From NCBI RefSeq assembly GCF_902652985.1, contig NC_047033.1, positions 8,308,001 to 8,372,000 on the forward strand: DNA of 64,000 bases. Direction: 5' to 3'. The position numbers and the translations under genes were made by a program. Positions 1 through 64,000 of this stretch are shown one piece after another. The stretch comes from Pecten maximus (Eukaryota). The stretch's first letter is position 1. Each line of letters opens with the position of its first letter. The notes below the pieces were generated by a model, which had not been told where the DNA came from, ran no database searches, and saw nothing but the letters and a program-made list of their open reading frames with translations.

Positions 1-163
1 CCCAGCAGGACACCCCAGCCGGTCACATTATACTGATAACGAGCGAACCAGTCGTCCCACTCCTTGTATGCTGAGCGCTAAGCAGGAGCAGCAACTACCA
101 TAGGGGACAGAACCCAAAGCCTTCCTCACATGAGCGAACGTTCAACTAAAGGCCAAAAGTGAG
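1..163 (-). mobile_element. Partial tRNA-derived SINE with a Meta/MESC-like core
   Basis: Minus strand reads TGGTAGTTGCTGCTCCTGCTTAGCGCTCAGCATA, resembling the conserved Meta/MESC SINE core of molluscs. Truncated by the window edge. Confidence 0.55.
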
Positions 164-515
164 CAAACAATAATGGGATTGGTGCATACGTTTGAATATA
201 TTAGGGAAACAAAATATTGACATCGGCAATTATCTTTAAATAAAAGTCATTTTCGTTCCATTCGGTAAACTTATATAGGTATAACAAGGTACTTTACTAA
301 TTAAAATGGATCCGGCTTTTCGAATCCGTCAATATATTTGTATTTATATTTGTGTGCAGTCAGTTCCGCCAATCACCAGTAGAATCTTCAAAATTAGATA
401 AGATTATTACTCCCAGCATTTGATTGTGCGGAGCCATCTAGGCAGATATGATGTGTGATATGGTGGCCACGTACTGGGCTATTAATCTATACTATTGTAA
501 ATATCTATATACATA

Positions 516-1106
516 TGTAGCAGGATTGGTTTTGTTTGTATCTTAACCTCCGTGATCGTCTGTCGGCTTGGCGGCCATGCTGGGAAGTAGGAACTAGCGC
601 CACCTAGTGTTGGTGACGTGGGGTTTTCCCCTAGTTATATTTGGTAACAGGGTACGTGTAGCTTAGCCGGTTCGGGTAGTTGGCTACGTATATACGCGTG
701 TAGCACGGGAAAATACAGGCTGGGGGTGGGGCTACTGGGCTATATATTCAGTTTCGCGGGGTTCTCGCCAGTGCTGGCTGAAGTTTGGACCACGGAACTG
801 GTCAGACACTGAGACCCTGCGTGGCGCAACGTATTTCGGTAAGTCTAGTCTTAAATTGTTATTCGGCCTGGGTCGCTAAAATTATGTTTCGGCGTTAGGA
901 TATATTTATCAGCCGTATCTGCTGATTCCCGGCTGAAGTTTAGATAGGAACTGACCGAGAATCACCTGATACCGGCATTTAGTTAGTCTCTTCTAAATTA
1001 CCGTCGTCTACACCTCAATATATACTATGTCTCCGTCGTCTATGTCCAGTTATGTCCATTGGTCCGTCGTCTATAGGCATATTAGGGAAACATTTGTAGC
1101 CTTAGT

Positions 1107-1145
<39 letters not shown>

Positions 1146-1365
1146 CGTTCCATATATGAGTGTAGTATGCGAGTTGTTTGAGATTGTATTTGTAGGCCTT
1201 GTATTGTTTCCTGTCATGTAAATAAATATATGTGAATATATCTGCTCGTTGATTGTCCTTGGCAATGTCATGATGCATACCGGGGTGTATATACATGTAG
1301 TTACACAGACACACGGAACCCAGTCGTAGGACCTGAGAAACATCCACTATACGAAAACTGTTACA
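516..1365. mobile_element. Solo LTR (Gypsy-type, 850 bp)
   Basis: Termini TGTAGCAG...CTGTTACA form an imperfect inverted pair. 4-bp TSD CATA at 512-515 and 1366-1369. GC-richer than the flanks, with internal AATAAA at about 1221. Confidence 0.75.
1108..1143 (+). repeat. Poly-G homopolymer (36 G)
   Basis: Direct count; lies inside the solo LTR. Confidence 0.95.
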
Positions 1366-1370
1366 CATAT

Positions 1371-2560
1371 GGGTGTTTCAAAATATCTGATACTTTCTAA
1401 ATCCCAATAACTCATTTCATCACAGGAAAATAATATACTAGTATACCACATAAAAGTACATTTTCTAAGTTTTATTTGTGGATCTTACCATACTGAAGTG
1501 GATATTAAACATTTAACTGTTTGTCAATAAAAGGTACCTTTTTATACAAAGTGCTCCAAATGACGTGCATTTTGGTCAGCGACAAAATCAATTCTACGTC
1601 TAAAATTTTTAATTACTAATGCACATATTTTAATAGATATTTCGTGGATTTCTCTGCGGATAGCCTGCTCGAGGTCTACAATGATCTCAGAAGGTGGATT
1701 GTACAATTTACCCTTAAGATAACCCAACCGAAAGAAGTATAAAGGGTTGAGGTCAGGTGAATGTTGCGGCCTAGCTGTATGGGTCTTCAGCGATATAATC
1801 TTTCTTTTAAAAATTGAATTCGATCACTCAAAAACATTTCCTGCAGTATGTGATGTTGCGCGATCCCCTTGAAACCACACTGATCTAATGCTAGATTTTT
1901 TTAGGATGGCCGGTAAGAATTTTTGTTTAAGAAGATGGAAGTAGCAATCACAATTAAGTGTCATGGCGTTGCCATTTGTGTCCTTATAGAAAAATGGGCC
2001 AAAAATTCTAGTTGAACTAGGAGACGCCAAAACGGTTACTTTATCACTATGTAGGGATTTCTCTGTATAGAACCTTTGGTTTTTAGACCCCCAGAATCTG
2101 AAATTCTGCTTGTTTACCTCATTATGTAGGTCAAAATGAACCTCATCTGAAAACCAAACGGTATCCTGAAATGTCTGCGCTGTTCTATAATCCATCTTAC
2201 AAATACCAACCGAGAATGAATATCAGTGATTTTTAGGTGTTGCATGACACTAGAGATCACTGTAGTTGTCTTTTAAAACTAGTCGCACAGGCCTTTCGGA
2301 TGTTTCCTCAATTACTGTTCTCACACTTTCAATATTTTCCTTAGAACGATCATATTTAGTCTTTCCTTTTTTCCATGCCATCCATCAGCAACTGATCCAC
2401 TGTGTTCAAACCTCTTTACAATACGCTTAATCTGCAGAATTGACATCTTCGGCATCCCTGGTACTTTATATGCACACATCTGACCACTTTTATAGGTGAA
2501 TTTAGCTGATAGTGCCTCTGCCAGATCAGATGTTTGTCAGAAATCTACATCTTTGAAAAT
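1371..2560 (-). mobile_element. Degenerate Tc1/mariner transposon, DD41D (rosa-like) transposase fossil
   Basis: ORFs 1824-2195 and 1542-1727 lie in one frame separated by a single stop. Motifs WFSDEVHF..VNKQNFRFWG, WFQGDRATSHTA and PQHSPDLNPLYFF.LGYLK. There are 41 codons between the second D and the (mutated) third catalytic position. TIR-like GGGTGTTTCAAAA at 1371; the other boundary is approximate. Confidence 0.85.
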
Positions 2561-4747
2561 GCCTGTTTTACGAGTCATAGGTGATGTTATAGATGACATC
2601 ATATTTTCCCGAACTTTTTGTTCGAACAAACTATGAACAATTACCTATCATATGATGTGCAAAGATTAGATTTGTTGATGGAAGGTTTCATGGCAGATTT
2701 AGTGCGAAACGTTTCCATCATTACCCTTTTCCCAAGACTTCGTTTTTGCTATTTTTATTTAAATCTACAAAAAGTGAGCGATGAAAGATACATAAAAATA
2801 CATATATGTATCCTGTGCATGAAACAAATTTTAAGAAAGCGCTGATTATTGACCGGCAGACATAGCAAAATTATAGGAGTTAGTGTCTGAAAACATGGAT
2901 TGTATGAGTTTCAGGAGAACCAAGGAATGATGCATTTTGTATCAAACCGCATGTAATTCCCCCATCAATGGTCTTAACCCTTATTGTTTCGAGGAAAAGT
3001 AGTAAACTGGAAATAAGTGAATAAGTTACTTATGACCTTGCCCTGAATGGAATGAACGTTATTTTGAGATCTGAATATGGCATTTTGTTATCTTAGACTT
3101 ACAATTGCTGTCTGTTTTTCACCTCTGCATTATAGCGACATATTACACCGTGCTTACTCATGGGTCTTATGTATTAGGTATCCTATGATGAAACATTTTA
3201 GCTATGACAATAAATGTGGGTCAGGTTGTTTCTGAGTAAATACTGGGTGAAATGTCTTTTGTTTATGTAATATGATGATGACAAGGAACATCAATTTACG
3301 AAGCTATTATACTAAAGTGATGTTTGATTGAATGACCAATCGCGGGGTTTTTTGTCAACAGATCCAATGGAATATATGTTATGATCCACATAGTCTAGTA
3401 TCGATCATCCATGAACTTAACGTTTCCGCTATTAACGTTAAAACGTTGACACAAATGAGAATTCGATAATGTATTGTATTATCGTCCCTAAGTGATAAAT
3501 TAGATTGTAGTTAATGTGACCTCATTTTGGAAGCATTAGTATAATATAAACATATTACTTCACGAATGTTATAAAAATTATGAAGAAATAAATATTTTTT
3601 ATTACAATGTTTATCAGAGTTCTTTAACTCCCATAGATTTCGCGAACTTACCGCTTAAGATATATTCGCGAATATATGTTTCCGCGAACGCTGATCTCGA
3701 AATGACTTTAATTCGCGAATGATGAACTATTGGACTCCACAAGGCTCATTTATATATCGGTAGCCGACAGCCTGGCCGCCATACAAAGGAGTTATTTTCG
3801 AACAACTAATCGCAAAAGATTTGAATTCACGATTGGACTCTCCTCGCGTATTAACGCGAAAATAAATCCCACGCGAAATGTGATTTAAAGTTAATAATGA
3901 ACATTAATTACGATTAAAAATAACTTTTGTATATCTGGTCTTGTTGAAGACACCCTTTGAATTCCAATGACTGCATCATACCGAATATATACAGAGTAGG
4001 CCCTATATAGGTCCTGCTTGATATTTCATCCCTATGCATCGAGACACTCTAATGAGAATGAGTTTCCTAGAGTCCTGTTATTCTGGTTTTAACTTCAACA
4101 TGATCTCGTCCGCCGTCAGTTTGCACTTAATGATCAAATGAAAAAACAGGGGATTGTGAAATGCCACATATACACCTATTGAAATATTTCCAAATGATAA
4201 CTTACGAAGAATATTGTCATTTGGTAACTACATATTGCATATATATTGTATTTGTAAAACATGTTTTATCTTATACCCGTATTATGTCTAAGAGGTATTA
4301 CTATGGTTACGTTGTTGTTGCTCTTTTTTTCTTTTCTTTTCTTTTTCAAAACATACTTTCAAAAAGTTTCTAAGATTCAAATCATTATGTGTATCAGCTG
4401 AGTCATAATGCACGTCTGTTATCGATAATAAAATACTTAACGCATTGTTTCTGGAAAGATTATTTTTTAATCAGTGTAAATTGAATGATACAGCACGATA
4501 GGCGTTAATAAGAACGCCTCAACATAAGTTAAGAATAAGCTTACTGTGAAGTACCAGGTACTCGTGTTGGCGGACTCAAAATTAAGCCTTCAACCGAAAT
4601 TAAATAGTTGGTGCAATGAAGAATTGTCTTGTCGTAGACAACAACACACATTACTTATGACTGTCGTAATGATAGTTTACCCGCACGAAAACAGCTAAAA
4701 TAAGATTACTACTAAAATGAAGACGTTTACAGTATGTAACTCATGCT

Positions 4748-6495
4748 TTTAATCCTCATGATATAACGCCTTTTTACAATCCTCATGATTTAACGCCTTT
4801 TTACAATCCTCATGATTTAACGCCTTCTTACAATCCTCATGATTTAACGCCTTCTTACAATCCTCATGATTTAACGCCTTCTTACAATCCTCATGATTTA
4901 ACGCCCTCTTACAATCCTCATGATTTAACGCCCACTTACAATCCTCATGATTTAACGCCTTCTTACAATCCTCATGATTTAACGCCCTCTTACAATCCTC
5001 ATGATTTAACGCCCTCTTACAATCCTCATGATTTGACGCCTTCTTACAATCCTCATGATTTAACGCCCTCTTACAATCCTCATGATTTAACGCCCTCTTA
5101 CAATCCTCATGATTTAACGCCCTCTTACAATCATCCTGATTTAACGCCCTCTTACAATCATCATGATTTAACGCCCTCTTACAATCATCATGATTTAACG
5201 CCTTCTTACAATCCTCATGATTTAACGCCTTCTTACAATCCTCATGATTTAACACCCTCTTACAATCCTCATGATTTAACGCCTTCTTACAATCCTCATG
5301 ATTTAACGCCTTCTTACAATCCTCATGATTTAACGCCTTCTTACAATCCTCATGATTTAACGCCCTCTTACAATCCTCATGATTTAACGCCTTCTTACAA
5401 TCCTCATGATTTAACGCCTTCTTACAATCCTCATGATTTAACGCCTTCTTACAATCCTCATGATTTAACGCCCTCTTACAATCCTCATGATTTAACGCCC
5501 TCTTACAATCATCCTGATTTAACTTCCGTTTACAATCATTTTGATTTAACGCCTTCTTACAATCCTCATGATTTAACGCCCTCTTACAATCCTCATGATT
5601 TAACGCCTTCTTACAATCCTCATGATTTAACGCCTTCTTACAATCCTCATGATTTAACGCCTTCTTACAATCCTCATGATTTAACGCCCTCTTACAATCC
5701 TCATGATTTAACGCCTTCTTACAATCCTCATGATTTAACGCCTTCTTACAATCCTCATGATTTAACGCCTTCTTACAATCCTCATGATTTAACGCCCTCT
5801 TACAATCCTCATGATTTAACGCCTTCTTACAATCCTCATGATTTAACGCCTTCTTACAATCCTCATGATTTAACGCCTTCTTACAATCCTCATGATTTAA
5901 CGCCTTCTTACAATCCTCATGATTTAACGCCTTCTTACAATCCTCATAATTTAACGCCCTCTTACAATCCTCATGATTTAACGCCCTCTTACAATCATCC
6001 TGATTTAACTTCCGTTTACAATCATTCTGATTTAACTTCTCCTTACAATCATCCTGATTTAACTTCCGTTTACAATCATTCTGATTTAACTTCTCCGTAC
6101 AATCATCCTGATTTAACTTCTTCTTACGATCATCCTGATTTAACTTCTCCTTACAATCGTCCTAATTTAACTTCCGTTTACAATCATTCTGATTTAGCTT
6201 CTCCTTACAATCATCCTGATTTAACTTCTCCTTACAATCATCCTGATTTAACTTCTCCTTACAATCATCCTGATTTAACTTCTTCTTACAATCATTCTGA
6301 TTTAACTTCTCCTTACAATCATCCTGATATTACGCCTCCTTACAATCATCATGATCTAACTTCTTCTTACAATCATCCTTATATAACTTCTCCTTACAAT
6401 CGTCCTGATTCAACTTCTCCTTACAATCATCCTGATATTACGCCTCCTTACAATCGTCCTTATATAACTTCTCCTTACAATCGTCCTGATTTAGC
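4748..6495. repeat. 27-bp minisatellite, about 65 copies (TTTAACGCCYTCTTACAATCCTCATGA, drifting to TTTAACTTCTCCTTACAATCATCCTGA)
   Basis: Directly visible tandem units; these generate the repeat ORFs LTPSYNPHD and LNHEDCKKA. Confidence 0.97.
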
Positions 6496-6607
6496 TCTAG
6501 TTAGAGACTATAATGGTCTTTGCTACCTGGTTGATGCATTTCTGTTTACGTTGAGATAGTGTCTTCGTAATACATAACATAATCGGGAAGTCAACAATGT
6601 ATCAAGA

Positions 6608-7816
6608 TTAGCTGGGCAGTAACAGCTGCTCAACTGTGTAAATACCGAATACTTGTGGTGCTCTTGTCTTTGGCAGATCACGACCTTTAAGTTCTGTCCC
6701 AACGATATACTCTTCGCCAAGACGTTCTTGTGCCCATTTAATCACTGTATCCATAGCTGGAGTAGACACATTGACAATCTGGGCAATTCCTTTGAGAACG
6801 ACCAATCCGAACGGGACATCTTCCCTGGTGTAACGGTAAGAGAAGTCAGGAACATAGCCCCCTCCATCGACGGCCTTCATCGGATGGACAAGACCGTCAT
6901 ATGCTTGGTTGGTCTGGAACGATAGTTTCAGTGAACTCCCATCCTTTACCTGGTCAGCATAATACTCTTTCACCCAATCACTGATATGACTTATCGGTGA
7001 AATGTCAAGATCAGTTTTGCTACACTTGTCTTTGACAGCTTGGGATGTTAACAATACTTCATCGCTTATTTGTGCCAGAAAATGTGACTGTGAGTCATCG
7101 ATTCCCTGGTAGAAGAGGGCCTTTTCCGGAAGTGGTTTACCATCCCAGTTCCTCCATTTCCCGTACATTATCGGTGGATGAATCATGGTTTTAGCCATCA
7201 GATTGACGACTAGACTATTCTGTACTAGATTAAGCCGCGGTTTGTCGCCAATCAATCTCTGAAGTGTCTCAATGCAATCCAGTGGGATATTACTGTCTTC
7301 ACCCTGTACCAAAGCAGCACCTACTTTTTCCTTTGTCCCAAGAACCTGAGCATGCGCACCGTATTCAATTAATCGACATGCCCATGGTAATGTTTCTAGA
7401 ACGACAAGGGTACATTCTTTTGCCTTGCTACCAAATATGTGTGTAAATTGGAAGTCTAATCCTGGATGTGCCGGAACACCAGCGATGAAAGTGTGTGGTC
7501 TACAGTAAGGTAGAATAGCTTTCAAGACTGGCGCATGCGCGTAAGATGGTACAACGATGACGATCACGTCGGCTTTCGGAATCACAGCTGTTGGGTCCCT
7601 TGTGACCAAAAATGGCTTAGCTTTCACTTGACAAGATTCTCCAGCGAAGGAAACCACAATATTCTCTTTCATGGCTGCTGTCCACCTTTCCGCCTCGTTT
7701 TCAAATATTGTGAGAACACTGACGTCAATGTTTGCACGTGCTGCCGCTAAAGTTGAAAAAACGTGGGCTCCGTTTCCGCCACCACATACCACAATCCTCA
7801 AAGGTGTATCTGACAT
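6608..7816 (-). CDS. Opine dehydrogenase (octopine/tauropine/strombine dehydrogenase family), about 402 aa, intronless CDS
   Basis: Rossmann motif VVCGGGNGAH, then ETLPWACR, catalytic-His context IHPPIMYGKW, FYQGID and DFSYRYTREDVPFG, all typical of invertebrate opine dehydrogenases. ATG at 7816 is chosen because the 13 upstream codons of the ORF are mostly a polypyrimidine tract and acceptor (TTTTACAG ending 7822). Confidence 0.93.
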   Translation of the reverse strand: MSDTPLRIVVCGGGNGAHVFSTLAAARANIDVSVLTIFENEAERWTAAMKENIVVSFAGESCQVKAKPFLVTRDPTAVIPKADVIVIVVPSYAHAPVLKAILPYCRPHTFIAGVPAHPGLDFQFTHIFGSKAKECTLVVLETLPWACRLIEYGAHAQVLGTKEKVGAALVQGEDSNIPLDCIETLQRLIGDKPRLNLVQNSLVVNLMAKTMIHPPIMYGKWRNWDGKPLPEKALFYQGIDDSQSHFLAQISDEVLLTSQAVKDKCSKTDLDISPISHISDWVKEYYADQVKDGSSLKLSFQTNQAYDGLVHPMKAVDGGGYVPDFSYRYTREDVPFGLVVLKGIAQIVNVSTPAMDTVIKWAQERLGEEYIVGTELKGRDLPKTRAPQVFGIYTVEQLLLPS

Positions 7817-8481
7817 TGTGACTGTAAAATATGTAAATAAATAAATAAACTTCATAATTTGACAGAAGATAGAAAATGTTCAATTAGCCTTATGTTGCTG
7901 AACAAAATACATCTAACGTTTTTTTTAACTAAATGACGCCAAATGCAATTATCATTCTAAAGTATTCATCATTCAATCGAAGTGACGAATTTTTCAATAA
8001 TGAGCGATAAGTAAATTTTTCGAAAATTATGAATTGATGAAATTTTTAGAAATCAACTTTGCAATGCATTATTCAATTCTTACACGATTATATGCGATAC
8101 TTTTTTTTTTACCAGTACGTAATCAATATGTATCAATCTCATTTTCAGGCTAACATTCTGTGTCAACTCCTACGAGGCGAATATGACCGAAAATTGCAGC
8201 TCTCGTCTGAGACAACTCGATCACATAAGTTCAAGTAGATCTGTTCAGAATTACACATCTTCATGGGAAAGAGACTAAAATCATCCACCACAATGGAAAG
8301 CACGCCAGTCCGGGTAAAGCGAGATAACTCTTGCAGTTTAGATCGATATCTGTTTGGTATTGTGTGTATGCATGTAAAAGCGATTTCTTCCTTGATTTGG
8401 TGATTATAGAACCGGCATGCTTGTAATCACTGAACACAGACCTGCATCTGCAACACAATAAATGAACAATATATTGGCCTA

Positions 8482-8581
8482 ACTTACATTAGACAGGATA
8501 ATCTCGTATACTTTCCAAAAGACAACGACCTCTATACGCGCGTGGTTCACCCTGCTACTTCTTGGAGCGCTTGCTTTTATA
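8482..8581 (-). promoter_or_regulatory. Putative TATA box and non-coding first exon of the opine dehydrogenase
   Basis: Minus-strand TATAAAA at 8581-8575 and a GTAAGT donor at 8487-8482, pairing with the acceptor at 7822 just upstream of the ATG. Confidence 0.55.
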
Positions 8582-10806
8582 TGTTCACGCCTATCTGTAT
8601 GTAACGTTTCGTAACACATGAAAATATAGGTCAACAATGCTACTAGTTTACCGTTAATTTCCGGCTCTTGCAGATAAAATCACGGTTTTTTAAGAATCAG
8701 TAAAAACATATGTATGATGATTGTATGTACTAATACGGAGAGTATCGTAAGTTAAATCATGATATGGTTTTATTCAGATTTTTTTGTGTCGACGAAAGAT
8801 AACGTATACCATATAGTGTTTTGACGCACACGTACACTTCCATGAGAAGCTGTGTAAAAATACAGCTGTCTCGATAGAAAGATAAAGGACACCAGTTGTC
8901 GACAGTAGACGAAATCTAAAATCACAATCTAGGATATTAACACATATTTGAATAGTTTAAAAGCCAAGATTGATATCAGGGAATAATAAAACTACAGTAT
9001 GCAAATTAAAGTAATGGACATCTTTCTGATACACACCTATAGGTACTTAGGTTCTTGAAATAATATGTATGTAAAAAGGAATATATGTTTACGTACATGT
9101 ATATAATTCATTTAGGGGGACCATTAAGAGAATAGATTTTTCGTCCCAGCTGCAACACTTGGGATTTAAAATCTGACTTATTGTGGTGTGTTTTCTTCTA
9201 TAGGTGTGTCCTTGGCAGTCATGTACACTTGAGTCATGGGACGGCGATATCGATAGTTCAGTCGGTTAGAGCGCCGGTTCGTGGTTCGACGATCCCTACC
9301 CGTGTCGGTTTACATGTTTCATGGGAATCTCAGAATTAGAAACGAATCGGTCTGTATTGTCGTGGTTGTGTCTTTAGGCATAACACTTCACCATTATTGC
9401 TCTGGATGACATGCGATGGGCCCCCGTATGTTTATCAGTGTGGTAGCCACCAACTACTACAAGGAGACCTCGCCTAAAAATGTCACTGCATGTAGACGTG
9501 CTGGTAAACACAGCAAACAAACACATATTGACAATCGCACTCATATGACCACCTGGCTGTAGAAAAATGCCATAGGGCGCAGAGTTGGCATAATTGTCCA
9601 TAATTATATGTATTGTTATTTACAGAGGTTTGTAACTCATTGATACATATAATACCTATTTTGGACCGTTATATAGCGTATCTAATATGACCAATGGTAT
9701 ATGTTGGGAGTAGTTTGGCTATCCATAAAGAAGACACAGTTAGTTTCCATTTTTAAGTTTTATGCTAAAACGATCATTGAAAAGTTCAATAAAAAAATCG
9801 AATCATCATTTTTCAGTATTATAATCACTACTAATTTATATAAGATTTACTATAGTTTATTTAGAGGAATCACAGTTTTTGACTATCATTTGTTGAATTT
9901 CATTCTGGAATCCATTCTACTTTGGTAAGAAAATTATCAGTATGGGATGGCAGTTTGATGGTATGCCCATGTTGGCCTGGCTGCCCCCCAGGAGCTGATG
10001 GGCGGGGCAAAAAAAAAAAAAAAGGTTAGAATGACTGATGAACCTCTTGCATTATGTTGCTTTACTACTTCTATTGACATAGTATCCAATGACAACAAAC
10101 GTTTGCATTGTCACAATGGGTATATTACCTTCTACTGGTAGGTGTAATATTATGCATTGTTTAGGTCTCGGTGGATTAATTTCCATCAAACCAATCACAG
10201 AAGAAATAGAAAATGCACAGGAGTTTATTGAACCGCTGTATGTTATAACTAATACGAACAATTCAGCAATTAATTACCTTGATACAACAAAAATCAATAT
10301 TCTGTCTCCAAGGTTTTCCACATTACCCGTAATTGTAAACACATTTCATGTGCTACTAATCGAAAATGTAGCTATCTTTTTGTGTTACTGTACGATGTTT
10401 TCTTTCTTTTTTTTTTCTTTTTTTTTTTACATTTTTGTCCCTTGTTTTATTTCTGTGTTTAATCATAGTTGTAATTTTATAAGACATACAACAACCATAA
10501 GTTAGTGTGACATGTTACTAATCTGAGTGAGGATGGATTGACCTGTTTTGTGTCAATGTGTGCTCTTTATACAGTTTAACAATGTCAAGTGGGATGAAAG
10601 GATATGACCTTACATTTACATTTGGTGTGGCAATGCCCTTATATATTACTAGTAAATCCCTACCAAAAGCAGCTTCATCTATGAGAGTATAACTGAAGTT
10701 GCCCTGAGGGCGTATGAATATCTCACTTGCAAAAAATGTAAACAAAGATGGCCGCCATACATTGTAAAGTCACATTGACATGAGATTCATTAATAGAACG
10801 TAAATA

Positions 10807-10967
10807 TAAGCGATAAACTTCCTAGATGGTGCAGACCTACTGGTATAACTGCCACATGTGTCACAGACAAACAATCATGGTGCGCTAGCGCGCACCATTC
10901 AGTTTGTCTGTGACACATGTGGCAGTTATACCAGTAGGTCTGCCGCATCTAGGCAGTTTATTGCTTA
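10807..10967. repeat. Long fold-back palindrome (about 78-bp arms), probably a non-autonomous DNA element or its terminus
   Basis: Arms include a perfect 42-bp inverted match (GCAGACCTACTGGTATAACTGCCACATGTGTCACAGACAAAC); centre ATGGTGCGC-TAGC-GCGCACCAT. Confidence 0.85.
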
Positions 10968-11569
10968 ATTAATTGAAATGCCGCTAATCGATATGCAAAA
11001 CTGACAATATCGGAAATGTGTGGAGATACTTCAATTTATTGTAACTAATCATAGCTAATTACCAAGTTTATCATTTTTTAAGCAATAATTTGATAGAAAT
11101 CTAAATAATAAGATGAATGATCACAAAAACAGTTAGGGACTTTTGTGTGTGTGTCATCATTGCCGCATCCCCGTGAAGCGGTCATAAATTGGCGCGGCCA
11201 AAGGTCACCGTATCAACCAATAGGATTAAGTTTAGAGTTTAATACACGTGTAGTCTAAACTGTTTGTCATGCCTTCGGAGTTGAATAACATGCACCTATT
11301 GTGTAAATGTATGATACTATCGAGTCGGAAATCTAAATGTTAATAAGGAACTTGACCTCGAACCTTTGATTAATGTTCCCTATTCCATGGTACACATAAT
11401 TTATAGGATAAACACAAACGGTTATCTTCAAAATTGACGCCTGGAAGTTATCCTATGTATTCACCACTTAATCTGTTACGATTTACATTTAATTGTACAA
11501 CACCTTTTATAGATTCACCACGTTCAATGAGTCATTGGCATGTGTGCCGGTTTGATTAATAATCTAAAA

Positions 11570-11619
11570 TGTTGTTGTTGTTGTTGTTGTTGTGGTCGGT
11601 GTTGTTGTTGTGGTCGGTG
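11570..11619. repeat. (TGT)n microsatellite at the gap edge
   Basis: Direct observation. Confidence 0.9.
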
Positions 11620-12090
11620 NNNNNNNNNNNNNNNNNNNNNNNNNNNNNNNNNNNNNNNNNNNNNNNNNNNNNNNNNNNNNNNNNNNNNNNNNNNNNNNNN
11701 NNNNNNNNNNNNNNNNNNNNNNNNNNNNNNNNNNNNNNNNNNNNNNNNNNNNNNNNNNNNNNNNNNNNNNNNNNNNNNNNNNNNNNNNNNNNNNNNNNNN
11801 NNNNNNNNNNNNNNNNNNNNNNNNNNNNNNNNNNNNNNNNNNNNNNNNNNNNNNNNNNNNNNNNNNNNNNNNNNNNNNNNNNNNNNNNNNNNNNNNNNNN
11901 NNNNNNNNNNNNNNNNNNNNNNNNNNNNNNNNNNNNNNNNNNNNNNNNNNNNNNNNNNNNNNNNNNNNNNNNNNNNNNNNNNNNNNNNNNNNNNNNNNNN
12001 NNNNNNNNNNNNNNNNNNNNNNNNNNNNNNNNNNNNNNNNNNNNNNNNNNNNNNNNNNNNNNNNNNNNNNNNNNNNNNNNNNNNNNNNNN
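11620..12090. other. Assembly gap (471 N)
   Basis: N run. Confidence 1.
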
Positions 12091-15047
12091 GACATACGTT
12101 CATATATACTGTCTCCTATAGGTAGTGTCTATCAGCACGGAGACTTGTAATTGAAAACTCTTTATGTATAAGATCTGTAAATAGGTCTTGACCAGTAGTT
12201 GACAGAACAAGAGGCATATCAAAGGGACTTAACGGTCAAAATTAATCTGTAAATATTGGTCTTGCCCAGTTGCCGACAGAACAGGAGGCCTATTCAAGGG
12301 CATTAACGGTCACACGAAGTCTGTTTGAATCATTAATGTTTTGACATAAAAAGAAATAATAAACAAAAATATAGAAAATGATATAAGACATAACACAGAC
12401 AAGTAACCGATGTCTAGCACACAGGTTAATCTATAGAAGGTATTTGATTTTTGCCTGTCGGTGATTAAACAAGGAAACTGCAGGTTTTATTTCAGCAAAT
12501 TCAACTGTTTTGGTCAATGCCCTTCAGACCCTCATGACGAGCTAGTCAAATTTTGTTTTGTTATCACACTTTCACCATCAATGATTACAATTTAAAGTAC
12601 ATGTACTTCCAAAATAGACTCAAATAATCATTTAAAAAGGACAGAAGATAGATGTGTCAATCCATAGTTATAACGATTGAAATTCTTCGTAAAGTGTAGT
12701 CAAGGAGGTAACAGAGGAAACACTTCATCGCACAAGATGTGTTGCAAGACCAAGGGAATAAAAATCGAAGGAATAATAAATTTAACAGAATCAAACGTCT
12801 ACTTATAGCTACAGTGACATCATTTTGGACAAACAGTGATCGATAGGGAACTCTGTAAAGAGGATAGAGGTTGCGCCAACTGTATAGTTGAAGATTGTCC
12901 CAGTTTTTGTTTGATTAATATATATCTTGTAAATATTTAATTGTACTTTTATTCATCATCACTGATATGATTCTCCTATACAAACTACAGTAATTTTATT
13001 TTTTTACTCCCTTCTCCTTGAGGGAGAGGGGGTCATATGCTGTTGAAACTACAGCCCCTATGATCAGGGACCGCACAACTCATTCACAAGACCGTGGAAA
13101 GCCCTTGACACGTTTTATCGAAAATGGTTCAAACAGTTCTGAGAGGGAATTCGAAAGTGTAGATTGTTTTCAGACTCGGGTCACCCAACGACGATAAAAT
13201 ACACATAAAAATGTCACGGAGGTGACATAAAAACCCACTAACGGGAACAGTCTCACAAATTTATAGCAAACATCGGATACACATTCATTTTGTTAGACAT
13301 ACAAGTGGAAATTAAAATGAGTAGAATATTAATTCAATAAAATTAGTGTTTACAACAGTGAAAAATAACACTCTTTCGTAATTGTGAAAAGTAGCACCTT
13401 TACTACCAAATGAAAATGAAAACACACAACATAAAATACTATATAATCGACCTAATGGTAAAGTCTATACAGTGGTACGTAACATCGTATCACGATAGCG
13501 TTAACCTGAGGATTATGGACAAATTTTGTTAGAATTTGTAGAAAGTAAACATTTTGTAAACAGAATATATAAATGCCCTCAGTAACCACTGTGTAAAATA
13601 CATTTGGTTTTGCTAAATACGTTAATTGGTATTATCTATGTAATATACGAATAAAGACAATATGAATCATTCAATTAAGTAATAACTTAATTAACGAATC
13701 AAACACTTGCTCGTCATGGATATGTTGTCAAAATGAATATAGGTTCCTAAATTCAGGAAAAGCTACATTCCGATCTTGATCTTTTTTTTTTAATAGTATG
13801 TTGCTTTCCACTAGGCGAAAAGATACGGGTCTCTTTTTGCTCTGTGTCCCATGGCAAGGACAAACTTACTCCACTCCCTTTTTTATATGATACAGAAATA
13901 CAATAAATGCTGCGAGCTTTGTTTGCTTTATATACAGATAACAATGACACAGAAACCTGGCAAAAAAATTCTATGGGTACTCCGTTTTCTTCCGACAGTT
14001 AAACCCCTCGCGAGCGTCCGTCTGCGCCTGTTAGAATACAAGTTAAGCAATTGTTGTAAAATAATTAAGTTTTATTGCTACCTTTTTCATTTAGTGCATC
14101 TAATTGTTTGGTATTTATAACAAACTCTTATAACTCTGAGACATGAAATTGATTCAAGGTTGATCAAGTCGGACTATCTGAAGGAACAGGAGCTGCTTAC
14201 CGTACCGAAACACGTAGTCTTGTGCATCCTTTACCGATTTCAAAGGCCGTGGCGTAAACCTTTCTTCATATTTTGACCTAGTTTGCCATTGCTCTGATAC
14301 ATATATGTATATACTAGAACTGTAAGGGGATTACAAACAGAACACTGATATAAACATTTCTTATTTATCCTTTTACTTATACAGGATGCGTTCTTTCTTA
14401 AGATTTGCGTATCAGCCTAGTGCCAAGATTATCGAGATAAACAGTCATTGTTAAGAAGAAAAAGGATTGAAAAGGCATTGTTGGGAAAAATTCAAATCAT
14501 CAACTCGTTCATTTGTGCCCGCCTAGACTTTTATTTGCAATCACCACTGGGATTGTGTATCTATAAAAGTCTCTTTAAATCATGGTTGTGAATAGATACG
14601 GATTTAATTGAGCACTTTGAATGCATGAGTGGTATACAGGCAGGCATATCATTTAATCATGTATTTATAAGGAAAGCTTCAGGTTGGCGGCGTGGTCAAA
14701 GAGAAGACCAACCGGTTTCTTTTTAACATTAACTAGTGATATTAAATACGTGGTTGTATATATTTTGATGTACTGTGTTTAGAATATCCAGTTAAGAATT
14801 TACTCGCTGAAATATATATCACAGTACATGTAGCAAATTTGGAGTATATAGATGATTATTTGAAATTCGAATTCATCTTTGAGGACGGAATCTACTTACT
14901 TCTTATTTAAGGAAAATATAACATTTTGTTCCAAATGTGCCGTATACCGCATGATGGAAACGCCTACGCCACGATTAAAAATTGACGTGGAGTACCTTGT
15001 AAGAATTATTTGGAAAAATAATTCAATACCAGGCATCTAATGACACT

Positions 15048-16355
15048 ATGGGTGCCAATATATTGTTATATTTACTTGGTGTGATATTGACATTCTCGTG
15101 TCCTGCTACACCGTACACACACGACAATGTGAAAGCTCTTCTTACAAACATTTTCACAACTAACTCGTACAACAAGATGGTTCGTCCAACAGCAGATCAA
15201 TCACACTCAATAACTATGTTCTTGAACCTTAATCTTGTGGGAATAACCAATATTGACGAGGTACAAGAAAAAATGACAACCACGGCATCCCTTGAAGTGT
15301 TTTGGATTGATGAGTATATGATTTGGGATCCGGCTGACTACAACGACACTGATATACTTTATGTACCTCAGAAAAATATCTGGAAGCCAGATATTGCTTT
15401 GGACAATGGCTTTACTAAACTGGAGGAACTTGGAGACGATTTTTTATTGACAAGAATATACCACGATGGCACCGTGGAGTGGCGACCGTACGATGTGTTT
15501 GAAACAAAATGTTCTATTGACATAACATACTTTCCCTTTGACAAACAAAAGTGCGACATCATATTTGGAGTTTGGATGAGCCCGCTGAGCGCAATTGACG
15601 TTGAGCTAGGTAAAAGAGGCATCTTACTTGATTCATATCAATCCAATGGTGAGTGGGATCTCCTAACAACGTCTGCTGAAGCTTCAGAATCACAACTAGA
15701 TGGCGCTGTTGTCACCTTCTCTATAACGGTAAAAAGAAAGCCCCAATACATTCTCAACAACGTAGTGCTTCCTATCGTCATGTTGTCACTGCTTTCGGTG
15801 TTCGTATTTGTCCTACCTGTTGACTGCGGAGAGAAGATGGGCTATATTATGACAGTTTATCTAGCCTTTGCTGTCTTTCTGACAATAGTTAGTGGATCAC
15901 TTCCGGTAAGCTCTTCTATGTCGTTACTGAGTATATACCTGACATTACTGCTCGTTTTAGGAACAGTTATTGTTATGATTACTGCGTTGGAGCTTCGCAT
16001 TCACTACCGCGATAGTTCGCGTGAAATACCTAAGATTGCCAAATACATGGTACGGTTTAGCAAATGGTTGCGGTGTATTAGGCCAAACAAGATATCTCAA
16101 GTCGTGAGTAAGATCGAATACAGTCTCTCAAATGTCAGGGATACAACAGAAAACGAAACGACTGCAGATGCCATTAGACCGATTAAAAAGAATGCATTTT
16201 GTGAACCTGAAGTGGTTGAAGAGATCGTCTGGCCAGATGTGACGTCCGCAATCGATTTCTTCTTCTTCTGGTTTTTCATGCTGATAAATATAATAGCAAC
16301 GGTTTGTATATTTACAGATGGCTACATCAAGAGTGACAAACAAGCCGCTGTGTAG
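15048..16355 (+). CDS. Intronless Cys-loop nAChR-like subunit, non-alpha, copy A (435 aa)
   Basis: Signal peptide, IWKPDI, Cys-loop CSIDITYFPFDKQKC, GEWDL, KRKP before M1, PVDCGEK linker and four TM helices. No vicinal CC in loop C. Confidence 0.95.
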   Translation: MGANILLYLLGVILTFSCPATPYTHDNVKALLTNIFTTNSYNKMVRPTADQSHSITMFLNLNLVGITNIDEVQEKMTTTASLEVFWIDEYMIWDPADYNDTDILYVPQKNIWKPDIALDNGFTKLEELGDDFLLTRIYHDGTVEWRPYDVFETKCSIDITYFPFDKQKCDIIFGVWMSPLSAIDVELGKRGILLDSYQSNGEWDLLTTSAEASESQLDGAVVTFSITVKRKPQYILNNVVLPIVMLSLLSVFVFVLPVDCGEKMGYIMTVYLAFAVFLTIVSGSLPVSSSMSLLSIYLTLLLVLGTVIVMITALELRIHYRDSSREIPKIAKYMVRFSKWLRCIRPNKISQVVSKIEYSLSNVRDTTENETTADAIRPIKKNAFCEPEVVEEIVWPDVTSAIDFFFFWFFMLINIIATVCIFTDGYIKSDKQAAV

Positions 16356-19024
16356 GTGTATTTTTAGTCTTTAGCAGGCGAATAAGTTTACATGGTACAG
16401 TATTTCTCGTACAATATACTGTTATCTTATCTTTTTTTCTTAATTTTTGCATTGAAAAAGCATGTCTTACTGTAAAAATCTAAACTCAAAATTATAGAAC
16501 GGACTATAATTTCATTAAACGTTATTTTAGATCGCCAATTTAAACTGTTAGTGAGCATGCTAATAGTTCGAGTAATACGGGATATTCGAGTTATTAGAGA
16601 CTAGACCTACTCCAACAATGTTAGAGGTTTTACACGGCGAGATACTTTTAACAGGCGCCGTGTCGCAGTCGGCAAAATCATATCCGACATAAAAAGAGCC
16701 GACCAGCGGCCTCTTATGTTATAGGAGTAAGGCTAGACCTAGACCATTATAGGTAATGGTCGTATGAGTGTTACACTGTCCACACTGAATGGCTACTATG
16801 TAACGTCACCGTGATTTATTACGATTTATTTTCAGTTGCCGTATTGCAAAAAGAAGACATGTAAAGATTTAACAACATTCAATTATTATTTAAAGAAATA
16901 TAAACCGATCGATTTATTCATCCATTTTCAAGTAAATGATTTGTCTAAATCATGGCAAAGGCCTACCCAATTATCCACCGTACTATCCGTTCTGGTTAAT
17001 AGGTGCGAAGAGTAACTTTTGTTCGATATCGCAAGAAAACTTCATTTAAGCCCTGCCAAGTAATTGATGATGGTGTGTGCGATACATATTTACGTTGTAC
17101 AGTGCATAACCTTCTATTACCTTTGCTACATGCTGTCATTCCGTAATTTGGTTTTACACAAAAATTGGAACTTCCGTTTGCGTTCAAAAAGACTTATTAG
17201 AAATGTATTCATATAACAATTTTAATGATGTAGATGGTAGAGAAGGCGACTAATCAAGTCAACCATTATTATTTCCTGTTTTGACGGGACACCCGTATAA
17301 CTGATTTATTCATTTAACGGGTTTTACGTCCGCTATTATTTAGACCTTTCAGCTGACGAGACCTGTATATCACATGATACAGATCTATACAGCACAATCC
17401 CGGGGCCCGACAAATCCACGTGTGACGGAGGTAAAAAATTGTTAGGTTGCCACCTGTTAAAGGAATATGTAGGATTAATACTATAAGTATGAAAGGAAGG
17501 GGGCAGAATCAACATTTAACGAATGCAGGTTTGAGAAAGTTGGGTTTTAGTGTACATCTAGTTTGTGATTGTCTAAAAATCGTTTTCCCTAAAGAAAACG
17601 AAGGTAGAACACAGTGAAAACAATGGTTTTCGCCTTATCCAACGTTTTCTATCGGGTTAAGCGATTATCATAAAGCATTGTATATTAATAAGAGTATACT
17701 TGAAAAAGATTGTTTTTTCATAATGGGATATTGTAAGACTCTCCGTGATGGAACACATTTTAATACTCAGATATTTATTTTGAAAAAAATTAAATGCAAT
17801 ACGTAACTAATTCGAATCCAATTTGTTTAAATTAATATTTAGTACAGATGTGTTATTCAATGATAAAGGGCAAAGGTACTCTGCATAGCCGGTTATTTTA
17901 GCAAGAGTAAAATTCGGCGTTTAACGCAAAAATACAAAGATTAAATATTAATGTGTTTGATTTTAATGATAGCCCGAAATACAATTATTTTTGCTATGAT
18001 GGTTTTAGCACCCGATTTGCATTCATGAACTGTAAAAGATGAAAAGAGAGCATATCTATTGTAAGATTTTAAAACAGAAATACTTATTGATTAAAACATG
18101 ATAGATTAATCAAGTCCCATCACTATAGCGCCATTGGTATATTAACACTGTGCTTCTATATTATAAGTGTTGGGTTTAAATGGTATCTACATGTAGTTTA
18201 TGTTTAGTGACGCTAATATCTAGCTGGAAGTAATTCAACTATTCTAGACTAGTCGTTTAAATAACCCGCTATACGTATGAGCCAATTTTATAATGGATAT
18301 TTTCCTCTTTTTCTCTTATATATTTCTTTTTCTCTCTTATCTATTTCAGCGCATATGAATTGCAATGAAGTCAATAGAGCATAAGACTACATTATTACAC
18401 ATAAACCATAATTTATAACTATACAATAAACATATGTTTAAACGGTATAGTTTTATTTCTTTAAGAGCATAAAAGTATGTATTAGCCAATAAAAATTTTA
18501 TGCCAAGGCTTATCAATTTTTTAGGACTTAATTTTTTTAGGATTGCCTCAAACTGAGTTGTTTATATTCGAGCTTATGACCTAAAGTCAAATAAATGGAA
18601 ACTGTCATTAGGAGTAGTCAAATGTCTCGAAACTTCAGTAAATATGACATTTTATTTAGCGAAAGTGTCAGTGTCATCTATTTTTATATAACGTTTATAT
18701 ATATATATATATATATATAATCTTATTCATAACAAATATGATAAAATGTTTTGGTGTATATTTGTCGCAATTATGACATTCGTTGATATTTAATGTTAAT
18801 GTAATAATGTATTATTCAGTCATTCAACTAGTGTCTTGTCTTGATATATTAAAAAAAAACATAATCTGCAAGGTAATGGGTTTACCCTAGCATTATAGAC
18901 CTGAGTTTAATAACGTATGATACTGTTGAAACATCCACCCAGTCATGATTCACATTAATATCGAATAGCACTAGGTTTGTGGGTATCCTCGCAGCAGAAG
19001 ACGCTAACCCATTGTTAACACCTG

Positions 19025-19257
19025 GGCCCGGTTGTTCAAAGGTGATTGGGCTATTCACAGTTTAACAACAATATTAAAATCTTGATAAAATAATTTCTGG
19101 TAAAACTTATTTGACAAAATTTCTGAAACTATAACTTACCAGTCTCTTCATACCTGCTGATTTTGAAGAATATACACGCCTATAATTTGAAGTAAAGGAG
19201 AAATGAGATTTTCACTAATCAAGTGATTAAGCTAATCACCTTTTAAACAACTGTGCC
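19025..19257. mobile_element. MITE, Harbinger-like (CTG TSD)
   Basis: TIRs GGCCCGGTTGTTCAAAGGTGATT and AATCACCTTTTAAACAACTGTGCC; CTG on both sides (19022-19024 and 19258-19260). Confidence 0.7.
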
Positions 19258-19781
19258 CTGGTAATTATCATTCGGTATTAAGTTGTTCACATTATTGTAT
19301 GTCCTCGTTTGGTTGAATTAAATAATAATTATGATATCGATCACACCTTGCTATCATCATCTTGTTTATTACTTATTACTCAATTACTCAATTTTATCAA
19401 TTGTAATTTCCTGTAAATAAAAAGTTTTAAACAATTCGTATCATACCAGCGATATTTGTTTTGTCATATCCAGAATTACAGCTTAATATAGTTAACAGGG
19501 TAAAACGCTATTGACGCCAGCTATAATAATATAAAATATATTTATGTGGACTAATCATACTACTAAATAAAAACACAATTTGTGTCAGAACTTGTCTATC
19601 AAAATGAGTGTTCCTCATATGACAGGAGAGTACGATGTTACTGGAGAGGTACAAAGGAATTATTAAGGACCCGGTTAGAAAATTCCATTAGTGTTAAATA
19701 TTTTACTGACTTTTGAATTGACCTTTCCGTATGGGAAACTGTTGAATTATGTATAGTTTAAATGGCTGATTTAGTATTCAA

Positions 19782-20002
19782 GGGGCCGCGGTGGCCGAGT
19801 GGTTAAGGTGTACCGACACTTTAACACTAGCCCTCCACCACTGGGTTGCGCGTTCGAAACCTACGTGGGGCAGTTGCCAGGTACTGACCGTAGGCCGGTG
19901 GTTTTTCTCCGGGTACTCCGGCTTTCCTCCACCTCCAAAACCTGGCACGTCCTTAAATGACCCTGGCTGTTAATAGGACGTTAAACAAAAACAAACCAAA
20001 AA
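19782..20002 (+). mobile_element. tRNA-derived SINE (V-domain-like), copy 1
   Basis: Box A TGGCCGAGTGG, box B GTTCGAAAC, V-like core TCTCCGGGTACTCCGGCTTTCCTCC and an (AAAC)n tail. TSD ATTTAGTATTC at 19769-19779 and 20003-20013. Confidence 0.9.
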
Positions 20003-20872
20003 ATTTAGTATTCCAAATTTCTACCTCAGAACCCTGTTAGCACATGCTTGCTTATGAAATGCATCTACCTGTACATGTTTATTCAGGGTGATAAGCGTAA
20101 TATGATATCACTGAGAGAAATTTGCATCACTTCAATTAGTAATGTGCATCCAGATCAGAACACACTTAAAAGGTAGCTAAGTAATTAGCTTAATTTATGG
20201 TCGTAACGGCATAACAAGTTGGTTAGTTGTATTCTAAATTTTTCAGCATCCTTAGTTTGGTACTATCTATCATATGGGTATATATACGACGATCCGTGCA
20301 CCGTGTGTTGTTTCTGGACACACCAGGTTTGTACATAGCTTTCTTTTATTGGCTGTTGATAAGTTCATCGGGGTAATGTAATTGTTGGTCACTGATTGGG
20401 CAGCAGTGAATAGGGCCCGCGTCCCCTTCTTCATTCTTCATCCATCTTGGATGTACAAAAAAGCGGAAAATTATAGTCAACATTTTTAATTTCACCCACT
20501 AGCTACACATAATAGCTTATTTAAGCTGTTTGATGTAGGTTTTTCAGTGTTATCTGTTTTTGTGGTTTTTTTGGCTGTTTTTGGCAACCCCACTCAGGCT
20601 AGATGGAATTGTAATAATTGCTTCTATTGTTTATAGAATGCAATGACAGTATGATAAATTTTATCATTATCTGTATTTGTTTATGCTTTCTGGGACATGA
20701 GTATGACTCTAGGTTTTATGTAATATATTTTAATTGTCACCATTTTGGTGGCCATTTTCATTAAAATCTGAGTTTTCTTGTTATGAGTGTAGATCATAAA
20801 TGCTATTAAAATTAACAACGGGTTAGAATGCTGAATCAAGTGATATACCACGACAATATATACATTGTAAAT

Positions 20873-22115
20873 AGAGGATCTGTCATGAGTTTCCCTTCAT
20901 ATTAGATTTATGATACGAGTTTTGAATTTTTTATTTTTGCGAGCCTCTGGCGAGCAAAAATAAAAAATTCTAAACGAGTATCATAAATCTAATATGAAGG
21001 GAAACGAATGACAGATTCTTTTTATCATATGACGTTTTCTTTCATCGTTCCCCATCAAAAACTGATTTTCTCTTTTGCCTTGAATCGTCACATCTCAACC
21101 AAATCACCCGAACCTTCGAAGTAGGTCAATTATACCGACGAGAGAAGAAATAGTTCTAACACAACTGACTCTTGAAAAGGATTCATTTTATTAAATACAC
21201 GTCTCAAAACAAAATTTCAGCATTTTTTCATTTAATCTATAATAGATAAATTGTCCTTGGTGTTTGAAACAATGAGGAAAATATTTTAGTTTGAAAGTTC
21301 ATGAGCGACTGTTTTTGATGTGACGAAGCCGTGACGTCACTTGGCGCGATAATGGAGGCTTCGTTGTACAAATGTCTATTCGCTGTCGCTGTCGTACAGA
21401 ACCATTGTACGGCGCCTTTTCACTGCTTTGTGTTTATCCTCGTCCTCGCGGGAGTTTTTGGAGATATGAAATGTTCCACCGTGAATATTCCCACTGAGCA
21501 TTGTGTTCAGACTGCCGTGAAAAGCGACTTTGGATGCCGATTTGTTGGCAGTGTTGTTTGTTTTGACATTACACGTGTTTGTCGACGACAGTGTCAGCAT
21601 GTTATTCTGAGTAACCGTTGAAGGCAAGTTGTAACAAACTACATTGCCGTTTTTCATGAGGATTTTATTAAATAATGTTATTATTTGTTTATTTGAAAAG
21701 AATCTAGACTAGATATGTCTCATCGGACAACGCAACCGCAATTTTCTATCGGAGTTGAAATATGTTACTAGGGGTCATAAAATAGATGTTTGCCAGGCCT
21801 AATTTAACATCTTATAGTATAAATATAATTAAAAAACTTAGGATGTTTACATCTTGGATTTTATCTTTGATTGTACAATATGTTATGTTAATAGACCATT
21901 TTGTCGTTCAGTTGATTTTTTTTCAAAGTTTACAAGCACAAGTCGCCATTTTTACGAGTCGTAGTAAAAAGAAGTAGGTCGTTCCCACGCGTATGAATAC
22001 AGTTCTCACGGAACCAGCCAATCAGCGTAGCGAAAGGTGTTATTACACTAGTGTCATAAAGAAAATTTATGTGATGGGTTTATGACACCGTATATAACGG
22101 TAGTCATATGATAAA
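20873..22115. mobile_element. Non-autonomous element with a terminal hairpin, possibly Crypton-related
   Basis: Hairpin at 20875-21019; inverted pair TTTATCATATGAC (21021) and GTCATATGATAAA (22103-22115). The internal minus-strand ORF remnant 21376-21657 ends GGTFHI...KRRRTMVLYDSDSE, a C-terminal tail style I associate with Crypton/DUF3504-type proteins. Confidence 0.45.
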
Positions 22116-22986
22116 TATATATACAATTGTATAAATTACGATAAGCGAATGATACGATATGTTATCACTATAGTTTACATATGCTTTACCCCATTCGCGC
22201 TCTTCCATCCAGGCACAGTAGAGTGATTTGTAAATTTTGTTATAATGTTTCGTCATAATTGTAAGTTTAGATTTGCATACATTACATAACATGATTGAAT
22301 GTCAGTAACTTACAACTATGACTTTCTTAGAGCTGTGACATGAAGGAAGATCCATATAAGAAAGCTATTAATTAACAACCGGTATACAACGCAAACATGC
22401 CTAGATACTTTCGTACACCCGACCAACCCATTGTTTTTCCATAGACTATAGCGTAAATGTTTTGGAATATATCATTAAAATTCTTGAATGGCAAATATGG
22501 TCTATAACAAAAGTTTAGGGTCTATATATAACACTAAATAAAAAAAACAAAAAAACCGGTGGGTCCTTCAGCTCATTTTTTTCCCGTGGTAGCCATTTTG
22601 AAAATGGGTGCATTTCGCAGTAAAAATCTCAAAAATTTGAAATGTTTACCTGTTAATTATTTTGATCCGAACTTTTGAAAGAAAATTCAATCGGACTTAC
22701 GAAAATTTATATCAACATGGATAGTTACCTATCAGGCTATACATCTATTTTGTAACTTCACACATGTAACATGGCCAATCAGTGGCTGCCAGACATTTTA
22801 TCCCCTGGCTCAACTTTTATACACAGGGGATGATTCAAAAGTCTATTTTTCCAATTTGTTGGTTGTTCCATATCACCTCATGTCTATATTCACACATTCA
22901 CTTGTAAATAGGTAATTTGTTTTTTCCTCGTTTGTCAGAGAGATTGAGACACTTTTTCAAAAATCTAATCGTATACATTTTAAATA

Positions 22987-23180
22987 GGGGCTGCGGTGGT
23001 CGAGTGGTTAAGGTGTCCCGACACTTTAACACTAGCCCTCCATGGGGCAGTTGCCAGGTACTGACCGTAGGCCGGTGGTTTTTCTCCGGGTACTCCGGCT
23101 TTCCTCCACCTCCAAAACCTGGTACGTCCTTAAATGACCCTGACTGTTAATAGGACGTTAAACAAAAACAAACAAACAAC
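22987..23180 (+). mobile_element. tRNA-derived SINE, copy 2 (internal deletion removes box B)
   Basis: Near-identical to 19782-20002. TSD ACATTTTAAATAGG at 22975-22988 and 23181-23194. Confidence 0.9.
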
Positions 23181-24963
23181 ACATTTTAAATAGGATATAA
23201 TACTATTTGATTTTGATTTGGAAACGCCATACTTGTCCGATTTTCGTTTCGCTAATATTGTAAGCGTTTCTATTGTTATGTATTCAAGTATGAGCGCATT
23301 GCCAAATTTTATATATTATTGCTATGATCAATAGCTAGGAAACATTTGCGATGATTTGTTATCTTGTCATACAGATCAATTGCTATAAGATTTGTTTGTT
23401 CGTATGCTGAGTTCTTTCGTCCCGTGAACATGGCTATGGTCATTAGGAGGCGGGTTTCTCCTTTTAGTACATGTAGTTGGTGACTACCTCATCGAGCAAC
23501 ATACAATAGGCCAGTCGCATGCCATCAGGAGCAATTAAGATTAAGAGTCTAGCCTATTACAAGAAAATCCTTTAAAAAATACAAGAAGAATATGTCCAAG
23601 TTATTATAATTTACAGAAAACCTGAAGTATATTTTTTATATATACTACGTATCAAATACTTATAACACTCAATCCAACTTATTAGATACGGTATATTCTA
23701 GCATGTGCATTGGAGAAGATTCAATTAATTCAACACACAATATTTCCCAATGTATTTAGATTTACTACATAAATGAAAGGCTATGTACCCTGAAAAGTTT
23801 CGATAGATTTTCCGAAGGTGCTATTTACATTATTGTTGTTAGCATTATACCTTTAATGAATTGCTATTACCGATATGAATTCATGCGTGAAATGAACTAC
23901 ATTTTTCACTGATGCAGTAAGCATAGCATCATATATCGACATTAATAACACTACTGGATACATGTGTACCAAGGATATTGATGTCCTTTGTAAAGATGAT
24001 ATATAAATACAACGAGTCAAAATGGGATATCTGATATAAATAAAAACATTGATGAATGCAATCTGTTGGAAAAATAATTACAAATTCCGTCGTGGAACAG
24101 TTGAAATAGAAAATGATAATTAAGAGAGAACTGTTGACACAAAAAACTAGTAACTATGATAGCCATCGAATAAATGACCTTTGTTTAAATAAACTAAAAA
24201 GTATATGGTCGCAATGTTTGATTAGGTAAATATGTATGTACTTTTTATTAATAGTAAAGGTAAATGTATCTCTCGTGGGATTAGTTGCAATTAGACTAGT
24301 ATTCAATAACTCTGTGGTTTGATCAATAAAGAGGAGTGGCTCACATTGGTATTTCCAAGCTATTACTAAGAAGAGAAAGCATATATCAAACACAGCAAGT
24401 ACTTCGTGTAACGACATCATCTGTGGATTCCTCACCGTTCACCACTGAAATATAATAATATGATAAGAGTTCATAAATGTGTTGGGAGTACCATACGGCT
24501 TTTGTGATGACACTGGTTGAAATGTGGAGATCAGCTGTTTTGAAGGAAAAAGTATACATTTCTATCATTTTGCGGTAGTCATCACATTATTGTTCAAGGG
24601 ATCATTCAGTATTCAATAGAGGATCTGTGGCATGGGACAGAGAAATCTACTGATGCAAATACATTTTCAAATAGATATATATTTCTACTTCAAACATTTC
24701 GCATTATAGTGGACAGTTTCAAGACATATTCATCAAATTGCATATCGTATTGTGCTTTGTTATGTTTCGTTCGTAGCCATTTTGCTGGAAGTATATTAAC
24801 AGATATATGTGCTCGCGATTTCCGTGCAGCAGTATACACGTACTAGAATATATCTAATTGGTTATAACTGTATAAGTGGTGAATCGAGGGAGGAAAGTGT
24901 AGATCCTTCTACGAAGTATTTTAAACATACTAACACTTGAGTACAAATAATTAATTAGCAGCA

Positions 24964-26259
24964 ATGAGAACTATTTCGCTGGTGTCGCTACTTTGTGTGC
25001 TTGCAACTCTTCCTTGTCCTGCCACATCATACACACACGACAATGTGAAAGCTCTGCTTACAAACATCTTCACAACTAACTCGTACAACAAGATGGTTCG
25101 CCCTTCCGCAGATCAATTCGTCCCAATTATTTTGTACGTGAACTTAAATTTAGTTGGAATAACTGATATCGACGAGGTGCAAGAAAAGATGACATGTACT
25201 GCCTTCTTAGAACTAGTCTGGATAGACGAATATATGAATTGGAATCCGGTCGATTATAACGACACCAGTGTCATATATGTACCACAGAAAAATATCTGGA
25301 AGCCAGATATTTCTTTGGAAAATGGATTTACAAAACTAACGGAACTTGGCGATGATTTTTTACTGACTCAGATTTCCAGCGAAGGTAATGTCTTGTGGCG
25401 TCCATATGATGTATTTGAGACAAAGTGCTCAATAAACATAAGGTATTTTCCATTTGATAAACAAACGTGTGATATAAAATTTGGCGTTTGGACCAGCCCG
25501 CTGAGTGAGGTAGACGTTGAGATAGGAAGTGATGGCATCTTGCTTGATGAATATCAACCTAATGGTGAATGGGATCTCCTAACAACTTCTGCCGAAGCTT
25601 CAGAGTCACAACAGGATGGCGCTATCGTCACATTTTCTATAACTGTGAAAAGAAAGCCTCAGTACATTCTCTATAACGTAGTACTTCCGATTATAATGCT
25701 GTCTCTACTTTCGGTGTTCGTATTTGCTCTACCCGTCGACAGTGGCGAGAAGATTGGCTATATAATGACAGTATACTTAGCCTTTGCAGTTTTTCTAACG
25801 ATTGTAAGTGCGTCACTTCCGGTAAGCTCTTCCATGTCCTTATTGAGTATGTACCTGATATTGCTTCTGAGTTTGGGAACTGCAATTGTCATGATTACAA
25901 TTCTAGAACTCAGAATCCACTACCGCGACGGATCATATGAAATACCCAAAATTGCTATATGCATGGTTCGCTTTAGCAAAACGTTGCGGTGCATCAAGTG
26001 GAACCAGGTCAGTCTAGATGTGACGGCATTTGAAGAGAGCCTTAACGACGGTAAAGGAAAATTGGAAAATATCAAAGAGGTACACATGTCGAAGAAACCC
26101 ATCAAGAAGGCTTTCGCGAAACCAGACCTGTCTCTTGAGTTGACTTGGGCAGATGTTACGTCCGCAATTGACTTCTTCTGTTTTTGGTTTTTCTTGCTGA
26201 CAAACATAACCACAACATGCATTATATTTTTAGATGGCTACTTCAAGAGTAATATGTAG
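24964..26259 (+). CDS. Intronless Cys-loop nAChR-like subunit, non-alpha, copy B (431 aa)
   Basis: Same architecture as copy A; Cys-loop CSINIRYFPFDKQTC and PVDSGEK linker. Confidence 0.95.
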   Translation: MRTISLVSLLCVLATLPCPATSYTHDNVKALLTNIFTTNSYNKMVRPSADQFVPIILYVNLNLVGITDIDEVQEKMTCTAFLELVWIDEYMNWNPVDYNDTSVIYVPQKNIWKPDISLENGFTKLTELGDDFLLTQISSEGNVLWRPYDVFETKCSINIRYFPFDKQTCDIKFGVWTSPLSEVDVEIGSDGILLDEYQPNGEWDLLTTSAEASESQQDGAIVTFSITVKRKPQYILYNVVLPIIMLSLLSVFVFALPVDSGEKIGYIMTVYLAFAVFLTIVSASLPVSSSMSLLSMYLILLLSLGTAIVMITILELRIHYRDGSYEIPKIAICMVRFSKTLRCIKWNQVSLDVTAFEESLNDGKGKLENIKEVHMSKKPIKKAFAKPDLSLELTWADVTSAIDFFCFWFFLLTNITTTCIIFLDGYFKSNM

Positions 26260-27557
26260 ATTTTGTTAAATACCATATTGAGGTATTTTGATGAATCAAC
26301 ATTTTCCCAATCTCAAAATAAGTATAATTTAATGCAACATGATGAATTTATCTTGACCTACGCATATTAGAATCCATAATTACATATGTAATATGACTAT
26401 TGTCTCAAATTTCACGCCATCAGCTTATTTATGTTTAATAATTAACCATCGTCCAGCCATAACTTAAGAAATGTTTTTCAAATGCCATATTAACCACTGA
26501 AAAACAAAACATATATAGTATCATTGTGCTAAAAAATTGTTTTAATTATAAACGTTCCATTCAGTTAGTGTCGGCAGGATAACAGTGAGCCATTTTACAC
26601 GGATCAGGAAAGAGAATAAAACTCGTAAGAAAAGTTTAATAAACTGCGGATGATATTTACTTTTTGCCTGTTTAGTTCATTGGAATTAATCAATTATGAA
26701 TTTTTCTATCAATTTATCTCCAATGCTTGCACATGTACATACCAATGCCACTAATAGAGATGAATTTGGCAAATAGTGTAGGTTATATAATCAATCATAT
26801 ACACGTATTATCATTGCTCTCAAATACTTATTTACAGTTTGGCTCTATTGTATGGTGGATAGATTAACTGTTAGCTCAAAACTAACAAACAATTAATGAC
26901 TTGTTTTCTGGTGAATACGGTGATTTTTTCGAAGCCTATTAACATTTTTGGGAACGAACTGGTGTGGTTGCATTGTTATATGAACCTGAAGCACTGGTTT
27001 TGGGTTGATATGATATCTGAGGAATGTGTGAATGTTTTGAATCAACCAATCAGTGAAAGGAGAAAGACACAGTCATATAATAATAAGAAGTAAATATTTT
27101 ACAGTTATGATATTATATTGGCAAAATAAACGCAAAATTGAACAAGATAAAAAAAAAATAAATAAAAGTATGTTAGCCGGTTCCGATAGCTACATTAAGT
27201 AGATACTAGAAATATGACGATATTGGGAAGTTTTAATTAATAGTGTAGACATTTAGAAATAGTTAACTGACATACATAAAATACCATGAATAAATCGATA
27301 TCACCTTTCTCATTTGCTTTTATCGATAAAAGGTACAGTAGCAATCGATGACACCGACAGGTATACGTATTATTAACCGAAGGACATGATTATTTCTACT
27401 GTCGCCGTTCCGATGTCGGGAAATGATTAATTGACGATGATGAAATGCATGCACTTCAGGAATCAATACGTAATATACCTAAATCATTTTGATAAACTTT
27501 AGCATTACTATTATACACCATCCGCTTTGACATTGCACAGTTATCATAAGAAATCAG

Positions 27558-27737
27558 GGTGCAGACGTTCAAAGGGGTAATCAGGTAAGCAGAGTTAAAG
27601 AGGAATTTCAAAAAAAAAAATATTTCTTTCTGCATGCCAATATTAAGAAATAACAACACTCTGGTTTTGAAGTTAAGAAGAAACGAAATTGTCACTAATC
27701 AAGTTTTTAAGCTAATAATCTTTTGAACAACTTGGCC
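27558..27737. mobile_element. Degenerate copy of the MITE at 19025-19257
   Basis: Right end CACTAATCAAG..TAAGCTAAT..TTTTGAACAACTTGGCCCTG matches that MITE; left TIR is degenerate. Confidence 0.55.
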
Positions 27738-30630
27738 CTGGTAATCAAAGTCCAGTTATATTTGGCATGTGCTTAATGTCAGTAAAAGAAGTAAAAAGGA
27801 TGAAACATATTTTGCTTATCATTTGAGTGAAATCGAGCTATCAATGACTGTAAATACTTCAAATATTATTATTTACTGAATTATAATATCAATTTGCCGT
27901 CGAGTAAATAGTAATACATTGATTGACCGAGTTCTATGTTACAATGATATCTAAGATATGACAGTGCATTTACATCGTGTCTGAAACAAGCAGAGTGAGA
28001 TATATTTTACAAGAAACATTTATATGATTTTTGTCGCCCTGCAAATTTTGGGTTAATTCCTGGTACGATTGAAAAATTAATAAATACATGATATATTTTT
28101 AGGACCTGATTCTGTATCACAGTTAGTTAGCAACAATTCTGTGTATCCATATGGATAATTTGAAATGAAATGACTGAAGTAATAGTCTCAAGTTGATTTG
28201 TTTGGTTTTAGAATAACATATTTATTAAACCTTTGTGTATCATTATTGTTTTTGTAGTTATTATTTGACATATACTATCATTTGTTAAGACAAAATCGTA
28301 CTAGAGATGATTTTATCAGCAACAGAAACATGTTCAATACTTTATTAGATTCAGTATGGTTCGATAGAAGTTGTATTATTATTTATAATGCATGTGAAAG
28401 ACGAAAGCTTTTATCATTAATAAATTACCACCAGACTTATTGCCGTCAGTTTATTGTGACGTTGACAGTAATCTATATATGCTATATATTTTAATCTGTA
28501 CTCGACTTATGGACTTTCAGATAGAATTACGGTTACCTTTTCACAATTTTGGTGTTCTTTGTTGTGATGTACATGTACTTGATTTACGATTGCCATGGAA
28601 TGAGCGTCTGAAGTCAACAGATGTAGTCATGGTTCGACGCTCCTTAGCCATGTCGGTTTGTGTTTCTCTGGAAACTGGCCGGTGTGTGTTATGCATGTGT
28701 CCTTGGGTAAGACACTTTATCGTAATTAATCCGGATAGCATGCAACATGCCTCTCGTATGTTGTTCAGTGAGGTAGTCACCAACTACTACAATGAGACCC
28801 CGCCCTAATGACACTGGATGTTCACGGGACAATAAACGCAACAAACAAACTATATGGGATACAAGTTTTTATATTTACGCCGTGGAGCCAAGTTTTATAT
28901 ATGTGATGCTGATTGCTTGAACGCAACTATGCCATCATGACACCAATCTTCATTGATGCCTGAAGGGGAAAATTAGCTATTTTGATCAGAGATGTGATAG
29001 TCTGATAATCGAAAGACTCAATTATTAATACGTTTGATATGAGGCAATAGGCTTGACTAAATTTGCTTAATTTTTTCAACCATGTACTCACATAACCATA
29101 GCTTCTGTTTGAACGATAAACACAGATCAAACTAAGTTTATCGTGTCACAACGTCACCATGTTAAAATCTTGGGTTCAACAACTTTTATTAATAATTTAG
29201 TATCACTTTCATAAGAATTCTGAAAAGAAGGAGTTTCAAGATATGTCAATTTCCCATATAGGTTGACCTAAACTGTTTTTATAAACTTGGACATCACTCA
29301 ACGATATATTGCTTGTATCTTCTTGGTTTCTTTGGCTATGCATTTAGTCAAAATTAATCGATGATGCACTTGGCAATTAACCAATTACGTAACAAAATTA
29401 ATAAACCAAGACCGCAGATTGCTACAAAACAGATAAAAATAATTATTGATTTTAACAAAATGGAAATGTTTGAACCATAAACTAAATAGAAAAAAAAAGC
29501 TAAAACTAAGTACACCGCCGATATTTTTTTCAAGTATTTGTGAAAACAAGTCATTTTTTAATCAAATGACATTTTGAATGTCTTTCATATTTAGTCCATT
29601 CAACATATTTAATGTATAGAGAGCTTTATCACTTACCCTAATCCTACCCAAGATAAAAACTTAACTATTTGTGCAAAGTGTTGATTTTTGGCTTTGATGT
29701 GTGACCTTACTGACTTTTTCAATAGTTGACGCAACATACTTCCCCGTAACACATGCTCTTCCTAATAGATCACAAACTGTAGCACGCATAAATGTAATGC
29801 TGACATGTGTAAACCACGTCCTTAAATAACTATAATTAGGACGTTTGATACGATATATTACACGATATTACAAGATAGTAACTAAACAATTTTTGCAACA
29901 GTATACCCATAACCCCAACCACATTGTTCTGTTTAAATTACTTTTTACATTTTATTTTCAAGTAAATATCGTCTATGTTCATGATATGAAATATTATTTT
30001 AAAGTGCTGCTATCCTATTTACAAAATCGCATCTGAGAGAGACTTAAAACACCTAATACAGCACCGCTCTCATAACGAGATGAGAGATAGGTGTGAAGGT
30101 GCGGGTTGTGAAGTTGTCTTTAGGAGAAACATTAAAAAAAAGGAAATTAGCAAAAAAAAAATAAAAAAAAAAAAAAAAAGGAAAAAAGACTATCCCAGTA
30201 CAACTGGTTTCTTGATATTTCAAAAGCAGATGGCGATAATTTTACTGAGGATCTAGAGATTAACACATTCGCTAAGTGTTTCAATACTTATCAGAAATGA
30301 AAATCGAAATCAAAACGATGGTGTTGATAGCATGCCATTATTATTCACAGAAGATTAGGTTTTGGTGCATCTTGCCACGCCAAATGCACACTGTGTATGA
30401 ATAGGTTCAATCAAAACTCGACCATTTTGTCCAAGCTCGCACAACACCAACTCATCTTTCATCTTAAACTTTGGTGTCCTTGATCTTCACGTAAGTATTC
30501 ACTTCATCTCATGGGGAAAGATCTTAACCCTAACGTTGAAATTCGCATTGATGAAAGATAAATGTTGACTTCTCAGCTACGCTCTAGATCAAAGGGTATC
30601 ATCAATGATCTTTCGGAGTTTCGCATATAC

Positions 30631-31549
30631 TATTAATGCAGGAGTCTTGTTTTGCTCTGCGTTTCTTGTCTTAGGATAATGCAGATTGTTAAGCCCGGAC
30701 AGGCTGGACAAAAACAAAAGTTTCTAGAATTTCTTTCACATAATTTGTCCTCTAATCGACACTGGCATGCACTGCTGTAATTCTGGGTAAAAGTGAAGAC
30801 GGACATATCCTAGAAACGGTGTTCAACTCTTTTAACATGTAAATTCCCAGTATATCAAAACATTTCATTTCATAATAAAAGCATTAGACAAAACTACTGT
30901 TCCGTGGACGTGACCATCTTACATGAGGAATATTCTGGAGCACAACAGTGTTCTCCAAATCATGTTTGTGGCAGGCGGGCGACTGTTATACTTGACGGTA
31001 CTAATATTTTTATATCTGAGTTCTGATCACAAGCTCCAGAGAATCTCCTACACTGGCAAGAAGAAGCGGAAATATTCGAAATTAAATGGATTATATCTGC
31101 CTAATGGCTACATTCTGGTCATAACAGGAACTTTTCCTGGAAGCGATAATGATGCAAAGGCTACAAAAGTCATCATTGATATTCTCTCCTGGCTGTAGAA
31201 AGATGACAATGTCGTTGTTGGTCTAGGGTTAATGAATGTTTTATCAGATATGGAATGACGTGATTTGACAACAAAGATGCCGTCTAATCTGAAAACTGTA
31301 CATTGGTACATCCACTTTTTCTCGTGATCATATACAGTTATAAAACATTTAACGTTATTTGTTTTACCAACAATTATAAAGCAGGTTATATTCTTAAAAT
31401 GGATTGTACAAAAGATACACACAATATTTCCACTTTTCAATACATACAGAGAGTTATGATACAACAGTGAAAAAAGAATTAAACCTACTGATAAGTATCA
31501 CCCTTAAACGACTATCAAAGCAGAGCAAAGCAAGACTCCTGCATTAATA
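30631..31549 (+). mobile_element. Internally deleted PIF/Harbinger (ISL2EU-like) transposon with a DDE_Tnp_4-type transposase remnant
   Basis: 30-bp TIRs TATTAATGCAGGAGTCTTGTTTTGCTCTGC (30631) and GCAGAGCAAAGCAAGACTCCTGCATTAATA (31520-31549). Frameshifted VILDGT...QRISYTGKK...PNGYI..ITGTFPGSDNDA at about 30983-31170. Confidence 0.75.
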
Positions 31550-32029
31550 ACATAAACTACTATATATTGCTGGATCAGTTAAATAATATTTAACGATATC
31601 TCGTTTGTATCAATTAAGAAAAAAAAACCCATTATAAACATATTTGAGTTGTAAATATTATAAATAGCTACGTATATATGGAACTGATATTAAGGCGATA
31701 TTCTAATTATGTTTCTGGTAGACTTCATACTATACTGTTTTTATAACATCAAAGCGTTTTAAATAAATCTATTGTCTTTTTAGCTGCACCGTTAAGTTTG
31801 ACTCAATAGAGTGTACATGTCAAGGCATCGTTATAAAATGTCCACGTTTTTCTGTTGCGATACAATAACAACATACCAACTCTTCAATTCACTCCTCGCT
31901 AGTGTCGACCTTGGCTTTTGTTCCATCCTTTGTCTTGCTATACCCCAGTCTTTACTACAGACAAGTAGTTATTACGTCACATGTATCCATACGGCACTTG
32001 TGGGTTCTATAACACATGTATTCATATGT

Positions 32030-33200
32030 CACTGGTAGAACTACCTACTAGACACCTGTATTCATATGACACGGGTAGTTACATGGCAGCTGTATTCATA
32101 CAGCACTGGTAGTTAATTGACAACTGCATTCATACATCACTGGTAGTTAATTGACAACTGCATTCATACATTACTGGTAGTTAATTGACAACTATATTCA
32201 TACATCACTGGTAGTTAATTGACAACTATATTCATACATCACTGGTAGTTACATGGCAGCTGTATTCATCACTGGTAGTTAATTGACAACTGCATTCATA
32301 CATCACTGGTAGTTAATTGACAACTATATTCATACATCACTGGTAGTTAATTGACAACAACTGTATTTATACGGCATTGGTAGTTACTAAGACACCTATA
32401 TTCATACAATACTGGTAGTTACTAAGACACCTATATTCAAACAGTACTGGTAGCTACTAAGACACCCCTATCCATACGACACTGGCTGTTACTAAGACAC
32501 ATGTATCCATAAGACAATGGCTGTTACTAAGACACATGTATCCGTAAGACACTGGCTGTTACTAAGACACGTGTATCCGTACGATACTGGTCGTTACTAA
32601 GACACATGAAGTCATACAACACTGGTAGTTACTAGACACCTCTATACAATACTGGTAGTTAAAAAACACCTGTATCCATAGTTACTAAAACACCTGTATC
32701 CATAGTTACTAAAACACCTGTATTCATAGTTACTAAAACACCTGTATTCATAGTTACTAAAACACCTGTATTCATAGTTACTAAAACATATGTATCCATA
32801 GTTACTAAAACACCTGCATACGACACTGGTAGTTACTAATACATCTGCAGTCATACGACACGCTGAGACACCAGTATCCATAGTTACTAAAACACCTGTA
32901 TCCATAGTTACTAAAACACCTGTATCCATAGTTACTAAAACACATGTATCCATAGTTACTAAAACACCTGTATCCATAGTTACTAAAACACCTGTATTCA
33001 TAGTTACTAAAACACCTGTATCCATAGTTACTAAAACACCTGTATCCATAGTTACTAAAACACCTGTATTCATAGTTACTAAAACACCTGTATCCATAGT
33101 TACTAAAACACCTGTATCCATAGTTACTAAAACACCTGTATTCATACGACACTGTTAGTTACTCATACATATGCAGTCATACGACACTCTTAAGACATTT
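32030..33200. repeat. Compound minisatellite: 33-34-bp units followed by derived 24-bp units (CATAGTTACTAAAACACCTGTATY)
   Basis: Direct observation; explains repeat ORFs 32642-33145 and 32805-33152. Confidence 0.93.
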
Positions 33201-34175
33201 GTATTCATAGTAAACTGATAGTTATTATAACAACATTAGTATAGAAATGATTTTTATTATATCCTGCTAGCTGTATCCAATAAATAGTAAAAGTGTATTC
33301 GATAATTAATTAATTAATAAACTATTCAATGGAACGTTCCATCGTTAAAGAATTGAACAACATATTGATGTCTATAACTACCTTTTGTTATTCTAATGAC
33401 GAGGTAGATCTCTAATGTAAATTCTGTAACGGTAATTTGCCAGGCTAGAGACCTTGAATTATTGTTATACAGTACATATGACTTTTAAAGTTTTCGTAAA
33501 AGAAAATTGATCTGTGACAATCTACTCTAGAGATATATCACTCGGCACTACAGCTCATTGTTAGTGACACGGACAATAGTGTAATCTTACAGTGTACATA
33601 TCTCACGATCGCGGGTACTTAAAACAAATGGTATATTTACGAGTTCAGAACTGTCGTTGGATTAAGGTATTTGACAAAGGGTAGGGAACAATTTCTATGT
33701 AAACAATTCTAAAGTGAAACGTCGAAACATGTATTGCTCTTGATACTTTTTGCCAATTTGGGATAGTCACTAACCGGGTGTTATCGGCATGTCGTTTCAG
33801 TGATATCAACTTAAAACTGGTGATGTAACGTTCTACCAAGGAATAAAGATCAGGGAATTATCCCTGATGTAAGTTGATCTATTGTGTCTTTGGGAATTAC
33901 TTTTCACGGCCTTCTATTGTCAAATATCGAGAAGTGGCAGAACATTTCTGGAAATATCAAAAACAGGGTGTTACCTAGTACATCGGGCGCCTTTTTTGGA
34001 AGTATACTGTGAATGTTAACCTATGCTGGCATATTCATATGAGTGATTGAGGAATTTATCATTCTCAAGGATTTGAAGATAAACGGTGTTGGGAACATGA
34101 ATGAGTGATGTTTTCTACTTATAAGCAATTATAACATAAACTTTAAAATTTATGTAAGATAACTCACTGGTAAAA

Positions 34176-35474
34176 ATGGAAACTATTTTGATGGTGTCAT
34201 TACTTTGTGTGTTTGCTACACTCCCGGATCCTGCTACATCGTACACACACGACAACGTGAAAGATCTGCTTACAGACATCTTCACGATAAACTCGTACAA
34301 CAAGATGGTTCGACCTGCTGCAGATCAATCATACCCAATAATTATGTATCTGAACTTAAATCTCGTGGGAATAACCGATATTGACGAGGTACAAGAAAAA
34401 ATGACAACCACGGCTTCCCTTGAGATTTTTTGGATTGATGAGTATATGATTTGGGATCCGGCTGACTACAACGACACTGATATACTTTATGTACCTCAGA
34501 AAAATATCTGGAAGCCAGATATTGCTTTGGACAATGGCTTTACCAAACTAGAGGAACTTGGAGACGATTTTTTATTGACAAGAATATACCACGATGGCAC
34601 CGTGGAGTGGCGACCGTACGATGTGTTTGAAACGAAATGTTCTATTGACATAACATACTTTCCCTTTGACAAACAAAAGTGCGACATCATATTTGGAGTT
34701 TGGATGAGCCCGCTGAGTGATGTTGATGTTGAGTTAGGAGGTAAAGGCATTTTACTAGATGCCTATCAATCTAACGGCGAATGGGATCTCCTGACAACGT
34801 CAGCTGTCGCTTCAGAATCACTACTAGATGGCGCTGTTGTCACCTTCTCTATAACTGTAAAGAGAAAACCTCAATACATCCTTTACAATGTAGTACTCCC
34901 CATTATAATGTTGTCACTGCTATCTGTGTTCGTTTTTGCTCTCCCTGTTGATTCCGGCGAAAAGATGGGTTATATAATGACACTCTACCTAGCGTTTGCT
35001 GTCTTTCTAACAATTGTAAGTGCGTCACTTCCGGTAAGTTCTTCCATGTCCCTATTGAGCTTATACCTAATATTGCTTCTGAGTTTGGGAACTGCCACTG
35101 TTATGATTACGACACTGGAACTCAGAATTCACTACCTCGACAATTCCTACGAAATACCAAAATTCGCAAAATGCCTTGTCCGTTCACGCCAAAGGATGCG
35201 ATGCCGCAGAACGAGTAAGAAGATACATGACGCGGGTGAAAATGAAGCTAGCATTTCAATCATAAACAATGCAACGTTAGATTCTCCAAAATCGGAAACT
35301 TCGAAACCGCCGCTTGTGAAAAAACTCGCAAAGCCGGACGTACCCAAGGAAGAGTTGACATGGCCGGATGTGACATCAGCAATCGATTTCTACTGTTTTT
35401 GGTCGTTCTTGCTAGCTAACATATTAATAACTGTTATCATTTTTGCAGACGGGTATGTTAAGAGCGAACGTTAG
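34176..35474 (+). CDS. Intronless Cys-loop nAChR-like subunit, non-alpha, copy C (432 aa)
   Basis: Same architecture; Cys-loop identical to copy A and PVDSGEK linker. Confidence 0.95.
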   Translation: METILMVSLLCVFATLPDPATSYTHDNVKDLLTDIFTINSYNKMVRPAADQSYPIIMYLNLNLVGITDIDEVQEKMTTTASLEIFWIDEYMIWDPADYNDTDILYVPQKNIWKPDIALDNGFTKLEELGDDFLLTRIYHDGTVEWRPYDVFETKCSIDITYFPFDKQKCDIIFGVWMSPLSDVDVELGGKGILLDAYQSNGEWDLLTTSAVASESLLDGAVVTFSITVKRKPQYILYNVVLPIIMLSLLSVFVFALPVDSGEKMGYIMTLYLAFAVFLTIVSASLPVSSSMSLLSLYLILLLSLGTATVMITTLELRIHYLDNSYEIPKFAKCLVRSRQRMRCRRTSKKIHDAGENEASISIINNATLDSPKSETSKPPLVKKLAKPDVPKEELTWPDVTSAIDFYCFWSFLLANILITVIIFADGYVKSER

Positions 35475-38400
35475 GTTGTTTATCATGTTTACTGACATTT
35501 CGGAATGTTATCCGGTAGACAAGAAAGCATACAAGTCATATTATGGTGACGAATCTTAACACGATTTATATTTGATACAACATCATGTTTTTATATTGCT
35601 AATCATACATTGTATGGACATAATGTCATCGTTGAATCAGCACAAAATTGCGATGGTGTAACTGCTGTGCATATAAACATGAACATTTCTGCGTATTTTG
35701 TACGTGATGGTACCTAATTGTACAAAATATTCTTTTTATGTCAGGATTTTCGTAAAACAACCAATGAATGTTTATACGTGACTTTTCCGATGACTTGGCA
35801 TACTAAAACGGTATGTACACTGCCATCTTCATCAGATAAATCACCTGGGCAGCACGTGTACGAAATCCCAAGATCGATGTCGATTTCGGCTATGCTGCAG
35901 TGTACAAAGTCATGATATGCTGTAGTATTATAATTTGTCCGAAATGACTCGATTCTGGTGTTCTTTGCCTAATACCTGGTCATATGATACGTACATTTTT
36001 AGTATTACGTGTACATACCCGAATATGTGTTCTTGACTTTGTACTTCATTAGATACATGTACATGTCTCTATGTTAGAATATGTTAAAAACTTACTGCTT
36101 ATCAACGAAGATGTACCATAAAGATAAAACTTAATCGCTAAAATAAGAATTTTAGACCGGGAAATCGCAAAAATTAAACCCGCTGATTCCCGATCCTTGA
36201 ATTTTAACGTTAAGATGGTATGCTTTACACTCGCTAAAAAGAAACAACTTGCGTCTGATTATACAGTACATATACGTATACCCACTTTCTCGCTCTGTCT
36301 CGCTCTCCCTTCCTCTTCTTATTTCTCTCCTTCCCCCTTCTCTCTCTCTCTCATAAATTAAATGTACAATGTATGAAAATTGCATGATATAGTGTATTTT
36401 GTATACTATTGCGGAAAGGGGAATTATTAAGCTGCAGTAACTTTAATCCAATCTTTTTGTTAAACCTCTTGCAATAAAATATGTTTAAACTACCCATGGT
36501 CGACTGTTCTACACTACCCTTATCAAGTGAAGCGTAGTGGATATATACCCACAGTACGCCACACTTACGCACGTGTAGTGACGTCATTGACCTCGGGCAT
36601 CCGACGATGATGAGTTAAGTAACATATATATACATGTACAGTTTACTTAGGTGTAGTCTGTTATCCGTGTGTGTGTTAAAGTGTACCCTGAACGAAAAAT
36701 TATATTTAGATATGTTATTGGTATTGATTAATAAACAAGAATGCAGAAAACCGCATCGAAATCGGCCGACCCATCACCGAGTAATTGCGATTTTCATACG
36801 GGAGAGAGATTTAGTATATTGTAGATAATGATGATTATAATATATTACTTTCTAAATTAAGTGTCCTCATGACTTGAAGCGGGTTTTGTATAGAATATAA
36901 CGCATGGATTTACTGTACGTGTGTTCGTCTTTTCTCACAAACCAGAGTATCTAGAACTGTTGTATTGTTGGTATGTTTATTTGAATACTAATTTGCGAAT
37001 GAAATGGCACATTATTTTACTTAAAAATGTTGATGCTGTGTTCCTTTCTTTGGTAATGAGTAAGAAATGGTAAACACATAACTAATATACATTTATTGTT
37101 GATTGGCCGATTATTACACCAGTCTGTGTTAACCAAGCGGTCATTTTAAGAGTCAATTTCACTATTTTTTTTTTTTTTTTTTTAATTTAAAACTCAAACT
37201 TATACTGTTGGATTCCGACTTCTCGTCGGCAATATTCGCCAAATTCAACAACCTCAAATCTCATGTCCAGATCGTATTCAAACATGTTTGTGCTGATACT
37301 GTTCACACTGTCCTCTATGCTACTGGCCACCACAACACTCACTCCGTTCAACCTGTGACGTCATAGACTGAAGAGTGACTGACCGATACGCTGATTAGCA
37401 GTCGACCGACAGGTGCAAACCGCGTACTTCGATGTGCGATATCTCGGCACTCGGCCAACCGATTTTGATGCGGTTTGGGACACTCTTCTTTGGTGGTTAC
37501 AAAGAATAACATATTTGATTATCGTTTTTCGTTCAGGGTACACTTTAAGTACATACAGACGTCGTCCAATGTGCTCGAACTAATAACCCACTTAGCGGGC
37601 GGTCGTATACATGTAGTTTAGGCTAAAACCTGTAGTTAATATGTTATGAAAACATTGGTTCTGGTCAATAACTCGGAATGAATTATTCACAAAAAGTATT
37701 GAATTTCGATGGATGCTATTTGTCCTGAGACATCAAATAGTTTTAACAAGATGTTTAATCGCAGAGCTTATTCTGTTTTAATTGATATGAAGCGTTCTAC
37801 TCGGAAACACGAGACGCAGTCTATATAAATCCGGGATCGACTACGGCAGGGAGAACTCAAACACAAAACTTAAAGAGTTCACATTATTTTATTAACACAC
37901 CCATGACGTCAGAATACAGTTAAATTCCACTCCGAAACACTCTCCCAGCATCCACCAGAATGTCTCAAATTATTTCAGAAGTATATCTTCAATAGTAAAG
38001 TGTAAATCCCATGGTGAGATATATATATATATATATATATATAATGGGAAAAACGTATATTTTCTACGTGGAATATTAAGCCAGAAATGCTATTTTTGTA
38101 TGTGGAAAATCGGTAGGTTATTATCATCGGCACGACATAGCGAGTTATCGCCAGTATCTCCTTAATTACAAGTATGGCAGTGAGAGCAAAACAATGTAAA
38201 CAATAGAAATGTGAATACAAAGAAACAATACAATTATTACCATTGTTAAAATAATGTACACGAACATGTTTTTTGTTCTGCGTACCTGTTCATCCAATAC
38301 ACATAACTTGTTGATAAGTTCTTAATTTAAACTAAATGACTAGACTTCATATTATTAGATATTTCAGATTCAGATCTCCTCGCTTTATTTCGAATAATAT

Positions 38401-38845
38401 GTTGTCATTCAGCTATTGCGTATCATTAACTCCAATGAAAAAAGCAAATATGTCAGTGAATATATTTCGTATTGATATGCGCATATCTAAACAAGCCTTA
38501 TTCAATCTATCACTTAGCATTATATAGAAAATGTATAAATAGTTATCTAGATGTAACTGTGTTTCATTTCTCCTTTTTCAAGTTTCAAGAGTTTTTTTTT
38601 CTTTTTCTTTTTGGGAGGGGGTGTTGGGTGTTGGGTGTTAATATTTTCCCTCGTTTTATCAATGTTTTATTAGTTTAATTATTTATTTTATTTTTTTGAT
38701 AGGGCGGTGTTCTCTTATTCCAGCCAAATATTTGTTTGCATGTTCGTTGTTTATCATCCCGGTAACTATAAGTGTTTCGAAAGACAAAACCTTCAGCGAA
38801 GAGTCATGAGCGATAATAATGATCTTCCCTCTATTCACTTTGAAA

Positions 38846-39067
38846 GGGGCCGCGGTGGCCGAGTGGTTAAGGTGTAGCGACACTTTAACACTAGCCCTCC
38901 ACCACTGGGTTGCGAGTTCGATACCTACGTGGGGCAGTTGCCAGGTATTGACCGTAGGCCGGTGGTTTTTCTCCGGGCTTTCCTCCACCTCCAAAACCTG
39001 GCACGTCCTTAAATGACCCTGGCTGTTAATAGGACGTTAAACAAAAACAAACCAATCAAACCAAACC
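38846..39067 (+). mobile_element. tRNA-derived SINE, copy 3
   Basis: Near-identical to copy 1 apart from a short deletion in the core. TSD ATTCACTTTGA at 38833-38843 and 39068-39078. Confidence 0.9.
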
Positions 39068-40734
39068 ATTCACTTTGAGACAGTCTGCAATAAAACTTCT
39101 AACAAACATGGTCGATTATTTTGCGAGAATACTAGCGCTGTAACACCTATATTACAACAGACGAATTAATATCATTTATCTAGATATAAATTAATTGTAA
39201 TTACAATAACGTGCAAAACATCTGAGCAAGTTGACTTGTGACATTTATCTATTCGATAAGCAAACTTACGATACTAACGAAGGACAAATATGTCACATAA
39301 GATATATTTGTAGTAAATTTTTATGCCATATCCTGCATGGTTTAAAGCTTCTTTTCAATTTGTGACTACTACACAGTGAACTTGTTTCGGTCTTTGTAGC
39401 CAATCTCGGCGGTGACAAGTTAAAGACTACATATTTCTCTTCGAAATTCTTAATCGACATAAGTTTTGAATAAGTACGTATTTTTGTTTCATTTTCTATT
39501 TTGTTTATTTTATCTTTCAATTATCAATGCTATAAGCGTACCTTGTTTTCGTTTCATATTAAGGCTTGTTAATCTGATTAACTTTAATGTTATAAGGTGG
39601 GTATTTTCCTGTCGTTCAATCTAATATGTAAACATACAGCAAGTCGTCTGTTGAAGAAACTGTTTTCTATTCAAGCATGTTTTGATTGATTTTATGTTTT
39701 GTACCAACCCGTTTTTGTCTGTTTGTTTTTGTTTTGTTACTTCCATGCTACATTTTGTGTATGTCCTTCATGCATGGTTCATTTTAGTTTTTAAATGCCT
39801 TGATGAAAATGGTTTAATCTAATAAAATCTCTCAAATTTGAGAAGAACGTGTTTCCTATTCTTGGAAGAATTAATTTATCTATATTTTTACCATCCCTTC
39901 ATTTATCATTTATATGTTTTATTTTCCCAACTTTGTCTTATTGTGACCCGTCATCAGATCTCTTGTGATCCTCGCTGAAAAGAAATAATAATAAAACAAA
40001 CACACATTCCGATAACAGAAAAAAAATATATCCATATATGTCTCACAATAGAAAACAACAGCGACAAACTTTTGATTAGTAAGACCTTCAACTAGGCCAG
40101 TCCATCAATCCGACCGATACATTTTTATTGTATTCAACCATTGTACTGTATGTAATTGTTTTTGTTCCCAAGTGTGAATGTTCACAAGGTGTCATTTACT
40201 ACCGTACGTGAAAACACTTTTAAAAACAATTGTTCCTTCGATTCGTTAAATACATACAATTTGTAACTATGATGTTATGAAAAACATAATTTAGGTTATG
40301 GGGACAAGCGAATTACTTTCTATTTCGTGACGGACACAATGATGTCAACATTTCCATTGTTCTCAGGAGTTCGTGTGGTTATTATTATTTTGATTGGGGA
40401 CTCCAGAGGACACAAAATTAGGTATACAGAGGTATCATATCTGCCATAGCTGGGATAGAATGAACATTTCATTGTGGTGAACAAGGGATAATGACATGTT
40501 CACGACCTTTCACTCTAAATAACTAGCTGTGTGAATGTATACCAAGGTTCGTTTGGTATTGTTGAACATTGTGTCAGCACAAAAAGAAAAAGAAAAGAAA
40601 GAAAACATTATTTTTATGATAATGCCTTCTTGAATTGGGCCGACATAGGGGCCATTTTATTTTCAAATGGCATTTCAATGAAATATATACAGACAAACTG
40701 ACATGACATGTTTCTCTGTCCATTATAAACAGAC

Positions 40735-41535
40735 AACTAGGGTTGATCAAATTCCTTTCCTCGCGCAACCCTTAGAAGAAGTTGTTTAAATGTTTAATTC
40801 TACTTGAATACTGTGACATTGAATGTCGGTCTAGGTCACCTATTTGAACAAACTTGGTAGCCCTTAAACCCAGAATGCTAAATGTCCAATATCAGGTATA
40901 TGGGTTGTTGAAAAATCGTTTCATGATTTCAGCATATTAGACCCATATGACCTTGAAATGTAGGTCAAAGTCATTCATTTGAACAAACTTTTGGTAGCCC
41001 TTCACCCCAGCATGCTCAATATCAGGTATCTGGGCCTCTTGCACTCGGGAATACAAACATGGGAATTACCTCGGGCAAATGTGAATGATTAACATTTTCT
41101 CAAAGATTGACATCGGGGCGAGTTGATTTACATTGAAACCTGAAGATTGATATCACAGCAAGCTTATTCACCTTTTTTTTTCTTTTACGAGTGGATGTAG
41201 GTCAAGGTCTTTCATTTGAACAAACTTGGGAGGCCTTCAGACCAGCATGCTTAAGACCTATTTTTGGTATCTGGGCATCTTGGTTATTGAGAAGTCATTT
41301 AACAGATTTGTTTTCGCTGCATATTTGACTCCTGTGATCATTAATGTAAGTCGAGGTCTTTCAATTGAACAAACCTGGTAGCCCTTCACCCCAGCATGCT
41401 ACAGACTCAATATCAGATATCTAGACCTTGTGGTTATCGACAAAAAGTGGTTCAAATAGAAAAGTTGATGCTGGACAAATGACGGACAAAGCATGGCATA
41501 AGCTCAGTTGGCCTTCCAGGTAAGTGAGCTAAAAA
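40735..41535 (+). mobile_element. Helitron/Helentron-type non-autonomous repeat with internal subrepeats
   Basis: Four copies of TTGAACAAACTTGGTAGCCCTTCACCCCAGCATGCT-like units and a terminal hairpin AGCTCA...TGAGCT followed by an A-run. Superfamily is inferred from this layout. Confidence 0.5.
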
Positions 41536-42747
41536 CCAAGTTTAAAATCCTTATTCTGTAGGAATTACATACTTTTTCTTTAATTTGGAGTGAAACTTCT
41601 CTTTTTAAATGAGATTCAATTTCATATATTTAAATTTATCTGGCATTGTCACTATATAGTCTGTTTGAGAGCTCTGGCATTGATGTACGTTTAAATGCCA
41701 TTCATCACGCGCTACACTTATCAGCGTATTAATACAACACAAACCGGAACTACAATATCCAGGATAATTAAGTCTAACGACTAATAATTTTGTCTACATT
41801 ATTGTTATAAAAAAATATGTCATTTGCACATTACGTTGATAATAAAATAATTAACAAAAATGATTCTTTTAAAAAAATCATCATGTACTATTTTTGCCAA
41901 AAAGCACGCGACCATGTTCCGGCTGTTCAACAACCGACAAAAAATCTGCTGACTGTCGGTAAGGCGGGAATTGTGAATTTTAAATATGAATTATAGCGTT
42001 TAGAAAATAAAAAAAAGGAAAAGGAATGTAAATATAAGCGTTGAACTGTTTCTGTATGGTATCTATGATCTATTTGAATGCCAAAGCTTTGCAAGAAAAA
42101 AAATCGCAATGTGTTAACGCACATTATGTTGTTTGCTTGCAAAGCTCTGGCATTCAAATATATCATAAATACCATACACAAACAGTTCAATGCTTAAATG
42201 AATAGCCGATTTCTGTCCATTTTGGCTGAGAGATTGGGCACAATAAGGATTTTTTTCAACAGGAATGGAAACATTCTGCTTCATTTTGGTCTGAAGCATC
42301 CTGTATATGCTTCCCCTAAAACAGCCGCCAACAGAAATGTTCTTCCTTGAATATATACTGCCAAGGCAATAAACAATAATTGCAAACATAGTTTACGAAC
42401 GACAACAATAATTGCAAACATAGTTTACGAACGACATTTTATTAAAATGTATTGGTTAAGTCTTATTTACAAAGCAGTAAATTCATTTTAATCATGCATT
42501 ACTCAAGTATTATACCCACGGTCAATCATTTGAGTCTGTCCCTTACATAGGAAAAAGACTAATGCTGTAAATATTTCATGAAATAATGAAATTCATGAAC
42601 GTTACTCAACCTCTTGACTAGGTAGAATAGCAGTTTTAGAAAGAATAATTTTCTTTTTAAAATTTTCAGTCAGAAAGCTGCGAACTATATTGATTTTTAA
42701 TTCTAAATGTGCAAACTACAACCAAGTGAAACTCTCACAAGTTCAGC

Positions 42748-42903
42748 TAGCCCGAGTTTCCTCTGGCCCTGACACTATGTCTACCAGACAGGATGTCAGG
42801 GCCAGAGGTAGACAGGGTGTCAGGGCTAGAGGTAGTGGTATATTAGTGCCCTATGGCCCTACACCAGTCATGGTCTTCTAAGGGCCAGACTAAACTCGGG
42901 CTA
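42748..42903. mobile_element. Small MITE
   Basis: TIRs TAGCCCGAGTTTCCTCTGGCCCT and AGGGCCAGACTAAACTCGGGCTA. Confidence 0.65.
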
Positions 42904-43174
42904 ATGTTAAGTATGAAAAACGATATTTCACTAGGTATTTTATATCTTGATGTGAGGTTCTAGAAAAACTAACACTTTCTTTCTAGTGTTATTCTACACA
43001 AGTTCGAACATTTGTAACCAGTGTTCTGCAACTTTTCAGAACTCTTTCAACTGACTTTTAAAACTATTGTTAGCCTAAAAATATCTTTCCTGTGACAAGT
43101 GTAATCAATGGGAATACCCCGACCAAAACTGAATTAGACCACCTAAATATGGAGCATTGGAAAATCTGAAACAG

Positions 43175-43499
43175 GATCATCGATTTATGTGAAGTACTTG
43201 GTACATGATCATCGATTTATGTGAAGTACTTGGTGCATGATCATCGATTTATGTGAAGTACTTGGTGCATGATCATCGATTTATGTGAAGTACTTGGTGC
43301 ATGATCATCGATTTATGTGAAGTACTTGGTGCATGATCATCGATTTATGTGAAGTACTTGGTGCATGATCATCGATTTATGTGAAGTACTTGGTGCATGA
43401 TCATCGATTTATGTGAAGTACAAATGTACTTGGTGCATGATCATCGATTTATGTGAAGTACTTGGTGCATGATCATCGATTTATGTGAAGTACTTGGTG
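43175..43499. repeat. 32-bp tandem repeat, about 10 copies (GATCATCGATTTATGTGAAGTACTTGGTGCAT)
   Basis: Head-to-tail, near-identical units with no spacers; one unit has an 8-bp insertion. Confidence 0.95.
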
Positions 43500-43941
43500 A
43501 ATACCTAAGTGTTCACTTAATATTTTTGCTGATATTGCAACTTCAATTCTTTGCATCATTGGGCTTATTTCTAGTACATTTTAAAATCTACTCAAATATT
43601 TCAAACTGTCTAGCTAAAACAAACCTGTTGTGACACAGTACCGCAAGAACATTTGTGAAATGATCGAGTTAGATCTATAAAGAATTACTATAAATCGAGT
43701 ATCTTGTGTTTGTTCATATGGTAAATTGAGGAATACAATTTCCATAAGAATATACAATGTAAGTAGATCATGCTTTGTTCCATTGTTATGAAGTAATGGA
43801 ATTCCAACTTATGCAGAATTATCCCTTTAACGTTCTGCATAATAGAAGTTTTGGACTGTATGACTCATGCTAGTTTAGGCTGGTCCACTAATCACATTGC
43901 ATATCAATTAAACTATCTGGGTAATCAGTTGTGTATAAATG

Positions 43942-44534
43942 CTACTGTCTTAGGCCAACAAATCGCAAGCTGGGCTCATAACTAGCTCTGGAAAATACCA
44001 GAGCACCAGGTTGGATTTTGGAGTAAAATCGAGGAACATTTTCATTACATGACAAAAATTTTGCTCTATAGTCTCCAAGATCTGGGTGTTTGTCTAGGTC
44101 TGTGGAATCTCTTCTCATAAATAATGAAAAATTTAAGTACAACCATATCTTCACAATAGTGAGGGCAGTCAAGTGTTCTTCGTCAATTTTCAGAATATCC
44201 ATCTTCTTCAATAAAATGTCATTTTTGCAATCATATGAGTAAACACAGATTTTGTCTGGTGTACAGCCGAAAGCTGGTATTGGCAGGCCTAAAAGATCTA
44301 CATTTGCATTAGTTTGTGCAAATGCATTAGTAATTGTCTCTGCTATCAACTGACTTTTGAAAGTTTTGTGTTTAAGGCTTAATTCACTAATGTCTTTTTT
44401 CATATCATCTGTTGAACTCCATTTAAGATCTTGTTCCTCAAATTTAAATGTGTTGTCCTCATCTTCCAAGACGGTTAATGGTAGCACTCCATTTATCATC
44501 ATGTTGACATTGCCATGCCATGTCAGGTCAAGCC
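43942..44534 (-). CDS. Uncharacterised protein, exon 3 (terminal)
   Basis: Acceptor TATATTGTAG at 44535, phase 1, matching the exon 2 donor. Open to the stop at 43942. Confidence 0.75.
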
Positions 44535-45733
44535 CTACAATATACAATTAAGCTTAAAAATTTGAATTTTCAAGTTATAATTTCATGAATGAAATATATA
44601 CATAATGATTTATTCCCCTTAGTTCAGTTCGAACTTCAAAACACTAAATGTGTTACTTACCTTTACTTATCTTTATCATGCTTGGAAACTACAGTCCATG
44701 TTTAGTTTAATCTGTATTAGTGTAAGTCAAAGTCTTACTTACATTCCTTAGTCCCTAAAAATTATGCCACCAGAGTGTCTATTTTATTATTGTTAATATT
44801 TTTTCTTACCTCTAAAACCAGGAGATTAAAACAATTCATGCACAAAATGCCCAGAATATTGACTCCCTGCTAACTCTGATCATGAATGCTTTCAGCAAAG
44901 CATATAATTTATATGGATTCCATTAAACACATGTAACATGAAAGGTTCTTTGTGTGTAAACTTTCGTTGTTTTAATAGTTGTTATGGAACAACGAATTCA
45001 GATACCACAGATATTGTTGTACAATGCATGTATTATTGATGCATAGGCTAACCATGAATGCTTGCAACCATCAATAATTTAAAAGCTCCAAATTAAACAT
45101 TAAACACATGAACATTTCATGTTCTACAGTATAGAGTGGTTCATTTTCTTAAGGGGATATGACACAGTCAGAAAACAATGAACCGATAGTCAGGCAAATT
45201 GACATGAGTGATATCAATCTTTCTTTGCATCACCATTTTCTTTGTTTCAAAAGGTTTCTATGCCTTTTGATGCTTATTTTTTTATCTAGACTTTTTCGGA
45301 AAAAATATGCATATTTTTCAAAAAGTGATTATTTCAAAATGACAATGAATATAAATACAAAAAGCATTTAAAAAGAAATAATTCTCTGTACATGTTAAGT
45401 GGTTACAGAAAGAATCCTATGTTAGTTGACAAACTTTACATACCAAGGGTACAATAAGAATTTTATTTTTGGGGGCAATTTTACTTCAACAAAATATGAA
45501 AATTTGAACATTTAAAAAAAAGAAAAACCTATTTTATCATAAATGAAATCATATAACTTTCTTTGCAATGATACATTATGATAAATATTTGATCATGAAA
45601 GAATCAACACAATAAATAACCACTAAAATTTAAATGATACAACACGTAAATGTCCTTTTTCCCCCTTCATCAAATAAAAAGTAGTTTTCTGCACTTTATA
45701 TTTCATCATATTGTTTTGTCGTTTTCCTCGTGT

Positions 45734-45932
45734 CACAGCTTTAACAGAGCTTCTGACTAGATTAGCTAGAATGGCCAACAGACACAGCTTCAACAGGGCT
45801 TCTGACTAGATTAGCTAGAATGGCCAACAGACACAGCTTCAACAGGGCTTCTGACTAGATTAACTAGACTGGCCAACAGACCCTGTCATAGCTTTAACAG
45901 GGCTTCTGACTAGATTAGCTAGAATGGCCAAC
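45734..45932. repeat. 49-bp tandem repeat, 4 copies
   Basis: Unit CACAGCTTCAACAGGGCTTCTGACTAGATTAGCTAGAATGGCCAACAGA. Confidence 0.9.
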
Positions 45933-47090
45933 ATACCCTAAGTTTTTTTATCAAGAATTGCCTAGCTAAATGTCCATTTGCTAAATACAGCACCCCAGCA
46001 TTACACATGTGTATGACGTAACACCTGTATAGATGTGTGTACATCCGGGTTTCCGGATGCTGATTCAGTAGAATAAAAACATGGCGGACCAAGTCACCTC
46101 GTTTGGTTGTCTCTCGCACACTAATGTCGAACACAGACATTAGTACACTGGAGACCAAAATTATAAAGCTCAATTTCATTTATAACTCTAATATTCTTGA
46201 GACAGGGGGCCAATCTATAGATCAGCTTACATGCAATTGTATCAGTGCTCACAGGGAGAATAACTCTTACGAACTTTACTCAAACATAGGCCTGACATTC
46301 AATTTTCTAATTTGGTGGTAGTATTTAATGAATGGTTTATTCATGTATATCACATTAACTGTGTCACTGCCTCGATGACCCAAACTTATCATTATCTATA
46401 CCACACATATGTCCAATAACATGGTGGGATAAAGTAATAACATAAATTTGCACAAAACAGCACAATCGTGTAATAAGGCACAGATAAATTTGTATCATAG
46501 TTTTAAGCATATAATAATGGTGTATACGAAATGTGTATGTGTAATTATAATAATCTACATTTCTAGACTTGCATTTATCCAAAAAAATGTTAACAGGAGT
46601 GTGGGTCAATTCAGCATGACCTGAGTGTAAATTACACAATGTTTGTATACATGCTTCTTTTATGTATTTCATGCATATAATGTTTAATCAATTTTATAAT
46701 GCAGCATTCACACCATTTTTGTCCATTGACTGTCCTTTTTCTGATATATTTTGTGTACTTATTATTTACCATTATATTTTTCTGCATTTTTAGGAATTTT
46801 TAATCAAATTTCAAATTTCTTTTTTGGGGAAAAATAAGAACATTAACAGCAGAGACACACCCCTCAATCAAGCATCATTACCATAAATGTCATCCACCAA
46901 AGGGTTAAGGAGGAGTAGTGTTTTGAAATAAAAAGAATATTAGCCCTTTGGGTCAGATGACCTAAAAATACAATCTGAAAATGAGTGGAGACATTGCCAG
47001 AATTTTTATCAAACAAAGGGAAATAACTCCATACTTAACAGATGTAACAGAAGATCATTTCAGGGAGCACAACTTATGATCTATGAATGA

Positions 47091-47564
47091 TAGTGTTGGG
47101 AATCGGTTGGGATTTACATAATCAATAATCGGTTAGACCCAAATTACTAATTAGTTGATTATAATCAGAACAGTTTGTTGAAAATTAATATGTGGTGTTT
47201 ATTGCTATGGCTAAAGTTTTCTTGTTCTGAATATGATAGAGCGTACCAAAAGAACATGTTTGAGACTATTATTGATTGGTTATTTTAATTAGTATGGTAT
47301 TTACCCATGTATGACTCATTATTATAATGTAAACCTGTGCTTGAATATAAAAGAATGAAGAAATACATTTATATTTCTAAAAAAAAAAATTCTAACTTCT
47401 TTATCTTTTAACATCTTGCATGTTCTTTGAAAAAGGCAAGAATACAGAATCACTGGCATGTTGAATTTATTTTTTTTTTTCAAATAATCGATTATTGATA
47501 TTTATAATCAATCCTCGGTTAAGCAGGATTAATTGAGTGATAATTGATAATCGTCCCATCACTA
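47091..47564. mobile_element. hAT-like MITE
   Basis: TIRs TAGTGTTGGGA and TCCCATCACTA, subterminal TAATCG motifs, and an imperfect 8-bp TSD (ATGAATGA vs ATAAATTA). Confidence 0.55.
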
Positions 47565-47920
47565 ATAAATTATATTGTCACTCAATTACCTTAAGTTTCA
47601 TCAAATTGAATCCCATTGATAAATGAGCGATTAAATAAGTAACACAAAACCCAAATTTTGATCTTTTAAGAAGTAAAATATTTTTACCGTACAAAACTCT
47701 AAGCTGTAGCCAAGGTGTAGAAACTGATCATGAATGGTCATTTCAGGAAGCACAGCCTCACACATACAAAGTATACAATAAGCATATCTCAACAAAGCTA
47801 ATATCTTATAAATCTATCGCTAGAAAATATGACAAATATGACCAACATTATGACATTTTTTTACAACCAAATGAGCCAAAAATGTGACATGAATCGATCA
47901 GAAATATGTACATGTATATA

Positions 47921-48163
47921 CAGTCAAACTGTGTTATCTCGAAGTCAGAGTCATATTATATATGAGGCAACCAAGCATATTTTTATACAATTTTAACTGT
48001 CAGAATTTAATTTTTACATCAATTGAAGCATACAATTTTAACTGTCAGAATTGAATTTTTACATCAATTTAAGCATACAATTTTAATTGTCAGAATTGAA
48101 TTTTTACATCAATTTAAGCAGAGTCTTTGAGTTATCAGACTTTTATATAATGAAGTTTGACTG
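47921..48163. mobile_element. Tc1/mariner-type MITE containing a 45-bp triplication
   Basis: TA|CAGTCAAACT...AGTTTGACTG|TA; three 45-bp units at 47985-48119. Confidence 0.7.
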
Positions 48164-48193
48164 TACGTAGGTATAATTAAAGTAAAGTCTTAC

Positions 48194-48481
48194 CTAAAAA
48201 ATTATTTCCTCTCTTGACATCTACCCCACATCCACAGCTACATTTTCCTGATGTGGAAATATTATCATCAATCACGCAGTCTCCAACTGCTAGGTGGCTG
48301 AACAGGTGTGTATTCAGTACTTCAGTAATGGAAGCTTCCTTCTGATCTCTATCAAAACTTGATTCTGTGGCACCAGCATTCACTGTAGAGCCAGAAACTT
48401 GTGCAGTATATACTATGTTTTTCTCAAGAATACTCAATCTGTTCAATACCTTTCCAAGAGACAGACGGTGTTTATCAAATT
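48194..48481 (-). CDS. Uncharacterised protein, exon 2 (288 nt, phase 1-1)
   Basis: Acceptor TTTTTTTCAG (48482) and donor GTAAGA (48193); encodes ...GKCSCGCGVDVKRGNNFLG. Confidence 0.75.
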
Positions 48482-48593
48482 CTGAAAAAAAGTCAAGATG
48501 TAAATATAGTGACAATAAAAACAGAATTTTTATTGCATTAATGAAGATATGATAGACATAATAGCGCTATGTAAACCCTTTATGTATTGCTCA

Positions 48594-48944
48594 TGTAACA
48601 GGAGAGGAGAAAATGTAGCAGCCAGACCGGGATTCGAACCCGGGACCTCCGAACATTAGCCGGATGCTCTACCAATCGAGCTACCTGGTAACCGATGATC
48701 GACCCAGTCCAGTCCCGCTACACACCTCCCTCCTTTTTACCAAGTCTTCGCCCTAGAAGACACACGAGACCCTTATACCACAACCGTGGGTATTTTACTT
48801 GGGCGACAATTTTGTAACAGGAGAGGAGAAAATGTAAAGGCCAGACCGGGGTTCGAACCCAGGACCTCCGAACACTAGCAGGATGCTCTACCAATTGAGC
48901 TACCTGGTCACTGATGATCGACCCAGCCCAGTCCCGCTTAAACA
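48594..48944 (-). mobile_element. Complete TRIM with tRNA-like LTRs (Helenus-type architecture)
   Basis: Direct repeats at 48594-48722 and 48813-48944 with TG...CA ends. PBS-like TGTCGCCCAAG follows the 5' LTR and PPT AAAAAGGAGGGAGGTG precedes the 3' LTR (minus strand). 4-bp TSD CTCA; box A and box B in each LTR. Confidence 0.85.
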
Positions 48945-49082
48945 CTCAGCTGTAATTTATTAGAACCAGCATTTTTTTTTTATAATTATTTGAAAATATG
49001 ACAATCAGCATGTCTGATGTACAAGAATGGATCAGAGAGTATTGTACACTCCGGTTCATAGAAATTAATAGTGATACCCTCG

Positions 49083-49290
49083 CCGTTTTAACGTGACGAT
49101 CGTACATCTCCGTGTTCCCCGGTGATAGACCAATTATGCCAATCAGTCACCGGGGTTAAATCATCAAATATTGTGGTGACCAAGCGTGTCGCGATGAACC
49201 TCCGCGATCGGGACACTGAGGATCACAGAGGATCAGCAGGACTCATCGGTGCTTACTCATGGCGTGATAGAATTTACCTGTAATGTGGAT
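49083..49290. repeat. Dispersed repeat; inverted copy at 63515-63742
   Basis: About 200 bp align in reverse complement (e.g. GAGGATCACAGAGGATCAGCAGGACTCATCGGTGCTTACTCATG). Confidence 0.85.
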
Positions 49291-49980
49291 GTAATGTACA
49301 TATAGTACACTGTGTAAGTACAGTTTCTGCGACTCATTTGACAAAATCAAAATACTTCTTTTGGCTCAGTAAGTATAAGCACCTGGGACTATCACAACTG
49401 AGACTGCATGCATGGGCCTGCATGGTTTGATTACTATTTAAAAAAAAATTCACTTATTTATTGCAGTACAACAAATCAAAAACTTAATCAGACCGAAAAG
49501 GGAACTGCATTGGATTGAGTTGTACCTACAGTAGCCTATAGCACACTCGGCAAGAATGTTTTTTTTTTCATGTTCTTTCACATGAGCGCCAAAAGAAATT
49601 CCATGGTGGTGATATTGAGTGTCTCTGCTAAGATTGACTCTCTAGAAAAAGAGTCTTAATTATTACCAAATTGTTTAAAAGGTGTGTTTTGTCTCAGGTC
49701 GGTTGGAACGAAAGTGACATGATAACACTATTTGTACTAAATCAAGCTGGAGACCAAGATTTTATTCCTTCTGGTGGGGCACTTGGTATATAGCGCGAGT
49801 TTTCTCTGGACCTGACAGACGTATATATATATGGTGGCAGGGCCTGAGGATACTCCGGGTGATGGCAGGAATATATATGTTACTGTATAATTTTCATATA
49901 CATACACTTTCCCTAGTAACAATTAACTAGGCAGAAAGACAATTTCGTATAAAATTTCATGTTAGGTCTATTAAACAAAC

Positions 49981-50360
49981 CTTTTAAGTAATTATCCAAT
50001 AAATCAAAGGCTATGTTTTCTTCATCTGAAATACTTTTCTGTCGTTTGGTGGCCCGGTTCTCCTCCGTCGCCTATCAATCCTCGGCGGAACTTGATCAAA
50101 TTATGTAATTTTTCAATATCCCAACAGTTTTTCATTGGTAAAGTCTTCGATACCTGATCTGGGTAACAATTGAACGTACTCAGCATTTCTTGTGTGGTCA
50201 CGACAGCCTCACGAAAAGAGTACCCTCCTAAAGGATTACAGAATACTACTTGTAGAGTCATACTCTCCCAAGAATTTGGATCTTCTTTATTAAGGAAGGC
50301 ATCGAGAGCTTCAAACGCGTAGTGCCCTTCTGCTTCGTTAGGTATCATGTCCTCCGCCAT
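49981..50360 (-). CDS. Uncharacterised protein, exon 1 (contains a 1-bp frameshift at 50053-50055)
   Basis: Start context AAAATGGCGG. Removing one base of the CCC run gives ...GDGGEPATKRQKSISDEENIAFDLLDNYLK, then a G|GTTTGT donor in phase 1 that matches the exon 2 acceptor. Confidence 0.7.
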
Positions 50361-50398
50361 TTTCGACAGAAACGAAAATTCTACCCACTGAAAGCCCC

Positions 50399-50506
50399 AA
50401 TTTATCGACTACATTTCCCTGAATACTCTAAAAAAACTTATAATACGTTTAATGTACTGGAATGCTATCGCTTTAAAACCTTAATTTATCGACTACACTT
50501 TCCTGA
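50399..50506. promoter_or_regulatory. Duplicated ZNF143/Staf (SBS)-like motif upstream of the uncharacterised gene
   Basis: AATTTATCGACTACATTTCCCTGA and AATTTATCGACTACACTTTCCTGA, about 40 and 125 bp upstream of the ATG, resemble the ACTACAnnTCCC motif. Confidence 0.5.
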
Positions 50507-53500
50507 TCGCTAAAACGAAAGTGGATCCAGTCTATACGTGATTCGACGTGGCATGATTAATGACCACCTTTAGTTTGTAGTATACAGTTCCTATCCGTGC
50601 TACATTGTTATCACACTGTTTCTGATGGCACATTAAAAATACATTAGTTTGCTCTACAGCTAGTTTTGGTAACAATTAGATCACTCTTAGAGAACTGTCG
50701 TTGTTCGAGAAAATAAACCGGTTTGTAATCAATAGGAACACATGCTCAAATGTTTTGATGTAGCATATTTGTTATCGGATAGTAACAGAAACATAAAAGC
50801 AGATATTTCAATACAAGCTTATTTTGATTACATAAAATGACCTAATTTATTTTTGATACATATACACATATAGTTGTACTTGTGTACACTGTATATCACA
50901 AAAATTGCTACATATATTGCTGTATATACAAAATGTATGTATAAATTCATGTAAAACCAAATAAACTGTCTATACTTTTTCATATTATTCTTATATAAAC
51001 GACACTACATAGATAAACACAAATGCAATGATATTATTGTAACTGTTTCACACAAAAAAATACACACCAAACCTGAAAATTACAAGAAGGCGCGTAATAT
51101 ATGTACATGTGTGGCTAACCCGCGTAGACTTATTCTAGGTGTTTCTTGACATAGACGGCCCGGTTACCTGCTCACGAGCGTTACCATTCAGACCAAATGT
51201 TTGCGATGAATTTCTCAAATTTTCATACATTTTTTTTGCCATTGTACTGATTATCTAGTATTTTATTAATTGATATCAACTTGTTGGCATAAATATAATA
51301 AGTACAATGTATATACCATACTCTTCTATCGTTCCTCTATTATATTTGATGAAACTGAACGTTTTTTTGTTTTTTTTGGTTTTTTTTTCATAGTTGTATC
51401 AAAGTTTATTTCTAGCGTACTATCGGAGTTCTGGTGTCACGTTCCAACTTACGCGGAGTTTTGTTCTATCACACAGGGTCACCATCGTTGCACTGGTAGC
51501 CCCAGCTAGGTTTGAGTATTGTGGTGTATTCCAGTAATTTACATACATATAATATGTATGCACATGTAGCTAGGTTAGAAATGGATCACGTCCATCTTGT
51601 GTTTCCAGTCAGTATCGTTTGACAATGACAATGGCAATTTTGTCTATTCTCGTAAACAGTGCAGTGCAGAGAATATGAACATTAACAAACGGATAACAAT
51701 GATGCATGCATGGTAAAACAGGATGGACATCAGTATTGTGAATTGATTATCTCATTTGTATCAATAATGGATTTAGCCAATGAAATAAGTTAATTTTGAG
51801 TTACATTTACAATGTACACATATGTACGTAATTGAATAGTGTATGAAATTTAAATGTATTAGGACTATCATAATAATATCTAGACATATATTTCCCTCTG
51901 CTATTGAGTATAAGTTATTGATTACAATTAAATAATAAATAAAGAAATTGGTCGCCTATTTCTCTTAAATTACATAAAGTGCATATTCGATTTGTAGTGT
52001 CTTCTTGGGCACCCCATGTGGTAAATCGAGGTTGAGGATTCGAACTCGAACTCCTTTGTGAATTGCTGCAATTCTTATAGCTACGAGTAAATTACTTATG
52101 ACATTTAGAATGCAAAATCAACAGTTGTTTCCCTTGACATTGGTCAGTGGTACACTCATGTTGATATTGGCTTAAATTATTTTGAGTTAGATCAACTGTG
52201 AAGTTCAGTGAAAATTGCATACCAGTAACCCGATGGTTTCTGATGTTTTATCGATCTTTTAACAATATCATATATATACAAAATAAATGTATATATATAT
52301 ATATATATCAATGTTAAAGGGACAATGAAACATCAGCAGGCTTCCGATTAGGATACCAGGTGAGTGATGCGGCTTATTTGGGTTTTCTTTTCATTGATTT
52401 AATCTAAATTACGAAACAACTTCAACTTATGGTAATCACAATTGTTAACCCGAATAGAAGCACGTTCGGTGTCTTACTGAGGAGTCCGGATCCCGTTTAT
52501 ATACATGTACATGCATATATAGATATATATATATATAAGTTGAGAAACCCCATCATGGTTTGGCAGGTAAAGACGGACGACCGACGGACGTCGTGCCACG
52601 GCATGAGTTTACGTTTAGCTAAAACCAACAAACAAAACAAAAACCGCTGATGAGTTTAAGTTGTGAATGATTCAAAGATGGTCCTTGCTGAAATTTTATC
52701 TCCTATACATGTTCAAGATCTTTGACATGGTACAGTAACAATATCCAGGACAAAGGTCAGAGTACTACCACTCAAGGGATTGTCGTGAATGTATTATATA
52801 AGAGATTTTGTAGCTTAAGATGAAGATCAAGGTCAACACTACCTTGATAACCAACACATAAATGATTCTGGTGGTCACTGATTTAGGCTTAAAAGTCAAA
52901 GATCACGTTTTCACCTTCTGAATGAGACATAATTTTACTGCCCGGTTCCGAACCAATCACTGTCTTACCTTGAGAACCTCTATACATTTGCACCATTGTA
53001 TCACGTAATACAAAGTTCTGGACAAAGGGGCGTATGAGCGGGGATGCTCGTGTCTTACAGACATTTTCTAGTTCATGTTATAGATGAAAACGCTTAATTA
53101 CAGTCCGGCTCTTAGGAATTCACACAAAAACACCATGTGCCCGCGTCTAATTTTCTATTCAAGGGGTCAATCACCACGATTTATCACCCTAAATCCTTAT
53201 CACGGATCATGAAAACGGCGTCATCGTGATCCCCGGTGGTAATGTGTTCACCAAAATCCGCGGTGATCGTTTCTCCGCGAAACATCAAAGCAATTTGTCC
53301 GCCGCGAATCTTGATCATTCAGCACTCGGTTTTACCTGTGGTGGCGTGGCTCTCAGTTGACCATTATCGACCCTTATCGTTGTATCAATTGACCAAACGA
53401 AACGAAGGGAAGTAACTCCCTAATGACGATATCGAATGCTGTATAAGCAGACGCTGTGGAAAAGTGTAATGAATGAATGATATATAAATGAGGTGTAATG

Positions 53501-54429
53501 TACATATTTAGATGTAATATAATGTCCGATTTACCAGTGAATGATAAACCACGACAATATTTATATGTACTCAAGATTAGGACTTATAACATACCACATA
53601 CTTATTTATCTCAAATTCATACCTTAGCGTAATTTATCAACAGTATGACAATGTACACGGGTATAAGATTACAACATAAATAAGATTAAATAATAATAAA
53701 AAAAAAAGAATTTTAAAAATAAAACAATTTGATAATACGTTAACAAATGATAATTACATGTTTAATTGTTCATTCGTTAATGTGTATTCCATGTGGTATT
53801 ATACATATTAAAACGCTCATGATGACGTTATTGAGAAATGTGTACTGAGTAGATGTAATGGTAAAAAACATGCACAGAAAAAACTGTTTTGTGAATTGAA
53901 ATAACATTGTCATAAGTATGAGAAATGGCAACAACCGACTTCAACTTTAAGGTTAGACACATGACTGCGTACGAAGAATAAATCACGCCCCTACATCTGA
54001 CTGACACAATGGTTAGCAATGTACTCATGCATGGATGGTAAGCCACGCCTCTTTACCTGACTGCCACGATGATAGTTAATGTACTCGTGCATGAAAGTTA
54101 GGCCACGACCCTTCGCCCAACTGACATAATCGAAGTACTCAGATTACGAGTGGCAAAACTGATTATCACGACGCTAGTTCGAATCCTACGAAGGCCGCTT
54201 TTTTTATTTAAATTTTTAAAATAAATGCCATATGATAGATGTTCTTGATTGTAGTACTGTAGTGCATGTAAAGAAATGTATACTTTATCAACAAAATAAT
54301 GCAATACTCAAGAAATAATTTACAAGGTTTTCCCGTTTTTGTTTTGTTTTTTGTTTTGCCGTTTTTTCTATTAGAAAGAGGTCGATCTCAGAACTAAACA
54401 GTACATGGTAGAATAGAAATGATCAACTT

Positions 54430-54570
54430 TGACTCGTGTATTGTTGCAGGATATACAACTCGGATATTTTGCAATTTTGATTATTAACTCGGGCCTGCGG
54501 CCTTCGTTATTAATTTAATTGCAAAATATCCTCGTCCTCGTTGTATATCCTGCAACAATACACGAATCAT
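54430..54570. repeat. Long imperfect fold-back hairpin
   Basis: TCGTGTATTGTTGCAGGATATACAAC ... GTTGTATATCCTGCAACAATACACGA, with centre GGCC-TGC-GGCC. Confidence 0.85.
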
Positions 54571-55580
54571 CGTTAATTATTTCTTAGTAACACGTTGGTA
54601 TAAAATGAAACTCGCCTTCAAGTTGATATAGTTACATTACATGTATGCGTTTTCTGTTATTCCTTTCAGCATTAAAGTACGAACCAATATTACGCTATGA
54701 TGTGGCATTGTAGTTCTTACTGGCTCAAAATTTTAACTATTTTTATACATGTATTTTTTAGAAAAACGGGCGTCTCTAATGATGGAGGGGGTCTCTGTCT
54801 GCTAAGTGTTAAAATGTACTCTTTTTGCCAACCATGTCGGTTTCCCAGTTTAATGTCACAGTGCAGCGTCCGCCTATGTGCAACTTTTTTGTGTGCCTTT
54901 GTATTTGTGCACCGAGTCGTCACCGAGTACGCGGTCATGGGTGTGTATATCAAACATTGCATCACGATGTATAATTTCTATTATCCATTTAGATACAATA
55001 TCTTAATTTGCTTATTATTGTTACTTGAATTGGGATATAAATACTTTTATTAGACAAAAAAGTACGTGTTGTATAAAAAATGTAAGTTTATTTGTATCAT
55101 CTGTGCTTATATTTCAGAATGTACATTCTCGTGGTATCTAAGTCCACGATAGTCAATATCTCATTTGTATTCTGTAGCTTCATTTGTGTCGTAAAAATTA
55201 TTTGTATTTTATACCTGACTTACATGACTTTTGTATCCTGTTTGCTTTGATATTTTTTTTTTAAATATGATTTACAGCCCAGTCACTGTGACCTTCTGCT
55301 ACGGCATCACTTATGTTATGTTAACGCCTACATGCCTACTAAATAGCTGAAGATATGTCGGGACTAAATGCTGGTGTGGCGAAGTTTTAGACGCTGACTG
55401 AGATGAAATCCTGCATCCCGACAACAGCTCTTTTCAGAGCCAAATATTTTTCTGTAAAAGTACCACGAATCCCAAATTAACACAAAAAATACGTGTACCG
55501 TTGTTATTAATCTATCTTCTTACACGTAGCGGTACATGCTATATCAAACCTAATCAAAACGAAATTAACAAATACTAGTA

Positions 55581-55855
55581 CAGTGCAACTTCAGAAAACC
55601 GAACCTTCTAAAAACTGAACACCTCTGAATACCGAACAAATTGTCATTGTACGGAATTGTTCCTTCTTTATCATAGTATTAAAACACTTCCAAATACCGA
55701 TCCCTCTGAATTCCGAACACAGGACCGATATTATGTCCGGTTCCTGTTAAAATATACCAAAAATTACTTCTGAAAACCGGCCTTACCTGAGCGATTATGA
55801 CACGAGCTCATGCCAGTCAATCTTGAAACAACACCTGTGACGGGTAAACAGTAGC
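55581..55855 (+). mobile_element. Left part of a Tc1/mariner-type MITE abutting the LINE
   Basis: TA|CAGTGCAAC terminus followed by repeated ACCGAAC subterminal motifs. Confidence 0.45.
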
Positions 55856-55858
55856 TAT

Positions 55859-58440
55859 GTGAAATGGAAGGAAGAACTGAAAAATGATTTTACTAATTTC
55901 ATAGCAACTGATGAAGGTAACCAATTTGCCGAGCTAGAAGAATATGTAAAAACCCTTAAAACTAAACAACCAGATTTGGTAACAGGTGCAGAAATTGATA
56001 ATGTTTCTAAAAGTATTAGTGCTTTATTCACTACCGCTGCTAACATGTCATTTGGACGTAAACCTGTACACAAAGTCAGAAGAAATGATAATAATAAACC
56101 ATGGTTTACGGCTAATTGTAGAAAACTTCGTAAAGAATTTCATACTGCCAAACAAAATTATAGCAGAATAAAAAAATTTGCGAATAAAAACGAACTAAAA
56201 AGGGGAGTCGTATTTATAGAAAAGCAGTAAATAAAGAATATAAAAAGTATACATTTAATATGGAGAATAAATTAAGAGACTCTGTAAAAAACAATCCAAA
56301 GTTTTTATGGGATATGCTAAATAAGGTCTCAGGCCAATCAAAAACGTGTCAAAGTAAAATACCGATAAATGAACTTTACGATTATTTCAAAAAATTGAAC
56401 TCGGCCAATTATGAAGATGATAATATTGATATTACTTTCTTAGATGATGAGGATGATTTCACTGAAGACCTTAATTCAGAAATTACTGCAGCGGAAATAA
56501 TAAACGCTATAGAAAATCTTAAAAATAATAAAGCTAGTGGAATTGACGAAATACGAAATGAATACATAAAAAGTACTATAGACATATGTTTGCCTCTATA
56601 TACAGACCTATTTAATATAATTCTTAATACTGGAAGAGTGCCTCAGGAATGGACTGTAGGTATAATTAAACCAATATATAAGAAAAAAGGAGACCCTAGG
56701 GACCCAGATAATTATCGAGCGATAACACTTGTATCTTGTTTGGGAAAGGTATTTACCTCTATAATTAATGATAGATTAACCAAATTGGCCGATAAAATCA
56801 ATCTAGTGTCATCCGCCCAAGCCGGATTCCGAAAGGGATATTCTACCACCGAAAATATTTTCATATTACATTCATTAATTTCTTTACATTTCTCGAAGGG
56901 TAAAAAACTATATTGCTCCTTCATTGACTTTAAAAAGGCGTTCGACACTGTGTGGAGAGCGGGGTTATGGAGAAAACTTCAGAATAGTAGAATAACGGGG
57001 AAAATGTTCAAGGTCATTTATAATCTTTATCAAAATACAAAATCTTGTGTAATTAACGGTAATGACAAGTCTGATTACTTCATGTGTGATGTCGGGGTAA
57101 AACAAGGGGAAAATTTGTCACCATTTTTGTTTTCCTTGTTTCTTAATGATTTAGAAACTTTTCTTGACCAACATAATGTTCCGTTTTTGAATGATGTATA
57201 TACACTAAGTGAACAAAACCTGGATTTGTATGTAAAACTGTTTGTTATATTATATGCTGATGATACTGTTCTTATGGCTGAAACACCAGATGGGTTACAG
57301 AATGCATTAAACGAATTTCAAAACTATTGTGATGAATGGAAACTTTCGGTTAACACGCAAAAAACAAAAGTAATAATATTTGAAAAAAGAAAAAGTCGAA
57401 GAAACGTCAACTTTTTATTCAATAATGAGAGTTTAGATATACAAGACTCCTATACATATCTTGGATTAATGTTAAATTATAATGGTGTTTTCACAAAAGC
57501 CAGAAGTAAATTATCGGAACAAGCAAAGAAAGCCATGTACGCATTGTATACAAAAATTAGAAATATTTCATTACCGATAGATCTGCAGTTAAAACTATTT
57601 GATGCACTTGTTATGCCAATTTTGTTATATGCATGTGAAATCTGGGGCTACGAAAATACTAAGATTATTGAAAAAATACACTTACAGTTTTGTAAAAGGA
57701 TTTTAAATGTTCGCACAAGTACGCCAAATTATATGGTATATGGTGAATTGGGTAGGTACCCTTTAGAAATTGAAATAAAAACAAGAATGATTATGTTTTG
57801 GCATAAACTCATAACAGGCGAAATGAAATTATCTACTACAATGTATAAATTAATGTACAAGTTACATCAGGATTCAGTATTTAGTTCTAGATGGTTATTA
57901 TATATACGAGACATATTGAACAATACTGGTTTTAATGATATATGGTTACTTCAACATTCTTGTACAAGTAATAGAGAATATCTTAAAATAATCATTAAAC
58001 AAAGACTTCAAGATCAATTTGTTCAAAAATGGTTTAATGAAATTGATAGCTCCTCGCGAGGACAAGTATATTCTTTGTATAAATCTCAGTTTAATTTTGA
58101 ACCATACCTATTGAAATTGAATCATAACGACCGAAGATATTTGTGTAAATTTAGAACTTCTAATTTAAAATTTCCTATAGAGACAGGGAGATGGAATAAC
58201 GTTCCTCGCGAGGAAAGGTTATGTCCTCTCTGTACAAACTGTGTTGGTGATGAGTACCACTATCTATATGTCTGTAAAAATGATTCTGTTGTAGCACTAC
58301 GAGCAATTTATATACCAAAATATTATTATATTAATCCTAATTGTGACAAAATGAAAGGAATGTTCTCTATATGTAATTCAGGTTTGTTAAGTAAAGTAAG
58401 TCGTTTTATCCAAAGAGTAATTAAGCTTTTAAGTATGTAA
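55859..58440 (+). mobile_element. 5'-truncated non-LTR retrotransposon (RTE-X-like) ORF2 with reverse transcriptase
   Basis: NYRAITL, QAGFRKG, FIDFKKAFD, GVKQGENLSPFLF, LYADD, YTYLG and C-terminal IETGRW...CPLC...DEYH...C. One frameshift near 56200-56206 joins ORF 55859-56230 to 56260-58440. No endonuclease domain is present. Confidence 0.92.
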
Positions 58441-58994
58441 AGAACATTAGAATAATTCATGATTTGTATGATTTATCTTGATTTGTCTATTGATTACTTT
58501 GTCCATCCAATAGTTCTCTTTTTCCCCTTTATGACCTCTTGTTACATATGTATATATGTCATGAGTGAACCAATAAAATCTTGTAAATCTTGTAAATCTT
58601 GGTATTGTGTGAAGCCTAATTGTCTCGGGACCTACGTATACGTGTAGGTGATTTGTACAGGTATCCAATATATACCCCATATATAGATTACGTATCGTAT
58701 TAATCTAAGTTTGCATTGAATTATTTTGAAAAAAATGTCAGTGAAATGATTATTATTTTATTAAATGTATGTCGGTACAGTAATGAAGTTTGATAGAGCT
58801 GATTGTGGTTGCAAAGGAACTTGACTCAATGGTATCGTTCTGTAAAGCAGGGACGTACCATCATACATTAAACGCAAGTCACACGTTTGATTTCTGGTTT
58901 GGTATAATTTAACAAATCTGTGTAAATTTGCGTTATTTCATTGATGCTATAGGTGTAAATTTGTCTTCAAATTAAAGTCGATATACAAAGATAC

Positions 58995-59570
58995 AAAATT
59001 ACCAAAACGGTCCAGGGTACTCCTTTTTTTCTAGTGAAGTGAAATTTAATTTGTTGAATGTTATATTTTCTTTGACATTTCATACATTGTTGTTCTTAAT
59101 TTCAAATCGGTCTGGCGTTTAAAAAATACTTTATTTATATCAGAAAACAGACACTTTCACGTGATGAGGAAGACACAAATTAACATGTTATTCAAGCTGT
59201 GGGTCAAGATTACCAAAACGGTCCAGGAGACGCCTTTTTTCTAGTGAAGTAAAATTTAATCTGTTCAATATCTTATTTTCTTTGACATTTCATACATTGT
59301 TGTTCTTAATTTCAAATCGGTCTGACTTTTAGAAAAGACTTTATTTTATATCGGAAAACGGACACTTTCACGTGATGAGGAAGACACAAATTAACACGTT
59401 ACTCAAAATGACCAAAACGGTCCTAAATACTGTTTTTTTCTAGGGTAGTGAATTCGAAGTTGTATCTGTTGAATGATATATATTTCCTTGAGATTTCATA
59501 AAAGGATGTTCTTAATTTCAAACTGATTATTATAAATACACCATTTTATATATCAGAAAATGGACACTTT
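58995..59570. repeat. About 200-bp tandem triplication
   Basis: Units begin ACCAAAACGGTCC at about 59001, 59212 and 59411. Confidence 0.85.
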
Positions 59571-60250
59571 TAACACAATACTTATTAATTTACCATAAAA
59601 TGACTCATTGTGAATGTGAAAAATGTGCCTGCTTGTTGCGTCCTGTGCCACCCGGTATGTACGTTAATTGAGCAACTCCAGCTAGATGTCACCATATTAC
59701 ACCCCAACCCCCTCCGGCCATGGACGGTTTTACCGACAGCTTATACATGTATCTCCAATGCCGGTACAGGTAGGACTGTGATCTAAAGTTCTCTGGCTGC
59801 AGTTCAAAGGAACCTTGAAACTTACATGTGATAAAAATCACAACTTACCTGGCTGTGATCGGGTGACATGTTGACAAAACGGCGATGAGAACACAAGCAA
59901 ATTCACACATGTTCCTAATAATCTGATATTTGTATAATTGTCTGTAGCCAATTTCAGGTATCAAACGCTATTTTTATCAGCGGTATTATCAAGCAGGGAC
60001 ATACATATCGTATATGTCCCTTTATCAAGTAATCATTAAGGAACATAAAATGTCAAACTTTTCAGGAAAATCAAAACCGGGAATAATATGCATAGAAAAA
60101 AATATTAGGAGAAAGATCCTACGGTCGGTTAATTTATGTACATGTTTGTGATATTTAAATAAGACACACTAAAAAATCCTTGCACATGTTTCACTTTGTA
60201 TCATTAAGTGACAGTTTCTTTAAATATCGTTATTCAATAAAACCAAAGAC

Positions 60251-60940
60251 GAGTTAAAGTTCTTTATTACTTTAAGCCTTTCGGCTCAATCGTAGACATG
60301 TGAATATTCATATTATAACAACATTATTTATCACTTTCGCCTCATAACCACACCGACAAATGGATGTGATATCTAGCATGTACTGTACAGAATGACAATG
60401 GCATTATTATAGTAAATTGAAATACTTATACATTAACAATTTCTGGCATATTTGTAAAATTCTCAGATTGTAAATACCAAGTATCTTCATCCAATACACA
60501 CACATGTATGAATATGTGTGCCAGTTCACTCATATATACATATACAACACGTGTATACATATATACCCTCATACATATTGACATGTGATTATATACATGT
60601 ATATAACAATTAATTTACTATTTACATCATAAACAATATCTTATCATAGATTTGTACTGGAATCGCACATAGAGACAATTCAACTACTAATAAAAGTAAT
60701 ACAACATATGTATGAGAAACATTATATCACTATACATAATTATTGGTTATTAGGCCATTCTAATTTTCTGTTCCTTGCAAACTTAAGATATTTAGCAAGA
60801 TTTGAGATATCATTTCTATTACTTCTTGTTAACAGCTCTATAAATTTGAACATGCTAGGTTTTCATATATTATGAGGTGTAATGCATTTCTTTCGTAATG
60901 AATCAAAATAAGGACAATTTAAGATGAAATGGAATTGAAT
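60251..60940 (-). mobile_element. 3' fragment of a second RTE-X-like LINE
   Basis: Minus strand encodes QFHFILNCPYFDSLRKK...KPSMFKFIELL, homologous to the C-terminus of the 56260-58440 ORF. It ends in a small hairpin AGCCGAAAGGCT and AATAAA. Confidence 0.65.
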
Positions 60941-62506
60941 GGAGTGAAAGTGGTCTTCATAGCGGGGTTGTCTTAATTACGTGGTGGTCGTAATACCGAG
61001 TTTCACCACATCAACATTTGAACACCAAGAACCTTAACTCTGCATATGTACCACTTGTGATATATACTACAGTTTTATATATGACTAAAAACAAACACAT
61101 TTTATGTTAAATATTTCATTAGAAAAATAATTCAGATAATGCAATGCATGTATATTTGCAACTTTCAAAATACATGTCAAATACAATTTATATAATTTAT
61201 ATATTCATAAATATATAGGAACTCTAGCAATATAGTCTTTGGAAAAAACATTTGATTGCGTCCCATGGATTATAAAATAGAGAAATGTTTTCACAGCTAA
61301 ATATTTAAATCACACGCTTCAGAAAAAAAATACGTTGAAATTTTTATTATCACATGAAAAAATCAGGCAAATATGTGTTTTTTATCTACTAAAAACCACC
61401 GTGCTGTCTTCATAAATATGTTAAATAAATTTCTTAACGTTTATGATAAAAGATACCAAAGGAACTGTTGTTGGAATACCATGAACTGACTTTCGTATAC
61501 GTGAAGTATCACTATCGAAATGGAGATCATTTAAAAATCGTATGCTTTTCACATGCATCTTATTCCCGTATTCAACAAGACAAACACCGTCGCATGAATT
61601 AAATAACTTCCACAATTCCGATGATCGGTGGTAAAATTATGGATTGATATATTTAACTCGTCATGGTCATAAACGTGATAAAACTAACTTTCTGATAGCA
61701 AAACTTAAAAAACATAAGTATCATTTATTTGCAAATATGTTTATCTGTAAAAGATTGATACATAGTAATAATAAGACATTTCGTAATTGTCTTGTAAATC
61801 TTACCTGTGCATGGAGGATGACTTGTCAATCATTCTTATCAACCAATGAAATACGTGCAAAGCCTTTCCACGGCGTTTGATTGACAGCAACAATGCTCAC
61901 TGAGGTGTGACGAACTTCAGTGTCATCTGCCTTGTATAAGGTGACTTGTCAATCATTCTCTCCAACCAATGAAATTCATGCACATGTACGGCCAGGTACC
62001 CATTTCTATAGCGTTGGATTGACAGACAGCCAAATGGATAATATCCAACAATGACGGCTATCATGTCGATTCACCACATAATGAAAACGTGTTGTATTCA
62101 ATAAGACGCTACGTAATAAAAGGTACAAGTATTATGATTTAATAAGAATCATTGAAATCACATTTTAATAGAAACAGAAACCATAAAATTACTCAATGAC
62201 ATGATATAATGTGAAGATATAAATCAGCCGGTACATTTAAGGCAGAGAACATCCATATATGGATGCCCTTAGATACGATATATTGCATGTTTTTGACTAT
62301 GCAACCAGTACAGTTACACATAATTAGTGTTGTTCCCATTTTTGATCAGTTTCATGTGTGGAATTAGCCAGAGTTTCTATTGGCCTCCTCTGGCTCACTA
62401 CGATATGAAAACGTGGAATTCCCCGACACCTGACATGTGGCATGTCACTAAGATTTTGGTCCTAATACAATAAAATCGTGAGTGACATAACACTTACATA
62501 TATATA

Positions 62507-62954
62507 CCCATTTAGTCCCATCTAGATGTTTTATTCAGTCCTTATAGACCCTCGCGTTACACTAGTCAACATTTCATACTGGACTCGACGCCATATTGCT
62601 AACTATGTAGGTCGCGGTCGGCCTAACTACCTAATCAGTACGCGATGGAGTGAAAAGAAAAAAAAATACACTTTTATTTCTATAGATTTTACCGCTTATA
62701 ATTAAGAAATAATGGATTTTTGAATTAAGTATAATAGGTTTTGGGAAATAATAAGCTTAGTTTTCTTGATTTAAACTACGTTAGAAGAAAAACACAATAA
62801 ATTATATGTGGTCTTTTCGGTCCATTGCGTTCCGATTCGGGTGGTTAGTCGTACTGTCACTTACAAAATGGCAGGTCAACAGCGTGAAATTTTGACTAGC
62901 GTAAAGCGAGGGTCTATACTGACGGAATAAAACACCTAGGTGGAACTAAATGAG
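62507..62954. mobile_element. MITE with about 90-bp TIRs and TA flanks
   Basis: CATTTAGTCCCATCTAGATGTTTTATTCAGTCCTTATAGACCCTCGC... matches the reverse complement of ...GCGAGGGTCTATACTGACGGAATAAAACACCTAGGTGGAACTAAATG. Confidence 0.8.
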
Positions 62955-63514
62955 TATTCTGGGGTAAATAAATATCTCATTTATCCATATTGGTAAGATA
63001 CGTGTTATTTCACACCGGTTTTTATTGTATTTACACCTTACATCTTAGCGACACCAAACGGTGTCGGAAAATTCCATGTTTTCATATAGTAGTGCATTCT
63101 GGCCCTACACCAGACATGCAAATTATATCCTTACTTGGATGAAAGTTGTTCGAAATGTTCATTAATCCGTGATTCTTACATCTACTACACAAGAAATAAC
63201 TTCCATCAAATCTACTTTCTTTTACCTGTCAGCGACACACAGCGGAATCTTTACAGTTCTTCATATATCTAAATATACTCCACATTATCCATGTCCCCTC
63301 TAGACTACGACTGTAGTGACACGATCAAATAAAAAATCACATATTTTCAAGCTAAGTAAAACTTATGTTTAATTCTACGGCATTTTAAAAAGCTGGAAAC
63401 AATTAAAACCACTGGTAAATGTAAAGTTTCAATTACGTTATACCGTACGTCCCTGGTCACATCGATCATAGCGTTGATGGGTATCAGTTATATACATGTA
63501 GCTACTCTATATCG

Positions 63515-63742
63515 ATCCATATTACAGGTAAATTCTATCGCATGAGTAAGCACCGATGAGTCCTGCTGATCCTCTGTGATCCTCTGTGATCCTCATTGTC
63601 CCGATCGCGGAGGTTCACCGCGGCACGCTTGGTCACCGCGATCTATGATGATTTAACCCCGGTGATTGATCGGCATAATTGGTCTATCACCAGGGAACAC
63701 AGTGACCATTTCTCCATGTACACTCGTCACCTTAAAACGCGG
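63515..63742. repeat. Dispersed repeat; inverted copy of 49083-49290
   Basis: Reverse-complement similarity. Confidence 0.85.
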
Positions 63743-63747
63743 TTACG

Positions 63748-64000
63748 ATTCAGATTCAGATTCAGATATGTTTATTAAAGTGTCACGTATTGATACATAA
63801 AATATACATAAAATACAAGCATAATTTCATTAAAAACGTTAAAATGCATCAACACCCAGCCATATTTGGCTTATGAGACACTACTGCAGTAAAATCTTGA
63901 GTGTCAATTAATACTAAGACTTATTGATAAAAAGTTTTGTCTTCTTTGGTACATATCAAACAATAACCTGGCGACATCTTTTTGCAAATTATCTTCTTTC
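63748..64000 (-). mobile_element. Probable 3' end of a LINE
   Basis: Minus strand has AATAAA followed by a (TCTGAA)n tail. Confidence 0.45.

What the first reader, a model, noticed from the sequence alone, without database searches (positions are those of the whole stretch)
15048..35474. Tandem intronless nAChR-like genes that have lost the acetylcholine aromatic box: candidate bivalve chemosensory ion channels
Seen in sequence: three intact, co-oriented single-exon ORFs about 9-10 kb apart. Aligned by eye to nAChR alpha subunits, the loop A Tyr is D/E (IWKPDIALDN, IWKPDISLEN). The loop D Trp is S/F (TTTASLE, TCTAFLE). Loop C is shortened and lacks both Tyr and the vicinal CC (SAEASESQLDGAVVTF). 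Only the loop B Trp remains (FGVW). The pore is still cation-type (GEK linker, Thr 6', Leu 9', Val 13'). Established: bivalves have expanded intronless nAChR-like genes, and cephalopod chemotactile receptors are clustered, intronless, ACh-insensitive Cys-loop channels. Inference: these are orphan cation channels gated by a ligand other than ACh, possibly an independent bivalve sensory receptor family.
Basis: partly seen in the sequence, partly recalled or inferred. Interest (0 to 1): 0.72.

Follow-up and report, generated by a model that had tools for sequence, protein, structure and literature searches.

The report
Scallop orphan nicotinic-like channel trio
Three intact scallop genes encode nicotinic-receptor-like channel subunits that lack the acetylcholine-binding residues, as about a hundred relatives in the same genome also do, so they likely respond to some other, unknown chemical; one of them has likely had its binding core overwritten by a neighbour's copy.

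Summary
In detail: three intact single-ORF Cys-loop genes (72-75% identical) lack loop A Tyr, loop D Trp and the loop C tip, and keep loop B Trp and a cation-type pore. It is not special to this trio. None of 96 such paralogs aligned from this genome has loop C Cys-Cys, whereas intron-containing alpha subunits elsewhere in it do. The expansion (intronless, tandem, binding sites lost, other ligands proposed) is published (Jiao 2019; MolluscaGenes 2026). The trio lies in a subfamily whose named members are all bivalves, has counterparts in three other scallops and is under purifying selection (dN/dS 0.14-0.20). The wider box-less radiation includes limpet, abalone and pond-snail proteins, so it is not bivalve-only. 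Identity to octopus CRT1 and squid CRB1 (24%, 22%) is no higher than to human alpha7 (28-30%), and the predicted pocket is polar. Best reading: orphan cation channels gated by a non-ACh ligand. A sensory role is untested, and no expression data were obtained. One new detail: genes 1 and 3 share a 290-base tract (287 identical) over loops A, E, B and the Cys-loop, most likely gene conversion.

The parts
15048..16355 (+). g1: single-ORF Cys-loop cation-channel subunit, 435 aa, box-less (S81, D119, W176, short loop C)
   Evidence: model pLDDT 90.9
24964..26259 (+). g2: paralog, 431 aa (loop D Phe, loop A Glu)
34176..35474 (+). g3: paralog, 432 aa (loop D Ser, loop A Asp)
15300..15589 (+). Tract in g1 (codons 85-181: loop A, loop E, Cys-loop, loop B) near-identical to g3; likely the acceptor of a gene conversion
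   Evidence: 287 of 290 bases identical, 3 synonymous differences; 0 of 2000 codon permutations reach it; trees
34428..34717 (+). Matching tract in g3; likely the donor
15828..15896 (+). g1 M1-M2 linker and M2 (GEK, T6', L9', V13'): cation-type pore signature; the same in g2 and g3

Best explanation
These are three intact, conserved members of the published mollusc expansion of intronless nicotinic-receptor-like genes, and they likely form cation channels opened by a ligand other than acetylcholine. Shown: the Cys-loop fold, the cation-type M2 signature, loss of four of the five aromatic-box residues and of the loop C tip, tandem arrangement, counterparts in other scallops and purifying selection. 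Inferred: retroposition followed by tandem duplication (from the literature); assembly as homomers or with sister box-less subunits; binding of a small polar, water-soluble molecule in an open, lid-less pocket floored by Trp176 and lined by conserved charged residues (acid or Lys at 119, Arg146, Asp/Glu149, often Glu83), leading to Na/Ca influx. Also inferred: g1 is a mosaic whose binding core was copied from g3. Whether the ligand comes from seawater (sensory, most plausibly gill or mantle) or from inside the body is open; I put it near even.
For: Box loss with pore kept, family-wide: of 96 own-genome paralogs, 0 have loop C Cys-Cys, 5 loop A Tyr, 10 loop D Trp, 81 loop B Trp, 96 L9', 94 E-1'. 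Four canonical YxCC alpha exons in the same genome serve as a positive control. Purifying selection: dN/dS 0.14-0.20 whole gene, 0.04-0.05 in M1-M3. Outside the tract each gene groups with a protein from another scallop (bootstrap 88, 97, 97). Across about 20 of 33 young paralog pairs, pooled dN/dS is 0.41 in binding loops, 0.25 in the rest of the ectodomain and 0.14 in M1-M3. With Ser at loop D, g1 and g3 lack both the principal and the complementary aromatic residues. Among 15 close scallop relatives Arg146 is present in 13 and an acid at 119 in 13. Precedents for nAChR-like channels with other ligands: octopus DopC1 and CRs.
Against: No channel activity, ligand or homomer formation has been shown for any member. 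The trio's own loops are conserved (dN/dS 0.14-0.20), unlike a fast-diversifying sensor, and only 1 of 33 pairs reached dN/dS 1 in the loops, at very low divergence. The pocket description rests on alignment to alpha3 and a monomer model, not on a pentamer model. In the wider subfamily 100 of 118 homologs keep an aromatic at loop D, which would suit a complementary-face role. Alpo4, another lophotrochozoan orphan, gave no current with more than 30 compounds.
Confidence: 0.6

Rival explanations
1. Accessory (non-alpha) subunits: they co-assemble with canonical YxCC alpha subunits and tune an ACh-gated channel (kinetics, Ca permeability, trafficking) without binding ligand themselves.
For: Canonical alpha genes exist in the genome. 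Best solved-structure hits include beta4 and beta2 at scores close to alpha3. 100 of 118 subfamily homologs keep an aromatic at loop D. The trio's loops are under purifying selection.
Against: At least 97 such genes with divergent loops and a conserved pore are far more than an accessory role needs. g1 and g3 have Ser at loop D. None of the 21 pattern matches lies on the window's contig. Loop C is shorter than in human beta4 (30 against 32 residues, counted).
Confidence: 0.2
2. True peripheral chemosensors, functionally parallel to cephalopod chemotactile receptors, detecting waterborne cues (food, predators, microbes) in gill, mantle or tentacle epithelium. This is the sensory sub-case of the best explanation.
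For: Large, tandem, intronless family with faster change in loops than in the pore. Gills show the highest nAChR expression in bivalves (Jiao 2019). In its scallop table six genes with near-consecutive IDs (PY_T05140-05145) are almost gill-only.
Against: Those IDs could not be linked to this trio's orthologs. No expression was obtained here. The pocket is polar, whereas the CR pocket is described as exceptionally hydrophobic. Identity to CRT1 and CRB1 is 24% and 22%. Family members are also expressed in embryos, gonad, haemocytes and muscle.
Confidence: 0.3
3. The g1/g3 shared tract is an assembly or polishing artefact rather than gene conversion.
For: The tract was not confirmed in independent reads.
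Against: It carries 3 synonymous differences and sharp edges inside two otherwise 77% identical genes 19 kb apart. Similar mosaic windows occur in 15 of 4560 paralog pairs.
Confidence: 0.12
4. Non-functional or decaying retrocopies.
For: Jiao 2019 notes that more intron-poor copies are silent or low. Some paralogs here have in-frame stops within the match.
Against: All three ORFs are intact at dS about 1, with dN/dS 0.14-0.20 and counterparts in other scallops.
Confidence: 0.03

Closest known systems
Expanded intronless molluscan nAChR genes (Jiao et al. 2019, PMC6896357)
   Same: Intronless, tandem, 99-217 nAChR genes per bivalve; most lack the alpha Cys-Cys and principal sites (33 of 132 alpha, 13 complete in oyster); other ligands proposed.
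   Different: No residue-level or functional study of this subfamily in the parts I read; no mention of mosaic tracts there.
Vertebrate nAChR subunits (alpha3, beta4, alpha7; PDB 6pv7, 8ut1, 8c9x)
   Same: Top sequence and fold matches (183 bits; Z 29.4; 28-30% identity); Cys-loop, loop B Trp, GEK, T6', L9', V13'.
   Different: No loop A Tyr, loop D Trp, loop C Tyr pair or Cys-Cys; loop C 5 residues shorter; single-exon coding sequence.
Cephalopod chemotactile receptors CRT1 (9e6b) and CRB1 (8eiz)
   Same: Same fold (Z 23.3 and 22.5); intronless; ACh-site residues altered.
   Different: Only 24% and 22% identical, and absent from the 60 best solved-structure hits; the CR pocket is hydrophobic and this one is predicted polar; CRs have shown sensory expression and ligands, these have none.
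Alvinella Alpo4 orphan receptor (8bx5; PMC10338036)
   Same: Lophotrochozoan nAChR-like orphan without the vicinal disulfide; 24% identity, Z 25.7.
   Different: Alpo4 keeps most aromatic-box residues (F103, W159, Y199, Y205, W65); the trio keeps only the loop B Trp.
DopC dopamine-gated cation channels (bioRxiv 10.1101/2025.04.02.646353)
   Same: A nAChR-derived cation channel that is not ACh-gated: the precedent for an internal ligand.
   Different: DopC is a conserved, low-copy relative of alpha9/alpha10; no link to this subfamily was tested.

Membership tests
Cys-loop cation channel subunit | Ligand-binding domain plus four transmembrane helices, Cys-x13-Cys loop | tested here: met
   Pfam; model helices 232-255, 263-284, 293-319, 395-434; C155/C169
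Cys-loop cation channel subunit | Cation-type M1-M2 linker and M2 (GEK, T6', L9', V13'; no PAR) | tested here: met
   sequence signature only
Cys-loop cation channel subunit | Forms a conducting pentamer | not testable with these tools
   needs electrophysiology
nAChR alpha subunit | Loop C YxCC and second Tyr | tested here: not met
nAChR alpha subunit | Loop A Tyr | tested here: not met
   D/E/D
nAChR alpha subunit | Loop B Trp | tested here: met
   W176
nAChR complementary (beta-type) subunit | Loop D Trp | tested here: not met
   S/F/S; g2 keeps an aromatic
nAChR complementary (beta-type) subunit | Co-assembly with an alpha subunit | not testable with these tools
   needs co-expression
Molluscan intronless nAChR-like expansion (Jiao 2019) | Intronless coding sequence | tested here: met
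   UTR introns not tested
Molluscan intronless nAChR-like expansion (Jiao 2019) | Tandem array within a large paralog set | tested here: met
   97 matches (a lower bound), many clustered
Molluscan intronless nAChR-like expansion (Jiao 2019) | Groups with other intron-poor copies, apart from intron-rich alphas | tested here: met
   24 box-less sequences against 4 canonical exons, SH-aLRT 99.7 on 152 columns that include loop C itself
Cephalopod chemotactile receptors / CR-like clade | Falls in the CR or CR-like clade | tested here: inconclusive
   No CR sequence was available for a tree; structural identity 22-24% against 28-30% to alpha7
Cephalopod chemotactile receptors / CR-like clade | Hydrophobic orthosteric pocket | tested here: inconclusive
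   Aligned pocket positions are mostly charged or polar, but no pentamer model was made
Cephalopod chemotactile receptors / CR-like clade | Expression in sensory epithelium | not testable with these tools
   no RNA holder listed
Cephalopod chemotactile receptors / CR-like clade | ACh-insensitive, gated by environmental compounds | not testable with these tools
   needs electrophysiology

The most novel reading that the evidence does not exclude
The box-less intronless radiation is the main ionotropic chemosensory repertoire of bivalves (about 100 genes per scallop), tuned to polar waterborne cues rather than the greasy surface compounds octopus CRs detect. It shares an ancient box-less ancestor with gastropod copies and retunes receptors by swapping binding-core segments between neighbours through gene conversion, as in g3 to g1.
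Probability: 0.25. Interest if true: 0.8.

Novelty: new member of a known kind. Interest (0 to 1): 0.36.

Why it matters
Bivalves carry around a hundred of these orphan channels, and I found no ligand reported for any of them in the papers searched. If they are sensors, they would be the missing fast chemical sense of gills and mantle and a parallel to octopus taste-by-touch. This trio is a convenient test set: g1 and g3 are identical over loops A, E and B but differ in loops F and C, and g2 differs at loops D and E, so nature has supplied the chimeras. The locus itself is ordinary for the family.

Tried and rejected
Expression: no RNA holder was listed. Four runs laid on 12400-30000 covered intergenic DNA as thinly as the genes, with repeats very deep and no splice joints in the genes, so they behave like low-coverage DNA and say nothing on expression. 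Independent read support for the g1/g3 tract was not obtained. Linking Mizuhopecten orthologs (OWF51276, 51281-51283) to the PY_T IDs of Jiao's expression table was not possible. CR placement: CRT1 and CRB1 were not among the 60 rows shown for g1, two profiles or three distant paralogs; this does not exclude kinship. The primary CR papers were not held, so CR features come from secondary passages. Positive selection on the loops was not shown. Support labels printed are shifted by re-rooting, so supports are taken; there the tract's grouping with the Argopecten g3 counterpart is unresolved (27-31), and direction rests on identity only. One larger tree timed out and was replaced by a 28-sequence one. 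The ESM Atlas gave only generic nAChR-like clusters. Earlier scan findings: none relevant.
Full report
1. Observation. The three ORFs are present at the stated places, intact and co-oriented, about 9-10 kb apart, and are 72-75% identical as proteins. Each has the Pfam ligand-binding and membrane domains. Aligned to human alpha3, loop A Tyr is Asp/Glu, loop D Trp is Ser/Phe/Ser, loop B Trp is kept, and loop C lacks both tyrosines and the cysteine pair. Loop C is 30 residues from Trp to Pro against 35 in canonical alpha exons. The AlphaFold monomer (pLDDT 90.9) shows strands 203-215 and 219-230 joined by a three-residue turn, so the lid of the pocket is gone. M2 is cation-type by sequence.

2. 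Organism. Named paralogs from Pecten maximus lie on a contig of the same length as the window's contig, so this is very probably that scallop. The g1 sequence is held in the ESM Atlas, and g2 and g3 are in the protein collection; they are already predicted genes.

3. Is the trio special? No. A search of the genome gave 97 matches, a lower bound. I fetched 96 of them (one duplicate on a small scaffold was left out) and aligned the best open frame of each. Loop C Cys-Cys: 0 of 96. Loop A Tyr: 5 (3 gapped). Loop D Trp: 10 (6 gapped). Loop B Trp: 81. Cys-loop intact: 96. L9': 96. E-1': 94. This set favours long single exons close to g1, so it is not the whole repertoire. Some Tyr somewhere in loop C occurs in 54 of 91, so the total lack of Tyr is a little stronger in the trio than in many paralogs. 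As a control, a YxCC-type pattern gave 21 matches against 5 for the reversed pattern. Of the 12 loci examined, five were nAChR exons with the intact motif and one a weaker match; the rest did not match the profile.

4. Relatives. All species-named hits among the 120 listed in each of two searches are bivalves: scallops, mussels, oysters, ark shell, pearl oyster, venerids, Mya, Mactra, Dreissena and unionids. In the 118 homologs, none has Cys-Cys, 1 has loop A Tyr, 117 have loop B Trp and 100 keep an aromatic at loop D; Ser there is nearly confined to the trio's scallop subclade. A profile search of 50% representatives reached further: 0 of 82 single-domain hits have Cys-Cys. Of 20 looked up, 10 carried a species, 6 bivalve and 4 gastropod (Patella, two Haliotis, Physella), none cephalopod. 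In a 28-sequence tree the gastropod proteins fall among the bivalve box-less ones, apart from four canonical exons (SH-aLRT 99.7; 152 columns including loop C; inner branches weak). So the narrow subfamily looks bivalve, but the box-less radiation is wider.

5. Evolution of the trio. dN/dS is 0.14-0.20 overall, 0.09-0.14 in the ectodomain and 0.04-0.05 in M1-M3, at dS near or above 1: these are maintained genes. On residues 182-345 and 393-428, g1 groups with a Ylistrum protein (88), g3 with an Argopecten protein (97) and g2 with one of each (97); Mizuhopecten has four relatives on one scaffold. The array therefore predates these scallop splits. Across about 20 of 33 independent young paralog pairs (dS 0.02-0.8; a few may be alleles), pooled dN/dS is 0.41 in binding loops, 0.25 in the remaining ectodomain and 0.14 in M1-M3; the trio's loops are at 0.14-0.20. 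This fits relaxed or diversifying pockets over a fixed pore but does not prove positive selection.

6. The mosaic tract. g1 15300-15589 and g3 34428-34717 are identical at 287 of 290 bases, with three synonymous differences. At residues shared by all three genes, g1 and g3 use the same codon in 66 of 70 cases inside the tract and 33 of 72 in M1-M3; 0 of 2000 codon permutations reach the observed window. The tract covers loop A, loop E, the Cys-loop and loop B. Inside it g1 and g3 group at 98. The tract is 89% identical to g3's Argopecten counterpart and 81% to g1's Ylistrum counterpart, which suggests g3 as donor; the tree does not resolve direction. Mosaic-like windows were flagged in 15 of 4560 paralog pairs, most of them over M1-M3 and less clear-cut. 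The tract is unconfirmed in independent reads. One literature search for gene conversion in tandem mollusc nAChRs returned only a nematode review (listing only).

7. Mechanism. Without loop A Tyr and the loop C tip these subunits cannot supply a standard ACh principal face, and g1 and g3 also lack the complementary aromatic (established nAChR structure-function, recalled; residues). The pore is conserved, so the likely unit is a cation channel with another trigger. Among 15 close scallop relatives the aligned pocket positions are Trp176 (15), Arg146 (13), acid at 119 (13), acid at 149 (15), acid at 83 (9) and Tyr197 (15). Assigning 83, 144 and 146 to the pocket rests on recalled alpha7 numbering. 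This points to a polar ligand, not the hydrophobic compounds of CRs. Structural comparison gives 28-30% identity to alpha7, 24% to CRT1, 22% to CRB1 and 24% to Alpo4, so no special closeness to CRs; fast evolution of CRs could hide kinship.

8. What is in print. Jiao 2019 (PMC6896357; main text parts 1-4 of 6 read; supplement 7 parts 1, 15 and 16) reports the intronless tandem expansion, loss of binding sites, highest expression in gill and possible diverse ligands. MolluscaGenes (PMC13174522; passages) reports clades with substituted pocket residues, a CR-like clade reaching bivalves and gastropods, and the idea of an ionotropic chemosensory role. De Gieter 2023 (PMC10338036; passages) included Pecten maximus proteins in its tree and names mollusc-specific families; its figure supplements were not seen and may already class these genes. 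The DopC preprint (abstract, section 6 and part of the supporting legends) gives the internal-ligand precedent. The jingle-shell tentacle paper (PMC11682238; passages) has no occurrence of 'nicotinic' or 'acetylcholine' and calls CRs known only from cephalopods. The octopus mating preprint was seen as passages. Nine searches found no functional test of a bivalve box-less receptor; most subscription journals are not covered.

9. Verdict. Real and correctly described, but an ordinary locus of a published expansion. Non-ACh orphan channel: about 0.6. Sensory in the strict sense: about 0.3. The additions here are the family-wide count, the gastropod reach, the polar pocket prediction and the g3-to-g1 tract. 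Novelty: new member of a known kind. Interest 0.36.

Noticed in passing
window 6608-7855 (-): Single-ORF octopine dehydrogenase-like gene (415 aa; PF02317; 362 bits to PDB 3c7a) lying inside the receptor array, between paralog L014 and g1; possibly a retrocopy.
   Followed up: partly
G000:C19:8305332-8307421 (L097 7332-9421), just before the window: Paralog L014 is split into two frames about 700 bases apart, consistent with one gained intron; its Mizuhopecten counterpart is on the same scaffold as the trio's relatives.
   Followed up: partly
G000:C19:8376746-8378023 (-), L007: Further single-ORF paralog 4.7 kb past the window end, on the opposite strand.
   Followed up: partly
G000:C19:6227108-6236215, L004 and L005: Near-identical tandem pair (dS 0.04) of the trio's closest paralogs, 2.1 Mb away; also Ser at loop D.
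   Followed up: partly
L035/L037, L038-L040, L043/L050/L061, L055/L070, L058/L087/L093, L069/L071, L075/L089: Other paralog pairs with a window of 95% or more identity in otherwise 71-83% identical genes, mostly over M1-M3: possible homogenisation of the pore while the ectodomain diverges.
   Followed up: partly
window 56260-58440 (+): Intact reverse transcriptase ORF (726 aa, PF00078), LINE-like, with an upstream open frame at 55841-56227.
   Followed up: no
window 4751-6493: 27-bp minisatellite, 64.6 copies, open in frames on both strands and ending about 115 bases from the stop codon of the dehydrogenase gene.
   Followed up: no
window 43942-44502 (-): 186-aa ORF with no Pfam match; may be an exon or a mobile-element remnant.
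   Followed up: no
window 32046-33192: Compound minisatellite (34- and 24-bp units) ending about 1 kb upstream of g3.
   Followed up: no
L104 1141-1572 (+): YxCC-bearing frame that stops soon after loop C with no M1, like a soluble acetylcholine-binding protein.
   Followed up: no
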